Shown: positions 1 through 64,000 of the stretch, one piece after another
How positions within the stretch are numbered: position 1 is the first letter of the stretch
How the letters are laid out: each line of letters opens with the position of its first letter
From: Saccostrea cucullata
Taxonomy: Eukaryota
Direction of reading: 5' to 3'
Length of the DNA: 64,000 nucleotides
NCBI RefSeq assembly: GCF_032062105.1
Contig: NW_026929454.1
Span: 62,001 to 126,000 of the forward strand
The notes under the pieces: generated by a model
The model's input: only the letters and a program-made list of their open reading frames with translations
Database searches by the model: none
Told to the model about the DNA's origin: nothing
Made by a program: the position numbers and the translations under genes

Positions 1-1993
1 CCACTCTGGCAAACCGGGATAAAACGTTCTGTTTATTGTTCGACTTTCCTCGGTCATATCATTCCACTGAGCACGTGGATGGCATATGCATATTTCTTCT
101 GTGAATAGATGCATTTGTTACCTTTGAATTTTCCATTTGAGAAGTCTTATGTTCATTACAGTGAAAGCAGCTGACAGAAGGTAAAACGTACCTCTGGTAT
201 GTAAAAACGTGAATCTTTGTAATGGTCATGTAATCATTTTCTGCAACTTAGCAGAGTTTCTAAAAACGCCATAAATCTATGTGATTTCAGTTCAGTTATT
301 AGATATCCGTTACTTAAAACTTCACTTTCCGAATTGCCTCTCCTTTTAAGTTGTGTTTGTATAGAGACTATTTGGGGCTCTGCAAGGATGATGATTTTCT
401 TTTTTTTTTTATTTAAAAATGTTAAGCAAAATGCGGTGCATTCGATATCAAATTGTAATTACATGTATTACATTTGGAAAGTAGGTACACGACATGTCAA
501 TATTGTTCAGCAGTTAGATAGAAAAAGTAGTCAGTTTGGGGATTTCCTTCAGGCGCCTCAGAAAAAAATAGACATTCTTTGCTGTACTGTTGGGTATTAG
601 GTCCACACATTGTATGGAGTACTGTTTTGGACATAAAACACGTCAACATGATCATGGAAAAGTAATATTATATTAATGTCCCAAACTGACATACTTCTTC
701 ATGTAATGTTTTTTAAGTCTAATTAAAACGTTTATTGGACGTGTTGAATATTCAATCTGTAGTCAAATATACTTTCACCTGACTGTGTGAAATTGATTTT
801 AAAATATGTTTTGCATCAATTTTGACAGTATATTATATTAAATAGACACATGTAATTAATTTCTTTAATAAAAAATTATCCCACAGTATGATAAAATTTT
901 ACACAAGGTTTCTAACTACTTGGAGTAACCATTTCCACAAATTGTTTTTATATATTTTAATGGCTGTGTTTTGTATTATGTATATTCTAGCTAATTTATT
1001 TAAATGAAGATAGGGAAGAGTTTTGTTCCTGCTGAAAAAAATTTAGATGTCCATAGGAATGTTTCGCCAAAGCTTCAATAGTAATGCAACATGGAAATTT
1101 GTATAATGTTATGGAGTTTTATGAAAATATATTGAATATTAGGTTTTTTTTTAATTTTATACACAAAAAATATTACATGTAAAGTCAAAGGTCATTGGGA
1201 ATTTAAGATCAAGGTTAAAGAGATTTGGACAAATTTGAGAAATTCTCACCAAATAATGTATCAGTGCATAAGCTTTCTTAAAATATATAGAATATACTAA
1301 TAGTTTCTTTGAAACTGGGCTAAACTCACATTTAAGAAAAGTGAGATCAAATATATACAAAGGAAAGACCAAGTTCAAAAAATGATGGCAAATTTACAAG
1401 CTCTCCCCAACATCAGAAGTTTGAGTTGTTTCTTTGATATTTGCAAGAGAGAACAATGTTTGCAGAGAGGGTAAGGCTTACCATCTTTGGCAACAGGGAA
1501 AAGATTTATAGATATAGATATTGTTTTTTTTTTAAATTTGTGTCTGTTATAATAATTCTCTTAAAATTGTGGAATGTTCTGAGTGATCTTCTAAAACTGT
1601 ATTTCATTTTTGTAGATCTACAGGAAAAATCCTATAAAATTTGCATTGAATTTCTATCCTAAAAAGAAATCCATGGTAAAACCAGACTCTTGCCAGTATG
1701 GATAAATCAGAGCCAAATTTTCAATGCCTATACTATGTCAACTTACTTTGCAAAAAAATATGGAAGGATATCCCCCCCCCACCTCGAAAACCCAGTGTTT
1801 TTCAAGGTGTGACCATCTTGCATTACTAAGTATATGATGGAACATGTACTGTCCTTATATTGTTCAAGTATATAATTATTGTTTTTTTTTCTTTACTCTG
1901 TGAAATTGTAGTTTTGAAAATGGGCAAAATAAAGAAAGTAAAAGAAAATTGTTTGGAATTCATTAAATCTTTGAATTGCTCTTAATGATTTCA

Positions 1994-2760
1994 TTATCGG
2001 CCGCAGAAGCGGCCGATATATTTGTGGTTGTGTTAGAAAGTGCACATGGGAAAATAAGAATTTTTTTTTATTAGTTCAGTAAAATAATTCTTAAATGATA
2101 ACATGAATAAAATATTTTAAAAACTTGCTTTAAACTAAGTTTTAATAATTGTTATCATGTTTCAATTACATTATCATTTCGCATCCGATAATTGATAATT
2201 CATACTTAATAAAGTAAAGCTTACAATAGGTACTCCCCATCTTGGGAGTGTGTGAGATACGAAAGGCAATCGTCAACGATGTGATAAAAGTGCATGTGGT
2301 GAATGAAAATTGGGAAAAAAATTCAAGAAAGAGAAATTTTTTTTGAATATGCTATACCAACGAATGGCACAAGAATTATTTTTCTACTTTTGCACCGCGC
2401 CGTGCAGCATAACCAACTCTGCAGAAATCATTAGGCATTATCTCGTGACAAAGATCCAGGGTATCAGCACGTAGTTCACCTTGAGAATCCTACATCTTCA
2501 TTTTGATGACAATAATTTCTTATCATTAATCATTGTCATTATGACCTATATAAGCAAATGCAGTAAAATATTTTTATTAATTAAAAAATAAATATCTATA
2601 TACCGGTATTCTGATTTGATGACAGCCTGAAATAAAAATGATCACTTATCTTGACAAGTGCTTTCCTTGCATGGATGTTTTAATAAAATTGTGAAAGTAC
2701 TTTTTGAAATGCTACATTTTGTTAGCGGCCGATTTAATGCTTTGCATCAATTTTACTTGT
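1994..2760 (+). mobile_element. Non-autonomous Helentron/HINE-like element
   Basis: 5' subTIR plus inverted repeat TTATCGGCCGC-AGAA-GCGGCCGATA; 3' subTIR GCGGCCGAT (~2725) followed by hairpin ATGC-TTT-GCAT and a CTTGT end. Absent from the paralogous copy at ~10030. Confidence 0.6.
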
Positions 2761-2806
2761 ACATTTTGCAATGGAGCTAGCTAGATGTAAATGTTTATAT
2801 GATCAA

Positions 2807-2808
<2 letters not shown>

Positions 2809-2858
<50 letters not shown>
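2809..2858. repeat. (TA)n microsatellite, left flank of the tRNA-unit insertion
   Basis: Pure TA run. Confidence 0.95.
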
Positions 2859-2862
<4 letters not shown>

Positions 2863-2963
2863 CACAATTTACAACAACTCTTAAACTAATATAACTGCCC
2901 TAAGTGAAGAAATATTAATATAGAAAGCACAAAGAAATTCACTTTTACATGGATACCCACTTC

Positions 2964-3052
2964 CGCCCCAGCCCGGGGTTGAACTCTCGACCTACGGAAT
3001 CTGTCTCCTAGCAGTGCAGGAACAGCGCGTTAGACCGCTCGGCTATCTAGGC
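2964..3052 (-). ncRNA. tRNA-Leu-derived Pol III head (inverted copy), not a functional tRNA
   Basis: Reverse complement of the head at 3393. Confidence 0.7.
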
Positions 3053-3392
3053 AAGCTAAAAAACTTGCTTTCGATGCCGATGGAATTCTCACAACGCTGC
3101 CCTACACTACACGGTCATTGAGAATAGAAGTGAGATACAGTTATTTGGACATTAGTTCTTAGAGGATTGTTACCAATACATGTTGTGATGAAATTAATTT
3201 ATTTATATTAGTTTAAGAGTTGTTGTAAATTGTGCTTTATAAATAAATTAATTTCATCACAACATGTATTGGTAACAATCCTCTAAGAACTAATGTCCAA
3301 ATAACTGTATCTCACTTCTATTCTCAATGACCGTGTAGTGTAGGGCAGCGTTGTGAGAATTCCATCGGCATCGAAAGCAAGTTTTTTAGCTT

Positions 3393-3481
3393 GCCTAGAT
3401 AGCCGAGCGGTCTAACGCGCTGTTCCTGCACTGCTAGGAGACAGATTCCGTAGGTCGAGAGTTCAACCCCGGGCTGGGGCG
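3393..3481 (+). ncRNA. tRNA-Leu-derived Pol III head (A and B boxes), not a functional tRNA
   Basis: GCCTAGATAGCCGAGCGGTCTAACGCGCTG matches the Leu-type D-arm/A-box. B-box is GAGTTCAACCC. The anticodon arm is expanded and the T-stem imperfect. Confidence 0.7.
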
Positions 3482-3740
3482 GAAGTGGGTATCCATGTAA
3501 AAGTGAATTTCTTTGTGCTTTCTATATTAATATTTCTTCACTTAGGGCAGTTATATTAGTTTAAGAGTTGTTGTAAATTGTGCTTTATAAATAAATTAAT
3601 TTCATCACAACATGTATTGGTAACAATCCTCTAAGAACTAATGTCCAAATAACTGTATCTCACTTCTATTCTCAATGACCGTGTAGTGTAGGGCAGCGTT
3701 GTGAGAATTCCATCGGCATCGAAAGCAAGTTTTTTAGCTT

Positions 3741-3829
3741 GCCTAGATAGCCGAGCGGTCTAACGCGCTGTTCCTGCACTGCTAGGAGACAGATTCCGTA
3801 GGTCGAGAGTTCAACCCCGGGCTGGGGCG
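3741..3829 (+). ncRNA. tRNA-Leu-derived Pol III head (second direct copy)
   Basis: Identical to 3393-3481, offset by 348 bp. Confidence 0.7.
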
Positions 3830-3867
3830 GAAGTGGGTATCCATGTAAAAGTGAATTTCTTTGTGCT

Positions 3868-3870
<3 letters not shown>

Positions 3871-3933
<63 letters not shown>
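3871..3933. repeat. (TA)n microsatellite, right flank of the tRNA-unit insertion
   Basis: Pure TA run. Confidence 0.95.
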
Positions 3934-3937
<4 letters not shown>

Positions 3938-5024
3938 TAAACCAAGGGCATTCACATCGATTTTATGTGTCTACTTTTCTTTGTGATTCATTGCTGATAA
4001 TTACAATTCTGGTAGTTTAAATAATCATCCATGTCCCACTTAAAAATTCGTAAAATACCACATTTGTTTAATTGCAAGTGGAGACAAGTTCATTCATAAA
4101 TATTGATTTTGATGTTGCACAATTTTCATTGCCTGAAATCAAAGCATTGAAGATTTTTGTTTTACAACAACATGTTCACTATTGAACAACTGTTCAATAA
4201 TAATTATGAATTACTTTAAATCACTATGTTACACAACTCCCCTTATCAATAAGTTTATTAATTTATATATATGTATATTAAAAATATCATTCTTAATGCT
4301 CTTCTACTCTTAAAAATAAAATTAATATATAGGTTGTATAATTTTTACTTTTCTTCATTTCAGACCATTCTGTGCCTCGATAAAAAGAAGTGGTCTGAAA
4401 AAAATTCTGGGCTAAAAATAGATCACATGCTGCTGTCCATGAACTACTTTCATGGTTCTTTACACTCATTCTGAAGACAACAGTGCCTTGTTTTGAACTA
4501 GAAATAACCATTTAACATCGCAAAATTGACATTTTCTCAACACATGGTTGTAGAGGGAACAATAATGCACACTTTGCATATTTTTTGGATTTTTTAAGGC
4601 TGTGCTGAATTGTGTAGCGCAGTTCTAGAGAACACATGAAAAGCATTTTTCTGTAATAGTATAAATTATTTACAAAAAAATGCATTCAGTTATGCATATA
4701 TATTGTATCTTTATCACAAGGACGTTGAAATTTCATTAAATTATAGTGTATTTCAGCCATTTCAAGAAATGTTTACATTTTGTTCTGACTGCACTAAAGG
4801 TGCCCGGACATCCTCCTTAAAATAAACATATATTATCGTACACATTTAGTACTGAAATATATGTAAAAAATTAGATATGGGCATTGTTTAATTCTAAAAA
4901 TGTATGCTTGCAAATCTATGTCGCTTCATTCATTTTAAAATTTCAAGACAAAGTACAATGATAAACCTTTAAAAGATGCTTAGTTTTCGAATAAAATGCT
5001 CCTCTGTTGCCAGCATTGTGCATG

Positions 5025-5204
5025 CATGGGTGTCGGAACCAGGGGGCTAGAGGGGGGGGCTAGGAGGGGGCTTACCCCTCCACTTTTTTCTCAAAGATAG
5101 ACATAATATGAGTATTTAAAACTGGGGCTTACCTTTTTTGTTGGTTTAGTCCCCGCCCCCTTTATATTAGCCACCCCACTCTCAATTTGCGTCCGACTCC
5201 TATG
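5025..5204. mobile_element. MITE (hAT-like), ~180 bp
   Basis: Imperfect TIRs CATGGGTGTCGGA / TCCGACTCCTATG, G-rich and C-rich interior, and similar flanks TTGTGCAT / TTGTGTAT as a possible TSD. Confidence 0.55.
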
Positions 5205-5959
5205 TTGTGTATTATCACTAAATGTTAATGACACTAAATACATCTATCATCCAATCCAGCGTTACACCAACAAAATGGCTCTAAGAAAGTGAGAGCCTAT
5301 GGATGTGCCCACCCCCCCCCCCTCCACCCTCATGAGATTTTTGTTAGACGCCATCATGTATAAAAAAAATAAACTTCTGGTGTATCTTATTTGTTTTCAT
5401 ATACACGTATATAATATAATTTCTTGTTATTGTTAAGTTTTACAGATCCCTTCTCTTTGGTATCTGAAAAATAATATTATCTAATTTCACTGGTATTTTA
5501 TGCATGTACCAGAGATTGACTATGTCTTCCATTTAAAAAATCTTTTAACAATCGAAAACCTTTTCAACGCGTCAAATTCATCTCTAATAAGTTGATCGTG
5601 TCTTATGCATATCCTTTAATGAGTGGGGAATGTCATTTCATCAATATTTCAAATGACTTGTCTAGCATGCCTTCAAATGACTTGTCTAGTATGTATCGTA
5701 ACTTTGACATTCAAAAATAAAATGATTTTATTCAAATTAAAGTTAAATACGCTATTATTTATCATCCATATATAAAACGACTAATATCTAAAGTCGTGAA
5801 TCATTTTCACACAGGGGATATTTGAAAATGTAGATTGTAACAAAAGTTCCCCATAGTTATCACATGGATTTAAAGATCAGTTAAGTGTATTTTAAGATAC
5901 CCGTTCCCCCTCCTCCAAAGACATAGCAGCTGAACAAAAAAAAGAATCTTACTTTGAAG

Positions 5960-6300
5960 TATTAAGGAAAAAATCCAATCAATAATATTTGATAATTTAA
6001 TCTCAAAACTAAAAGAGTGCAACATTTTACTACAGGACAGAATAAACAGAGAATCATATTTTATGAGATTTACTATTTTCTTGATATATCGATTAAATGT
6101 GTAGTTCAATAACTGTTTTTAAGTAACAGGTTGCCTTCAAAAAATAAACACGCAACATCCCACTGCATGCAGAGAAATGATTAAATAAACAGGTCTCCTC
6201 AATCTTCTGAGTAAAATAAATCTGTTGGAGAGAAATTTAGATTGAAGTTCCATACTAACAATTGAAAACTTGAATTCAATAATCCAATACGATTGAATGT
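5960..6300 (+). repeat. Interspersed repeat family (GTAACAGGTTG...AAACACGCAAC motif); other copies near 26540-26960, 54220-54330 and 58470-58680
   Basis: Shared motif blocks at four loci in the window. Confidence 0.55.
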
Positions 6301-7576
6301 TTTTGACCAGTATTTCTAACTTCATGCAGTAATTGTACAAAAACATGCCCAATTTAGATGTTTTTATTTCGCATAAAAAGAACGAGTGCACTTATGGGCT
6401 CCAGTAAAATGTGAAAAAATAAACAAAACATATTAAGCAAAATTTTTCATCTCAAATAATCAATTGATATCTAAACCATGCGATTCAACAAATTTTACCG
6501 CTGAAATCCACGAATATACAAAGAACAAAACTATACAATGTAGTAGGGGTCAGCCGAAATTTGTGATTTTCTATAGTTAATTGAAAACGGTCATGCATTT
6601 CAAAGCTTTTGCTAACTATGAGCCTAACGTTGTGCAAACTTGTGCGAATGACAAAAGTCGCATAATACATTTATAAAACTTGTGTGAAAGTATGAAATTT
6701 GCACACGATTAGGCTGGTACTTAAAATATTAAAAATATATAAAAAGTACAATGGTTTTCCTATAGCAAGTGAGAGCTATTTACATGTATGACCCATGTTG
6801 AACCCATGTGTGGAATAAATTATTTAAAATACTGATAGTCACGTGAGTTCTACCCAGGAAAACATTCCTCAAATGTGCTCACTGTAAAACATAGGTAGCT
6901 TTTGTATCAGTAAGTCAAAGTTGTGCCGCTTAGAGATATTTGTATGTATTTGTTTTTAAGAACACCGGAGGGTAAAGGGAGTTTATTGTCGTTCATGAAA
7001 GTGTCAAACATTTTTAACATTCGTGCAAGACAATGAAACAGGTATTGAAAGCCAAGTAAACACTCCTTTTGAATTTCAAATTCAATGAAACTGTTATTAT
7101 AATTTTTCAAATGCAAGAGTACCAATTTCTTAGTTTAATCATTATAGTTACAGGCAACTACACAACTTCATTCAATATTTTTAAAAACAGGTTTGGTGAA
7201 AGAAGTTACATTCCGCAAACGCGCCCGACTATGATCCACCATCAGATTGTTCAAGTATTGATTTAAATATCTATACCCCTTGATTTACATAAACGAAACT
7301 AAATGAAGATTCGGTACAACTTTTCCGGATTTAGGGTATCCATAAGCATTCAAAAATATTCAATTGTTTCAAATCAATGCTGATTTAAGTGAGACTTAAC
7401 ATGTTTTTTAATTAGAATTATCCACTAATATCAAACTATAACCAATAGCGAACGATCAAGTAATATTTTCTAAAGTAAAATGGCACATAAAAAGGGCCCA
7501 TTAAGTATTGCTTAAATGCACTTGTCCTTTACCTTTGTTATATCTAAATTTTAAAGATCGATTTCAACTCTACAAC

Positions 7577-10551
7577 TTAAGGGGGATGTACAAGCCATAT
7601 TGGATCTATTCTGGTCTAAAATAAGAATGCCAAGAATGCGCTTAATACTCTACCAAACTAGCAAAAAGGTTACTCAATGGGCTAATGCACTTATTACCTA
7701 CTGTTAGACACCAAAATTAATTAAAAAAATGATATTTTATGCATTAGAACTGCGCAGCTACAGGATTCAGGAGATGAAAAATGCAGTGAAAATGATGTCA
7801 GTTCGGTTCATTAATAATATGGCTACAATAATTTGTTTTGCTTTTTTCTTGTCATTATCCATAATTCTTGAAAATTTGATTTTTCTTATGGTGGTCTTCC
7901 TGAAGCCATGTGTTCATGATGTCATCCATTCCTCTGTCACACAGAGTGAAAATTATATTGATTTTAGAATAAATGCGACAGTAACAACATCAAGACAAGA
8001 CAATTCTCATAATTATTAGGTTATACAACTTACTACATTTATTTGTTGCATTGCATCGTCTGATTGATGATAAAACGCGATTTTTAACCCCACTCTGGCA
8101 AATCGGGAAGAAAAGTTCTGTCTATCGCTTGAGTTTCCTCGGTCATATCATTCCACAGAGCATGTTGATGGCATATGCACATGTCTTCTGTGAATAGATG
8201 CATTTGTAACCTTTGAATTTTCCATTTGAGAAGTCTTATGTCCATTATTTACAGTGAAAACAGCTGACAGAAGGTTAGACATATTTCTGGTATGTAGAAA
8301 CGTGAATCTTTGTGTGAATCCTTGTAATGAACATGTAATTATTTTCTGCAACTTAGCAGAGTTTCTAAAAACGCTATATATCTATGTGATTTCAGTTCAG
8401 TTATAAGATATCCGTCAATTAAAACTTCAGGTTCCGAATTGCATCTCCTTTAAGTTGTGTTTGTAGAGAGACTATTTGGGGCTCTGCAAGGATGATGATT
8501 TTCTTTGTTTGATTTGAAAATGTTAAGCAAGATGCGGTGCATTCGATATCAAATTGTAATTACATGTATTACATTTGCAAAGTTGGTACACGACATGTCA
8601 ATATTGTCAGCAGTTAGATAGAAAAAGTAGTCAGTTTGGGGATTTCCTTCAGGCGCCTCAGAAAAAATAGACATTCTTTGCTGTACTGTTGGGTATTAGG
8701 TCCACACATTGTATGGAGTACTGTTTTGGACATAAAACACATCAACTTGATCATGAAAAAGTAATATATATATTAATGTCCCAAACTGACATACTTCTTC
8801 ATGTAATGTTTTTTAAAGTCTAATTAAAAAAGTTAATTGGACATGTTGAATATTCAATCTGTAGTCAGATATACTTTTCACCTGACTGTGTGAAATTGAT
8901 TTTAAATATGTTTTGCATCAATTTTGACATTATATTATATAGACACATGCAATTAATTTCTGTAATGAAAAATTACCTCATAGTATGATAAAAGTTTACA
9001 CAAGGTTTCTAACTACTTGGAGTAACCCCTTCCGCAATTGCTTTTATATATTTTAATGGCTGTGTTTTGTATCATGTATATTCTAGCTAATTTATTTAAA
9101 TGAGGATAGGGAAGCGTTTTGTTCCTCATGTTCCTGGTGAAAACAATTCATAAGTCCATAGGATATGAATGTTCCACCCAAGCTTCAACAGTAAAGCAAT
9201 GGAAATTTGTATCATGGTATGGAGTTTCATGAAAATATATTGAATATTAGAATTTTTTTTTTATTCGATACACAAAAAATATTAAAGTCAAAGGTCATTG
9301 GGAATTTAAGATCAAGGTTTAAGAGATTTGGACAAATTTGAGAAATTCTCACCAAATAATGTATCAATGCATGAGCTTTCCTAAAATATATAGAATACAC
9401 CAGTAGTTTCTTTGAAACTGGGCTAAACTCACTTTTTTCAAATATATACAAACGAAAGACCAAGTTAAAAAATGATGGCAAATTAAGAAGCTCTCCCCAA
9501 CATCAGAAGTTTGATAAAATATCTTGAGTTGTTTCTTTGATATTTGCAAGAGAGAACAATGTTTGCAGAGAGGTTAAGGCTTATCATCTTTGGCAACAGG
9601 GAAAAGATTTATAGATATTGTTTTTTTAAATTTGTGTCTGTTATAATGATTCTCTTAAAATTGTGGAATGTTCTGAGTTTATCTTCTAAAACTGTATTTC
9701 ATTTTTGTAGATCTACGAGGAAAATCCTATGAAATTTGCATTGAATTTCTATCCTAAAAAAAATCCATGGTAAAACCAGACTCTTGCCAGTATGGATAAA
9801 TCAGAGCCAACTTTTCAATGCCTATACTATGTCCATCTTTGCAAATAAATGTTGGAGGATACCCCCCCCCCCGAAAACCCAGGGTTTTTCAAGATATGAC
9901 CATCTTGCATTACAAAGTATATGATGGAACATATACTGTCCTTATATTGTTCAAATATAATTATTGATTTTTTTCTATTCTGTGAAATTCTAGTTTTGAA
10001 AATGGGCAAAAAAAAGAAAGTAAAAGAAATTGTTTATATGATAAAATGTATATATATGTACTAAAACAAGGGCATTCACATGGATTTTAAGTGTCTACTT
10101 TTCTTTGTGATTCATTGCTGTCAATTACAATTCTGGTAGTTAAAATAATCATCCATGTCCCACTTAAAAATTCGTAAAATACCACATTTGTTTCATTGCA
10201 AGTTGAGAAATTTCATTCATTAATTTTGATTTTGATGTTGTACATTTTTCGTTGCCTGGAATCAAAGCATTGAAGATTTTTGTTTTATAACAACATGTTC
10301 ACTATAAAACAATTGTTCAATGATAATTATGAATTACTTTAAATCACTATGTTACAAAACTCCCCTTATCAATATGTTTATCAACTTTATGTATTTCTTT
10401 AAATATCATTCTTAATTCTCTTCTATTTGTAAAAATAAAATTAATGTAGAGGTTGCATAATTTTTACTTTTCTTCATTTCAGACCATTCTGTGCCTCGAT
10501 AATAAGAAGTTGTCTGGAAAAAATTCTGGGCTAACAATAGATCACATGCTG
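7577..10551. mobile_element. Copy 2 of the TTAA-flanked DNA transposon, truncated by the Gypsy insertion
   Basis: Starts TTAA|GGGGGATGT. 8090-10551 is homologous to 1-~4430 without the HINE and the tRNA array. Homology stops at CACATGCTG, where the LTR starts. Confidence 0.6.
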
Positions 10552-11422
10552 TGTCGGGGATGTATTCCGGAATTCTGATTATCCGCCATGAACAGTCTAG
10601 ATTTATGTTAAACTATTTTTGTCAATTAACCTGTTCCTGATTTATTCGACTTCAGTTCTCTAACTCCCTTATTTTAGTGAATTCTTAGCATTGGGTTGAT
10701 AATCTAATTTGTGAATTAACATTGTAGTATCCTTGTGTATTTAATATTTCGTTTGTAGTGAATAGAATAGTATTTGCTACCTGGTGTCCAACGAAATACG
10801 CACGGACGGTTTATCTACTTTATCCCAAGGGGGCATGTAACACCTGGGGTCTAAGTAGATGTGGGGAGTGCCGAGCACGCGGTTTGGGGAGAACAAAGAA
10901 GGCTGTTGAGATAGGCAGACGTATTTAGGTTTATGCAGACGTAGTTAGGTTGATTGTATGTACATGGGTACTTGAGTTAGGAAGATTTCTATATTTCCTA
11001 GTATCTAACTATTAATAGACAATAGGGTTGTTGGACTGTTTTGTCCTGTTTATTAATTTGGTTGATTCGTGGCCTGTTGAGGGTGCTGGAATCTGGGTTC
11101 ATACTAATTAAGTGCATGACTGTCGCTTTACGTTGTTTGTAAAGGTGGGACCCTGTATTTTGTTCTATTGTGTCAGTCTTTGCGGTAGAGCACTGGTTTG
11201 GTTTTTGTCTGCCGTTTTGTTGGCTTAGTATGATTTCTTAGCATGTTTTGTAAATACGTTGAATATATTTAGTCTGTATATACGTTGAGCTTATTTGTAT
11301 ATTTTGGCAGCGCACATTAGTCATAGTTCTATCTATCCTTAAGGTCTGAATTTTATCAGACCCGATCCCTGAGTGTTGTAGGGAGGCCGGTTCGGTTCTA
11401 ATCCGTCCCCTTACACGTTACA
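10552..11422 (+). repeat. 5' LTR of the Gypsy element (TG...CA, ~870 bp)
   Basis: Begins TGTCGGGG exactly at the breakpoint with the paralogous sequence and ends GTTACA just before the primer site. Confidence 0.75.
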
Positions 11423-11430
11423 TAAATTAG

Positions 11431-11445
11431 TGGCAGCGATGGGAT
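11431..11445 (+). promoter_or_regulatory. Primer binding site complementary to the tRNA-Leu 3' end
   Basis: TGGCAGCGATGGGAT, 8 nt after the LTR end. Confidence 0.8.
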
Positions 11446-11517
11446 ATAGGGATTGTACATAAGATCTATTTGAGATAAAAGAAAATCATACTTGTTACAT
11501 ATAATTGAATTGCAGCC

Positions 11518-14500
11518 ATGGATGAATTAGACAAAGAAATCACATTTATTGATAATAAGTTGAATGAGCTACGTAATCGTAGTCTCGAAGTGAATAGTGG
11601 GTTTGACCATTCGACCCCTAAGGAAGTACTGAACCCCCAGTCGAGTTCATTTGACTCGGGAATGGAGACGGCGCGACCGTCAATGTTTTCAAGGAAAACT
11701 TCATCCTTTTTGCATGAAACTCCTCAAGTAGAGAGGCATTACCCTGCCTCAGACATTTTTTTTTGGTGCAAGGCCTAAAGAAAGTATCGGTATTCCCAGT
11801 TATAGACAAAGCTTTGGCTTACCAGACGATGATGACTATTTGTCGTCTGGTATTACTATGAGAAAACCTTCAAGAGTAAGGTTTTCATCACCGACACGTT
11901 TAAGCGCCAGAGAAAAACCTTCTCCTAAGGCAGCCACTGTAGTCATGAAGCCTGCTACATATGATGGAACGATAGCATGGCAAGACTACCGCAGTCACTT
12001 TGAAGCGTGTGCCCAAATAAACGGCTGGAACGAGGAAAATAAAGGTACCTACCTTGCTGTTTCCTTGCGTGGTAATGCCCTGGGGGTCTTGGGGAATCTT
12101 CCCAGAGGAAGAACTCCAGAATATGAAGAGTTGGTGCGTGTTTTGGAAGAGAGGTTTGCTCCACCAAGTCAGACAGAGTTATACAGAGTACAGATGAGAG
12201 AGCGTCGGCAGAAGCCTGGGGAAACATTGCCAGAACTCGGTCAGGCAATTCGGAGACTTGCCAACCTCGCTTACCCAACACCAGACGCCGAAATAAGGGA
12301 GACTCTTTCTAAAGATCAATTTATTGACGGGCTTGTTGATTCCGAGATGAGGATACGAAGAAAGCAAGCTAGGCCAGCAAATTTAAATGAGGCGATAAGG
12401 TTAGCTGTAGAGTTAGAGGCATATAACAGGGCCGAGCGTAAAAGCCATCTCAGGAGTGCGACCCCTAAAGTTTGCAATAAAATGTATGAACATAAAGAGG
12501 GTGACCTTATATCCCTGATTACGAAGCTCTCTGACAAATTCGAGAAGTTTTCTAAAGATGTAGAAGAAATGAAACAAAGGAGATCTCCATCTTTCCCTGT
12601 TTGAGTAAGGGTGGTTACAAGGAAGGGGGCAAGGACAGGGTTAAATGCTTCTATTGTCATGAACAGGGTCACATGCGTAAAGATTGCCCAAGTCTTAGAG
12701 CCAAGGGCAAGGAAGCTGCAAAAGGCAGCAGTAGCGATTTTAAAAGCCATGGGGAGACATTCTCCCATGCTTCTGTGGGGTCTAATACTATTGGTCTGGA
12801 ATCAGGGTTGTTTGTTAATGCTAAAGTCAATGGGTTGGATTCAAAACTTCTCGTTGACACAGGAGCAACTTTGGCCCTTGTCTCTGCTAAATTGATTGAA
12901 CATATCGTAAGCCAGGACACCCCAAAATTATTTCCAATGGAACGAGATGTTTTAGACGCAGGTGGAAATAATTTAAATGTGATGGGGAAGGGTATGTTCC
13001 CTTTTCAAATAAGCAATTTTCAATGTTCTGTGAAAGCTGTTGTTGCCGAACTGAATGTTGATGGCATTATAGGCCTTGATTTCTAACTAGAACATGACTG
13101 TAGTGTAGACTTGAGAAGCCAAGAGTTAGTCGTGGGACAACATAACAGGTTTATCATGGTAAAGAAAGGTCACTTTGGGTGTTTTAGGGTGGTAACGTTG
13201 AACACAGTGACCATTCCTGCAAACAAAGAGGTTTTAATACCTGGAAAGGTTTGTCTACCAGAGGGTGGTCAGCTGCCTTCTCGTGAAAGTTTGGTTGAAC
13301 CGTTAGAAGAAAATACTATAGAGTCGTCTACTGTAGTTGGGAGATCTTTGGTTCTAGGTGCGGAAGTATGGCCAGTTCGTGTTTTCAGCTACACTGTTGA
13401 ACCTTGTCTTATTCACAAGGGCACAAGCTTGGGCCAGATAAGCCCGGTATTTTCAGTGAGTAACAATTGTCAAGAGGTAGTTGCTCTGGAAGTCAATGAG
13501 CAACTGGAGGATCTTCTCGAACGATGCAGTGAGGACCTAACAAAGGATCAAGTCAAGACTGTTCGTGATATGCTGAAAAGTTATGGCCATCTTTTTGCAA
13601 AAGATAATTCGGACTTTGGCTCAACCAGTGTTATCGAGCATGAAATTAATGTGGGGAACGCTTAACCTGTAAAAGAACCCCCTCGCCGTCTCCCATATCA
13701 TGCCACTGAAACAGTTGACAAGCAATTGCAGGAAATGATGAGAGATGGAATAATTGAGCCATCATCCAGTCCTTGGGCTGCAGGCGTTGTACTTGTGAAG
13801 AAGAAGGATGGTTCGACACGTTTTTGTGTTGATTATCGGAAGCTGAACAAGTTGACGATTCAGGATGCGTATCCTCTTCCTCGCAGAGACGAGTCCCTCG
13901 ACAGTCTGAAAGGTAACAAATGGTTTTCGATCCTTGATTTGTTTTCCGGTTATTGGCAAGTATCTGTCAATCCAGAGGACCGTCTAAAACAGCCTTTGTT
14001 ACTCGTAAAGGTCTATACCAATTTAAGAAAATGCCTTTTGGATTGAGTGGCGCTCCCGTGATATTTCAGAGGCTCATGGAGAAGATTGACTGGGCTTCAA
14101 TGGGAGATCTGTTTGATTTATTTGGTTGATGTAATATTTGTCGGTAAAACATTCGAGCAAATGATTCAGAATTTGAAGACCGTTTTGATCGCCTCATTGC
14201 AGCAGGTCTCAAGCTTAAGGCGAAGAAATGTACTCTCTTTGCTAAGGAAGTTTTATATTTGGGCCATGTTATATCTGAGGAGGGGGTTGCTACAGACCCG
14301 GAGAAAGTGAAAGTGATAAAGGATTGGCCAGAACCTTGCAACGTCAGTGAGGTCCAATCGTTTCTTGGCCTTTGTGGATATTATCAACGTTTTGTCGAGA
14401 AATATTCGGAAAGGGCCAAACCTTTATCCAAGCTGACGGAAAAAGGGGCTACGATGAATTGACACAGGATTGTCAGGATGCCTTTAGGGATCTAAAGCAG

Positions 14501-15612
14501 CAATTGTGCCAGGCTCCGATACTGGCAATGCCAGATTTTCATCATGAGTTCATTCTGGATACAGACGCAAGCAACCAAACCATTGGAGCCGTCTTATCGC
14601 AGAATATAGATGGTATTGAAAGACTGATTGCGTATGCAAGTCGCACCCTGTCAAAAGCTGAGCGCCAGTATTGCGTCACCAGAAAAGAACTGCTAGCGGT
14701 GGTAAACTTCACGAAATATTTCAAACATTATCTGTACGGCAAGCAATTCACCGTGAGAACAGACCACAGTTCCTTGCGCTGGTTGCTCAATTTTAAGAAT
14801 CCTGAGGGTCAGTTGCGCGATGGCTCGAGGCGCTAGGGAATTTTAAAATGAAAATAGAACACCGTCCTGGAAAACAACATAGCAATGCTGATGCGCTAAG
14901 TCGACTGTCTTGCAAGAAGTGCTGCATGCCTGATGATCCGATTGAATTGCAAGTACGCAACTTAGCTCCGGACACAAATATGAAGTCTCTACAAAAGAAA
15001 GATGCTGCTTTAGAACTGGTCAAAAATTGGGTTTTAGAGGGCAAGAAGCATGAGTATTCTACTATAAGTAGTGAGGGACGCGTGGTCAAATCGCTGTGGT
15101 TACAGTTTGAAGCTTTGATTGTTGAAGATGATATATTGTAAAGGAGATGGACTGATGGTAAAGGCACGAAGTTGCAAGCTGTTGTGCCGTTTGGTGAAAG
15201 GCGAACAGTCCTTAGTCAACATCATGACAACAGAGTGTCGGGTCATTTAGTAATGACAAAGACAGTTGCAAAGATCCGTCAACGGTACTACTGGCCAGGC
15301 CTACAGTCAGATGTTCGTGCGTACATTGCAGGCTGTGAAAAATGTAGTAAACGGAAAGGTTTTCAAAAGACAAAGCGATCGCCCATGCAGACTGTTCAGG
15401 TTGGGGCACCAATGGAACGTATAGCAACGGATATACTTGGGGAATTACCAGTAACAAATAAGGGGAATAGGTATATTCTTGTAGTATCGGACTACTATTC
15501 AAAATGGACGGAGAGCTTTCCGATGAGAAATATGGAAGCCGAGACTGTGGCAAAAGTCATCGTTGAACAAGTTATCACTCGGTTCGATGTGCCTTACGTC
15601 ATCCATTCTGAT
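11518..15612 (+). pseudogene. Gypsy gag-pol, broken into more than 9 ORF pieces
   Basis: ORFs 11518-11778, 11840-12604 (gag), 12601-13086 (CCHC and protease), 13111-13665, 13726-14462 (RT), 14372-14836 (RNase H), 14848-15612 (integrase). Confidence 0.9.
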
Positions 15613-17530
15613 CTGATGGAAAACACTGATGATTTGTTTTGTCATAAGATTTACTCTCGATGTATTTTCCCTTTTGAGAAAGAATTGTAAGTTTTGCTTT
15701 TTCATACTAACATTTTAATTTACATGATCATTCTATTTTGTCAATGAAAGTTAGAATTCTCGAAAAAAATTATTACCACACAAACAATCCATCACTGAGT
15801 ATACCTTTCCGAAGAGAACGAGAAGAATTTTGAATCATGAAACTAGGGAAAGCCTTCCCTATGGATGTAATGACAATGTCGACAGTGTTGGAAATCTTTC
15901 CTTTTTACAGTATAACAATATAAATGTGATCGGACATTTTAATCATACACAGAGACGTATGCGTAGTCATGGACATCGATCTTACAATTAATCTTTAAAT
16001 ACGATGTATCTTTGATTCAATTCTACCTTATGTAAATCGTCAGTTAGGTGTACATTATATGTGCATGTATCAAATTTTACTCTGTCCCTTTTAAACTTTT
16101 AAATATTCTTCATGAAAAAGTCAAGGAAAGATTATTGTCTGATTCCTCGACACCAGATAATAGGATCGTACATGTATCTGTGATTATGGATATAGCAAAC
16201 CATAGGCCTTTTATACCCCCACGTTTTACTGAAGAAAATGAAGCTAAAACAATCCTTTTTTTTCCTGAGACAGTCAAAATACATAATATTCTTAATCACA
16301 AAAGGGTCCAGTATTGTTTTCCAACATACCGTATAGGTAGAATTTTTAGAGAGTATCTCAGAATTTTAAGCAAAGTGTCAAGGACATGATGATCCCTCAA
16401 AATGAGACTACCACTCGCTCTAATTAATGCAAGATATCCTTTTCTCATACAATTTTCATAAGAATCCTTACAAACAATTGCAGGCCCCAGCAAATGTTCA
16501 GTCAAGCCTCTGTCTCCACGATAAATTTAAGTCCAGGCTTTTTGATATCATTGACAGCTGCTTTTTCAATAATAATGGAACTCGTAAAATCATTCTGATA
16601 ATACACACAAGTACTCTGAAGTTGACATCAAAAAGATGGTTGGGTTTCTGATTGACAATATTTTGCGGTTGGAGACCAGGTCTTCCAACAATCTATTGGA
16701 ATTCCCATGGGTACCAATAGCGCCCCTTTATTAGCAGACCTATTTTCATATTCATATGAAACAGAATTTATGCAAAATCTTATGTGTAAAAAATAGAAAA
16801 CACTTGCTGTGGCCTTCAACGCGACATGTAGATATATCGACGACGTATTGTCCATTAAAAAATGGTAATTTACATTCCAATACGATATATCCTGGTGAGC
16901 TTGGGATAAAAAATACCACAGAGTCTGATTTATTTGTTTCATACTTGGATATTTTACTTGAAAACGACGTTACAACCAAGCTCTATGATAAACGAGATAA
17001 TTTTAATTTTTCTATCGCCCCCTTCCTTTATTTATGCAGCGATATATCTTCACCACCTTTATACGGAGTATATATATCTCGGTTGATTCGGTACGGTACG
17101 CAAGAGCATGCTTTACATGTGAACAATTTCAAAAACAAGGTAACATATTGACAAACAAGTTGACGAAACATGAATATCAGCAGTCTTGTTTAAAGTCATC
17201 ATTTCGTAAGTTCTATGATCGATACAATGACCTTGTCAGAAAATGCAATTTATAATTGAGTCAAATGCTGACTGACGTTTTCCGAACTAATTGTTAGTCA
17301 ATTATTTTTACACTGAATCGGCGACGGATTTTTCCGTTATTTCCTGATCTTGAGATGGAGCACAAGGCGGGTGTGACTGGTCGGCAGGGGATGCTCACTT
17401 CTCCATGGCACCTGTTCCCACCTCTGATTTTTTGGTGGTCCGCGTTTGTTCTGCTCCTATTTTGTATTGGACTGGACTTCACAGTTCTGATATTGAATAC
17501 TGTTCTTGATCTCCAAATGTTTTATTTAAA
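15613..17530 (+). mobile_element. Penelope-like retroelement, Naiad/Chlamys type (GIY-YIG upstream of RT); degenerate, longest copy in the window
   Basis: ~15700-15900 decodes to HFNLHDHSILSMKVRILEK...RREREEF*IMKLGKAFP/YGCND, the C-terminal half of GIY-YIG. ~16600-17296 decodes to PLE RT (QQSIGIPMGTNSAPLLADL, RYIDD, KLYDKRD). Followed by the conserved 3' motif at ~17355-17455. Confidence 0.85.
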
Positions 17531-18639
17531 GGAAATGATATCTAAAAGATTAATATTACTAAAGAATACGAGTTGCTCGGGTAGGGAGAGTATTACATAA
17601 TCTCTACCCTTAAATGCCTGCGGGATGTACCTGCAGAAAATCAACTGTAGTACCTTTTATGGAATAAAGAAAACATGCATTTGGATATTAGTTTTGACTA
17701 AAAAAGTTAGATTCCAACAGTTGAAGAACATTTGGCCTACCCAAAGCATCGGAACAACGAGGCGTGCCGTTCTGTAGTATCTACATGTATTTCATATCGG
17801 AAGCCCTAAATTAAGATGGGAATACGCTGCTTTATGTGATATAAAACGAGATTCAAAAACATTTTAAATTCAATGTATCAGAACGGGTTTCTGTAAGCGT
17901 TTTATGTGAAATATTTGCACCAACATTTGTTAATACACCTGCAGGAAATACCGTATAACGGGTTGTTTTTAATGCTGTAAATTTTTACAGATTATGGCTA
18001 AAATGAGGTGACGTAAATTTTTACGCGTTACTTTTTACGAATTGTGGATTTCCGTAAAAATTAAAATTACCGGAGGTGAAATTCCAGATTAATATTTTAG
18101 CATTTTGAATGCGCTTACATACAGGTAGGCCTAATTCGTTTAGAAAACCCGATGTTAAAATCAAAATGAAATTATTCCCGCGATATCGAATTTCGATTCA
18201 TTCAATTATATGCTTGATCATTTAATTACCGTTATATATCAAGTCCCCTTCTTAGATTCCTGTTTTTTAATCAAAACACAATTTGTTCAGTATCATTATT
18301 GATGAGCACCACACGTGCCCGTCTTCATTTTACCGGAAATATAAAAAAAACAACTCAAACCATCATGATTAACTTGGCACTATTAAAAAGTCACGTTATT
18401 ATTGAATGCAAACAAAACAGAAGAAAGGGTAAGTGACTTTGAAAAAACGGGTACAATTTGAAGATCTGTAATAATTAAATTATTATCAGAAATTATGTTT
18501 CGTATAAAAGTAATCAGGTAATTGACGATGTTTGCATACCGTATGCGTTAATAAAGATTAACTTGTTTGATCCTAATTGATGAACAATTTAAAAGTGCTA
18601 AAAAGAACCAACAGTAATATTTCAATAGCATCCTGGTAC

Positions 18640-19916
18640 TGAGTCACTGTTAGATCAACTATCAAGCTATTGTGAAACATGGAAATTACAAATTAATGTG
18701 GACAAATCAAAGATTGTTGTTTTTAGAAAAGGGGGAATAGTGAAAGAACTTGAAAAGTGGTATATTAATGGTGAAAAACTTGAAATTGTTGATCATTTTA
18801 CATACTTGGGCATTATTTTTAATCATAATAATAAGTTTTCTCGAGCTGAGAAACATCTAGCTGAACAAGGTAGAAAAGCTTTATTTGTTCTTAAAAAGAA
18901 TATTAGAAACATGTATTTTAATCATGAGACATTATTGTCATTGTTTGATTGCTTTGTGGGCAGTATCTTAAATTATGCGTCAGAAATTTGGGGTTCACTT
19001 AAATCACCTAATATTGAAAAACTACATCTTGATTTTTGCAAACATATTTTAGGTGTTAAAAGGACAACATGTAATGTAGCTGTATATTCTGAATTAGGAC
19101 GATATCCTCTGCTTTACCACAGAATGTATAATATAATTAAGTTTTGGAAGAACATTCTTGATCAAAAAAATTGTATCATCCAACATTGTTACAGTGTTTT
19201 ACATGAGTGTGTAGAAATGCATAATGCAAAAAACTGGTTGTCAAATGTTAAAAGCATTTTATGCAATTTGGGTATGTTTGAATTATGGGAAAAACAAAAA
19301 GTTGAATGTGTGGACCTTCCTATCGTAAAGCAAAGAATTTTTGACCAGGCAAGACAGAATATTTTTTCTCAAATTGATAGCTCTAGTAAGTGTTCTTTTT
19401 ACAGATATTTAATTGCAAATCATAATTTACAATTTTACTTACGGAAACCCATACCAATAAAATATCAAAAATGTATTTCTAAATTGAGACTGTCATCACA
19501 ACAATTGGCAATTGAAACAGGTCGATATAGTAATACAGAAAGACACTGTAGATATTGTTTTTTGTGTTCCAATTATGTTGAGTATGAATTTCATTTTATT
19601 TTAATATGTCCCGCTTATGAAATTCACCGTAAAAAATACTTAAAGTCTTATTATTGGAAAAAACCTTCAATGTTTAAATTATTGCAACTTTTTAATGTTG
19701 AAAATGTTAAAGAACTATGCAATTTAGGAAAATTTATCTACTTTAGCTTGAAAACTAGAAAAGACATGTTTAATTAATCATTTATGTCATATATATATAC
19801 ATTTGTTTGATATGTATATAATAATCATATTCTCCTGTAAACCTGTACAGTCATGTTTGTATTTGTTTGTACTGATGAGCTATAATGCTCAAAGTCAATA
19901 AAGAACTTGAACTTGA
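18640..19916 (+). mobile_element. 5'-truncated CR1/L2-group LINE
   Basis: RT C-terminal part (KSKIVVF, FTYLG), KLRLSSQQLAIETGRY, CxxC...EFHFILICP zinc finger; 3' hairpin GAGC-TATAAT-GCTC, AATAAA and (GAACTT)n tail. Confidence 0.9.
18698..19777 (+). CDS. LINE ORF2 C-terminal fragment (RT thumb and CCHC region), open but 5'-truncated
   Basis: 359-aa ORF with the LINE motifs listed above. Confidence 0.8.
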   Translation: MDKSKIVVFRKGGIVKELEKWYINGEKLEIVDHFTYLGIIFNHNNKFSRAEKHLAEQGRKALFVLKKNIRNMYFNHETLLSLFDCFVGSILNYASEIWGSLKSPNIEKLHLDFCKHILGVKRTTCNVAVYSELGRYPLLYHRMYNIIKFWKNILDQKNCIIQHCYSVLHECVEMHNAKNWLSNVKSILCNLGMFELWEKQKVECVDLPIVKQRIFDQARQNIFSQIDSSSKCSFYRYLIANHNLQFYLRKPIPIKYQKCISKLRLSSQQLAIETGRYSNTERHCRYCFLCSNYVEYEFHFILICPAYEIHRKKYLKSYYWKKPSMFKLLQLFNVENVKELCNLGKFIYFSLKTRKDMFN

Positions 19917-21118
19917 GTTAAAAGGCAATTATAGCCGATATTCTCATTTTCAAATATTCTCATATTTGAAAAGCCCCTATCAATATGTAACAACATGAAA
20001 ATGTAAAATATCATGAATAAAAAAAAAACCTCGGGAAACACAAAAAGGTATTGTGTCCTTTCCCCGAATTTCACTGTTTAAATGAAAATAATAACCTAAT
20101 ACTATAAGATAGATTTACTTAGCATATGAATTGGTTTAGTAAACCAGCTTTACGAAATAGATATTGCCCTGGTACATTTACGTCATGCATTTCATTTAAA
20201 ATATTTACCCTTAGACGTTTGGTCTCATTCGGCAACAAAGAACTTTATTCGGTAATAACCAATATTTGATCCCCCAAATCAAACTTTGATGGAGGTATAT
20301 TTAATTAAGTTCTTAAACAGGGGAGTATATGTTGACTTCAAAACAGTGAATATTTTCATAAGTAATGACGTCATATGTACGTAATGACGTCACAAACATG
20401 ACGTAAATTTCAGTTTTTAATGAATTCCACAGAAAAATGTACATATTTTTATCGATATTTTGAGTAAAAGTCACCGAGCGCATGTGTGTTCAGGATCAAT
20501 ATTTTGATATAATGTGCAGAATGATAATATCAATGAAATATGTAAATATTGTTCCTGAACAAACATGCCCTCTATAAATTTTAAAGCTAAAATTGTTGAA
20601 ATTTTGTCCATTTTGTACTCTTTCTGAAATAGGATATAAAATCGGACTAGTTTGTGACGTCATAAAAACAAAAACTTTGAATAAACCACTTTGAATCTAT
20701 AATATGTTCTGTTAATTTATATTTCTCATATAATTTATTAAATTCAGCACATTTCAGGAAGTTTTCAAAATTTGACTTTTGTGGGGGCAAGTATATGCAA
20801 TATACCGCGTATAGTTCTTTATTTAAAAAGTTTTTCAAACGAATTACGAGATATTTCTCTTTGATTAATTAATCAACCAGTCCCCGTGTACATGTACACA
20901 TTAATATGTCACTGAAATCAAATATTTTTTGTAGTTAATTTTTTTTTTTGGGGGGGGGGGGGGGGTAAATTATATAAAATCAAATGGATTTCTTGATTGG
21001 TTTTCTAGATGTTTATGACAATGATATGTTAACATCCGAATTCATTTCGGGAACTCGGGCAAATGAACTTTACGGTTTGACAGTACAACAACCAAAATTG
21101 TCGTTAAAAGTATTCTTG

Positions 21119-21172
21119 ATGGGATGCTAACTTCTCAATGGCACCTGAACCACTTTCTGGTGTTTCGGAGGT
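21119..21172 (+). mobile_element. Naiad-type PLE 3' motif fragment
   Basis: GGGATGCTAACTTCTCAATGGCACCTGA...TTTCGGAGGT matches the other copies. Confidence 0.6.
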
Positions 21173-22142
21173 GAAGATAATGAACAATGACCTTTCACTG
21201 AAAACTACAAACAATATATAAATCCGTGGACGGGGTAAAGAACACGGACCCCTGAAAATTCCAGAACATTGTTCAGTTGCCTACTTGAAATAGTATATTT
21301 TAAGGTCCTGAAACAAGCAAAATTTTACAATATTTTACACACACTTTATACTAGTCACCCAAAGAGGTAAGAAAATTTTTCCCTAGTCAAAAATTTACTT
21401 TACCTTAATCATGTGGTATTTGTACCAACAATCTGGTTTTACTCAGCGCACTTGATGCCAACTTTTCGCAATAGTTATGTTCTTCTGAATAATCTTTCAA
21501 TTATAATAACAACATTTATAACGTAAGTCTGTGTAACGCTGATACTAAGTGCAAAATCATCGTAGCGTATTTGCCTGTCGGCATCGTGGAATAAGTAACG
21601 CATTTTACCCTAATCCTATTTCTACACAGTGATATACATGCATTCCGATCCAATTGTTCGAAATATTAAAACAAAAATAATTATAACAACAAGATGATGC
21701 GTGAAATTAGCATGAATTATATATTTCAATATATTATTTCTTTGCTTCTTCAGCATGACGTGTGCTTGTTAGCATTTAACGTTTAACATTTTTCAGTGAA
21801 AGAGGAAGTGAGTTTATTTGACATGGCAACGGTGTACTCAAGCAGATAACGATGTGCTTAGCTACAAATCACTAAGCATGTTGCTTAGAAGTTTTATGAA
21901 ACAGAACTTCAGCACCTTACTAATCTAACATACTTTTAAAAAAAATCTTAGAATTTTTATGCATACGAATTTGAATTATTTTATGGATGTTAGAAAGTAT
22001 TTAAACATACAAAATATTGTCTATATTTTATTGAAATGAAAAAGAATATAAAGGTAAACACACCGTAATATTTACTTAGTAATCGTACTTTTACCAATTA
22101 TAATTATAATTTTGATGAACCCATTCTAGCATGTCTTATTAA

Positions 22143-22632
22143 TACTGTTGTGTGCCAAAAGTGAAGATAATTTTATTTTTTCTTTATATATTTCATTGAA
22201 AACAATATTTTGTAAAATCGCTGATATGACAACATTTCTTGACAGATTTTATCAAAAATTTCTTGATAATCCAAGATATTGTTGTAGTTTAAAAACAATA
22301 ATAGTTTTTATCTGATAAGCATTGATAATTTAAACAAATTGTAATTTAAGTGTGATATGAATTTTTAAGTCATATACTCACAATGAATTATATAGTCAAA
22401 TTGATCTTAAATTTTAGAACTGATGTTTAGTGATGAACTATATTTTACTACATATTAAGCGTGTAATGATCTTTTAAAGAAAGATAACTACACATTTTCT
22501 GGTTTAAGTACTGAAATAAATAATCAAATTGGACAAAAATTGACCATTTACCTATGATTTTACAAAATGTTGTTTTCAATGAAATATATAGAGAAAAAAT
22601 AAAACTATTTTCACTTTTGGCACGCCACTGTA
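22143..22632. mobile_element. TA-flanked MITE (Tc1/mariner-like), ~490 bp with ~80-bp TIRs
   Basis: TACTGTTGTGTGCCAAAAGTGAA...GTAAAATC is mirrored by GATTTTAC...TTCACTTTTGGCACGCCACTGTA. Confidence 0.8.
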
Positions 22633-23003
22633 CATGATACAACAAAATTTGAAATCTGTGGCCTGAATATACATATATTAAAATGAAAATAAAAGATGTA
22701 ATACTAAACCAACGTAATTTTTAACGTATGATCTATATTTGTAAAGATATTGAAGTTTTCAATACTCCAATCATTATTTTCTTTAATAAATCTCAACGCG
22801 GAAAGTGTTCATAAGAAAACATGACAAATATAAAATCTTAAGAATTTAATTAAAATGGTTTATTTTACCTGTACAAAAAAAAATCTTGTAAAGTTTTAAT
22901 TGAGAAGAGGTTTAAAAGTATACATGCGTATTTCAGTTACAGTGTAATATTCATCAAGCTCCAATGAGTTGTAATATTTTGGTCACGGTCTTGAAGTAAT
23001 TGT

Positions 23004-23848
23004 TCATTGCAATTTATATCCAGTAAAAGAAGACCAGTTTGCATAAGCATATTTTCCATATGCACCATGTGTTCTTATCCAGACTTTGTCTTTTTTCTTC
23101 ATTTTTATTAAAGCTGTTGATGATGCACTTTCATAGTTAGAACTTCCTGATTTGCCATCCGCGTGATTGTAACCAATTAAATTTCCATTCAGAACGATCT
23201 CTGTATAAAATTGTGATGTTAAGTTTGTCAGAATTGTCCATTGAAGGAGTAAATACCATCCTCAGGCGCTGTAAATTTACCTGTGGAAGGGTCATAGGCG
23301 TTTCCAGAATTTAAGGTTACTTTTCCGAAGACCACCGCAGCATAGTTTTTAAGGTTCTGCTCGGGTGTCGATATTCGAGCGTGAAAAGCAATTATCCCTG
23401 TTTCGAACCAAGAAGAAATCAAAATTATACTCTTATACATGTATTAAGAAAAAAATTTTTTTTCACAACAATATATCGGGTTAGATTGATAAATAAACTA
23501 AAAAGGTAGATATTGTAAAATATATTACTCTGAATATATAATATGATTTTGGCTACCTTTTTCTTCTCTATTGCAATCTTTGTTTTTATACCCCATTCCT
23601 TTGCATACTGCATTGTACTTGGTGTATTTACTAATGAAATCTTGTGTGTTTTCTTTTGCAAATCCTTTGCTTAGTATAATTGCAATCACAAGAACTGCCT
23701 CCTTCTGTGCGAAAATCCTGTTTAAAATACAAAATAGAAAGAAAACGCATCTATATGAAGGATATAATTTTACTAAGTGATTTCTGAATTGATTTATTAT
23801 ACACATGCAATATCTGTAATGATCATATTATTTATAAAATACTTACAT
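23004..23848 (-). pseudogene. C1qDC paralog A, secreted globular C1q; exons ..23847, 23717-23557, 23397-23004; 1-nt frameshift at ~23241
   Basis: IAFHAR...FGKVTLNSGNAYDPSTGKFTAPEDGIYSF, frameshift, then WTILTN...DKVWIRTH...WSSFTGYKLQ*. GT-AG introns and a signal-peptide exon. Confidence 0.85.
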
Positions 23849-25074
23849 TGTATCTCTTTTTTATCAAAAGCCTCAAAACAACATGTCTTCAATTACTGTA
23901 TATATATACGCATACTTACTATCATTAAAATGTAACTTGAGAAAATTTTACCCTGTAATTTTAACCAAAGTAGGACTTTAAAATGTAGATGTTTTATCGA
24001 TTATGAAGACTTGTGTCAAAAAGAGATGGGGGAGGGGTAAAACGTGTTATTAAGTTATTTCTGATTTCTGTTTTGCCAGAGGACAAATATCTTTTTTTCC
24101 TTTCATAAGGTTAAGGTCATAAAGAAATTGTAGTAACGTTCAACTACAGATAAGCATCCATAACACTAGAGGGGAGGTGTCCAGGGGTATTATTTGTCTT
24201 TATTGATGCATCTTAATCTTATGCCATGTTCTTTCTTTAATTGTTTTCCTTTTTCGTCAGAATAAATTGATAGTGTTGTCATCAGCATATAGTGGCCATT
24301 GTATTCAGTTTGTGTTACCAAAAAATTCCAGTGGTACCGTTGTATTCAATTCCGGAATGTTATAGAATTAAGTCAAAGGTAACAGTGGAATAACTGCCGA
24401 TGTTTTCCTGATCTCTCGATGAACGGGCATAAAAAGCGATAGTTTCTGCTTTTAATTTAAGAAAATAATCATAAAACGGCACTTTCATCAAAGACACATA
24501 TTAATTGGGTATCACACCATAAATTAACTTTGTTAAGTATAAAAGAACTAAATATCTTTCTTTCGTCTTGTATATATTCATTCCTTTGCAAACTACGCAA
24601 TCCTCTCAATTCCCTATCCTTTACAAACTTTGTTTTTCCTCAGATACTTATCGAGAGAGTCTAGTGTGAATTTTTTAGCTCACGTAGCAATATCCACACA
24701 ACGAAGAGTGTTGTCATAACCATGTAAGATCTGAAAGGAAGGACGGTGGTTTAAAATGATTTTTTATCCTTCTTATTAACCAAAGGCTTTTGTAAATATT
24801 TTACAAGTACATAAATTTTAGGAATTGCCAAGAAAAAACCCCAAAAAATTTTTTTCATGAATGATGTCTTTATAGAACCTTTATGTAGTAATAAGAAATA
24901 AACTTAAGTTAACTAACGTTCACATTTTGTTCAAAACAAACATCTTGCTAGCACCGATTTTACGATAAAAAAGATTCAAAACTAAGTCTTTTCACTAAAG
25001 CAATGTAAGCGTTTTAGAGTAAAAGAAAACACTCGTGGCCATCGACTTAAGATTTAGATCTGATGGCAATACCA

Positions 25075-25220
25075 AATATTCTGGTGAACTTGAGATAAAA
25101 GATACCACAGAGTCTATGATAAACGTAATGACTTTATTTTTTTCCATCTTCAACTTCCCTTAGTTATGCAGCAATATATATTCCTAACCTGGATATGGAG
25201 TCTATATATCACCGTTGATT
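25075..25220 (+). mobile_element. Naiad-type PLE RT fragment
   Basis: CTGGTGAACTTGAGATAAAAGATACCACAGAGTC...CAACTTCCCT...TTATGCAGCAATATA. Confidence 0.7.
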
Positions 25221-25909
25221 TGTATGTACTACAACATTTTAGCATTTATAATGAAAAAGAAACTAACTAAGCATTGAAAACATTCTAAAGTGAGTATGTT
25301 GCTGCACTCCTGTTTTTTGTCACACAGTGAAAGGATAAAAATTTGATATCATTTTCACAATTTGACAGAATATCACCATTCTGCAATAATTGAATATGCA
25401 TTGAATTGAAATAATAAGCCAAATGAAGTTTGTTTATTATGTTGATATAATCATATAATTAAAAATATATTTATATTTAAAAGTTTTTCTGCGCCAAGTC
25501 AGACATAGTAGTTTACTAGTAAGTACTGAGCTTGTTCATGTTTACATCTAGATCATATATTATACATGTAATCAATATGTCCTCGAGTAAATTAATAAGT
25601 GATTTATAAGTATTATAAAATATGTGGAAATACGGGTGCCTCTTGGGAAAAGGAAGAAAAACAATAGATAGTATGCCCATTTTGAGGCAATTGGGTCCCA
25701 CTTTGAAATCATTCATCTTTTTAAAAAGGGAAATTAAAGTTATAATTCTGTCATTTAACATCGGGTTCGATGCCAACCAACTTTCTAATATTTTCAATCA
25801 AAAGTGAGACTGGAAATAAATGGAAAGGATACGCATATTTTATTTTTAGTCAGTAATCAGAACTTATATTATCTTTATGTTACTTCAATCAAATTTGGTT
25901 TGAATTAGA

Positions 25910-26060
25910 TGTCTTGTTTAAAGTCATCATTTCTTTGGTCAGTACAATGGCCTAGTCAGAAAATACAATTTATCATTATTTCAAATGCTAACAGACGTTT
26001 TTATTATAGTAACTGGTAGGTCATTATATGCACACTGAATTGTTGACGGATTTTTCCGTT
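25910..26060 (+). mobile_element. Naiad-type PLE 3' fragment
   Basis: GTCTTGTTTAAAGTCATCATT...AAATACAATTTATCATT...CACTGAATT...GACGGATTTTTCCGTT. Confidence 0.65.
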
Positions 26061-26344
26061 ACCCTTAACAAAAATCAACTATAGTTAATTAGTTAACTAT
26101 AATTATAATTATAACCATACCTTTGATGCTTTTATTCACTATGAAACTTTTTGGGAGATTTGGAGCATTCATTTTTTTCTTTGATAACAAACGAATGATG
26201 ATATTTTCGGGGGGGGGGGGGGGGGATTAATATACAAGAACTAGTTCTTATTTATATCAGAAAAAAAAAACATAAATATGAAATTCCTATTAAATATACT
26301 TTGAATATAGTGAAAATTTTGTTTTACTACAAGTCAAACTCCGA

Positions 26345-26530
26345 TTGTAAAGGTCAAGATGTCGAAGTTGTTTATTCCCCAAAGGAAGGATTTTTTAACA
26401 AGGAATATACCCATGAAGTATGAAAGTCATCGTTGTAACTGTTCATAAGGTATGACCAAGGTTAAAGTTCTTTAAAAATGGGTTAAAGTCTAAGGTCAAA
26501 CATCTTTATACGCACTAAAAGGTCTTTATA
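26345..26530. repeat. Helentron-associated core-repeat fragment; related piece with GACA/GACG microsatellite at ~60720-60880
   Basis: AAGGTCAAG...ACAAGGAATATACCCATGAAGTATGAAAG...GTTATGACCAAGGTTAAAGTT pattern, typical of bivalve HINE repeats. Confidence 0.45.
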
Positions 26531-27411
26531 CCAAAAAAGATGTGTGCCTTGACAATTTGATTTCCAAACTAAAAATTGCTGTATTTAACTGCAAATTTGA
26601 AAGAGAGAATTCTTGTTAGTCGTTTTCTTAAGACATTTTAACAAAGATAATAATCCTACTCTGACAAAAAATGTATTTAAAAATACATTGATAGTTTTAT
26701 TTCAAAAATAAAAAGGATGTAATATTTTACTACAAAAGTTCAGAGAAATGATTTTTACTACTCAATAAGTATATCGATTAACTGTATATTTTCAAACAAT
26801 GCATTATAAGTAACAGGTTGCCTAAAATTTAAACACGCAACCTCCTACTGCAGAAAAAAATATAATTAACACGAGCTTCCTCAGTTGTACGATGACTATA
26901 AATCTGTTTGAGGGGAATATAGAATGAAATAGCATACAAACATTTAAAACTCAAATTTACTAATCCAATCTGTTCTTGTATCATCTTTTAAACGGTAATT
27001 TTTAAAAAGGAGAGATTAAGAAAGTACTTGTTCTTTGATTTAAATCAAGAACTTTCTAGAATGATGAATCGATTTGGAAGTAAAGGAATGGGAGAAGTGA
27101 TGTCTTTGTATAAAAAAAAATATTTTTCCAGTATGAAAAGAAAGCAACAAAGAATTAAAAAAATATGGCTATTCAAAGAAGTTTTACTCGATACAAAGTA
27201 ATCGATAAATATTTAAACCAAAATCACAGATAATTTAACAGGTTGCTGAAATAAATTACTAAATTTCAAACATAAATGAAAAATCCCTTAATGAATAACA
27301 CTTTGACAACTGTTGACTTTTACCTTGCACCAGTATACACTGAAACATCACATAAAGCACACGAATTTCAATGACTTCATATGCTTTTATATATGATAGA
27401 ACTCTCAGCAA

Positions 27412-27540
27412 TTTCGTTCAAAGTAATCATTTCGTAAGTTCTATGGTCGATACAATGACCTTGTCAGCAAATACAATTTATCATTGAGTCTAATACTGAT
27501 CGACGATTGTTAGGCCATTATTTATACATTAAATTGACAC
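27412..27540 (+). mobile_element. Naiad-type PLE 3' fragment
   Basis: TTCGTAAGTTCTATGGTCGATACAATGACCTTGTCAGCAAATACAAT. Confidence 0.75.
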
Positions 27541-29075
27541 CCCATCATAACAAATGAGCTGTCTTTGATATTATAGAAATTAAAATCACTAACAGGAAAT
27601 TCACCTCTTTTTTCTGCTTATAGTGTCTTTGTCTTCTTACAATGACAATGATTTAATTGTCGTCATTAGTTTTGAGTACAAGAAAAAGATGAACATTTGC
27701 ATATTAAAACGGATTATAAAGCTGATACAATTATCTTGTATATAAATGTATTTATTTAGATATACCCGGCAATTTTAGACTTTTTAATGCCACTAAAGTA
27801 TTAAAGGTATGTCTTACCTCTGATGCAGAATGATTCTTTTTTGCTTTATTTTGTTTTCATGGCCTCAGTGCCTTCAGTTATAATACCGAAATGGAATAAC
27901 TGGCTAAAAATCAGCTTTTTTTGTTATAAAAAAACTCTATCATTATAAGAAAAAGAAAAAAATTATCCAGACAATTATTGTAGCTAGGCATTAGGAGCCA
28001 AAATTTAAATATATCTTAATTTCAAAGAAGAAATATTTCGATACTGTCGGAATAAATGTTTTATAAAAAGTTTTATAAATTGAAAACAGTGAGGGAGAAA
28101 CTTCAGGAGTACTGTACAGTGAGAGGTGGTGTTAATCAGACGTGGATACTAAAAACTCCAGGGAACATTTAGAAAAATTGAAATCACTAAATTTTACAAA
28201 ACCAAAAGCATCAAAATGAATGAATTTTCAACAAATAATACAATAATTTTCCTTTATACAATAATTTTCTGTTATAAACATAGTCCAGGCTCTTTTGACA
28301 ACTTAGATAACTGCTTTTTAATGGATATACTAGTAGTTAATGTGCATACTTTGTTATTGGTCATCTGCAGAATTATTTAAAAAAAAAAAACATCCTGATT
28401 CTGTAGACGTGTACCCCTAGGGTAATATAATAAATATGCTTGAGTTTATTAGAGACAATATATATGAAAGTTTTAGACATCAAGTTTTCCAACAATTTTG
28501 CAAATTGTATTCAGACACATCTGTTTCATATATTTATTTTGAATATTTTACTCGTGAAAGATATAAACGGCAACCTAACGACACTTAGTCACCTATTTAC
28601 GTAATTACACCATTATTACCTCCTTATGGTGTTTATGTCTCTAAATTGATTCAATGCGCAAGAGCATATTCCATGATTTCAAAATCAGGTAAGCTATTGA
28701 CAAATGAGTTGACAAGGATATAAATAATCTCGTTTGAAGTCTTGCAGATATGTAAATGACATGTGCTCTATCAACATAAATAAGTTGTGAAACATAACAT
28801 GTTTTCAATGAGCATCTGTCATGCACCCTACAAAAAGATATGGCTAAATGCTTGGACATTAGATCGAGCAAAGAAACCGATTGTTAAAGGATTCATTTTT
28901 TTTCTGGTTAATTTTCATCAATGAAAGAAAGAACTAAAGGTACTGTGTGCCCCATCCTCTTATACGAATATAATGGTAGACTTGGGATACCCAAAACATG
29001 AGTCGGATAAAAACGTAAAGTAGGCAGTGCAAAATTAGACAGTGTAAAAAGATTTTGTGAAATTCTTATCAAATT

Positions 29076-30380
29076 TACGAAAGCCCAGAAGGCTCATTCG
29101 AGATTCAATTTTCGAAATTCAAGATCCAAACTAACCAATCAAAAGTGGGTTCAACATTTGATTACTCCCCTTTGTTATGTTTTTACCATCAAGAAATCGT
29201 TGAATATATTTATAACAAATGGATCATTTGCTAAAATGTTAATGCAAGAAAAAATATTTTATGTATTAAAACGAAATAAAAAATAAAATTTGGATTACAT
29301 TAATACGAATAATACATATATAATTTTATTTTTCTCATTAAACAAAATAGTAAATTAAGTTAATACGTATATATGGAATATTATATGGTCTTATCGTTAA
29401 CTCGCGGAAGAAGTAGGTCGACCTTCTTTTTTTTTTAATCAGATAATTGTTGAGGGAGAATATTAATTTTGATTATAATTAAATTTAAAATACTAGTATT
29501 ATGAATCGTCTCTACACTGCACAGTAATTCAAGGGTATATATTTCATTACATTCATAAAGGGTACATTTGTGCTGTGAGACTTGGCTGCTGAATCAAACG
29601 TAGATTTATAAGGTTTCACAAGTATATTTTAGTCTTTGGTCATAACGGTGTCAGAGACTAAAATTTAAAACCATAACACTTTAGTTCTGCATCTGATTTC
29701 GACTCATCTACTATTGAAATAAGATAAAATAAATGCCGCATTTATTTTAATTCATATTGCCTATTTGTATTGTATATGTAATTTTTAATTAATTTAAGAA
29801 ATCAAAGCCTTAGATAAAGATAAGTAATTAAATATTTAACTTTTATGCATTTCCACTATCAGGAAAACGAACGCGGTTTTTGTTTTTCAATACTACGTCG
29901 CCTTTCAAGTTTTACAAATTGACATTTTCAGTGTGTTTGGAAAAATAAGCAGTGTGTAGGGGTGGGGTTATTGTTAATCTTTGGACACTTGACACTTATT
30001 TATATCTTTTCTTATATTTCATCAACCAAACCTGGAAACAAACTAGATAATACAAAAATGTACATACTCCTGATATATGTATTCTATTCAATGCTTAAGA
30101 AGCCATAATATAAATTGAAGTATATCTTGCTGATCAAAAAATCCAATAATTATTTAAATTTCCTTCTAATGTATATATTTAATCAAATGACTCATTTGTT
30201 ATAAATATATTAAACGATTTCTTGATAGTAAAACCATAATAAAGAGGAGTAATCAAATGTTTAACCCGCTTTTGATTGGTTAATCTGGATCTCGAAACTC
30301 GAATTTCGAATCTCGTATTTCGAATCTCGAATTTCGTATTTCGAACCTCGAATCTCGAATGAGCCTTCTGGGCTTTCGTA
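29076..30380. mobile_element. Non-autonomous DNA transposon, ~1.3 kb, ~155-195-bp TIRs, TA termini
   Basis: TACGAAAGCCCAGAAGGCTCATTCGAGA... mirrored by ...TCTCGAATGAGCCTTCTGGGCTTTCGTA. The right TIR has an expanded 7-bp (TCGAATY)n array at ~30290-30360. Confidence 0.85.
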
Positions 30381-30545
30381 CAATTTTCATATAGTGATAT
30401 AAGATGAGTTCGGATAAGAGATGCCAAAGCGTAACAGTCGGACGGAGGCACGTACAGACAGACTTACATTACACAACTAAAGATCGAAGCTGAGGTTACG
30501 TAACTTAGATCCAGCATGATGCAAATGAAAACAATTCTAGATTCT

Positions 30546-33500
30546 TTATTTTGAAACATAGTAGATATTTTTCGGATAGTTAAACATATGACTTTTTCTG
30601 TATGGGCATTCCCTGATGAAGAAACCACGAATACCTCCCATTCTGAAAACGAAAAAAATGTACTTCAGGTATTCAAACTTTAAAATTCTTAATAATCTTT
30701 ATATCAATAATCAAAACGTTTATCACTTGGGTTATAATTAACCAGAATAGATACTATACCAACCCGTTTGAAATTGGCTTTCTTCCTGTAACTAAATATC
30801 CTGGACCAAATGGTGATACAAAATTTTCTGTCGTTCGGAACCATATTTTACATTCATTGTCATTGTAGGAAGCTCCAAACACTATATAAATAGAGGAGAC
30901 GCATTTGGAATTGTGTTCAATTAATAGAAATACTTTCAAAAAATGATAAGTCAATAAAAATACAACCAGAATTTCTGAAATAGGATTCACTGAACGTGGT
31001 GTTCCATGCTAATATCATAACAAAAAGTGTAGTAAATTTAAAAATCAAACAGATATAATCCTGATCTTTATATTAAAAACTTAGGCTGAGAATGAAACTA
31101 ATCATTTTTAGCTTTGATACATATTTAGGATATTTTTCAAAACAAATGTAGTACGACATAGTAGTTTTTATGTCATTTTTTCAAGTACAGAATGACTAAA
31201 GTCGATGACAATTTTTGCGCAAACAACAGCATTGGAAGGATTTTTCACACACTGTTAATCTTACTTTTCGAATGGCTACATGTGTCAACAAGATATCTAA
31301 AAAAAATCTTTAACATATTCTAATAACATTTTTAAAAAAAAAAGAGTATTCGCAATGCAGTTTAGTTGATCGAGATGTATTAACGCAGGAAACAAAGTTT
31401 AAAAAGTAAGAATAGAAAGGGAATGAAATAATGCAGATCCAAGCTTGTTTAATTTGTAATTGACAGGGACATTTGCAAATACAATTAAAAGCTGCATAAA
31501 AAAACATTACTAAAAAAGAAAACAAGATACGCTGTAGACAAAACGGGAATGCTTTGATATTAAACCTCTTCGTAACAGATGCAATTTTCTACACCAATTA
31601 AAGGGAGCTTCTAGCAGCTACATGTACGAACCAGAACAGCAAATAACCCTTCTCTGTCCCGCGTCAGAGTTGATCCCATTGAAATAGTTTTTCTGTGGGC
31701 AAACAAACGCTTCAAATGCACCAGCGTCTTGAAGAAGAATAAAATAATATTGAAAATGAGAAATAAGTCGTATTATAAGTTTTAAACTGAGTACTGGGAA
31801 ATATGCATATTTCTATTTTCAGTATATGAAAAGTTGTGTCTAAGATGGAATCAGATTTATGTTTGTCTCTTCTATCTATTCGATTTTTTTTCTTCGTTTG
31901 AGATTTTATTTGGACTTACTGAAAATGGCACATTGTTTTACTTTTCCTGGTGGAGGGAGACATAATGAACCGAAAAAAGACGTTGGATCGCCGCCTCGAA
32001 ACACAAGTGGTCCTTTGTCCGTACAGTTTATATTTGAACGTTGAACAGAAATAGGTTCAGTATTTTCTACAATGAATTATGTCTCTGTAGAAAGAGTCAA
32101 CAGTCAAACAAAGCTGGAATAGCTAATTCAAGTTTAGCTTAGATCGGCGAGCTAGCACCGAAGCAATTTTTAAACAGAAAGGAAGGTTTGTGAAAGACTG
32201 GTTTATTTTGCAGTTTTCTTTAATGTTTAACGAGGCTGGAGTCTGAAAAATAGAGTTATTATGTAAATTATGTAAACCAAATAGCTTTGAATCCACACCA
32301 ATGGCCGATAAAGAATCAAGTAATATTTCACGTGCCCTGGTGTAAGAAATAGGCTTGTTGATATTACAAAGCCTGTGACAATTAGCTGATTTGAAATAAC
32401 GTACAGATCTAAAAATGAAATCGTCTGGTTTTCCTGATATTCCAGCTAACTGTAAATAATGTTTTGCCCAAAACACAGGACATGTAGCATTACCTGTACT
32501 TGCAATGAGAACATCATTACCTCGTCTATAAACGTCAGTTTTGCTGCTTTCAATATGTAAACACATGTAAAAATCATGAAAAGAAATATTTCTAACTCTT
32601 AAATTCGCAAGTTCATTAAATCTTAAAAACCCCGCAAATCCCATCAGAAACATAGCACACACTCTTACACTTAATAAGTCATTTTTTTGACTGACATCAT
32701 CGTATTTGTTTATGATCTGCTCCAAAATTTCGGGCGTAATAGGTTCCTTCTTCTGAATCGGCTTACTAAGGATTCTTTTTCCTCCTTCCATAACCATATG
32801 CAGAATTTTTGTATCACACGGATTAATGCACACATTGAAATCATGGAACCACTTAATACTGTAAAAATAAGCTGATAACACTGATTCTGATACCGACTGT
32901 TGCACGAGACTGCTAAGAAATACGGCTACCGTACTCACTGCCGCGGGTAAATGAGAAAGACCATGATCTGAACACCAGGTCCTGAACTTTTTAAAATATA
33001 TGTCGAACATTTTATTTAAACTATCACTCTGCCCTTTCCTGATTATGTGCTGAATATTTGATGCTGCTGAATAAAATCTGCTGTCCATTTGCATTTCCTG
33101 AATGTTTGTCAAAACACTGCGTACCTAGGGAAAAAAAAATGAAACCACCGTCATATCCAAATACATGCATATCAAAATAATAATTTCATCACCCAAAAAC
33201 TGTCGTGTTTTTTAAACAATTAGTCAAATCTTTTGCACATGATGCTTAATTTTTTGCACATGGTGCCTTACTAATAAATTAGTTCATACAAACTTTGCAC
33301 ATGGTGCATGAATTTTTATTGTACATTGAACTGCACATGGTGCTCAAATTTTATACTTTTCAGGATGTTCCAAAATTTACTTTCAAAACCAGTACATTAC
33401 TCTGAAATTTTTCTGATGCAAAAATACCGTTTTTATCTGAACCAGCTGTGAGAAAATTTGTAGGATTTTTATATTCAAAATACTTCAGCACAAAATCGTG

Positions 33501-36500
33501 AAATTTATTTTTCCTTTCATTCCCATCGGCCAATACAAAGCGGATTTCCATTTTGGAATGATTAACGTACCAAATGCTTTACATATTTGCATATGAGTAA
33601 TAACTTTGCATATCAAAACAGGTGGGGGCACAATCCAACAATTATCGTCAGCCCAATTTTGTGCAAATGCATCAACCCCTGAAGATCCGGGGAGTCCAAA
33701 ATCTAGAATAAAATTTTTTAACTTTTCTATTCTTACTATCTGCAAATAAATCACAGGTATACTCTCGCCATACTTCATTAAAAAATTTAAAAATTCTGTT
33801 TGAAACTCCCCAATCATCATAATCATAAATCTTGCTTAAGTCATCTGCATCTGTATTCATAGTTCTAGGAATCCATTCTAACTCTAATTTTATCGAATAC
33901 GCAACACACAAACCAAACATTTCCAAAGCAAGCTGATGCAGCTCGTAGTTCATACTACCCTTAGATGCAATAAGTACTGCATTTTTATTATCTGTATACA
34001 CTTTGACAAGTCTACCCGACAGATAATTTTGCAAACTCTCAATAATCACACAAATAGCTTTTATTTCTCGCCACGTAGAACTTTTTATTTTTTCTGAATC
34101 ACTCCACATGTAATGCACTACCTTTTCATTTTGTTCTAAAGAAAAACCTGCTCCTGCAAAAGAGCTCGCATCCGAAAACAAAACTTTTGCAGGTATTTTT
34201 CTGAACCGTGTAATTTTTTATCTCGGTAAAGTGGCCATATTCTTGTACCAGAAAAGCAATTCAATAATACAGTCACGTGACATATTCAATACACAATCCC
34301 AACCAGTTCTCTTACACAATGCCATGCTCAAGTGTCGTGTCATCAGCTGACAAATACTACCTAAAGTAGGTTTCAATGAAATGACCTTTCCCACAATAGA
34401 ACCGACATTTCGCGCAGTTACTCTACTTACATTATTCACTATCGAAGCAACAACAGAACGAATACTGTCAATTTTTTCATTCGGAACTTCTAAAATGCCA
34501 TCTTTCAGATTCCATACAAATCCTAACCAAATCATTTTGTCTACTGGAACAAACTGCGATTTTTCTATATTAACCTGAAACCCTGAGTGATCTAACGTTT
34601 TCTGTAGAAACGCGGCTATTTCTATACAAGAATTGTAATCAGAGCAAACCCAACCATCATCGAGATAAACTACGATAGGAATGCTATGAGATCTCCAACA
34701 TTTTACCAATACCCTCACAACTTTTGTGAAAATATGCCCTGCAGAAGAAAGCCCAAATGGCAAAACAGTGAATTCAAAATATTTCCTTTTTCCCTGAAAT
34801 TCCCAACTAAACCCTAAATACTTTTGAAATTCGGGATGTACATCTATATGGTGGTAACCCGATTTAAAATCAAATTTTATCATGAATTTTTCTTCTCTAG
34901 CATATAACATAGCTTCCTTAATTCCCTCGAATTTAATTTTTTGCTTCTCAATAAACTGATTAACATGTCTGAGATCTAAAACAAGACGTTTTTTACCAGA
35001 CGCGTTAACAGACACAGTCAAAGGATTAACTACAAAAGATGGTTTTTGAATCTCTCTAACACACCTAGTCTTAATTAGGTCAGAAATAGCTGAGCAAACA
35101 AATTCTGCATGATTTAATGAAGACCTGTTATTTTTTAAAATAATACTATATAGAAGTTCTTTGAAAGGTATAGCATACCCACATCTTATAATATTCAAAA
35201 TAAAACTATTAGCATTAAGCTCGTCATTCCACAAATTTATGCTTTTCTTGAGCTTGGATTTAACACTAACCATCTCAACATTTTTCTCATATTCATATTG
35301 CTCATTTAAATCAAACATATACTCAACTTCACTATTTTCACTGCTTAGAGGTTCCACTTGTGCTTGTAGTTGAGGTTGACAAGGTGGGGATGGGCTGGCC
35401 TTTGAGGTATGGGAAGTCTCTGACCATGTGTCCGACTTGCCGACAGTAGAAACATCCGCCACGATCTCTTTGGAACTGGAATACTGTATTTCCGACCCTT
35501 GAAGCCCCTGTGTTGAATTTTTCGGAGGAATTATACGACTGGCTAAAGCCACAAAAAAAGTCACTGGGCGCAAAACTTCCTCTGCGTCTTTCATACGGTT
35601 TTGCTCTGAAGGATCGTTTTCTTGCAGCACGCCCCACAGCGTAATGAAGCTTAGTGGCATCTTCGGTATTATCTGCCAAAGGGTCATCGAGATACTCGTG
35701 CACGGTATCCCATCCGTGACGGTCAGCGATTTTCAGAATTTTGTTTCTCTGTTGTAGGGCTGTCTTTTCTTCCTTAATAACTGCTGCAGCCTTTGTTAAA
35801 TCAACTTCCTGAATGAGACCTTCAATTTCAGACAACTTAGAAAGTCTATCTTGATTAAACGCGAATTGAATGTTATGCCCCTCATGCTTAAATTCAAATG
35901 CTTGTCCGGACTCAGGCACGTGTGCTGCACTTTTCAAGGCATTACTTTTTCCTAGTTGTTCTGTAAGTCCTGCAATTGTACTCACAATCACATTACTTTG
36001 TTTTTCTAAGGCTTTGTTGAGTGAAGTACTAAACAGCGAAACGGCGTCCTCGTTTGAGAGCCCAACTTCATTACACTCCATTGTATTACTATCCTCCATA
36101 TTTCTTACAATCTTTAAATCCTAGCGAGCAAGCTTAGAGTGCCGTGCTACCGCATGGCCTTACTATTTATACCCTAAATAACCACGTGACTTCAGAAGAA
36201 AACTTTTCGAACACATACCACACATAATTTTAATTGATATGTGGGAATTTGATGGTGGTGTTGAGTAATACTGCATATAAAATTTTACAGTTCGTGGCGG
36301 TATTGAATTCATGGGTCTCCCCATACCTCGAAATCAACGCAAATTCAACTTCCACGAAAATTAGTGATTTCAAGGTACACATTAAATAAACAGACTTCAG
36401 AATCAAACAACGAAGGCCAGTTTTATTCAATTACACAACGAAATCGTTATCGTACAGTCTGTCTACAGTATTTTTTACATAGACCGTGAAATTTGTTTTT

Positions 36501-38100
36501 CCAGAATGCCCGACCGTGAACCCAAGAACGCGTATTCCAGAAATATGCACAAACGTAGGTGCTAACGCTCTTGAAAGAGCTCTAGTAAAAAGTGCACGTC
36601 CTTAATGCCCATAATTAATATACTAATCAGTCCCCTTTCATGTAAACTATTATTAACTATTGAATAAAGAAAATAGAGTATCTGAGGCCAAGAAGTGCTC
36701 AAGTAATATCTAGAGATGTTATCAAACTCCTAAACATGAAAAGAAACTTGCAAATATGATCAAATACCAATATTAAGAAAACTTGTGTCCCAAGATTACG
36801 TCATCTTGCCTAATAAAACGTAACCTTTATCTCTGATGTAGTCAAGTAGGAATATCTGAATGTTTTTTTTTTACACATCTGCGTTGTTTCAACTAGTGAT
36901 TGTATCTTTGTTTTCTTTCTAATTTTCAAATTAAGAGAACGGGAAAAAGTATGGAGCATTGTTTATATATTCTGCTAGATTTTCAACCATCGATATTCAA
37001 ACGATTCGGAGGGCTTCGTTTCGCATATAACACTTTTCGCGCTTATTCGCCTTCTTTTTTGTTTTAAAGTTGGAACTGTACATGATGAAGATCATCTCAT
37101 GGAACACTCCATAGATAGATTTAAGAGGGGAATTACAAAACTTTGTCCTCAAAGTATGTAGCTTACAAAATCCAGGATTCGTCAGTGCACCCGTTTTGTA
37201 GACCATTTTGCAGCTACACGGGTTTTGGGGGCCATATGAGAAATTTCTTTGAGGCAAACTTCATTGAAACATTTTAGGGAAATTAAATAGTCCTTGTGCC
37301 TTTAAAATAAAAGATGAGAATATCACATCGGCTTCGAACGAATTGATTAGCGGTACTTTCCTTCCATGAGAATCTTTTCCAGTTATTTAAACTTTATAAG
37401 ATATCAATTTATATCGGCCGTCTTTATAAAAAAGAAATCAGGCTTGAGAAATTGAATTTAGAATTGTTTGCGTTTGGTAGTTTTAAGGATATTTCAAGAA
37501 GATTTCTAAAGCTCAAAATGTACAAAATGTTATTCTAAAATTTGATTATTTAAAGGTGAAATTTACCTATTTGAAGCAAACGTTAAAAGGTTAAAAGACA
37601 AAAAAGTACATGATTTTACATTGTTAAGCCTATGAACATAAGATGGCTTAGAAAATAAGTGATTTAAAAAAAGAGTTCTAAAGAAGATCATTTTCAGAAA
37701 TTTTAACATTGAATATTTAAATCAAAATACTGAAAAATTAAAGTTTTCAAATGTGTATGGAAGTTTGAAACAAGATATTTTTTTAACTAAAATATTTAAT
37801 TTTAGGTTAAGTTCTTGCAATTTAGAAATATAATATAATTGACTAAAATTCTAAACCAACAAATTATATTAGAATTGTTAATTGTTACACAGACCATACA
37901 TGGCATGTTAGAACGCTAATTATTCTTAGACTAAATGCATTTTTTTCACAAAAAGGTGTAAAGACTAAAAAAAACTTATGTATTACTGCTTAAAATTCCA
38001 TTATGGACTAATTCTTACCTTGAACAACATCACCCAGCTTCATTATTTTTGCATTTACAGTAAAACATCCTGATATGCAAAGAAAAATGATAAATATCAT
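30546..38100 (-). CDS. Secreted 8-Cys protein, paralog X1 (179 aa, dermatopontin-like pattern); exons 38100-38019, 32066-31920, 31727-31632, 30881-30764, 30642-30546
   Basis: All introns GT-AG; exon total 540 nt, open frame. MIFIIFLCISGCFTVNA-KIMKLGDVVQENTEPISVQRSNINCTDKGPLVFRGGDPTSFFGSLCLPPPGKVKQCAIFNAGAFEAFVCPQKNYFNGINSDAGQRRVICCSVFGASYNDNECKIWFRTTENFVSPFGPGYLVTGRKPISNGMGGIRGFFIRECPYRKSHMFNYPKNIYYVSK*. Exon structure shared with X2. Confidence 0.85.
32268..33112 (-). pseudogene. DIRS tyrosine recombinase, truncated at the HxxR motif
   Basis: Homology ends at KLFGLH; the catalytic R, H/W and Y are missing. Confidence 0.85.
33360..35687 (-). pseudogene. DIRS pol: RT (34218-35687), RNase H (33672-34181), methyltransferase-like domain (33360-33826); frameshifted
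   Basis: KKRLVLDLRHVN, LPFGLSSA, VYLDDG; FSDAS; GVDAFAQNW...WIVPPP...LIIPKW. Confidence 0.9.
35338..36099 (-). CDS. DIRS gag-like ORF1 (253 aa), overlapping the RT ORF
   Basis: KILKIADRHGWDTVHEY motif and degenerate CCHC knuckle (CFYCRQVGHMVRDFP). Confidence 0.8.
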   Translation of the reverse strand: MEDSNTMECNEVGLSNEDAVSLFSTSLNKALEKQSNVIVSTIAGLTEQLGKSNALKSAAHVPESGQAFEFKHEGHNIQFAFNQDRLSKLSEIEGLIQEVDLTKAAAVIKEEKTALQQRNKILKIADRHGWDTVHEYLDDPLADNTEDATKLHYAVGRAARKRSFRAKPYERRRGSFAPSDFFCGFSQSYNSSEKFNTGASRVGNTVFQFQRDRGGCFYCRQVGHMVRDFPYLKGQPIPTLSTSTTSTSGTSKQ

Positions 38101-38124
38101 GTTGTTTTGTCAAGGAAATAATAT

Positions 38125-38215
38125 TCACGTGCTTTTTATAGATATGCCATTGGCATTGACTTCAGAATTTTAATTAGTGCCCCTTTTGTGTGTTTTGATT
38201 GATTAAGACTAATTA
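38125..38215 (-). promoter_or_regulatory. TATA-containing proximal promoter of X1, conserved with X2 (51545-51632)
   Basis: Both loci share TTTTATAGATAT (TATAAAA on the minus strand), CATTGACTTCAGAA and TTTGATT...AGACTAATT upstream of the ATG. Confidence 0.6.
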
Positions 38216-38428
38216 GTTTTTTTTTTTGTTTTTTTTTTCTTTTTTTTTTGAAAATTAACTCTTTATCATTCATGCCAATTCATGCTGATATAAATATCAT
38301 GTGAAAGGAAATAAAAAAATATCTCACACAAAAATCTTTCTTCAATGAACTCTTCTTTTTTGTTCTTTAAAATGCTTTTTGTTTTACATATGCAGAGAGA
38401 GAGAGAGAGAGAATTCAATGAATTGTCT

Positions 38429-38625
38429 GACTGTGAAATCATTTATTTTCGTGGGGGATGAAAGTAAACATAATTTAAGTCCACCCTAAACCACGAAATT
38501 TGATTTTTCAGACATATTGCTACTAAGTATGCAATGCATCTTCAGCCCTCGAACCCCTCGAACCAGATTTTATCCCTAAAACCACGAAAATTTGACCAAA
38601 TGAATATATATATTATCTTACACTA
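38429..38625. mobile_element. Degenerate MITE; related half-copy at ~36270-36378
   Basis: CTGTGAAATCATTTATTTTCGTGG ... CCACGAAAATT inverted ends. Confidence 0.5.
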
Positions 38626-39112
38626 TGCAACAATGAGCACAATTTGTAAAAAAAAAAATAATAATAATAAAAATAAAATGTTTCTCGCTTATAAATACTG
38701 GAGTACGAAATAACTCTTCCTTCGAAAGGTGTAGTCTAAACCTTATGACCAGTAATTGAGTTTTTAACATAATTGTGCATTTTTCTTTCATCTACCGACC
38801 ATATTTTTTGTCAAAATTTACAATTGCATTCATACAAGTAGTTTCCATATATATGTGTGTATCTAAAATTTTAAAAATTAAAATCTTTGTTTTGTACAAA
38901 AAGATGATAATGTTAATCTAAGACTATGTTTCATGGCCCTTAAAAGTATATACATTTAATTTAAAATATTCATTTCTTTCCAAAGGCGATAACGTCGTGA
39001 AGGAAGTATTAGACTTGATAACTTTTCTCTTTAACAAGCTTCCTCACAGGAAATTGATGTACCTTATAAGGCTTTGCAAGTTGCTAGAGGATGGTATTTC
39101 CTAAAATATCAT

Positions 39113-40390
39113 ATACGTCGATACGATATATCCTGGTGAGCTTGAGATAAAGGATACCATAGATTCTGACACATCTATTTCATATTTGGATGTTTTACTT
39201 GAAAAAGACGTTAATGGTAATCTAACAACCAAGCTATATGATAAATGTGATGACTTTTACTTTTCTATCGTCAACTTCCCTTACTTATGCAGCAATATAC
39301 CTTCATTACCTGCATACGGTGTATTTATATCTCAGTTGATTCGATACGCAAGCGTATGCTCTACGTGCGAACAATTTCTAAAACGGGGTAAATTATTGAC
39401 AAGCAAGTTGATGAAACAAGAATATCAACAATTTCGTTTAAAGTCATCATTTTGTAAGTTCTATGGTCGATACAATGACCTTGTCAGCAAATACAATTCT
39501 TCATTGAGTCTATTTTTAACTCTGTGAACAGGTGTCCGTAAGCACTGGTCATTTTAAGAAACCTGTTTATACTACAAGCTAATTACCCCCTCATTATAGG
39601 CAATATCCTCCGATGGTTTGACAGGCACTGAGACAGTGCGTCCATATTTAAGTATTTTGCCAAGAAAGAGAGACCAGGTATTTTATTTAACTGTCTTCAA
39701 TAAACACGGGCGATAACTCGTACTCATTGCATTTACTAGAGAACATGGCGTGTAAATTTTAGGTGAGAGAAAACGTTGAGAAAATTAGTTGAATTCCTGT
39801 CTTTATTTTGGATTATATTTTAGGTTAAAAGGCATACACAACCTGAAAAAGGTTTGATAAATTAATTTAGAAGTATTTTCAGTGCATATCCTTTTGTAAT
39901 CTTCGAAATTGTTTGGGAGCGGTTCAGCAATTTTTTTGCAACGTTGCAAGTATATTGGTGGAATTCCAATTGTACTAACTAATGTAAATTAAACATAAAC
40001 TGATATGAAACTCTTAAGTGCTTTTTATTTGTAGCGCCAATGGCAATTCGCAAAATTTTGAAACGTAAAAATTAATCAACAGCTTTTTGACCTAAATTTG
40101 CAAAACTAAAGCGACGTAAAAATTGCCAGATTTACGGTATGCTGACTGACGTTTTTCATACTAATTATTAATCCATTATTTGTGCACTGAATTGGCAACG
40201 GATTTTCCCGTTATTTCCCGATCATGACAAGGAGCACACGGGTGTGACCGGTCGGCAGGGGAAGCTCATTCCTCCATGGCATCTGATCCCACCTCTGATG
40301 TTTCGGAGGTCCGTGTTTGCTCCGCTCCTATTTTGTATTGTTTTATGGACTTTTGATTTGGATACTATTCGTTATCTCCATACCTTTCAT
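39113..40390 (+). mobile_element. Naiad-type PLE copy, interrupted by a ~630-bp insertion (39511-40138)
   Basis: RT C-terminal ORF 39186-39527. The consensus TCATTGAGTC|AAATGCTGACTGACG is split between 39510 and 40139. 3' motif at 40231-40325. Confidence 0.85.
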
Positions 40391-40747
40391 AGAGAATCAC
40401 TAAAATTGCCAATATCACAATTGTTTTTATTCACTTTAGAATCAGTAAAGATAACACAGGATAATGATGATTATGGTTAATTTATTGTATGTTACACAGT
40501 CAAGTAAGTCATATTACACAGAGATACAAAACACAAACATCTTTTAAAAACGTGTCGTCAAATCTTTATGTCTTTGGTTAAAAAATGCTCTTGCAATTAT
40601 TTTGGTTGAGAGGTACGGTGTAATATAAATGTATATTATTGTCATTATTGTCTTTTTTGAAAAAGAGTGACAAACGGAACCATTTTTTCTCTTTTATATA
40701 CTAGTCAAAACTGCTAAGGTGTCTGGTTATTCTTGTTTGCAAATTCA

Positions 40748-41045
40748 TTCTATGATCGATACAATGACCTTGTCAGCAAAACATTTTATCATTGAGTCAT
40801 ATGCTGACTGACGTTTTCAAACTAATCATTAGTTTATTATTTATACACTGAATTGACGACGGATTTTTCCGTGATTTCCCGATCATGACAAGAAGCATAT
40901 ATATGTAGCGGGTGTGACCGGTCGGCAGGTTTTGCTCACTCCTTTATGGCACCTGATCCCACCTATGATGTTTTGGAGGTCTGTGTTTGCTCTGCTCTTA
41001 TTTTGCTTTGTTTTTTGGGATTTTGATCTTGAAAACTGTTCATTG
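40748..41045 (+). mobile_element. Naiad-type PLE 3' end
   Basis: ORF terminus plus 3' motif at ~40890-40995. Confidence 0.85.
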
Positions 41046-42398
41046 ATTGTTTCAATGAAAAATTATAAACAAATGATGGATTTTAATTCAAGTACATGAA
41101 CGAAAGGGACAGGTTCAGGATGACCAGTGCTTTGATTGTGAGGGACTTTGTGGTGTGTGTTCGGCAGGAGCGGGGAGGGGGTATGAAAAAAAAATTGCAA
41201 TACTTATAGTTAACATGAGATTTGTAGCATACGAGGGTTGACACAAATTTAATATTTCCTAAATTTTACGTGTACTTGTATAGGGTGTGCCTTTCCACCA
41301 CTAACCCCACAACGTCCACATACGCAACTTGATTTGGTTTGGAATAATATTGGATATCATTCCTCGGTTTATCATTGAACCCTTTAACGCTCTTCTTCTG
41401 TATATGGACGGGTTTATTTTCGAAAGAAACAGCGATCATGAGCTGCATATGCTGGAAAGTAAAGACTCTTATCGATTAGATATTTGATAAATTTTAGTCC
41501 GAAAAAGTCGGTCGCTTTGGTGTTACTGAATTTTGAGATTTTGAGAATTCACATCTGATTTACACAGGCTCCAGAATATTCTGCAGCATAGTGCCTCTGA
41601 ACTCTCTTTTTACCAACAGCTAATATTTTTGTAAGGTGTAAGGATAGATTAAAATGAGCATTTGCTCGACTATGTAATGTATCTCTGTTTGTAAGGATTT
41701 TTACAAAAACTAGATATCCAATACAGGATGATGGATCGAATGCACCTTTGTTGACTGGGATTTAAAATGTTAAAAAAATAATTTTGAAGAATTCATAATT
41801 AGATTGAAAATTTATTGTAAAATATAGATTTGGAGCTTTTATCTATTTTTAGAACTTTTTTTAAGATGGTCGTTTTAAGGTCTTAATTTTTCATTTAATG
41901 GAAATAACAAGTCAGGGAGAGTCCAGCGAGGCATTGTTTGTTTTTTATGTAAATAATCTTTGGCCACTTTTGAAAGGCTAAAAATTGTCTCACTTTAAAC
42001 GATTTTATTCATCATGTAAGGATGATTTTATTTTTATTTTTATTCCTGGATTTTCTTAAACTGATTATATTTAGGACAAAAATTTTCCCACCTACCTACC
42101 GATTTTTTTTACCCTGAATCAGGAGAGTCAAACAAACACTATTAAAAATTTTTGTTGATGGTTTCCAAAGAAAATTGCTTGCATTCTTTTTTGAAATTTG
42201 AAGAGTTCTAAACATGTTTAAGAATTTTTAGAGATATAATCAATTGTATTTTGCTACAAAGATATTAAGATGATCAATTTACATATTATCAAATATTATC
42301 TATATCTCTTTTTTCTTTTCATTCATGTCTTTTGAAAGTATTGAAATCATAAGATATTTTAAAATTTAAGATAATTTTATTTTTCCTCAATGTTTCCG

Positions 42399-43310
42399 TT
42401 ACAATCTAAATCCGGAAAACGATGACCAGCTTACGACAGCGTATTGCCCATCTCCACCATGTGTTCTAATCCAGACTTTATCATTTTTCTTCATTTTTAT
42501 TATAGCTGTCGAAGATCCGGAAGAGTAACTCGAACTGCCTGAGACGCCATCCGCATGATTGTAGCCAATTATATTACTGTTAAGAACAATATCTGTGTTA
42601 AACATCTTCCCAGCTAGTGTGTTAGAATGGTCCACGTGAATGAGTAGGCACCATCTTCAGGTGCTGTGAATTTACCTGTTATAGCATCACAGGCATTTCC
42701 ATGGTTTAGAGTTGCCTTTCCAAATACAACAACAGCATAGTTGGTAAGGTTAACCTTAAGTTTCGATAATTGTGACTGAAAAGCTATGATTCCTGTTTAA
42801 AATAAACGACAAATGCTTAACTGTAGATTCAACAGAAACAATGAAAAGTAGTATGTAAAAGATATTCCCTGAAAGGTTTTGACTTTGATAATGTAAAAAT
42901 TTTTTATACGAGTATTTCACATTTTGAACAGTAATTTAACATGATCAGAGAATCCATGTAACCTAGCTTGAAGGAAATCAAAAATTTTACGTAATTCTAT
43001 ATCTGACATTTCACACAGGAAGACCAACACATCTTTTGATGAAATTATACCTTTTTCTCCTGCTGTGCAATTAGTTGTTCTATAACCCATTCCTTGACAC
43101 ACTGTATTGTACTTTTTGTATTTCTCGAGAAAGTCTTGTGGGCGTTCCTCTGCATACACTACAAAAATTATGCACACAACAAGGAGTGTCGTTTTGAACA
43201 AAGTTGTACAATTCAAAGACATTAAAAGTAAAAATAACATTTTATTCAAAGCAATATGTCAAAAATTAAAATTATAAGATATCATAAATTTGCAGTGAAT
43301 ACTTGCATGT
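42399..43310 (-). pseudogene. C1qDC paralog B; gC1q exon 42792-42399, upstream exon ending 43051; +2 (CA) frameshift at ~42620
   Basis: IIAFQSQ...GKFTAPEDGAYSFTWTILT, frameshift, then LAGKMFNTDIV...DKVWIRTH...WSSFSGFRL*. Upstream exon reads LLVVCIIFVVYAEERPQDFLEKYKKYNTVCQGMGY. The 5' splice sites look non-canonical. Confidence 0.85.
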
Positions 43311-44685
43311 TTGTAGTTAGATTTCAATTTTTCTGTTTCTTAATCCACAATACAGTTACATACATCAACTGCCCCTCTTTATATACTATCATGACAGTAA
43401 TTAAAATGTAACATGAGTAGATCGGATGACATACTGATCTTCTCGTTCACTTTTAATTAAGCTTCTAATAATGTTTCTGTTAAAATCTTACTGGTGGTCC
43501 AAGGTAACAAATCAGCTCTCGTTTCTAAAATTCATAAGAGAAAACATCTTAAGTGTAAAACAAATCTTACCATTTATTTAAATGACGAAAAATGTAAACC
43601 ATAAAAAAAGAGCACGAAAGAAAACGAAAGAATTTGGATGGGACACATACCATAATCAAAGAAAGCTTGACCAGAAATGCAGTTCAATAAATGATTACAA
43701 AACAGTGGTCTCCCAGTAACAATATCGTTAAAACATACAGATGTTATAATGCTGTAAAATTCAACTTCATACTTCACTTGAAACAAAAGTGATGCATAAA
43801 GAACGATCCATAAAACAAATTCAAAATAGCTTGATTAATTAAAAATGTGGTGGATAGAGTAGGGGTGATGGTTGCTTTTTAGATGTGTTCATGAATATTT
43901 TGTATCCGAAATTGGTGTGATTCCCAAATTTGGGGTTGACGATTAATAAGGAATCGGTCTTACCTACAATTTAACATTCAACAATGTTAAGGAACGTCTC
44001 GTTCCTCAAAATCTGTTTTGTATATCTTCGTAATGTAGGAAAAATATTCAAAATTTTCATAATATTCTGAATTTTAAACCAGTTTCTAGACTTTTTAAAA
44101 AAAATCCAAACACTTAAATATTTGAAATTGGAAAATTATTTTTCTTCCCCAAAGGATTATATAAGAAAAACTACCCCTGGTATCTTGCAGAAATGCCTGG
44201 TAAGGTACTTCAATTTTTTGTGAGTAAACATGTTTAAGTAGCAACACTTCAATGACAAACTCTTAGAAAAATTTATCTATTATTAATGAACGTCTCGTCT
44301 GTCCTTAAAACCAGATTCTACTTCAACGAGTAACACCCCATTGTCTAGGAAGTACAAAAACATACTAGTAAGTCTATTCGGAAAAGGACAATGACCAAAC
44401 TTGATGCTTGTGAAACAAAATTCTGTCAACTACTGGTACATCCAGGGGTACAAATATAAACAAAGGCACACTTTTTAGGTACAACCTAGTAAATATCAGA
44501 TACTTTCTGCAACTTTTAATAGTGGCTAGTGCGTTGGAGTTAGGGTTAAGAAACTGTTCATTACTATTAAGATTTTTTTTTTCTTTTCTTTCTTTTTTTT
44601 TTATTTGCTTCTTGTAGTGGAGAGGGTTGAAACTTCTTGCGGCAGTGAACTTATGGATTTATATTTCTAAAATGGAATACACTTT

Positions 44686-45020
44686 TCGTTTAAAGTAATC
44701 ATTTTGCAAGTTCTGTGGTCGATACTATGACCTTGTCAGCAAACACAATTTATCATTGAGTCAAATGCTGACTGACGTTTTTCATACTTGTTGTTAGTCC
44801 ATTATTTATACACTGAATTGACGTCGGATTTTCCCGTTATTTCCCGATCATGACAAGGAGCACACGGCGGGTGTGACCGGTCGTCAGGGGATGCTCACTC
44901 CTCCATGGCACCTGATCTCACCTCTGATGTTTTGAAGGTCCCTGTTTGCTCTGCTCCTGTTTTGTTTTGTTTTATGGACTTTTCATCTTGAATACTGTTC
45001 GTTATCTCCATATGTTTCAT
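44686..45020 (+). mobile_element. Naiad-type PLE 3' end
   Basis: ORF terminus plus well preserved 3' motif at 44857-44951. Confidence 0.85.
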
Positions 45021-45128
45021 TGAAGACAAGAAAAAGGAGGCTACGAACTATATATATACTAATATCTATGAAATTTATATTGGATGTCACAAAACAAAAT
45101 TGAGCTTGAAGAATTGCAAGGTTTTGAG

Positions 45129-45166
<38 letters not shown>

Positions 45167-45739
45167 AAGAATATACCTGGTAGCAGAACTTTAAACAGAT
45201 ACATGTATATATATAATATACACTATATTATTACATTTGAAAAAATAGACAGTTGGGTCAGAATTTGCTTTTACATAAGACTTTTAAACAACTCTCAGAC
45301 TTTGTATTTGATAACAAACAAATTAGCATTTTGGACACTTACTTAGCATCGTTGGAACAATAAGCACCAGGAAAGAATCTTGTTCTAATTCTTTTATTAT
45401 CTCTATCATAAATATTCCTATACATTAACAAATTTTGATGAAATTAGTCTCTCTGTTTGGCTATTTTGTATATCAGAAGATGATTTCAACTGTTTTTTAC
45501 TTTCAGCAGATCTATTATGATTGACGCCTGTAAATAATACAATAGATAAACGAGTAAAATGAATATCATTTATTATTCTTATGGCATAACAGGTCGTCGC
45601 AATGTTTTCGGGACCATCGGAGAGCCTCCCTTGCGTAACATTTTAAAAAGTACATGTACTTGACGATCCCAAAAGGTACACTGGGTTATTCTCAAGTAGA
45701 CAGAGTCATCAATACAGGCAAAGTTATCAAGTTTTTAAT

Positions 45740-46044
45740 CGATGATCGATCGTTGATTTACTGATTGTATATTGTTTAACGCTCCTTCTCGAGAATTTTT
45801 CACTCACGACACCACTTGCCGGTAAAGAGCTGCAAATTTTGACCTACACTCGGCACTCAGGGCCATTGAGCAGTGAGGGATCTTTTTGCTGTCAGCACCT
45901 ACTGCGACATGAAAACTCGGTTTATACGGTCTCATCCGAAGGACCGGTCTCCACGTCCCACAGTAGGATTCGAACTGCGACTTACGGATCAATTCCTTAC
46001 CTCGCGACTCCAGAGCAGACGCTCTAACCACTGCGCCACGTGGG
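45740..46044 (-). mobile_element. tRNA-derived SINE with Deu/Nin-like core
   Basis: Minus strand: A-box TGGCGCAGTGG, B-box GTTCGAATCC, core CTTCGGATGAGACCGTATAAACCGAG...AAAGATCCC, tail GTTAAACAATATACAATC. Confidence 0.8.
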
Positions 46045-49000
46045 AGACACCAACTTTATGAAATAAATATTCAGAACTACCCAAGCTGGTACCTCTAATG
46101 GATATCATTTAAAATATTAACCATTCAATGTTTGATCTCATTCGTCAACAGATTCATTAAAACACTTTTAAAACGATGGCCGATTGATTTAACAGCCAAC
46201 CTCTGAATACACATGAATATATCACTAAAATCGAATATTTTTTTTTTTTGCTTTACAAAATTATGTACAATGTAACATAAAAATGATTTCTTGACTATTT
46301 TCAAGAGTTTTATAATCATTCTTTTAAAATCATTCATTTTTATTAACATCTCCATTCATATCTGGAACACAGACATACGAATTAACAGGATTTGGCAGTA
46401 CAATGACCAAAATTGTCGATAAAAGTACACTTGTTAAAACATATTCAAAGCATTTTATGAATTAAACTAATTGTTTATTGTACTCATGCCAACAAAATTC
46501 GAAACCAACTTACAACTGGGAACATTTTTTTCTCGAGTATAAGAGTGGAAAAATTTTCAAAATAGATAAATTGTAAAATCTTACTGACACGATAACTTTT
46601 AGTTGGTCTAGAAAATGAAATGAAAGTTTAGACAAAGAATAGAATTTAAAAAATAAAGCTTTAAATGCACGAGTTCAAATTCGGTGTGTTAATGAATTCG
46701 TCAAATGAAATTTAAGACTTCCTTATGTTAATTATTTGCAATGACTGTCTAAGGAATCAGGCGAGGAACTCATCAGTTAAATTTAATTGTCATTTGTAAA
46801 TCAATAACAGTATATGAATGAGTCGTAACGTTTCTATATAATGTCATGCACATGCAATGGCACATCGGACTAAGGGAGGAACAAAATGAGTCCATACAAA
46901 CAAATAAAATACACTCAGATATGATATTAAAAATAATTCAATTAAACTCATGTTATCGATACATTTACTAGTCTAAAAATAATTTCTCTTTTTCATTGCT
47001 ATAAAAAGAATTCAGTTAAATTATTAAAGCATATGAAAAGTTTGTGAGCTTTGCTACAACATTTCGATATAACAACAGCACTAAATCAAGCAAAAACATT
47101 CAAATTAACATTAAGTTGTTTCTTTATTTTCCTGTTAACTACAAATAAAAGATGCTACAGTGTCTAACACATATGTTTCATACATGTATGCGGTTGTTTT
47201 AATAAAGACATTGACTAAAACTGAAAACTAACAGAAAGCTAACGGAAACTGAAAACTAACTTGTCATATACATTATAACTTCATATTCTTTTATTAACTA
47301 ATATATTTTCATAATTTCAAAAAATTTCATAATCTATATATTAAATATATACCTGATGTTCCAAAAATTATTTCTTTTTTAAATTATCCCCTTGCATTCG
47401 TCTTTGGCGTTGTCTAATTATAAAAAGAAAGCATAGAAATATGGATATCTAGCTATAGAAAAAGGTGTGACAAGGATGGCTAGCCCATAGCTGTTTTGGT
47501 ATCATACAAGATAAAAATCTTAAATAGCTAAAAGTATGAAGCATCTTTTACTCGTATCAAAAACGTTAAGGCAGCCATGATTGTATATGGTATAGTATTT
47601 AACAAAGTATCGTAAAAAAATATTTCATAAATTTGTAATCATTTACTTTTTGTTGCATTATCTGAATATTATATTATTGGTGACCAAATGTTTTATTGAA
47701 AGATCTTGAATACTGTTCATCATCTCCATATATTTCATCTAATACACTTACACATGTAATCATGTACATGGCACTAATTTCTTCTAAATGTGATTGTTCA
47801 CGATATTAGCGTCACAATTATGATTGATAAACGAAGTGAATTCATAAAAAACCTTCCAATTTTTTTTTAGAAAATAATATTAGCATGACTATATGGAATG
47901 AATGTCCTCATCCATTATATTTTAGCTTATTTCTATCAATGACATTTTATTTTATCTTTTAGAATATAAGAAAATATTTTAAAACAAGAAAAGAATTTTT
48001 CAGCATCGATAAAATTTATGGCTTCACTCTGTAGGAAAAAAATCTCTATTTTTTATCAATTGATTTGTATGGCAACAGCTCTCTTTGAAATATAAGAATA
48101 CAATTTGTGTTTCTATATAAAAAATTAAAATTACGAAAAAGAACAGAAAATGTACCTCTTCATTCATTTTTAACTTTCTCACATTGATAAGGAATATAGC
48201 CTATTTTTGAATTGCATAAGCAAATTACATTATACATTTTCTACGCCTTTTTTGCCATATCCAGATAGAAGGGGGCATAATTCATAGAAATCATCAATTT
48301 ACATTCAAAATATATCACTGAAAGGGGGGGGGGCTTCATAAAGGTTTGGAAATGAACAATGGTTGTGACAAACAAAATATATATACAGTATACACTCTAT
48401 AAAACAAATCCGTAAACAGGGCAAAAACACCGACTCCCAGAAAGTTACTGTTAGCCGGTTACATTTTCGTGATCTCTTATACTATAGTACAAAATAATTA
48501 GTATAAAACTAATACCTTACAATTGGTATTATACAGATATAGACCAATTGATAGATTTTTATTGCCTATCATGCCCTATAACGACGATTGAATTTTTTAA
48601 ATGAAAGAGTCAAACAACTGTATTGACATCCCTGGAACATAAACTTATCTGTCAATAGCCCACATTCTTTCATTATTACATACATATTCAGTTGAGGATA
48701 AAAAAAGCTGAAGTAATCTCATTTATCATACAATTTGGTTCATAATTTGCCCTTGTTATTTGTAGTAACTAAACCCTCCAAATAAAAAAAAAACAGATGC
48801 TGCAGACTACGTTTATTTCATGTTTGAATCGACATGTTATTGGGAATCAATGTTGATATCTGATATAAAAAACAATCTAATGAACCTTTTTCCTTGAATG
48901 ACATTTAATTAAAACTATATTAAAGGCACAAGGGCAGAGATACTACGTGCCGTCATACTTGGGCAGAGTTTACTAATTGGAATTGGTTGAGGTATTTGGA

Positions 49001-49261
49001 CCAGTTACAGGGGAGGCGAACAACTTATAATTTGAAGATTTTTTTTTGTTCAAAGAAAAATAGGGATGCAGTTACATGAAAAGAAGAGAAGAACTGTCAT
49101 TAGTGAAACAAAACTTGGTGGACTTTATCCTTCTATCTCTATATACATAAATTATTTCAGCTTTATAAGGTTTACTTATTTGTATATTGTAAAACTGAAG
49201 ATCAACGCTGAGGTTTAAAAATTGATTTTAATGTAATGCATATGAAAAAATAAGATTTTTT

Positions 49262-51517
49262 TTATTTTATAAAATGGATGATATCTTTGAGATAATTAAA
49301 CTTGTCGTGACTTCTTATGTATAGGCATTCCCTGATGACAAAACCAAGATAACCTCCCATTCTGAAACAAAAAAGCAGTATTTTATTCAATCTTTTAAAA
49401 TTAAAATCTTGATAATAATGTTTTTTTTTTCTTTTTCATTAGAAAATCGTTTATCAAAATGTGTTTTATACCTACCCGTCTGGAACTGGTTGACTTCCGG
49501 TAACTAAATATCCGGTCCCAAACGGTGATACAAAGTTTTGTTCCGTTCGAAACCATCTCCCACATTCTTTGTCATTGTAGGAAATTCCAAACACTATGAA
49601 AATAAAGGAGACGCAATAACATTTGTATTTAATCACTAGAAAGAGAAATACAAGTAATTGAAATGATGGAAAGTCACAAATGTATATTACAGGGTTACTA
49701 CATATGATTCTATAACTTGTGGTCCTATACTTAATTCAACAATTTCATCTTTTTTGCGGAAAACAGTTTGCATAAATTGAACATATTGCATCTACCCATT
49801 TCAGACGTGTTTGAGATTCGAATCCTGAACAGTTTTTACAGTGACATCATAGCTTTTTTATGTCGTTTTTTTACATTATAAGTACAGATATAATTCAAGG
49901 GGGGGGGGGGTAGAAAAAATATAGTTCGGATCCAGATTTACTTTACCATACTTTTTTTTTGTGATACTTGCATATATAAGCAACACGAAAACTTGGGAAT
50001 AAGATACTTTTTTTATCTAAAATAGTCTTGATTTTAAATTGTATCCAGAAAAACAAAGTCAAATAAAAACATAACGACGTAATTACATTCTTGCTGTGTG
50101 GATATAGTCAAACCAATTTTTTGTTTTATTTTGATTTTTTTTCACAATTTAGTACTGCAAATGTCTGAATGAAATTTTAAGGCAAAAGTCTAAAAGATGA
50201 ACTTACTACTGTATGAAAATTTGGTTGACAATTTTGACAAGTAGTGGTGAAATAACTTTTGGATCAATCCTCGTACAGGTATTCATCACTAAATAAGACG
50301 TTTTTACAGGTACTAACCTGAACAACATATGAGCCGTCTCAGTCCTCCTTCAAAGTTGAGTCCATTGAGGTAGCTTTTCTGTGGACACACAAACGCTTCA
50401 CGTGCACCAGCGTCTTAAACAATTGTTAAGATTAAATTAAACATGAATATTTATTAATTTAAAGAAAAGACAGAGGTACATGTATTCTTTAAGTTAAAAA
50501 AATTGTACCTTCATATCCAATTTTCACAAAATAAATATATATTTTACAATATACAACATATCAATAGAATCTCTTCGTGTTTTTTTATATATAAGACTCT
50601 TACTACATTTCGAGTATTTTTAACCTCACATGTACATGAATGTGAAAACATTGAGAATAAAAGACCGAAAGTGTATAGTTAGTATTTGTTTCGTTACAAT
50701 CAAAAAGTAGTTCCTCGGCATTTATAGTAGAAATAAATATTACTGCTTCATCATGCCAAGATCATTGTCTTTATATAAAGCAGTGTATGTATTCTTCATA
50801 TAAAATTTCGGTTTGACTTACTGAAAACTGCACATTGTTTTACCGTTCCTGGCGGAGGAAGACATAATGAACCAAAAAATCTAGTTGGATCACCTCCTCT
50901 GAAGACAAGTGCTCCGTTATCCGAACAGTTTACATTTGAAACTTGAGCAGAAGTGGGTTCTGTGATTTCTACAATTTATTAAGTCTTGGTAAGTGGGAGA
51001 GTGAATAAGCAAACAAAGTAAAATTAAATAATAAAAGCACACATTTTGATACCCGTTCTTGACATTAATCCGTCTCCTATTCAATAAAATATTGGTCCAC
51101 CGGATTCAATTCCTGATGAGATACATAAAAAAACTAAATATACACTTATGTTCCTGAATACTACGTAAGGCATTTTTTTGTCCCGTAAATGGTGTGTACT
51201 TTATTTTTAATGAATAAATATAACAATGGAATCCTGTTAATTCACGATGTTGTATTTAGAGTTATGAGAACTGCTTTTGTCAATCACGAAAATTACATAA
51301 TATGTAACTCGGTATGTTTCAGAACATTCTATAGGACTGAATTTATGTTTTCTTGCAAAATAACTCTAAACAACTAAATTATTGACATAAAATTTCTTAA
51401 TTATTCTTAAAATGACTTTATAGATTATTTCTTACCTTGAACAACATCCCCAAGCTTTATTCGTACTGCATTCACCGTCAAACATCCCAGCAAGCAAAGA
51501 AATACATTGATTATCAT
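49262..51517 (-). CDS. Secreted 8-Cys protein, paralog X2 (180 aa); exons 51517-51436, 50968-50822, 50413-50318, 49593-49476, 49361-49262
   Basis: All introns GT-AG; exon total 543 nt, open frame. MIINVFLCLLGCLTVNA-VRIKLGDVVQEITEPTSAQVSNVNCSDNGALVFRGGDPTRFFGSLCLPPPGTVKQCAVFNAGAREAFVCPQKSYLNGLNFEGGLRRLICCSVFGISYNDKECGRWFRTEQNFVSPFGTGYLVTGSQPVPDGMGGYLGFVIRECLYIRSHDKFNYLKDIIHFIK*. Confidence 0.87.
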
Positions 51518-51944
51518 GTTCTTTTTGAAAAGAAAATGAGCTCCACATGCGTTTTATAGATATACCTCTGACATTGACTTCAGAAGTTAAATAAATATGG
51601 TTATTGTACATTTTGATTTATTTAGACTAATTAAATTTCTATAATTTGAATTTTTATAAGGAGAATATGTAAAATAAATCTTTAAAAATGTCAATTCTTA
51701 CTCGTTTATCTTTTGACAGGAAATAATAAATATCTCACGTTAAATATTTTTTCTATGAACCCTTCCTTTCTGGTTTTTGTATTTTTTTTTTTTTGTTTTA
51801 AATTAGCATAAATCTAGTTTTTTTTAAGAGAGAGAGAGAGAGAGAGATGTTGCATTTCATCATTGTTCTTATTGTTTTGTGATGATTTTTATTATAAACA
51901 AATTTAAAGGCAACTTTCTTGACAACGTCGGCGCTTATGCAAGA

Positions 51945-52900
51945 AGGATATGGAGATAACGAACAGTATTCAATCTCAACGTCCATTAAACAATATACAA
52001 AATAAGAGCAGAGCAAACACGGACCTCCGAAACATCAAAGGTGGGATCAGGTGCCAAGGAGGAGTGAGCATCCCCTGCCGACCGGTCACACCCGCCGTGT
52101 GCTCGTTGTCATGATCAGGAAATAACGGAAAAAATCCGTAGTCAATTCAATGTATAAATAATGGACTAACAATTGGTATGAAAAACGTCAGTCAGCATTT
52201 GACTCAATGATAAATTGTATTTGCTGACAAGGTCATTGTATCGACCACTGAATTTACGAAATGATGACTTTAAACGAGACTGTTGATATTCTTGTTTCAT
52301 CAACTTGCTTGTCAATAATTTACCTCGTTTAAGAAATGGTTCATACGTAGAGCATGCTCTTGCGTATCGAATCAACTGATATATATATACTCCGTATGCA
52401 GGTGATGAAGGTATATTGCTGCATAAGTAAGAGAATTTGACGATAGAAAAGTTAAAGTCATCACGTTTATCATATAGCTTGGTTGTTAGATTACCATTAG
52501 TGTCTTTTTCAAGTAAAATATCCAAGTATGAAGCAGAAGTGTCGGACTCTGTGGTATCTTTTATCTCAAGCTCACCAGGATATATCGTATCGACGTAGGA
52601 ATGGAAATTATCATTATTAATTGACAATACGTTGTCGATATATCTAAATGTCGAGTTGAAGGCCACAGCAAGTGTTTTCTTCTTTTCACGCATAAGATTT
52701 TGCATAAATTCTGCTTCATATGAATATGAAAATAAGTCTGCTAATAACGGAGCGCAATTTGTACCCATGGGAATTCCAATAGATTGTTGGAATACCTGGT
52801 CTCCAAAAACCACATAGATATTGGAAATAAGAAACTCAAGCATCTTCTTGATGTCAACTTCAGAGTACTTATGTGTGCAATCAGAATCTGTTTTAGCAAA
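51945..52900 (-). mobile_element. Naiad-type PLE, 5'-truncated, best preserved copy (RT ORF 52166-52843)
   Basis: QQSIGIPMGTNCAPLLADLF, FRYIDN, KLYDKRDDF, QLIRYARAC. The ORF ends without a C-terminal GIY-YIG. 3' motif at 52011-52104. Confidence 0.92.
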
Positions 52901-53761
52901 CTATCACGCAAGCCACTCTATTGATAACATCATGAAACTAAAAAATTATAGACAATTATTTCTTTAAGTCAATTTTATTAGTCTCTTTACATACAACATT
53001 TCAAAATCTTCCATGAACTGCCTTTGTTATATATTTGTTGACATCTCATAAACGACAATTCTCATTCAAAATAGTTTGTCGTTGCCCTGTTCTACTCCCA
53101 CTTCAATTATAGCCTAACAAGATCATATGGACGGCACAAAACAATATTGCGAAACATAAACGTAAAAAGTTTCCAAGGTCCAGGCGTTTGTTAAATTTAA
53201 AAAAAAATCATGTAAATAGGGCAGTAAGATGAAAATATGTTGAAATTCAAGTCGGATTGTTAGGAAAAATGAGCTTAATTTTGTCTTTTACTCGTGATAG
53301 TTTGTATGTATATTCTATCGTTAAAATCGGGTAAAACTACATAGTCCAGCATGTTTCCTCAAACTGTAAACAATTAGTGAGAGGTACATGTATCATCACC
53401 TATCAAACTAATTTTCTAACTAAAATCAAATAAGGAAGAAAAAACATTCCAAAAGGAAAACATGGCCTGGGAAGTTCAAGATCGGAGGGGAGGGGTGTAG
53501 AACGGTTGCCGTTTCTTCCTAAATGTATTTTCAATTGGCCTATGATTATCATTATAAGCACAATAATTATATCACAAAAGAATTTCCTTGTCCTTGTGTT
53601 GAAGTATGTCGGCGATTGTAAAATTCAGTAAAATTCAGTGTTTGTGTCGCAAAAGTCTACCATGCATGGATTCAGAATCTTTTCTCCAAATCTAACCAGT
53701 TTTTCTACCTCTTCAACTGGGGTCTATCTGTGTTTTCTAGGGCCTGTTACAAATAACTTTG

Positions 53762-54136
53762 TTACAATTTGAATCCTGTAAATAATGACCAATCGCATAA
53801 GCATACTCTCAAAATGCACCCTGTGTTCTTATCCACACTTTATCAATTTTCTTCATTTTCATTACAGCTGATGAAGACCCGGAGTCCAAATTAGATCTGC
53901 CATACGATGACACAAAAGCATTATATATCTGTAAAAATTATTTATTTATTGTGTGATAATTAAGAGTAAAATGTATAACCAATAACTTTACCCCTGTGAA
54001 CAATTTCTAAATAGTTTTCCACTCATTGTGAGAATCATCCATCGGAGATAGAAGAGGCCATTATCAGGTGCTGTGAATTTACCGGTGGTAGCCTTATAAG
54101 CATTTCCAGAGATTTTTAATACTTGTCCAAAAATAT
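53762..54136 (-). pseudogene. Decayed C1qDC gC1q exon
   Basis: IFGQVLKISGNAYKATTGKFTAPDNGLFYLRW...SGSSSAVMKMKKIDKVWIRT...FTGFKL*, with frameshifts and a ~60-bp AT-rich insertion. Confidence 0.85.
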
Positions 54137-55048
54137 TCGTACATGGAGTACATGGCGGGCTTTATCAGCAAACTGTGGATGCGTACGTCTCAATGGCTCA
54201 TGAATTAAACATTGCTTCAAATGTAACAGGTTGTCAGAAAAAATTGAACACCCTACAGCAACAAAAACTGAGATGAATATGTATCATCAATCTGATGAGG
54301 AAAATAAATATGTTCATGAGAAATATAGAAAGAAATATCGAGCAAGTAATTAAAAGTTAAAGCCCAATAATATGTCCTCTTTATCTGTCGGATTTTATTT
54401 CATGAACCTGTATTTTTGACAATATAGACATTCATATAAAGTTTTTGACCATCCACTTTCAAAAATAGTGAGTCTTCAACTGATAATGCGAAAACAGTTG
54501 ACCACTAGGAGTTGAATTCTTTTTCTGAAAAGCGTTCAACTGATTTGTGAAATATACTAATCTTTGAAACAGTTTATAAACAAACATTTCATTTGTATGA
54601 ATTATATTCAGAAAAAGAAAAGTATTTAATCTCAAATGCCCATGGGCAAGTAATGACTGCTTGCTGGAAATCCACTTGCCCAGTATAGGTCTCTATTATT
54701 CTTTACTTTTTTTAAATATTAAAAGAATTCTGAAAACTAATTGTCATGCATCACGTGTTTTGTTGCTTTTCTTGTTGTGTTGGTAAAAATATGCCATTGC
54801 TTTAGACTAATTCTATACATAACCCTTTCTGCACAGAAAATGAAAAAAGCATGTAAAAACTTATATTTATGAGAGTGTGCCAGCTCAATTCATTTATAAC
54901 ATGCATTTAGATTTATATGTATATTTATGTCAATTCAGAAACTCCATTGTTTTGACTTTTCATATTTTCAAGAATACTGCTTGTCTTAGATTTCAAATTT
55001 CCCTCCATTTTTTTCAAATAATGCATGCAACGTTCGTGCACTGACTAA

Positions 55049-55300
55049 TGGAGCATTCAACTAGCGGTCAACTGCAAAGGAAATAGAGGAGTATTCAACT
55101 AGCGGTCAACTGTAAAGGAAATAGAGGAGTATTCAACTAGCGGTCAACTGCAAAGGAAATAGAGGAGTATTCAACTAGCGTCAACTGCAAAGGAAATAGA
55201 GGAGTATTCAACTAGCGGTCAACTGCAAAGAAAATAGAGAGTATTCAACTAGCGGTCAACTGCAAAGAAAATAGAGGAGTATTCAACTAGCTTCAACAGC
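55049..55300. repeat. 38-bp minisatellite, ~7 copies (GGAGTATTCAACTAGCGGTCAACTGCAAAGGAAATAGA)
   Basis: Direct tandem repeats with period 37-38 bp. Confidence 0.95.
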
Positions 55301-56709
55301 AAAGAATATATGGGAGCATTCAATAGTGGTCCACTCTATGCAAATGAGTCGAATGCTCCCTCATTTGCATGGCAAAATTCAACTAATGGTCAATTGATGG
55401 TCAGTTGACCGTCAACTAGTAGTCAACTGAATACTCCGATTGAATTCTAATAGTATTGTACATATGGGATTGTTTGATTTTTTAAATTGAGGATTACGTA
55501 TTTTTAGGTAATTAGTGAAAAATCCTTATTCCAGTTGGTACATCCGTGTTATTTAAGTGATTTATTTAAACTAGGGCAGACAAAATGTATATTACACAAA
55601 ATATTACATACTAAATGTCTTAACATTAAGTATACATTGCTTTTGATGATCATTATTGGTAACAATTAATTTTTCAAAATATTTTACACTAAGAAGGAAA
55701 TCCACTTAACTCTACATGGATCTATAATAAAGCAAACAAGCTAGATGTAAAACCTAGTTTAAACCTTATACGTACTTTAAACAATTTATAAGTATAAACC
55801 TACTGCGCTGATATCACACAAGGAAGAACCCCCAAATTGTTAGAGTTTGTACGAGTGGAAAACAACAATCCCCCACAGGCAAATAGTGGTGTCTAAATAT
55901 GAATGAAAACTCTCGAAGGGAAGTTAAAAAACACCAACAAATTCATTCAAATTTTAGCCAGTTACAAAAATCCACTAGCAAACCAATCAAATATTTAGAG
56001 AGTATGTTATGTTCATTATCAAATACTTACAGTTTAATTGAGCAAATTTAATGTCTATTGCCTGAGCTGTCTCCAATAATCCTGAAGGTACTATGACTTG
56101 CTTTTGTTTTCATATGCAAATTCTGCTGATCGTACATTTGCTAATTTTTTTAAGACTCCGTTCAAAGGTATATAATTACTAAGAAATACAAATGTCTTGT
56201 ATTTCACCAAGATAATTCAATATGCAGATAGTTCTGATAGTTTTTTGGTATCAATCTTCATTTGTAATGTTGTTTGATTATCTAAGCATAGAACCCTATT
56301 ACACGGTGTACATACATATAAAATATTTGTAGCTCAATTAACGATCCTCTCTGCTGACTTTATAACACAGTGAGGGAGAAGGATTGTTTTAATTTTTATA
56401 TATTTTAATTGATCTTTTTTGGGGGTGTAAACAAACGGTGGATTAGACTGAATGAAATGTAATTATAGACTTCACTATACAGGATCGTCATCATGTTGCT
56501 AAATGTGCATTAATTGAAACTGAATGTCTTGATATATCGAGTGTTAATTCCTTTAATCTCTTGAGGTTTTAAACCACTAGATAATGAAATTAGTTTCTAT
56601 TGTCATAAAATCGTTCTGTCCGTCGGTATCTTTGTCCAATTTGTAAATACAAATGATAAATTGAATTGATTTTGAAAGTTTTGAAGGTTTATTTCAGCTA
56701 ACAATATCG

Positions 56710-58140
56710 TTACAATTTGAATCCTGAAAATGAAGACCAGTTTGCATGAGCATACTGTCCATATGCACAATGTGTTTTTATCCAGACTTTATCGTTCTTC
56801 TTCATTTTTATTACAGCTGATGAAGACCCGGATGCCAAGTGATGACTGTTTGTCTTGCCATCCGAATGATTATAGCCCAAAGTTTTGCCGTTGTGAACAA
56901 TTTCAGTGGGAAATAATTTATTTGTGAGAATCGTCCAATGGAATGTGTAAAGCCCATCCTCAGGTGCTGTGAATTTGCCTGTGGTAGCGTTATAAGCATT
57001 TCCAGAGTTTTGTGTTACATACCCAAAAATAACAACAGTGTAGTTACCAAGGTTTTCCTGTGCTTTTGATACACGTGCATGAAAAGCGATCTTTTCTATG
57101 AAAAGAAATGACAAATATAATTATTTTACTGCATCACAAAATACAGAAAAAATCCTACTTTTTGCATTTTAGATATGGCTATAAAATGGCTTTAAAATGA
57201 ATTTTTACATAGTCAACTTTCTTAACTTGTTAAGCAATATACAATATGTACCTTTATCACCTGCTTTAAAGTTTATGTCTCCTGGTTGATATTGATAGGC
57301 ATGGGCCTGTTCTACGTAGGAACAGATTCTAAAACGAATCAAGCTATTGACAAAGGGTCGACAAAATTTTCTCTCAAACTCTGCACTTATCGCTATTGAG
57401 CAGTGAAGGATCTTTCTCGTGTTAGCACCAACTGCGACACGTGCCTCGGTTTATATGGTCGCATCCGAAGGACCGGTCTCCATGTCCCACAGTGGGATTC
57501 GAAACCTCGACTTAAAGATAAACTCTTTACTTAGCGACTCAAGAGCAGACGCTCTAACCACTGCGCTACGCGGGTAACATTAATAAGAGTAACAAATATG
57601 AGTAAAAAAAAAGCCTTATTTGCCTTACTGAAAAAGAAGAATAACAAGGACAATCATAACATACTATCAGTGACAGTTCTTGCTGATCAAAAAAAGGTTG
57701 AAGCAAGTGTGCTTTTTATAAGTGACTTCGGGTTATTGATCTAAATTGCTTTAAATATTTAAAAAAAAAACTTTCAAAAAACAAATCTTATCACTTATTG
57801 ACCTTCATGATTTGTTTACGGATCAAAATGATTCAGGGCTTTGGTGGTTGTGTACGACGTCGGCAAAGCACGTGACTCACAAAATATTTAACTCAAATTT
57901 CCGTAGGAAGACGATAATTTGAAACTGTTAAATACATTATTACATCTAAATTTCTGAATTATCCAAACTCAAGGCAAGTGGTGGGTTATCTATTCATTAT
58001 GTACATATACATGCATGTCAGTTTCTTAAACAAAAGTATTTTTTATATAAATACCTTTCTCTATTCCTGCACAGTTCCCATTTTGCAATTCATACAGGAT
58101 GCATAGAGCAAGCAAGCAGAATTGCTTCAAATATTCTCAT
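56710..58140 (-). pseudogene. C1qDC paralog C: intact gC1q exon 57095-56710; signal-peptide exon 58140-58055 carries a 4-nt (GCTT) duplication frameshift
   Basis: The gC1q ORF is open (IAFHAR...WSSFSGFKL*). The upstream exon reads MRIFEAILLA, frameshift, LCILYELQNGNCAGIEK|GT. Confidence 0.7.
57370..57574 (-). mobile_element. tRNA-derived SINE, same family as 45740-46044
   Basis: Shared CCGAAGGACCGGTCTCCA.GTCCCACAGT.GGATTCGAA...AGAGCAGACGCTCTAACCACTGCGC. Confidence 0.8.
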
Positions 58141-60627
58141 CCTATTTCAAGACGCAAAAAATGAATTTGAAATATGTTTCCAATGAGTGAGGCTATTTGC
58201 AATACCAGATAGCCTCAACTGTTTTCACTACTGCTACAAGAATATCGAAAAATGAAAAAAAAAATAGAAGTGTACCCTTTCTCATACTGTAATATACAAT
58301 GTTAACATAAAAAGTAGTGAACTATTATTACAACAGATGTATTTTAGAAATGTAAAGAGATTTATACTGTCATCCTTAAAGTATATAAACAACTTAGAAT
58401 GTGTATAAAAATGTATGTGTAACAAATATTAGAATCTTACCTTAATAAATTATCGAAAAAATTTAATAAATCTGCCTTGACAATTTGATTTCAAAACTAA
58501 GAGAGCGCAATATTTTATAACATTTAAATATAAAATATAAGAGAATCGTGATTAAAGAAAGGTAACAGGTTGTCAATAAATAAACACGCAACACCCTACA
58601 GCGAAAAAACTGCTATAAACATGTCTCATCAATTTGATGAAGAAAATAAAATGAATTGGTTCCTGAAAAATATAGACAGTTATGTCATACGAATTATGTA
58701 AAGCTCAAGATCAATTACCCAGTCCTGTTTTTCAGTCCGATCTAATGACATTGAAAGGTATTGTTAACAATGTAGATATTCATCTGCTTTTTTTCAAATT
58801 TTCAACCCACTATTTCTTAAGATTGTTAACCTTGTGTTATGAAACCGTATTGCTTAAAATGTGGAGATGAAAATAATACTTGTTTTAATTTCAGTCGTTC
58901 AGGTTAATACACCTAAAATTCAAAAAATGGAGAAAAAAAATTTCAATAAAATATAAAAAAAAAAAAATTATAATACAGTTTTTAAATGACAAATATCTAT
59001 ATTGATCAGCGATATAAATCTCCTCTTTCCGTCAACAGCAGGGCCCCTATATTTGCCGCTCATTTGGTTTTTGTTCAATATAAAAAAGTTTTTATAAGTG
59101 AAGACGGAAGTATTATGTCTTACTTCAGTAAAACTCCCAGTATCTACTTAAAAGCAGAGATCAGCTTTACTTTTGGTTGTAACATAATGCATGCAATATA
59201 TAGTCTTGCAAAAACACCTGAACGATTCAACAAGAGGATCGTTAAAAGAACGAAAAATAAAATAAATATTTAAATTTAAAAAAATACCGGGTATTTGACA
59301 CAGAAAAATTTTGATGGAGAGAATCTATATAGACTCGCAGCTAGGTTAAGGATTCCCAAAGGTAGATCAGTCTATGCAGAAAATCGGGAACTCGATTATG
59401 ACGTCATGTTAAAATTGTACAAATGAATATTGGCGAATAAATAATAATTTTCTTTTTCATACATTCTTACTTACTGTTATTTCTCATAATTATTGTAAAC
59501 ATAAACTGTGTAACTTATCTTGTCATTAAAACACTATTTGAATGTAAAATCAAAGCCTTGATCTCGCTACATGCTGACAGATATGACGTCATAGACTATT
59601 TTGACATGCAGTTTCTCTGTACTTGAGAAGCAAATCATTGCCACTTGAAAATATGAAAATTAAAACTAAATAAGCGTGATATGACTAAAATTGAGTCATA
59701 TTTTGCATTACTCTATATTTCACTGTATTATTTAATTGATAACAATTAGGTATCTTATAAAGTCGCAGTCATGCACTTTTATGCATAAAAGTACTACAAT
59801 AACAGGCACAACCCCTCTAAAATCTCAAAAGTTCAACGATATCCGCTTACCTATAAATTATATTTTATACACATGTCGCTACTGTCCCTACTATTTTGAA
59901 AAGTGCTGGGGCAAGTCTCGCTGTTGCCTATTCTATCTGGGTGCACATAGGACTGCGTTCGTGAACAAGCATTTTAATTGCAGCATGACATATATTAAAA
60001 TAACAAACTGTGGTGAAGCTCCAAAGTCCATTAAACAATACAAAGAGCAAGAGCCACTTTGAACCATATTTGGCCCTGAGAATTTCCGGAAAAATCTAAA
60101 CTGCTCAGTTTAGGTGGCAAATGCAGTATTTATCACTTGAAATGTTTGTGACCATCTTATTGTTCATGACGTAATTTTCTCTCTAGTCAATTATTACGTC
60201 ATAAAATGCGTCATTTTCCTCATATCCTGTAAATTTCTTTGAAAATGACTTAAAGTTGAAGTATTTTTTCAATATTTAATATAGAGCACAACCTCTGATC
60301 CAAAATATGCAAATACAAAATGAAAGATCTGTTTCTGAAGATCCAAAAACATGTTTTATTTTTTTTTATCCTTGGCAGTGGTCATATTTTAATTCTTTGC
60401 TGAAGATCTCAAATACGCATGTTTTCTGCAAATTTAAAGAACATTGCTATTTCTCAAAGCCCGTTTTCCAATATCTGGATTCTCAAAAAGAAATTTTATT
60501 ACAGGAAATTAAAGCACCAAGTGTCTACTTTATTTTGATGTAAGAAATGAGAAAGAGGGTAAAGTTAATCAGTTAATATAAGTACAGGACCATTTTATGC
60601 ATAAAGTGAACCTAGCTCTTTAGTATC

Positions 60628-60718
60628 AGAGCAATCATGGACCTCTGAAACATCACAGGTGGGATCAGGTTGCCATATAGGATTTAGTATCCCCTACCAC
60701 CGTGTGTTCTTTGTCATT
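60628..60718 (-). mobile_element. Naiad-type PLE 3' motif fragment
   Basis: GGACCTCTGAAACATCACAGGTGGGATCAGGT.GCCAT...ATCCCCT...CCGTGTGTTC. Confidence 0.7.
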
Positions 60719-62068
60719 AAAAACATAGCTCCTCAAAATCAAAAGTTATGGATAAGATTAAAGTTTTTGCGGGAAAAAAAGCTAAACAGACAGATAGACA
60801 GATAAAGAAAAAGACATACAGACAGACGGACGGACACATGGGCCTCTCACATGCTAAGCAAGAATAATACCCCTAGACTATCGAGACTTTTCAGTAGGTC
60901 ACATGTTTATATCACGTTGCTCATTGTCAAACTTTCACACAAAACATGATATTGTGTAGTTTCGCTTTCACTATTTGGAATTCGGAATCTAGAAAAAATT
61001 GCACTAGTTTTTTTTTTTTTTTTTTTTTTACATAATTAGGTCCCTCATTCCTGTAAATCACCTCAATGGTTGATGACTCAGGATCTTATTTTTTATACAC
61101 TCTCTAGTCAAGGTATTTCATTAAATGACCAAATTAAATACCAGGGCAGATTCAGAATTTTCCATGGTTAAATATTTTACATATTTCATTTTTAATTTAA
61201 ACAGGTTAAGATTTTTTTTCTGTCCATATATATTTTATGTTTATTTTTAACAGGTTTAAATATGTCTACTTGTTATCTATAATCCTTTCATATTTAATTT
61301 TTGGACATGTTATCATTTTAAATGTTTTCTGTAAAATATTTAAACAGATTCAGATTTTGTTTCTTATATGAATTTTGGTGGTCCCTATAATCTCAATAGT
61401 ATTTTTAAAAAAAATCTCTTTAAGAAGAATTTAACAAGATATTTTTATGCTTGTAATAGAATAGTAGGTTTTGCAAAATCTTACAATCAACTAAAATTTT
61501 TGGTCTTAGTAGTAAGTTCTTTTTTTAAACTGGCCCCAGTTTTTTTTTTATTTACCAAGGTAATATTTTCAATAGTGTTTACACTCTTTGAATTGGTGTT
61601 TTTATGCTCATTTCGTTTCCAATAAAAATTGAAATTGTTTTCTATAGTATTGTCACATCTATGTTTAATAACAATGCTTTGACTGTAAAACTAGTGTAAG
61701 AATATCTTGACTTGCATTCCTAGTCAAGGACATAAGATGCAGCAATCTTTCCTTGATGACTGTATCTTTCCCAGCTAAATTCTTTTGTATTATTATAGTT
61801 TTAAATTTTTGACCTTTTTTTCAAAATATCAAGTTTTTCACTCTTCAACATGTTTTTAACAAGCAGAACCAGTTTGTTCCGTTGGATTACCAGTTTGTTT
61901 TTTAACAAAAGTATTATTATTTGCAGATTAAAATCTTAAATATACTGTATTAAACATTCAAATTATTCAATTAATGAAATATAATTTAATGACAAGCTCA
62001 CAGAAATATTCAAAATGTCATATGTTTAAAAGATTAATGCACATTTCTCTCAATGGCAAAACTGTCTT

Positions 62069-63899
62069 TTAAAGTTTAAAACCAGAGAATGACGACCAAT
62101 TATCATAAGCAAATTTTCCATCTCTACCAAATGTCCTTATCCAGACATTATCATTCCTCTTCATTTTTATGATAGCAGATGAAGATGCACTATCATAATT
62201 AGAGCTTCCTGTTTTGCCTTCGGCATGACCGAAACCAATTACTTTTCCGTTATGAACAATCTCTGTTTTAAAACACGAACCTACATTGGTTAATATTGTC
62301 CATTGAAATGCGTAGAGGCCATCATCAGGTGCTGTGAATTTACCTGTTGTAGGGTTATAGGCGTTTCCAGAGTTCAGAGTCACTGTTCCAAATACTACAA
62401 TGACATTCACGCCAAGGTTCTCTTGTCTTTTGGTTAAACGTGCGTGAAAAGCAATTTCTAAAAAAAAAATGGCATTATATTTAACTATAGGTACAGAACA
62501 TAATTATTTAATATTTTCACACACTGTTCGAATGATGTGGACCTTTTAAATCAAGTAATGGACAATCAAACTTGATCAAAGTAAAATTATTACATTGATC
62601 AAATTTGATTACCATAGAGTTTTTTAACAAAAAGATTACATTTTTCAAACTTAATTAATGTAAAGTTCTGCATAACTGTACATTGATGAAGTTTGATTGC
62701 CCATTTACTTTAAAGTTTTACGTAACAAAAATTAACATACAATCAGATAATCATATTATTACAGTTTACAAAGAGAGTTTTACAAATTTTATACGATAAA
62801 TTAAAGTCAAGGTTTTTCGATCTCATTGATATCTGCTTTTTCAATAAAAATTCGTAAACTTGCTTCCCTTGTCATTGGTCATTTGCTAAATTATTAACTA
62901 AAGTTAAAAAGCATTCAGATTGTTCACAAAAGTACTCTTAATTCGACATAAAAAAGATGCTTAAGTTTCTGATTGACAATATCTATGTGGTTTTGGTGGC
63001 CAAGTCTTCCAACAATCTATTGGAATATCCCTGGGTACCAATATTGCGCCCCGTTATTATTAGCAGACCTATTTTTGCATTCATGTACAGCAAAATTTGT
63101 GCAAAATCTTGTGCGTTAAAGGATAAAACACTTGCCGTGGCCTTCATCTCGACATTTAGATATATTCACGGCGTATTGTCAATTAACAAGTTTAATTTCC
63201 ATTCTTCTATCGATACAATATATTTTGGTGAGCCTGAGGTAAAGCATACCAATGAGTCTCACACATCTGTTTTATATTTGGATATTTTACTTGAAAAAGA
63301 CGTTAATGGTAATCTAACAACCAAGCTATATGATAAACGTGAAGACTTTAATTTTTCTATCGTCAACTTCCCTTACTTGTACAGCAATATACCTTCTTAT
63401 GGAGTTTATGTAGCTCAGTTGATTCGATACAATCGATTCTATGGTCGATACAATGACCTTGTCAGCAAATACAATTTATCATTAGTCAAATGCTGACTGA
63501 CGTTTTTCATACTAATTGTTAGCTAATTATTTATACACTGATTTAAAGACGTTATTTCCCGATCACGACAAGGGGCACACAACGTGTGTGACCAGTCGGC
63601 AGGGAATTTTTACTCCTCCATGACACCTGATCCCACCTCTGATGATTTGGAGGTTCGTGTTTGTTCTGCTCCTCTTTCGTATTGTTTCATGGACCTTTGA
63701 TGTTAAACAAGGTTCGTCATTTCCATGTGTTCTATAGTAACTAAATACCTTTTTCCTTTCCTGTACAGTTCTTTTTTTCATATCCAATTCCTTGACAGAC
63801 TGTGTTGTATCTGTTGTACTTTCTGACGAAGTCTTGTGGGGTTTCTTTTGCATACACTTCAAGCAATATGCTCACAACAAGTAGTATCGCCTTCATCAT
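62069..63899 (-). CDS. C1qDC paralog D, intact secreted globular-head C1q protein (~179 aa); exons 63899-63749, 62457-62069
   Basis: MMKAILLVVSILLEVYA-KETPQDFVRKYNRYNTVCQGIGYEKKNCTGKEK|EIAFHARLTKRQENLGVNVIVVFGTVTLNSGNAY...WSSFSGFKL*. Phase-1 GT-AG intron; no collagen repeats. Confidence 0.92.
62790..63730 (+). mobile_element. Naiad-type PLE, antisense in the intron of C1qDC D
   Basis: Degenerate RT ORF 62957-63496 plus 3' motif at ~63570-63668; ends about 20 nt from the splice donor. Confidence 0.88.
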
Positions 63900-64000
63900 G
63901 TTAGACCTATTTAAAAACGTAAAAAAAAAGAAAGAGTGAAGGGCTTATTTATCTTTCAATTTTAAATTTGCTAACAAATGTTATACAGCAAAATATCTTT

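Follow-up and report, generated by a model that had tools for sequence, protein, structure and literature searches.

What is the 348-nt unit that lies between two long TA runs in an oyster contig, and how did its copies come to stand there in inverted and in tandem order? The window studied here is a stretch of 64,000 nucleotides of Saccostrea cucullata. From its letters alone, the original prediction described a non-coding element with a tRNA-like head that had been copied into a (TA)n microsatellite, possibly by the reverse transcriptase (RT) of a Penelope-like element (PLE). Positions within the unit are given below as q1-348, corresponding to window 3238-3585 (the reference unit). The features of the locus are:

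2810-2859: left (TA)25 run, next to the 3' end (site B) with which the inverted arm faces outward
2860-3207, minus strand: inverted arm, one complete 348-nt unit running from q348 to q1
2965-3051, minus strand: q157-243 of the inverted unit, derived from tRNA-Leu and carrying motifs that resemble A and B boxes
3203-3207: inversion junction, a TA-rich self-complementary overlap of the arms of about 5 nt
3203-3237, plus strand: first unit of the direct arm, 5'-truncated to its final 35 nt (q314-348)
3238-3585, plus strand: full direct unit, 40% G+C, no ORF
3376-3393, plus strand: hairpin GCAAG-T6-AGCTTGC directly upstream of the tRNA-like segment
3394-3480, plus strand: tRNA-Leu-derived segment of the reference unit (q157-243)
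3514-3527, plus strand: site A (TGTGCTTTCTATAT) inside the unit, used in the family as the other 3' terminus
3586 to about 3875, plus strand: final partial direct unit, which ends at site A and runs in phase into TA
3742-3828, plus strand: third tRNA-like segment, within the final partial direct unit
3871-3932: right (TA)31 run
about 10030-10065: paralogous empty site with (TA)4 only

The layout was confirmed as first described. The element (window 2860-3875) consists of one inverted unit followed by 1.95 direct units, where about 1.9 had been estimated, and its copies are 99-100% identical. Comparison of the direct copies gave 100% identity across 300 nt, and the inverted arms showed 99% complementarity across 359 nt. 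The outer end of the inverted arm at 2860 is site B (..AATTGTGCTTT, then the TA run). The element contains no ORF of at least 60 aa and no poly-A, as had been stated. The two flanking runs are the only (TA) runs of at least eight repeats in the whole window.

The flanks of the element belong to a local segmental duplication, in which window 1800-1954 and 3934-4437 correspond to 9887-10555 with 90-91% identity, and which is the source of the empty site. The paralogous sequence reads ...GATAAAATG(TA)4TGTACTAAA... and lacks the element, in agreement with the earlier reading. As this copy joins the flanks by (TA)4 without the element, the element in the window is younger than the duplication of its flanks. 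The long TA runs either grew at the filled copy or arrived with the insertion, and since the empty site has just (TA)4, they may partly stem from the insertion itself. The proposed insertion into (TA)n therefore stands in so far as nearly all termini of the family abut TA runs, and needs qualification in so far as long runs may partly be an insertion product. Next to the element, window 1955-2790 holds about 835 bp without a counterpart in the paralogous copy (window ~10035). This segment has inverted CGGCCGC/GCGGCCG motifs, shows raised depth at 2699-2747 in a DNA run, and is probably a separate small mobile element.

To see the unit in other places we searched the 1.17-Gb assembly of this ostreid genome, whose best protein matches come from Saccostrea, Crassostrea and Ostrea. 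At first look at least 1138 candidates of the family were found, and a 22-mer taken from the tRNA-like head had 546 exact matches genome-wide, corresponding to at least 546 units. Exact matches of a terminus fused to a TA run numbered 363 for site A and 168 for site B, compared with 0-3 for reversed controls. Among the best-scoring matches, 24 further loci were fetched, and 25 independent insertion complexes were parsed. Two arms were present in 19 of the 25 complexes and one arm in the other six, and breakpoints and unit numbers differed at every locus. Two loci (L042 and L043, on G000:C5633 and C11909) carry the same double complex and flanks with slightly different identity, and probably represent haplotigs or a duplication of recent date. 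Inside the TA runs of older complexes, newer ones of the unit also occur.

These counts bear on the possibility that the palindrome and tandem at the window locus were produced by the assembly. Short-read assemblies are known to struggle with PLE-type structures (PMC8557442), and none of the contigs examined spans the window locus. Against an artefact, 19/25 complexes repeat the architecture with different breakpoints and unique flanks, and it also recurs in an autonomous element of this genome and in the chromosome-level assembly of Ostrea edulis, both described below. An architecture shared by the family is neither a local accident nor an assembly artefact, and we regard the latter as extremely improbable.

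The arms of the complexes have a strict orientation and two preferred ends. In all 19 two-armed complexes the order was minus then plus, with the 3' ends outward (p=2e-6), and arm length ranged from 0.14 to 7.3 units in the 25 complexes. Of the 44 arms, 41 had their 3' end at site A (TGTGCTTTCTATAT, q277-290) or site B (AATTGTGCTTT, where q348 meets q1); one arm ended instead at a third spot rich in TA (q321). Sites A and B both end in GTGCTTT, after which the TA run continues in phase. One A end was combined with one B end in 15 of the 17 classifiable complexes (p=0.001), and as a result of this pairing a tail of 62 nt is found at one end only. The 5' ends of the 44 arms were scattered over the unit. 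Among the inner ends, 16 of 38 fell in three TA-rich windows that make up 15% of the unit (p=5e-5, for windows defined post hoc), and at the inner joint the arms overlapped by 2-9 nt or were separated by filler of up to 24 nt.

Previously, PLE insertions have been described as strongly 5'-truncated, with partial tandems and often with an adjacent inverted 5'-truncated copy (Craig et al., PMC8557442). The same source reports that a short tail of 30-40 bp is confined to one end, and that Naiad, Hydra and Neptune PLEs are biased to (TA)n. By structure the insertions of the unit are of this type, with 5' truncation, tandem and inverted copies, a one-sided tail and a (TA)n bias; the tail, at 62 nt, exceeds the 30-40 bp of that description. 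The insertion signature suggested from a single locus was thus reproduced by the outward 3' ends, the variable 5' ends and the one-sided tail of the family, as were the TA flanks and, in the complexes parsed, the frequent inversion.

The tRNA-Leu-derived segment with its A-box-like and B-box-like motifs and the upstream T6 could also belong to a tRNA SINE that was moved by a LINE and grew into arrays by unequal crossing-over, or to a tandem TRIM of the Helenus type, as Helenus, which can be arranged in tandem, is present in Crassostrea gigas (PMC10886601). If the unit were a plain SINE, monomers starting at the tRNA head would be expected. None of the 44 5' ends lay at the head (q150-165), and unit sequence almost always preceded the heads: the exact junction upstream of the head occurred 350 times, compared with about 380 expected if unit sequence preceded every head, and solitary heads were also preceded by it. 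The reading as head-first monomers, which had been named as an outcome that would speak against the original prediction, was therefore not supported. No A-rich or LINE-like tail and no target-site duplications were detected in the complexes examined, and 19/25 of them have inverted arms. Judged from ends, arms and flanks, fixed 5' ends, an LTR/PBS/PPT layout and 4-5-bp duplications are also absent. Both forms of this explanation are highly improbable.

The comparison with the two named classes leads to the same result. SINE2 elements, like the unit, have a degenerate tRNA segment with A-/B-box-like motifs and a length of a few hundred nt, are non-coding and borrow their RT. Their insertions, however, are monomers from the tRNA head with a LINE-related or simple-repeat tail and target-site duplications, whereas in the unit the tRNA segment is internal, the insertions are multimers in inverted and tandem order, and a PLE rather than a LINE is the apparent partner. 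The unit is not a classical SINE, since its tRNA-Leu segment lies mid-unit and no copy begins there; SINE2 was ruled out by the internal tRNA segment, the multimeric inverted insertions and the lack of a target-site duplication or LINE tail. Helenus/TRIMp3 shares with the unit a captured tRNA-derived Pol III-type module in a non-autonomous element that is not a SINE, and Helenus is likewise present in oysters and able to form tandem arrays (PMC10886601). Helenus has LTRs, PBS, PPT and 4-5-bp duplications (PMC10886601), in contrast to the variable 5' ends, inverted arms and (TA)n flanks of the unit, by which Helenus/TRIMp3 was ruled out.

The tRNA-like segment itself is degenerate. At default settings ARAGORN called no tRNA in the element, and at 70% of the normal threshold it drew q157-243 as a class II cloverleaf whose T arm and anticodon arm are weak. 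The Rfam tRNA model had no match on the element, nor on a 116-nt stretch of it alone. The sole ARAGORN call in the window is a tRNA-Ser(GGA) gene at 45955-46045 on the minus strand. We then aligned the unit to the real tRNA-Leu genes of the genome, which were found by a D-arm pattern: 23 of 25 bases match in the D-arm region, and the unit has retained the B-box-like GAGTTCAACCC. On these two grounds "tRNA-Leu-derived and degenerate" is a fair description, and the mid-unit position claimed for the tRNA-Leu-like head was found to be correct. Per-site conservation of the A and B boxes was not clearly above that of the rest of the unit. The predicted fold of the unit RNA (z = -2.7), in which the tRNA-like part pairs with q97-140, is suggestive of a compact structure. 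The T6 upstream of the segment could be a Pol III terminator. Pol III drive of the unit, as first proposed, is putative and compatible with the data.

Within a complex the units are copies of one sequence. Unit identity within a locus was 99.2%, with same-strand and opposite-strand pairs alike, as compared to 96.6% between loci. The length of the T-run in the hairpin loop was common to every unit in most arrays, and to both arms where two exist; locus-specific variants were likewise common to all units and both arms of a complex. The identity within loci and the common T-run length indicate one template sequence per complex.

Whether this template was RNA or DNA has to be weighed, because the unit occurs in tandem arrays and as long inverted repeats, and Tc1/mariner elements target TA. 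A satellite or foldback palindrome could have formed at the DNA level, by recombination, extrachromosomal circles or a DNA transposase, and the RNA support for the unit consists of assembled contigs without mapped ends. The unit was present in such contigs from four RNA-seq libraries. In one library the summed word depth was ~10^5 on the unit and 11-181 on the unique flanks, and this unit/flank ratio exceeds that in a DNA run of the same organism, with the reservation that these assembled contigs have neither strand nor ends, that depth is a poor measure and that DNA carry-over is possible. In another library a contig of 379 nt crosses the unit boundary. An explanation at the DNA level is, however, difficult to combine with fixed 3' ends, variable 5' ends and outer ends that differ (A versus B). 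Fixed ends are not expected from reintegration of circles, and since breakpoints and unit numbers change from locus to locus, no defined DNA element has been cut and pasted. Furthermore, the anatomy mirrors that of an RT-encoding element of the same genome. We therefore consider a repeat that arose without an RNA intermediate very unlikely.

Based on a search for GIY-YIG endonucleases, with 150 scored matches among 1458 candidates, a candidate autonomous partner was identified in the genome. Among the 150 scored matches, paired matches on a contig ran minus then plus in 26 cases versus 2, an outward-facing order like that of the unit's arms. One locus, 2 kb from an array of the unit, carries an intact element:

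L052:652-3414: intact PLE with a 920-aa ORF, RT (RVT_1) followed by a C-terminal GIY-YIG (domain matches)

Its translation contains the linker CSDRRCLLC (CX5CxxC) and C..C inside the GIY-YIG core. Neptune PLEs have a C-terminal GIY-YIG behind the RT, a CX2-5CxxC linker, an internal CCHH and a hammerhead in the pseudo-LTR, and by comparison with these features the element is classified from its sequence as Neptune-like. The hammerhead core, CTGAGGA..GAAA in the 3' UTR (L052:3955-4010), was read by eye, as were a possible helix I TTGTC/GACAA, helix II GGGAC/GTCCC and a palindromic AATT as helix III around it. We take it to be a minimal dimer-acting type I hammerhead ribozyme. The Rfam hammerhead models gave no score on this 3' UTR, even with a 111-nt query. 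As the by-eye PLE hammerhead is missed by all models, a blank Rfam result is weak evidence and does not exclude minimal PLE ribozymes. Beside another array of the unit, an ORF at L032:7375-9369 on the minus strand (G000:C4869) encodes 664 aa with a PIF1-like helicase and an AP-endonuclease; it is Helentron-like and was rejected as unrelated.

The termini of the Neptune-like PLE resemble those of the unit in position and motif. The PLE has two alternative termini 83 nt apart, TAGTGCTTT followed by (A/T)TATA, and the pattern of terminus plus TA occurred 672 times in the genome versus 0 for the control. The segment between the two termini recurs at a head-to-tail junction upstream of the ORF, and all four PLE-family ends in the fetched loci continue into TA runs. 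The GTGCTTT end is kept in a PLE subfamily with 83% identity. It is found also in a PLE of Ostrea edulis (OX387709.1, chromosome-level), which is 60% identical and ends in GTGCTTT at L061:3607-3760 and 9401-9455, where one side carries the tail, the opposite side ends short, and each is followed by (TA)22-24. Thus GTGCTTT stands directly at the TA junction in both termini of the unit and in both termini of the PLE. Similarity between unit and PLE does not extend past about 20 nt around this motif: when the unit was compared with the entire PLE by sensitive BLAST, the terminal motif alone matched, and not significantly, as 10 of 100 shuffles matched the score. The argument for a connection consequently relies on the position of the motif, since the BLAST similarity is not significant. 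An autonomous PLE with a common terminal sequence had been named as something to look for; what was found is a shared GTGCTTT at the TA junction, with no significant overall alignment.

Beyond the termini, the Neptune-like PLE has in common with the unit the (TA)n target, the 5' truncation, partial tandems, an inverted neighbour copy and a one-sided tail. It differs in that it encodes RT and GIY-YIG and has the hammerhead core seen by eye in its 3' UTR, both of which the unit lacks; the unit has its tRNA-Leu-derived segment at about the place of this hammerhead. A PLE reverse transcriptase as the copier, which had been put forward as a possibility, is favoured by the intact PLE alongside, the same terminal motif, the (TA)n target and the head-to-head pairing.

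A different PLE family could drive the unit by the same route, for example a Naiad with an N-terminal endonuclease. Naiads prefer (TA)n, are very abundant in oysters and, as the unit, have no hammerheads, and the similarity of the unit to the Neptune-like PLE is a short motif only, in a comparison of termini that covered, of the PLE families of the genome, the Neptune-like one. On the other hand, GTGCTTT is found at the TA junction in four independent termini, two of the unit and two of the Neptune-like PLE, and the termini are paired in both, 62 nt apart in the unit and 83 nt apart in the PLE. Another family as the driver is, in our view, unlikely.

Other small elements are already thought to depend on PLEs. 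Metazoan non-LTR retrozymes share with the unit short (170-400 nt) non-coding tandem units of low G+C at many loci, high abundance in RNA, co-occurrence with PLEs and a presumed dependence on these for movement (PMC7229834; bioRxiv 10.64898/2026.07.22.740005). In mussels the retrozyme units measure about 350-390 nt, close in size to 348 nt (same sources). The defining feature of retrozymes is that each unit has a type I hammerhead (PMC7229834; bioRxiv 10.64898/2026.07.22.740005), and the oyster unit lacks one. As the hammerhead core CUGANGA is absent from both strands, the unit is not a retrozyme, and the relation to retrozymes that had been suggested was rejected as an identity. No Rfam ribozyme family matched the element at E up to 10, and matches to plant-miRNA hairpins in Rfam were spurious, resulting from the palindrome.

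The second group is formed by MRC1 and other non-autonomous Chlamys elements of Chlamydomonas (PMC8557442). Like the unit they lack RT, have pseudo-LTRs or head-to-tail multicopy insertions, and insert into microsatellites. Their 3' end resembles the autonomous element, as may be so for the unit by its GTGCTTT. They differ from the unit in host kingdom and PLE clade, and the likeness of the unit to its partner, unlike theirs, is restricted to the terminal motif. The unit has a tRNA-derived module, and the passages of PMC8557442 drawn on here mention none for the Chlamys derivatives.

Taken together, we find it probable that the unit is a retroelement, non-coding and non-autonomous, that the RT and GIY-YIG endonuclease of a PLE, most likely of the Neptune-like family, copy into the genome. 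In the mechanism that we propose, the tRNA-Leu-derived segment would serve as a putative internal Pol III promoter, with A and B boxes and T6 just upstream, and a putative Pol III transcript that began at the head and stopped at the following T6 would have nearly the exact length of one unit. The PLE endonuclease would break a (TA)n tract, and both 3'-OH ends would anneal to the UA-rich sites A and B beside GTGCUUU on one template RNA. Both ends could do so because (TA)n is self-complementary. Each annealed 3'-OH end would then prime reverse transcription, giving two cDNAs of the same sense that are inverted in the DNA. Two primers on one template must use different sites, from which one A end and one B end would follow. 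The two cDNAs would finally be joined mid-complex via short self-complementary TA-rich microhomologies; many of the observed arm joints fall in TA-rich microhomology.

The template would have to be longer than one unit, because full units lie downstream of an internal start, and could be a read-through multimer, a circle or one RNA on which the RT jumps repeatedly. T6 is copied through intact, so the template was not cut at this point. For a young family, arms of up to 7 units speak for a mechanism by which length is restored. A circular RNA template, part of what was originally proposed, is putative and compatible with the data.

A broader reading combines three further steps. The unit may multiply through a unit-length circular or reiteratively copied RNA, as a ribozyme-free counterpart of retrozymes in which the tRNA-derived module replaces the hammerhead. 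The rule of one A and one B end may be general for PLE integration, with two 3'-OH ends that prime at neighbouring UA-rich sites of a single template. It is also a possibility that the telomerase-related RT lengthens the flanking TA runs, as the empty site has (TA)4 and the filled site (TA)25 and (TA)31. That all three hold jointly seems doubtful to us.

As to novelty, the literature searched held no account of a PLE passenger with a tRNA module. The expression "undescribed system" is nevertheless too strong, since PLE-dependent non-autonomous elements are already known, and the unit is best filed among these.

According to authors who study PLEs, the integration of these elements is still undefined (PMC8557442). 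The young, high-copy 348-nt unit offers a compact natural substrate for the rules of PLE insertion, as it is without coding sequence and without ribozyme. With it one could study, in silico as well as in vitro, the motif at the termini, the pairing of priming sites and the joints at microhomologies. Priming at A and B on a single template, if true, would account at once for the inverted copy, for the tandem copies and for the tail on one side. Elements such as this one would be missed by the usual SINE criteria of bivalve surveys, which are a 5' tRNA head and target-site duplications (PMC10294476). The unit also suggests that, beyond LINE-dependent SINEs and LTR-type TRIMs, a further class of retroelement can take up a tRNA-derived module.

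Follow-up and report, generated by a model that had tools for sequence, protein, structure and literature searches.

Organisation of the locus

The window, that is, the whole stretch of 64,000 nucleotides of Saccostrea cucullata DNA that was analysed, holds near its left end an element made of two inverted arms. The left arm (2859..3207, minus strand) is one full turn (349 nt) of a repeat unit and has its 3' end at the putative priming site B, where it is joined to a (TA)n tract, (TA)25, at 2810..2858. The right arm (3203..3875, plus strand) runs for 1.9 turns, from a 5' end at unit position 159 to a 3' end at the putative priming site A, where it is joined to (TA)31 at 3871..3933. The two arms meet head to head with a 5-nt overlap, TTATA (3203..3207; gap -5). 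The left arm, which was found as an inverted repeat, is identical to 3238-3586 of the right arm (0 mismatches), and the direct copies within the right arm likewise show 0 mismatches over 324 nt. No terminal inverted repeats were found at the element besides its two arms. No ORF of at least 120 aa lies over the unit, and so the RT and GIY-YIG reading frame of an autonomous Penelope-like element (PLE) is absent from the unit itself and present in the partner described below.

Read along the plus strand, the unit carries a tRNA-Leu-derived head with a decayed cloverleaf (3393..3479), in which we take TAGCCGAGCGG (3400..3410) and GTTCAACCC (3461..3469) to be the A and B boxes by consensus. Two predicted stem-loops follow. 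Stem-loop A (3501..3543; 7-bp stem, 29-nt loop) displays GTGCTTT (3515-3521) and then a TATA pad, at priming site A, and stem-loop B (3569..3612; 6-bp stem, 32-nt loop) displays GTGCTTT (3580-3586) and then ATAAAT, at priming site B. A 3' segment predicted to close a rod (3680..3731), complementary to the 5' leader and head, ends in GCAAGTT and leads into T6 (3730..3735), the predicted Pol III terminator and unit junction, whose length is reset between arrays. Beyond it lies a second, truncated copy (3736..3870) consisting of leader, head and sequence up to site A (3863-3869), with no terminator. The only complete promoter-to-terminator unit at the locus is 3388..3735 on the plus strand, which would give a Pol III monomer of 348 nt whose ends are predicted to pair into the rod.

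A family of tandem arrays with two fixed 3' ends

A similarity search with the unit gave 214 matches in 40 of the 1,137 candidates scored, and across the genome (1.17 Gb) there are 1,284 exact matches to the junction and 1,659 to the A-box head, against none for the controls. The unit belongs to a young mobile family that exists as short tandem arrays, hundreds of them. An end falls at site A or site B in all 40 of the similarity-picked loci, chosen by similarity alone with no regard to the end pattern. Their arrays comprise 1 to 14 units, ending at unit position ~131 (A) or ~195 (B), with 5' ends that vary. Each of the two sites is GTGCTTT followed by (TA)n, and ends of this kind lying on (TA)10 occur genome-wide 343 times for A and 283 times for B, against 0 and 2 for the controls. 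For end counts we retained 77 loci, excluding overlapping or complex loci and probable allelic duplicates (L047, L056); at these loci, which were partly selected by the pattern itself, 115 closed 3' ends were counted, and 103 of them are joined to TA at one of the two sites. Among 29 two-armed arrays, 21 have one end of each type, one is B+B, none is A+A and seven have one other end, such that one site is used per arm in 21/22 (p = 1e-5).

Partial tandems, an inverted 5'-truncated arm and two 3' ends (the tail) are marks of PLEs, and the element has all of them. The ends characteristic of a SINE, with a start at the head and a LINE-primed RNA 3' tail, are replaced here by two internal 3' ends, uniform 5' ends and a multimeric form. 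L222 and L226 hold a diverged form of the unit, in which the head is followed by a long G-tract.

The T-run as the unit boundary

The preliminary description of this DNA had picked out T6 as the only run of four or more T (T4+) on the sense strand from the head at 3393, lying just ahead of the next head, and both the sequence and a script bear this out; the strand otherwise has seven TTT runs. T6 is followed by AGCTT (3736-3740) and then by the next head from 3741. The same description placed T6 in the loop of a hairpin. The complementary pair around it, GCAAG (3725-29) and CTTGC (3738-42), is real, but no array other than that of the window has AG in this loop (1/72 arrays), and the usual family junction is GCAAGTT-TTTT-(A/G)ACTTGC, with a 7-bp stem. 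Two of the T's are thus paired in this longer stem, and the natural monomer begins 5 nt ahead of the tRNA-like head, at 3388.

For one copy, the chance of finding no T4 in unit positions 1-337 is 0.087 in mononucleotide and 0.096 in dinucleotide shuffles (0.026 and 0.067, respectively, for the AT-rich part), and 14 of the 1,059 T-matched 337-nt windows of the 64-kb window are T4-free. The absence of T4 from a single copy is thus suggestive, and not decisive alone. Across the family, internal T4+ runs occur in 3/108 head-to-head units (2/40 arrays) and in 7/124 family monomers (52 arrays), one array (L031) being clonal for one internal T4. In aligned monomers the sense strand has internal T4+ in 4/49, compared with 49/49 for the antisense strand. 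The predicted avoidance of T4 across family members therefore holds, with the proviso that copies 90-99% alike do not provide independent trials. Since only arrays of more than one turn contain a complete promoter-to-terminator gene, the tandem form would be the transcription unit, and transcription from 3388 to 3735 would yield 348 nt, one exact unit; these two earlier proposals, of a unit-length Pol III RNA and of a functional tandem form, thereby gain indirect support.

The T-run is also variable from array to array. The junction loop differs from T6 followed by AA or GA in 33/72 arrays, and 187/205 junctions match the mode of their own array. Control homopolymers are nearly always unchanged (A4 72/76, C4 71/71, G4 70/71), although this control is imperfect because T6 slips more than A4. 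Length of the T-run shows no tree signal (14 changes against 13.3 when shuffled, for 38 arrays on a weakly resolved tree with 2/34 branches starred). A's are found within the T-run in 8/72 arrays, compared with 9/4,753 T cells in the body, which makes them about ten times commoner than T-to-A changes in the body, and some may be inherited. Termination alone is insufficient to explain the T7-T8 runs of about 14/72 arrays, which need U addition or slippage. The junction pattern as a whole is the trace to be expected if an oligo-U 3' end of variable length had been joined to a 5' end that is a purine.

The predicted fold of 3388-3735 is a rod with its two ends paired and with the tRNA head lying under the 3' segment. 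When 49 arrays are compared, 99.4% of rod cells are paired, in an alifold structure that is biased towards the data from which it was derived, and the common variants retain pairing; one compensatory rod pair, A-U to G-C between subfamilies, represents a single event. Folding energy does not favour the 3388 register over other circular permutations and is therefore no evidence for the start site. We consider it fairly likely that the ends of the unit are set by Pol III start and stop.

The tRNA-like head, ribozyme searches and RNA reads

The A-box region of the head is similar to the genome's tRNA-Leu genes, and a tRNA-Leu call was obtained for 11 of the 17 pattern loci. The head appears to retain intact A and B boxes, and a promoter is predicted. 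ARAGORN reported no tRNA at the unit head at its default setting and a broken fold only at a lowered threshold, and an intact acceptor stem and T arm, when looked for in the head, were not found. It had been suggested earlier that read-through combined with RNase P cleavage at the tRNA 5' end could release monomers. This now seems unlikely, in that the cloverleaf is broken, the head is predicted to be buried in the long-range rod, and the variation between arrays lies in the T-run instead of at the tRNA 5' end.

The hammerhead core CTGANGA..GAAA is found in 0/108 units on either strand, and the window dimer has no CTGA at all; the same scan does detect a core in the partner PLE. Rfam gave only sub-threshold microRNA-hairpin matches at the window locus, due to the inverted arms, and no match on a long array. 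However, Rfam missed the partner's hammerhead core too, and hence its silence on the unit carries little weight against a ribozyme.

The stretch is present in RNA contigs from eleven studies. Four of the 24 listed runs were analysed. The two raw runs made with oligo-dT contained 339 and 187 reads, about equally in both directions, which cross T6 with no pile-up of ends and no dip at T6, in a type of library that is unsuited to a non-polyadenylated Pol III monomer. These reads, 45% of which extend into unlike sequence, look like passenger transcription of arrays. A total-RNA run had word depths of 130-750, and another such run gave a single closed contig of 378 nt that, together with junction-spanning reads, fits a circle or a tandem equally. 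Thus, the RNA data show presence in RNA libraries only. In one RNA run, window positions 3527-3872 have A>G at 25 places and T>C at 10, exceeding other changes, possibly through A-to-I editing of inverted arrays in passenger transcripts or, alternatively, as family variants.

These data are relevant to the idea that a multimeric read-through RNA, from Pol III or Pol II, is cut by RNase P, an unrecognised ribozyme or a nuclease and is then ligated. RNA reads do span the T6 junction, the Rfam result is weak for the reason just given, and precise cleavage and ligation would leave no scar, and the changes in the T-run could be polymerase slippage. However, such processing requires read-through of T6, would have to act on a broken cloverleaf that is predicted to be sequestered or through something other than the hammerhead core missing from the 108 units, and leaves the conserved position of the T-run, the avoidance of T4 and the pairing of the ends unexplained. 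We regard it as unlikely, and return to a monomer whose ends would be those of Pol III transcription.

Each array derives from one monomer

The median number of differences between units is 1 within arms, 1 between the arms of an array and 12 between arrays (108 units). In 12 arrays with at least three units there are 58 fixed, 29 singleton and 4 intermediate variants, and of 32 polymorphisms just one is seen again in a second array. Near-clonal arrays with this pattern of variants indicate that every array went through a single monomer. Among 101 arms, 5' ends are distributed uniformly round the unit (KS p = 0.57), with 6 near the junction where 6.1 are expected; with no excess at the junction, the enzyme evidently does not fall off there. 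Clonality and uniform 5' ends together are best fitted by a covalently closed monomer, and we conclude that a monomer circle was probably the template.

Another way to obtain tandem copies would be for the RT, on reaching the 5' end of a Pol III monomer that is linear, to jump repeatedly to the paired 3' end of the same RNA, with no covalent circle. The terminal 7-bp stem would keep both ends together, no ligase would be required, and non-templated A's at the junction are compatible with jumping. Nevertheless, the RNA 5' end has no excess of arm 5' ends (6 against 6.1, n = 101), and each jump should leave its own scar whereas 187/205 junctions are alike within their array, which makes this route distinctly unlikely. 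The monomer could also be dispensed with altogether, if long array read-through were reverse transcribed directly and homogeneity came from young master arrays or gene conversion. Uniform 5' ends suit any continuous template, and in excerpts of PMC11167929 a PLE used unprocessed RNA in vitro. Yet unit-specific variants are not passed between arrays (1/32 shared), array-private variants, including the AG of the window, are present in all units of both inverted arms, and arrays copied in this way could only shrink. We consider this scheme improbable, and the closed monomer remains the template that we prefer.

A partner Penelope-like element

A search of the genome for GIY-YIG domains revealed divergent pairs of endonuclease domains that belong to a PLE. 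The young family (L142-L155 and L160, e.g. L142:1613-4411, minus strand) is about 3.8 kb long and has eight long ORFs 95.8-97% alike, with an intact 920-aa ORF that contains an RT together with a C-terminal GIY-YIG preceded by a CX4CxxC linker. A CX2-5CxxC linker before GIY-YIG is tied to Neptune and Nematis in the available text of PMC8557442, and by this motif, found also in Nematis, the partner appears to be Neptune-type. Its inverted arms end on (TA)n at two AGTGCTTT sites 83 nt apart, with one site per arm in 7/10 loci, and the hammerhead core that Rfam missed, CTGAGGA..GAAA, lies upstream of its two stem-loop priming sites. All four sites (A and B of the unit and the PLE pair) are predicted to lie in 27-32-nt loops closed by 6-8-bp stems, with pair probabilities of 0.7-0.95 in the PLE and 0.3-0.7 in the unit. 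In vitro, according to excerpts of PMC11167929, a PLE cleaves AT-rich DNA on both strands, and its reverse transcription begins on both DNA strands at two internal RNA sites, which define the tail.

The A-B region of the unit is collinear with the partner family in alignment, with 40/2,000 shuffles scoring as high, and no collinear alignment was obtained with two other TA-linked PLE families or Naiad. This short similarity points to sequence kinship at borderline significance. The partner has a T5-T6 run before each GTGCTTT, and T4+ runs number 17 over 560 nt of its pLTR region; in the unit, those before GTGCTTT are reduced to at most T3, and such breaking of T-runs is what Pol III transcription would require. 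Related to this PLE and co-occurring with it, the unit has in common with it the end motif, the stem-loops and the architecture, and the element is very probably mobilised by a PLE.

As partners, the abundant Naiad family was rejected, since 12/12 of its loci are without TA tracts and the end motif, as were the two other TA-linked GIY-YIG PLE families, which have different ends. We also set aside TGTGCTTT in the Naiad supplement, where both of the places checked, out of four, are within coding-like sequence. The two further TA-linked families (L150, L156, L158, L159 and L157, L161) each have their own 3'-end pair and a core of the form CTGAAGA..GAAA, and one is 32% identical to the partner. 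The element often abuts an end of the partner PLE, with a common TA tract (L040, L045, L051, L060, L065, L067, L108).

The (TA)n tracts and empty sites

At the priming ends the (TA)n tracts have a median length of 46 nt for 28 A ends and 54 nt for 16 B ends. Empty paralogous sites were found two-sided for the window, L050 and L057 and one-sided for L042, L052 and L065, and they contain only 2-10 nt of TA-like sequence. Most matches in one listing from this search were TA self-matches and were disregarded, and L060 was dropped as an empty-site case, its flank being a truncated PLE arm. Paralogues of the host repeat, one of them in the window near 10045-10060, have just three to four TA at this position, and thus the whole block in the window is an insertion. 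The three two-sided sites suggest that (TA)n is made at insertion and not targeted, as far as paralogues rather than orthologues can indicate and allowing for possible later slippage. They may arise in the course of insertion, by synthesis from the UAUA pad of the loop. In the literature, as represented by the available text of PMC8557442, the microsatellite flanks of PLEs are viewed as an insertion bias.

A DNA-level satellite or MITE-like repeat, spread by recombination or rolling-circle DNA replication with the tRNA head and T6 as passengers, would suit the tandem and palindromic form and the indirect nature of the RNA support, but it is very improbable given the polarity of the element (fixed 3' ends, random 5' truncation), an architecture identical to that of an RT-encoding PLE, the empty paralogous sites and the lack of terminal inverted repeats except the arms.

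A proposed replication cycle

On balance, we favour the view that this is a non-coding tandem mobile element whose one-unit Pol III RNA becomes a circle and is copied by the Neptune-type PLE RT of the same genome. Directed by the A and B boxes, Pol III would begin at the purine that immediately follows a T-run (3388) and end at the T-run after that, and the product would be a 348-nt RNA with pairing ends. The RNA ends would then be joined, fixing in that circle a U-tail of variable length. A Pol III RNA with a 5'-triphosphate and a 3'-OH is not a substrate for the RtcB route, and processing is needed before ligation. Next, the PLE protein would cleave a short TATA target, and reverse transcription would be primed from each of the two broken ends at the GUGCUUU sites A and B displayed in the loops; the end positions are observed directly, and priming would be the step that produces them. 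Each enzyme would circle the template for 0.1 to 7 turns, giving the clonal arms, joined head to head, that make up the observed architecture. Arrays of more than one turn would restore a complete Pol III gene. The start and stop of Pol III would, in effect, take over the role that the hammerhead has in retrozymes.

More tentatively, and short of what we would call probable, the element may represent a ribozyme-free class of circular-RNA retroelement in which Pol III signals alone set the monomer and a telomerase-related PLE writes (TA)n from the UAUA pad, telomerase-fashion, before copying the circle from two sites at once. If so, the 'microsatellite targeting' of PLEs would be microsatellite synthesis. 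If the proposed cycle is right, the hammerhead of retrozymes would be replaceable by a tRNA promoter and terminator, giving Penelope-like elements their equivalent of a SINE, and there would be a route from a Pol III transcript to a natural circular RNA. The significance of a minimal 348-nt substrate, together with an intact cognate enzyme with mapped priming loops, is that open questions about PLEs can be put to the test. These include the circularity of the template, the reason for inverted insertions with a tail, and the choice between targeting and synthesis of the flanking microsatellites.

Relation to known elements

tRNA-derived SINEs have a tRNA head with A and B boxes and a borrowed 3' recognition region, are non-autonomous, and are primed by LINEs at the RNA 3' end. 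The unit resembles them in its tRNA-derived head, with apparent internal A and B boxes, in its borrowed 3' recognition region and in its non-autonomous state; unlike them, it forms circularly permuted multimers and has two internal priming sites and a PLE rather than a LINE as partner.

A search of openly accessible papers and preprints turned up no account of a tandem element that is tRNA-headed, free of a ribozyme and mobilised by a PLE; PMC6685494, in the portion available, goes no further than to mention short non-autonomous Penelope elements. A close parallel is with animal non-LTR retrozymes, which in excerpts of PMC7229834 and 10.64898/2026.07.22.740005 are non-coding tandem units of 170-400 nt with a type I hammerhead in each unit. 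The present units are also non-coding, tandem, self-paired and within that length range, and they are like retrozymes in a self-paired monomer, in a proposed circular RNA converted to tandem cDNA by PLE enzymes and in kinship with the pLTR (PMC7229834; 10.64898/2026.07.22.740005, same excerpts). In contrast to retrozymes, the unit is without a hammerhead core; its putative Pol III promoter derives from tRNA-Leu, and one T-run alone is predicted to set the ends of the monomer. The ligation route of retrozymes is RtcB (PMC7229834, in part). A further difference is that the partner has been mapped here, as have both priming sites and the clonality of the arrays.

The SINE-like repeats of schistosomes, Sm-alpha and Sj-alpha, are similar in being tandem and of Pol III type and in needing the tandem context for propagation (excerpts of PMC6765202 and PMC2770079). 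Sm-alpha has both a Pol III promoter and a hammerhead, which cuts its multimers (PMC6765202, likewise), whereas the unit has a terminator at its boundary and no hammerhead. With Neptune-type PLEs the element shares 5' truncation, partial tandems, an inverted truncated arm, two 3' ends with a tail, and (TA)n flanks (PMC8557442 and PMC11167929, as excerpted). It differs from them in that the unit encodes no protein, has a tail of 65 nt and carries what appears to be a Pol III-type promoter.

Other contents of the window

A 38-bp tandem repeat of 7.6 copies lies at 55050-55335, and ARAGORN calls a 91-nt tRNA-Ser(GGA) at 45955-46045 on the minus strand, which is unrelated to the unit head and may be a SINE head or a pseudogene. 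Broken frames for gag, protease, RT and integrase at 11732-15690 (plus strand), and for RT and tyrosine recombinase at 32123-36120 (minus strand), are presumed from their motifs to be LTR-retrotransposon-like and DIRS-like, respectively. Four related exons (repeat families D3-D5), at 22998-23406, 42390-42801, 56701-57120 and 62060-62503, are presumably C1q-domain-like. Naiad-like PLE fragments occur in the window at 16600-17500, 39100-39530, 44690-45030, 51995-52900 and 62900-63740. This PLE, whose Naiad clade label we assume from motifs read alongside excerpts of PMC8557442, is very abundant, with 74,156 candidates in the genome and frames of 1,027 aa elsewhere.

Follow-up and report, generated by a model that had tools for sequence, protein, structure and literature searches.

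Two intact oyster genes for a probably secreted eight-cysteine protein, very probably a much-diverged branch of the dermatopontin family

This locus of the oyster Saccostrea cucullata raises the question of what is encoded by two similar genes for a small cysteine-rich protein, from which family they descend and what their products might do. The window, that is, the whole stretch of DNA analysed (64,000 nucleotides), contains only two copies, A and B, according to tblastn. Both are five-exon genes on the minus strand (Table 1), with GT–AG boundaries at all introns, intron phases of 1, 1, 1 and 2 in each copy, and no internal stops. Coordinates 30546 and 51517 are exactly the stop of copy A and the ATG of copy B. 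The products, of 179 and 180 amino acids, share eight mature cysteines (at 42, 63, 73, 86, 106, 107, 119 and 160), and the N-terminus is hydrophobic. Spliced copy A is identical to XP_062619324.1 (LOC134280889; P0003) and spliced copy B to XP_062619338.1 (LOC134280899; P0004), two S. cucullata proteins listed in RefSeq as ‘uncharacterized’. Both genes are already modelled there without a name, and the two intact paralogs with common exon lengths, phases and cysteines described in an earlier sequence-only reading are reproduced by these models. An alternative frame for exon 5 was rejected, since it meets an early stop in copy B and loses C160, although this cysteine is kept in relatives.

Table 1. 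Exons and other features of the two gene copies (window coordinates; minus, minus strand)
Feature	Coordinates	Strand	Length and content
Copy A, exon 1	38019..38100	minus	82 nt; ATG, hydrophobic leader, phase-1 donor; product P0003
Copy A, exon 2	31920..32066	minus	147 nt; linker, repeat 1 (C42, C63), C73
Copy A, exon 3	31632..31727	minus	96 nt; both ends phase 1; repeat 2 core (C86, C106, C107)
Copy A, exon 4	30764..30881	minus	118 nt; first part of repeat 3 (C119)
Copy A, exon 5, coding part	30546..30642	minus	97 nt; C160, tail, stop; frame backed by C160 in relatives
Copy B, exon 1	51436..51517	minus	82 nt; product P0004
Copy B, exon 2	50822..50968	minus	147 nt
Copy B, exon 3	50318..50413	minus	96 nt
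Copy B, exon 4	49476..49593	minus	118 nt
Copy B, exon 5, coding part	49262..49361	minus	100 nt
Upstream block of copy A common to B	38101..38380	minus	TATAAAA starts at 38140, shared 11-mer at 38164; putative promoter
Upstream block of copy B common to A	51518..51790	minus	TATAAAA starts at 51558, shared 11-mer at 51582; putative promoter
DIRS-like tyrosine-recombinase retroelement (presumed type), intron 1 of copy A	32126..36120	minus	zinc knuckle, RT, RNase H/Dam-like, recombinase

Copies A and B have 125 of 179 residues in common. Over codons 1–163, dN is 0.17 and dS is 0.55, giving a dN/dS of 0.30 (bootstrap 95% 0.18–0.47), and the ratio stays below 1 in all 2000 resamples. This ratio indicates that both genes are under purifying selection. 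The same conclusion had been drawn earlier from a contrast with diverged introns, a contrast that is weaker than it was taken to be: the introns are 63–75% identical over aligned columns, and six of the eight stretches tested stand above shuffles at a z of at least 3. Intron divergence is thus smaller than implied, and purifying selection rests on dN/dS. In the putative promoter blocks, a TATAAAA element precedes each ATG by 40/41 nt. The 280 nt upstream are 71–73% identical (z 8.7 and 11.6), only moderately better kept than the introns.

A check of taxonomic range, proposed in the earlier reading, revealed relatives only in true oysters and one pearl oyster, in an exhaustive scan that used one query sequence, so that the family may extend beyond oysters and pearl oysters. 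The nearest database partners of A and B match at 165/179 and 162/180 residues (about 8–10% different). A scan of metagenome contigs with P0009 as the query gave 99 matching stretches, of which none is a relative. Some relatives (Magallana) carry an N-terminal WAP module, and the sole fusion seen in the family is that of WAP and a second small cysteine-rich module. The repeat proteins P0010 and P0014 were removed from the relatives; P0037–P0040, judged by eye to be exon-plus-intron read-throughs, and the partial P0012 and P0036 were left out. Twelve gene or protein identifiers of the family and four of its short motifs were unmatched in the literature searched, which covered few subscription papers and in which supplements with CGI identifiers could not be mapped. 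Two further supplementary files gave no family matches, and the proteins may still be listed in some published proteome of shell or mucus. As far as searched, the family is undescribed.

The suggestion of a possibly new family therefore stands as regards the missing name, in RefSeq and in this literature, and gives way as regards origin. Judged from its sequences, the family very probably descends from dermatopontin (DERM, PF14704), and a degenerate DERM branch describes it better than a separate family does. The dermatopontin kin considered are vertebrate dermatopontin, molluscan shell dermatopontins, the Limulus hemagglutinin/amebocyte aggregation factor and Millepora MCTx-1.

The proposed search against PF14704 gave no match: with the curated cut-off, the Pfam profile for DERM detects 0 of 29 family members (alignment A4), while all 16 fetched DERM ORFs used as a positive control pass (98–207 bits). 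A Pfam search of eight single exons and three full proteins was also negative. By contrast with this, profile–profile comparison bears out the echo of dermatopontin noticed earlier. In hhalign, the family matches fetched DERM proteins over 81–88 columns with a probability of 56–58% and an E of about 1e-4; over all comparisons the probability is 47–58% and the E about 1e-4 to 2e-4. These E-values are pairwise and would lose significance if scaled to a whole library. The score against an 11-row DERM alignment is 31.4, compared with 10.9 for the reversed control. Column shuffles peak at 16.2 (n = 40), or at 20.1 when the cysteine columns are kept fixed (n = 60), and none of these 60 reaches the real score. 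With cysteines changed to serine on both sides, the score is 25.3 (E 0.002). Scored with an HMM of the DERM alignment, 10 of the 15 family proteins outrank every one of 300 shuffles; the subgroup LOC105342419, compared alone with DERM, gives no match (E 0.064). In the ESM Atlas, the top matches of P0001 (0.91, 197 shared features) and of P0009, a relative of about 30% identity (0.93, 210 shared features), are PF14704 clusters, with scores of at least 0.9 also being reached by 4–10% of shuffled proteins.

The two groups share a similar organization, in which a hydrophobic leader is followed by a small single domain whose eight cysteines follow one order (C, C, C, C, CC, C, C), the CC closing repeat 2. 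Their spacing is similar, 20-9-12-19-0-11-40 in the family and about 25-(8–12)-16-25-0-(8–13)-42/43 in DERM. C86, C106, C107 and C119 are in register in the hhalign alignment, as is C73 in one comparison, a cysteine match that is favoured because the DERM set was picked by a motif containing CC. The elements C-P-x4-Y-[LV]-x-G and G-Y-x-[VL]-x-G also align in register. The alignment leaves out repeat 1 and the last part of repeat 3; together with cysteine spacing it implies repeats 2 and 3. Compared with each other by profile, the three internal repeats do not match (E 0.1–0.8). Intron 2, of phase 1, lies in codon C73+4, and an intron at C+4 of repeat 2 appears to be common to the family and some animal DERM genes: the same place was deduced in 4 of 63 DERM loci examined (L013, L018, L034 and L050), with sites read from AG/GT and all four loci from one metagenome assembly. 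Loci L023, L033, L042 and L055 seem to break at other positions.

The predicted structure (pLDDT 80.5, pTM 0.77) consists of strands only. The Foldseek check proposed for such models found nothing at E 0.001 for either model in the PDB or a viral library, where the best rows (TM about 0.5) are uncharacterised proteins of giant viruses and prasinoviruses. At Z 8, the caution line of the tool, neither model had a match in the fold searches. Jacalin, VMO-I and Cry domain II are absent from the fold-search listings, an absence that the tool does not count as exclusion. Searches of PDB sequences returned only chance zinc-finger and nanobody rows. VOMI (PF03762), the other family named for checking, is a small secreted cysteine protein with three repeats; it has no Pfam match in the family and appears in the ESM Atlas only as a lower neighbour (0.77 and 0.80), far under DERM. 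No literature tying dermatopontin to a beta-prism, or dermatopontin and amebocyte aggregation factor to a conserved cysteine, was found in a search that covered few subscription papers.

These results bear on a different origin, in which the protein would be a cysteine-rich beta domain of three leaves that arose on its own, similar to resistin/PCSK9 or to domain III of Vip3, and that resembles DERM in cysteine spacing only. The failure of Pfam DERM and the hhalign probability below 60% fit such an origin, as do the best structural neighbours: the central domain of the Vip3 toxin Vip3A (Z 5.1, rmsd 4.3, 110 aligned) and the C-terminal (resistin-like) domain of PCSK9 (Foldseek E 0.08; Z 2.2, rmsd 4.9). 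However, both likenesses are weak, at 5–18% identity and with scores in the range that the tool calls a ‘common arrangement’, from which no function was derived. Both lie below Z 8, and no solved DERM structure that could compete was found in the PDB by the DERM profile (best E 3). The persistence of the profile signal with cysteines fixed or masked, the two ESM Atlas queries leading to DERM and the intron place found in some DERM genes also argue against an independent origin, which is improbable.

If the family is a branch of DERM, it is one that has lost the family signature. N-x-[FWY]-D and H-x-N-x-x-[ED] are present in 11 of 11 DERM rows and in none of 27 family rows, so that the canonical places of N-x-[FWY]-D and H-x-N-x-x-E-D-R are without them. 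The earlier observation that the EDRxW/F motif is missing was right: an EDR-type word occurs in 3 of the 27 rows, all from C. virginica, where it stands at the beginning of repeat 3 and not at a repeat end. The loops are 2–7 residues shorter than in DERM, and the composition differs (family versus DERM: His 0.4% vs 5.3%, Trp 0.5% vs 3.4%, Asp 2.7% vs 7.1%, Pro 11.1% vs 3.2%). Another difference, apart from falling below Pfam detection, concerns the cysteines. Seven of the eight are invariant or nearly so in 26 rows, and one subfamily has the remaining one shifted: a cysteine near 73 is found in 15 rows, Cys 93 instead in 10, both in one and neither in none. Position 93 is opposite 106 in a predicted hairpin (E91–98/E101–109), and the tree indicates that the swap may reflect only one or two evolutionary events. 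Since the residues that all 11 fetched DERM domains keep are missing here, the lectin activity of dermatopontin agglutinins is not transferable by homology.

Regarding function, the preferred role is drawn from family priors. A tentative reading, to which we give slightly less than an even chance, is that the protein is a secreted, much-diverged dermatopontin that binds adhesively, with no enzymatic activity, in extracellular matrix, shell or mucus. The leader would be cleaved and a chain of about 18 kDa exported. Three degenerate repeats would form one beta domain with four disulfides, probably C42–C63, C73–C106, C86–C107 and C119–C160, a pairing supported by the exchange of Cys 73 for Cys 93 opposite 106. 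The loops that bear N-x-[FWY]-D and H-x-N-x-x-E-D-R in DERM would have been shortened and replaced, with loss of the ancestral sites, and binding may take place through a new Pro/Gly/aromatic/Arg surface comprising F50, P67, G68, Y114, R124, S131 and P144, all invariant or near-invariant in the family. The protein would then tether matrix macromolecules or cells with no catalysis. The chance that the role lies in matrix or adhesion, and not elsewhere, is about even. Dermatopontin is reported to act generally in the interaction of cells with the matrix and in the assembly of the latter, and to have been recruited twice to snail shells (PMC7747718). The WAP-fused Magallana relatives were also counted in support.

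The main rival, although rather unlikely, is a secreted immune recognition protein or agglutinin, with the same dermatopontin-derived domain binding, clumping or opsonising microbes or parasites. Both genes lie inside a cluster of C1q-domain genes, with which they alternate on the same strand. These neighbours fit an immune role as well as a matrix role, although a tandem-duplication neighbourhood does not imply a common function. The 8–10% difference from the nearest partners is as often seen in diversifying immune genes, but the dN/dS of 0.30 between A and B speaks against such a role. Dermatopontins were reportedly recovered from snail plasma with schistosome proteins (PMC5433772), dermatopontin expression is reported to shift in challenged oysters (PMC4133350), and the paper on the Limulus hemagglutinin appears among the dermatopontin references of PMC7747718. 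Against these precedents, agglutinin activity does not follow from homology once the motifs common to all fetched DERM domains are lost, and the fold searches listed neither jacalin nor VMO-I, with the caution already given.

Two further roles were weighed. One is a role in reproduction or in the larva, as part of the egg coat, in gamete recognition or as an adhesive for settlement; the secreted binder would evolve fast and be driven from a tissue-specific TATA promoter. Such a role would agree with a lineage-restricted, fast-diverging family, the short TATA-type upstream region and the VOMI clusters among weaker ESM Atlas neighbours. It is quite unlikely, as the VOMI scores are under the level that the tool requires for more than a lead, and the supplements of a larval adhesive proteome (PMC6193008; two files, whose identifiers may differ) list none of the six Magallana identifiers looked for. 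A cytotoxic or toxin-targeting module is suggested by the fire-coral MCTx-1, described as an 18 kDa dermatopontin homologue (PMC8954376), by one fetched DERM protein (L030) fused to a MACPF domain, and by the weak fold likeness to a Vip3 domain. However, a pore-forming or catalytic domain occurs in 0 family members found, the WAP and cysteine-rich combination being the only fusion, and the signature motifs are lost, which makes this role highly improbable.

A bolder version of dermatopontin descent, which we consider unlikely, is that the scaffold, minus all three ancestral sites, with one disulfide rewired in a subfamily and a WAP fusion in another, acquired a new binding function as an innovation of oysters and pearl oysters. 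The product might be a cement or mucus adhesive, or a recognition partner co-duplicated with the C1q-domain genes. If so, this would be an unnamed family with a predicted fold without a close solved relative, and a natural control for the dermatopontin EDR motif. To our knowledge, the binding target of dermatopontin's conserved EDR repeat is unsettled. An EDR-less branch under purifying selection, beside canonical oyster dermatopontin, could part the effect of the scaffold from that of the motif. More modestly, DERM descent offers a tentative label for about 20 ‘uncharacterized’ oyster gene records missed by Pfam, and illustrates on a small scale how a lineage-specific secreted protein of molluscs may prove to be a worn-down old family. 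It is a modest variant, not a new kind of system, and would not change a field, the genes having already been modelled.

Finally, the copies differ in the length of intron 1, which is 5952 nt in copy A and 467 nt in copy B. Most of the copy A intron is accounted for by a retroelement, which we take to be DIRS-like from its domain order and which does not contribute to the protein.

Comparison of the window with itself revealed four paired blocks (30519-38384 vs 49236-51794), which resolve into copies A and B, two minus-strand genes of five exons each (82, 147, 96, 118 and 97 or 100 nt), with intron phases of 1, 1, 1 and 2 and GT-AG boundaries at every intron. Their open frames encode 179 and 180 aa with identical cysteine positions. 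The products (P0003 and P0004) equal the S. cucullata 'uncharacterized' RefSeq proteins of LOC134280889 and LOC134280899, an identity that represents the agreement of two computational models. The sequence-only reading of two intact paralogs with common exon lengths, phases and cysteines was thus confirmed, and both genes are already modelled, without a name. A literature search with 12 gene and protein identifiers and four family motifs, covering main texts and few subscription journals, returned no paper.

Purifying selection, which that reading had derived from intron divergence, is supported by a dN/dS of 0.30 between the copies (interval 0.18-0.47). The intron argument itself is weaker than the codon test, because the introns still agree at 63-75% of aligned columns and the 280 nt upstream at 71-73%.

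The family formed by these genes and their relatives probably descends from dermatopontin. The proposed check against PF14704 (DERM) gave no DERM match for any of the members (0/29). However, the suspected echo of dermatopontin held up: DERM clusters came first in the ESM Atlas for two members ~30% identical, cysteine spacing parallels that of DERM, with shorter loops, and the profile score beat all controls. The comparison set comprised 63 loci fetched with a dermatopontin motif pattern, and 16 of 16 chosen ORFs were confirmed as PF14704. Comparison of the family and DERM profiles gave a probability of 56-58% and a pairwise E of ~1e-4. A cleaner 11-row DERM alignment, after removal of L057, L030 and L007 (misaligned) and L060 and L061 (near-duplicates), scored 31.4 against the family, compared with 10.9 for the reversed control, at most 16.2 in 40 column shuffles and at most 20.1 in 60 shuffles with fixed cysteine columns; masking cysteines on both sides still left 25.3. 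Two subfamilies match DERM separately, and the LOC105342419 rows alone gave no DERM profile match.

Intron 2 of the two genes lies in phase 1, four codons past the cysteine opening repeat 2. In the 63 loci, splice sites were deduced from AG/GT and the point where homology ceases. On this basis an apparent animal exon begins at the same place in four loci, with one compatible and one ambiguous case; one starts a codon earlier and four break elsewhere. A phase-1 GT stands three codons past CC in 8/63 loci, and one codon past CC in the two genes. The likeness to dermatopontin includes the eight-cysteine order and, in some loci, the place of intron 2. The signature motifs (N-x-[FWY]-D and H-x-N-x-x-[ED]), present in 11/11 DERM rows, are absent from their canonical places in 27/27 family rows, in line with the earlier remark on EDRxW/F. 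The family is classed as a probable variant offshoot of dermatopontin and not a member, because two defining features tested were not found in it.

The full-length predicted model reached a pLDDT of 69.6, and a trimmed-domain model from 29 sequences 80.5 (pTM 0.77); the latter shows eight strands but lacks any long helix. The best structural matches were all weak: Vip3A (Z 5.1, rmsd 4.3, 110 aligned), the PCSK9 C-terminal region (E 0.08; Z 2.2) and uncharacterised viral proteins (TM ~0.5). No PDB chain matched the DERM profile. In the family alignment, Cys 73 and Cys 93 (copy B numbering) exchange almost exclusively (15 and 10 rows, one with both, none with neither; n=26), and the extra cysteine of the single double row lies nearer 75. 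This suggests that a disulfide has changed sides on a strand. The predicted disulfide pattern draws on this exchange, the predicted hairpin register and the connectivity of mammalian dermatopontin. The latter has five intramolecular disulfides, according to an excerpt of PMC7703894.

Relatives were sought by word-based searches and by exhaustively scanning 1.84 billion representatives with a single sequence. All named relatives that these found belong to Saccostrea, Magallana, Crassostrea virginica or, as partial models, Pinctada imbricata; the eight matches of the exhaustive scan were six family members and two unrelated repeat proteins. A 21-row tree, midpoint-rooted for drawing only, has two clades. 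One is all-Saccostrea and contains the window genes, next to the long branch of Magallana LOC105342419; the other unites Magallana, Crassostrea and Pinctada with a single Saccostrea gene. Five Logan contigs (916-1001 nt) encode the LOC105342419 protein over its full 183 aa, which fits a spliced mRNA origin, short of proof. In a Magallana subfamily the family domain is preceded by a WAP domain and another small cysteine module (precomputed PF23334).

Selection has preserved the scaffold of cysteines together with certain Pro, Gly, aromatic and Arg residues, and the proteins match no catalytic family. The protein would be exported, fold into one compact beta domain and bind through a rebuilt surface, perhaps serving in extracellular matrix, shell or mucus as a tether. 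This role is proposed from the WAP fusion and from dermatopontin precedent, since the consulted parts of the literature describe dermatopontins as assembling matrix and as recruited to shells more than once (PMC7747718, PMC3374290, PMC3544910, PMC4023409, PMC6368272). Taken whole, a dermatopontin offshoot acting as such a tether is a tentative proposal, at slightly under even chances, because the evidence does not decide between roles. An immune role has its own support: C1q-domain genes and fragments alternate with both copies on the same strand, and dermatopontins occur in snail plasma pull-downs (PMC5433772) and oyster challenge data (PMC4133350), as excerpted. Two of the C1q-domain exons (56.7 and 62.1 kb) are open and three (23.0, 42.4 and 53.8 kb) carry frameshifts or stops; the 24.3 kb copy is a fragment. 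A toxin role, by analogy with MCTx-1 (PMC8954376, in part), would be a minor alternative. The complete motif loss, cysteine exchange and WAP fusion would merit the attention of a mollusc or matrix specialist, without being very surprising.

Features of the window (window positions) and the domain fusion in relatives
Feature	Location	Strand	Remark
C1q-domain cluster, tandem	23010-23704, 24321-24491, 42402-43222, 53765-54134, 56713-57105, 62072-63914	-	interleaved with the two genes
DIRS-like retroelement	32126-36120	-	inside copy A intron 1
Its zinc-knuckle ORF	35341-36120	-	
Its RT	34221-35732	-	
Its RNase H and weak Dam match	33675-34217	-	
Its tyrosine recombinase	32126-33124	-	
Broken LTR-retrotransposon-like ORFs	11732-15687	+	
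RT-like repeat family fragments	16586-17529, 39114-39510, 40139-41044, 44684-45024, 51948-52900, 62905-63726		
Direct duplication	1-1954 and 8090-10035		2 kb, 89% identity
Its prolongation	3911-4437 and 10035-10555		
WAP and PF23334-module fusion	P0013, P0030, P0031		Magallana gigas

The ~4 kb retroelement in copy A, which matches RT, RNase H and tyrosine recombinase, is presumably DIRS-like by its domain order; no terminal repeats >12 nt were found. Among the broken LTR-type ORFs, Pfam recognised gag, and visual inspection added protease, RT, RNase H and integrase. Many further fragments, 75-91% alike, come from a single repeat family that has an RT-like frame.

Dermatopontin domains were also met elsewhere. 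In eight apparently bacterial loci (L005, L006, L012, L022, L029, L031, L035, L039) the ORF closes with collagen-like G-x-x repeats and, after them, one dermatopontin repeat; the three titled ones are from Myxococcota, Myxococcales and Proteobacteria. Complete three-repeat dermatopontin occurs in Candidatus Parabeggiatoa as well as on two metagenome contigs (L002, L015, L061). A single repeat occurs in Marilutibacter and on a viral contig whose protein has the same end (L004, L063), and L030 fuses several DERM domains to a MACPF domain.

Follow-up and report, generated by a model that had tools for sequence, protein, structure and literature searches.

The question raised by this locus is what a compact motif does in the 3' untranslated region (UTR) of a retrotransposon, close behind the reverse transcriptase (RT), and whether its RNA acts as a ribozyme, as an element recognized by the RT, or as a linker between two RNA molecules. 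The motif covers 94 nt of the window (the whole 64,000-nt stretch of DNA that was analyzed) and has a GC content of 62%, compared with 32.5% for the window.

The motif and its host element

An earlier note on this DNA assigned the motif to the 3' UTR of a Naiad-type Penelope-like element (PLE). This assignment is upheld by the position of the motif after the RT, 61 nt beyond the stop codon in the main copy, and by the 3' region, which by eye is nearly identical to that of the Naiad_Sglo consensus in the supplement to PMC8557442, with two differences in the 94-nt motif. The ORF of the main copy halts 3' of the RT thumb, without a C-terminal endonuclease, as in Naiads; judged by this C-terminal RT and by the Naiad_Sglo match, the host element is a Naiad PLE. 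All copies of the Naiad in the window are 5'-truncated, and their 3' ends coincide near 51943-51948, just downstream of the motif. The eight full or partial motif copies that had been named were all recovered, six of them near full length, and a covariance model scores seven of the eight, the exception being the copy at 21121. Because these copies are the 3' ends of one retrotransposon family, their recurrence within the window reflects copy number only. The element and its motif copies are located as follows:

52166..52900, minus strand: C-terminal RT part of the 5'-truncated Naiad ORF (244-aa fragment; ORF search and comparison)
52011..52104, minus strand: whole motif, best copy (94 nt; covariance model, 87 bits)
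51943..52010, minus strand: 3' tail of the element (common end near 51943-51948; loose ends at 51941 and 51943)
17350..17459, plus strand: decayed copy, near full length (BLAST and covariance model)
21121..21172, plus strand: partial, 5'-truncated copy starting near P2 (BLAST only)
40224..40330, plus strand: decayed copy, near full length (BLAST and covariance model)
40891..41000, plus strand: decayed copy, near full length (BLAST and covariance model)
44850..44959, plus strand: near-full-length copy with both palindromes intact (covariance model)
60621..60717, minus strand: copy with an internal deletion (in the covariance model only at E 0.014)
63565..63674, plus strand: decayed copy, near full length (BLAST and covariance model)

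A small hairpin lies between the stop codon and the motif (window 52126-52140, minus strand), and its arms recur with differing loops in oyster consensus sequences.

Conserved helices and two palindromes

The structure was assigned by the analyst on an alignment of 22 intact-looking copies, hand-picked from 56 matches. In this alignment, 94.4% of 676 cells are paired and 24 of 31 pairs show two-sided change; none of 500 shuffles scored as high, and slid controls were 36-45% paired. RNAalifold, run without a supplied structure, recovers P0, P2, P4, and the outer three pairs of a first palindrome, Pal1. Conservation was further assessed in 15 family representatives picked by the analyst from the RT tree. 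Read 5' to 3' along the sense strand, the main copy is divided as follows:

52095..52104, minus strand: P0 5' strand, outer stem (covariation)
52089..52094, minus strand: P1 5' strand CGGGUG, nearly invariant; partner CACCUG or YACYC (alignment)
52079..52088, minus strand: Pal1, 10-nt palindrome, predicted to form an intermolecular duplex (alignment)
52075..52078, minus strand: linker ending in conserved CAG (C 15/15, A 15/15, G 14/15 families)
52070..52074, minus strand: P2 5' strand (covariation)
52062..52069, minus strand: conserved linker GCUYACYC (a variable base, then A 15/15 and C 15/15 families)
between 52066 and 52065, minus strand: candidate N^A cut site (variable base preceding the invariant A)
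52054..52059, minus strand: Pal2, palindrome of 6-8 nt (one substitution at 52057 in the main copy; 96% paired, 15 families)
52048..52053, minus strand: P1 3' strand CACCUG (CACC 15/15 families)
52043..52047, minus strand: P2 3' strand (covariation)
52023..52042, minus strand: P4 hairpin, contiguous with P2 3' and P0 3' (covariation)
52011..52022, minus strand: P0 3' strand (covariation)

The outer stem (P0) and the CCUYUGA/UCGGAGG hairpin (P4), both drawn by eye in the earlier note, are corroborated by two-sided change at all six modelled pairs of P0 (93.9% of cells paired) and at all five pairs of P4 (85.5% paired). Along the 3' side of the junction, the P2 strand, the P4 hairpin, and the P0 strand are directly contiguous, without any linker bases. 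The proposed CGGGUG stem crossed by GGGAU/AUCCC fared unevenly: P2, the crossing helix, shows two-sided change at 5/5 pairs, whereas P1 (CGGGUG/CACCUG) is 98% paired with no two-sided change, and a rival partner of GGGUG, YACYC, fits similarly at 97%. In 21 of 22 aligned copies, the P1 3' strand runs directly into that of P2, while the remaining copy carries 3 inserted nt. GGUG, CA, the C and AC of GCUYAC, and CACC are each present in 15/15 families. Covariation, whose lack across families had been named as grounds for giving up the fold, is found at every pair of P0, P2, and P4, which establishes the P0/P2/P4 junction as an RNA structure conserved in Naiad 3' UTRs. The crossing of P1 over P2 is compatible with the alignments but not proven. 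The window sequence permits P0, P1, P2, and P4 alike. The motif alone folds no better than shuffles (z -0.4 to -1.7, five folds), and the case for structure therefore rests on comparison.

The most telling feature of the motif, absent from the earlier note, is its two palindromes. Pal1 begins right after CGGGUG, and Pal2 finishes right before CACCUG, so that the two flank P1 at one and the same end. The palindrome sequences vary between families. In the 22 copies, 100% of Pal1 cells are paired, including the central, adjacent pair (AU in 12, GC in 4, UA in 4, and CG in 2 copies). Across the 15 families, this central pair is Watson-Crick without exception (0 of 100,000 permutations), the next-to-central pair is also significant (permutation p 8e-4), the two inner pairs are Watson-Crick in 30/30 cells, and the centre changes seven times on each side along the RT protein tree. 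By chance, 6.5% of 10-mers from these loci would have both inner pairs and 0.44% would be full palindromes. The covariance model leaves the two inner pairs of Pal1 unpaired, and in 88 model matches outside the training set, mostly decayed, pairing at these positions reaches 87%, with 129 Watson-Crick cells out of 157. On the sense strand, G-U exceeds A-C by 16 to 3 (p 0.004). Among the published Naiad consensus sequences that bear the motif, in the available 3' portions of the PMC8557442 supplement, Pal1 is by eye self-complementary in 12/12, three of them with G-U pairs, and Pal2 is even in 11/12, the Pinctada type being odd-length with a central mismatch. Pal2 varies less than Pal1 (central pair p 0.01, next pair p 0.07, 15 families), and about 88% of RNA reads at 52057 carry the base that makes the Pal2 of the main copy perfect.

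As adjacent bases cannot pair within one strand, the complementarity of the Pal1 centre points to pairing between two RNA molecules, and we infer with considerable confidence that the palindromes serve this purpose. For Pal1, the energy of the hairpin is 0 to -1.2 kcal/mol, compared with -8.8 to -18.1 kcal/mol for the duplex. Binding between whole motifs, computed with RNAcofold, does not clearly exceed that of shuffles (z +1.0 to -2.6; 2/15 below -2); the program is unable to form the two crossing duplexes together. A candidate CAG/CUG pairing was rejected, as it shows mismatches without compensation in the 15 families.

Distribution and the sister motifs of the Naiad slot

A metagenome scan with an RT alignment yielded 121 confirmed loci, of which the best 80 were kept; 65 of these 80 extend through the RT end and for 130 nt or more past it, and are evaluable. 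A covariance-model match starts within 330 nt after the RT end in 56 of the 65, usually at a distance of 40-90 nt from where the RT match ends, and a single assembly and a single family contribute many of the 56. Among the nine negative loci, five carry other 3' motifs and group as one clade on the RT tree (SH-aLRT 99). In roughly the last 300 nt of each of the 54 published Naiad consensus sequences (PMC8557442 supplement), the motif is seen by eye in 12: two from Clytia, three from oysters, one each from Tegillarca and Pinctada, four from hemichordate families, and one from the toadfish Chatrabus, the host listed in the metadata for the last entry. Its hosts thus comprise a hydrozoan, bivalves, hemichordates (acorn worms), and one fish. 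The prokaryote genomes G001, G002, G004, G080, and G100 hold further Naiad motif copies (L004-L007, L100-L126), 16 of them in G100, and the copies in these assemblies are most likely animal host DNA. In a viral collection, a protein scan found no match, and 15 pattern matches had neither an RT match nor a covariance-model match and serve as a negative control; the palindrome is present in none of the 12 that came from one of two pattern searches.

The same slot holds a different motif in several sister Naiads. A twister-like motif is located 3' of the RT in three loci (L021:3230-3300; L024:3395-3480; L040) and in the published consensus sequences Mgal, Bpla, Mphi, Scon, and Mmer, with Mytilus galloprovincialis, Bathymodiolus, Modiolus, Sinonovacula, and Mercenaria among the hosts listed in the supplement. 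It combines GAGG and N^AA with a GCCYG-UWCCAAG stem-loop, most examples also having two palindrome-like stretches, and looks like a circularly permuted twister in which two palindromes replace P1; the twister call is weak by score and made mostly by eye, the sole Rfam match of the L021 motif at E ≤ 10 being to twister-P1 positions 14-51 (14 bits, E 2.3). The RTs that accompany this motif are 57-59% identical to the RT of the window, and no paper on twisters in PLEs was found among literature titles. The consensus of Naiad-1_Movir (box jellyfish), in its published 3' portion, has a near-exact twister P4/L4 and a GAGGG strand with two short palindromes by eye, and twister-loop-like repeats that are not tied to the RT match of the locus occur at L026:1633 (minus strand), L057:3355 and 3439, L062:2682 (minus strand), and L081:1748.

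Several nematode Naiads hold both halves of a hammerhead core by eye in the same supplementary sequences. Core halves lie near the 3' end in the consensus sequences Obim, Ovul, Amil, Aacu, Anas, Hcon, Hpol, and Nbra, and several such sequences are flagged HHR_core or half core in the published metadata. In the octopus and coral sequences, the GAAA block comes before CUGAUGA, an order like that of the permuted type-SGC hammerheads described in available parts of PMC10085705. A third 3' motif is found in the clade without the main motif (L022:1609-1840, L043:686-760, and the consensus Mcor), with tandem repeats in L022 and Mcor. Ribozyme-type motifs thus appear to replace one another in the Naiad slot.

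Relation to known RNAs and possible function

Comparison with the HDV-like, hammerhead, and SECIS models of Rfam, proposed in the earlier note, came back empty: no ribozyme or SECIS family matches the motif at E ≤ 10, no ribozyme matches 11 loci at E ≤ 5 or five loci at E ≤ 10, and no ribozyme or SECIS match occurs in the 64-kb window at gathering scores. A scan of the 15 families for core words of the ribozyme classes also found no conserved core of a known ribozyme. No hammerhead core is present, as had been observed by eye, with CUGANGA in 1/15 and GAAA in 4/15 families on the sense strand. For twister (RF03160), which has no Rfam match in the motif, the GAGG strand occurs in 3/15 and the CYAAG (CCAAG) loop in 2/15 families; the twister-like motif of sister Naiads shares with the main motif its slot and a palindrome placed right after a GGU-containing hexamer. 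Twister-sister, pistol, hatchet, and hairpin give no Rfam match at E ≤ 5-10, in models that permuted forms would escape, and core words of twister-sister and pistol occur in 0 and 1 of the 15 families, respectively. The SECIS word AUGA is found in 2/15 families.

Among the closest known systems are RNAs that dimerize. The minimal type-I hammerheads of PLEs reside in the pseudo-LTR and need dimers formed through a palindrome, according to the available text of PMC4209133 and PMC6765202. The motif shares with them the element class, the pseudo-LTR/3' position, and a palindromic helix between copies, and differs from them in having no CUGANGA/GAAA core, two palindromes instead of one, putative crossing helices, and a length of about 90 nt. 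PAL1 and PAL2 of Ty1, in the available account of PMC6844567, are likewise two palindromic segments beside a pseudoknot that dimerize a retroelement RNA; Ty1, however, is an LTR element with Gag and carries them at the 5' end, whereas the motif lies in the 3' UTR of a Gag-less PLE, and each of its palindromes is self-complementary and free in sequence. The novelty of the motif would lie in its fold; its likely role has a precedent in PLE hammerheads. In gammaretroviruses, PAL1 and PAL2 provide a similar two-palindrome linkage of RNA dimers.

The best reading of the motif, which we hold to be somewhat probable, is a dimer-dependent self-cleaving ribozyme with a fold of an undescribed class. A ribozyme is favoured over an RT-recognition element because of position, as PLE hammerheads and the twister- and hammerhead-like motifs occupy the same slot, and self-cleavage by the motif may be expected from this position with moderate confidence. 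Two motif copies would form a symmetric dimer through Pal1-Pal1' and Pal2-Pal2' duplexes, the partner being most simply the second pseudo-LTR of one tandem transcript. The palindromic duplexes would stabilize a tertiary core of invariant bases (P1, CAG, and GCUYAC) clustered around P1, the role of palindromic helix III in PLE hammerheads, and the dimer would then cleave itself, possibly at the step between the variable base and A in GCUN^AC; this cut site is a guess, made from the variable base before the invariant A. The trimming of tandem transcripts would thereby depend on the presence of two copies. In three poly(A) RNA-seq runs, which are fragmented, unstranded, and consist mostly of read-through of decayed copies, no pile-up of molecule ends is seen in 51900-52500, and the 5' truncation points of 60 clean copies are broadly spread, with no hot spot in a search not tied to the model. 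The negative read data weigh little, since in an anole PLE, the one studied in vitro, hammerhead cleavage, which needed protein and was dispensable for insertion, left no RNA-seq ends either (PMC11167929, available text). A candidate truncation hot spot in P1 (four clean copies, model positions 16-22) was rejected, as 0 of 12 copies from new loci ended there.

Non-catalytic linkage of two RNAs, with the invariant core bound by the Naiad protein, is the main rival explanation, less likely but plausible, and shares much of the evidence. Binding of the core would set the start of reverse transcription about 60-70 nt downstream, and a protein dimer that carries two RNAs would prime from each side of the break in the DNA, thereby producing the tandem and inverted insertions that characterize PLEs. 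It accounts equally for the covariation and the palindromes, and it is favoured by the 3' ends of the window copies, which coincide just downstream of the motif, by the lack of a cleavage signature in RNA reads or truncation points, and by the Ty1 RNA, whose palindromes lie in the 5' UTR beside a Gag-bound pseudoknot (PMC6844567). Likewise, for one PLE the protein model is a dimer and the RNA used is uncleaved (PMC11167929), and Naiads often carry an inverted 5' copy (PMC8557442), in the parts of these papers available. However, no inverted pair was found beside the main window copy, and the use of a wholly different twister-like motif by closely related RTs that are 57-59% identical to that of the window is hard to explain for a shape read by a protein and easy for exchangeable ribozymes. 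This role and self-cleavage are not mutually exclusive.

The remaining explanations are much less probable. A pseudoknot formed by a single molecule, with the palindromes folded as short hairpins around loops of 2-4 nt, is improbable: Pal1 always has a pyrimidine at position 4 and a purine at position 7 (15/15), as in compact Y(NN)R loops, and RNAalifold renders it as a 3-bp hairpin, but the hairpin energy is near zero and a monomer gives no reason for central complementarity kept through seven paired changes. The rearranged HDV-like ribozyme suggested in the earlier note is more doubtful still. The motif, like the HDV-like ribozymes of R2 and L1Tc (PMC6765202, available text), resides in a retroelement, and its P1, as modelled, would cross P2 in HDV order and has a G-U (or G-C) pair close to its beginning. 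In contrast to these ribozymes, which lie at the 5' end, it is 3' of the ORF, lacks a conserved P3/L3, P1.1, and J4/2, and has its P4 following P2. The nested GCU/GGC stem proposed as P3 did not survive the comparison across the 15 families: it is 86% paired, shows no two-sided change, and has four C-A and two other mismatches in 44 cells. The UCCUC loop, which had suggested HDV, turned out to be family-specific and part of a variable palindrome, L3-like words (UCCUCG-type) occurring in 4/15 families. The J1/4, P4, and catalytic-C strand had rightly been called noncanonical, as the P1 3' strand runs straight into the P2 3' strand and a J4/2-like word is present in 5/15 families; no HDV-clan model of Rfam matches at E ≤ 5-10. 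Least probable of all, the palindromes might act in DNA, as sites for an endonuclease or a transcription factor, or might stem from fold-back copying by the RT. The pseudo-LTR of other PLEs does hold promoter and endonuclease-related signals (PMC8557442 and PMC11167929, in part), but the palindrome sequence varies freely, unlike a DNA-binding site, G-U pairs inside Pal1 in consensus sequences are unexpected from templated copying, and the G-U excess falls on the sense strand.

No description of the motif was found among literature titles and the starts of abstracts, although subscription papers, Repbase, Dfam, and bioRxiv supplements may contain one; the words and motifs tried are absent from the available main text and supplement of PMC10085705, and the available portions of PMC11662667 hold no Penelope, mollusc, or palindrome passage. 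Rfam has no family that matches the deeply conserved RNA fold of the Naiad 3' slot. Only about a dozen self-cleaving ribozyme classes (12) are known, according to the part of PMC10761166 available, and a candidate for a new class could be tested by transcribing about 100 nt. A wider proposal, to which we would give slightly less than even credence, is that the motif represents a new ribozyme class that acts as an obligate symmetric dimer, joined by two separate palindromic duplexes, from cnidarians to chordates, and that Naiads swap it for palindrome-bearing twister or hammerhead forms. If this is true, PLE replication would as a rule involve the sensing of two copies by means of RNA palindromes. 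Even if the motif is not catalytic, its two palindromes, each conserved independently, open RNA dimerization to experiment, both as a step in PLE transposition and as the origin of tandem and inverted PLE insertions.

The remainder of the window contains several unrelated features. Five diverged copies of an exon, which we take by eye to encode a C1q-type globular domain, form a tandem gene cluster on the minus strand (23004-23403, 42397-42814, 53761-53889, 56707-57123, and 62069-62483). RT and weak tyrosine-recombinase matches beside a gag-like ORF mark a decayed DIRS-type retrotransposon at 32123-36120 (minus strand), and ORF pieces resembling Gag, protease, RNase H, and integrase by eye mark a decayed Gypsy-type LTR retrotransposon at 11732-15690 (plus strand). 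A near-perfect inverted repeat of 750 nt lies at 2849-3881, and positions 1-1954 and 8090-10035 form a 2-kb direct duplication.
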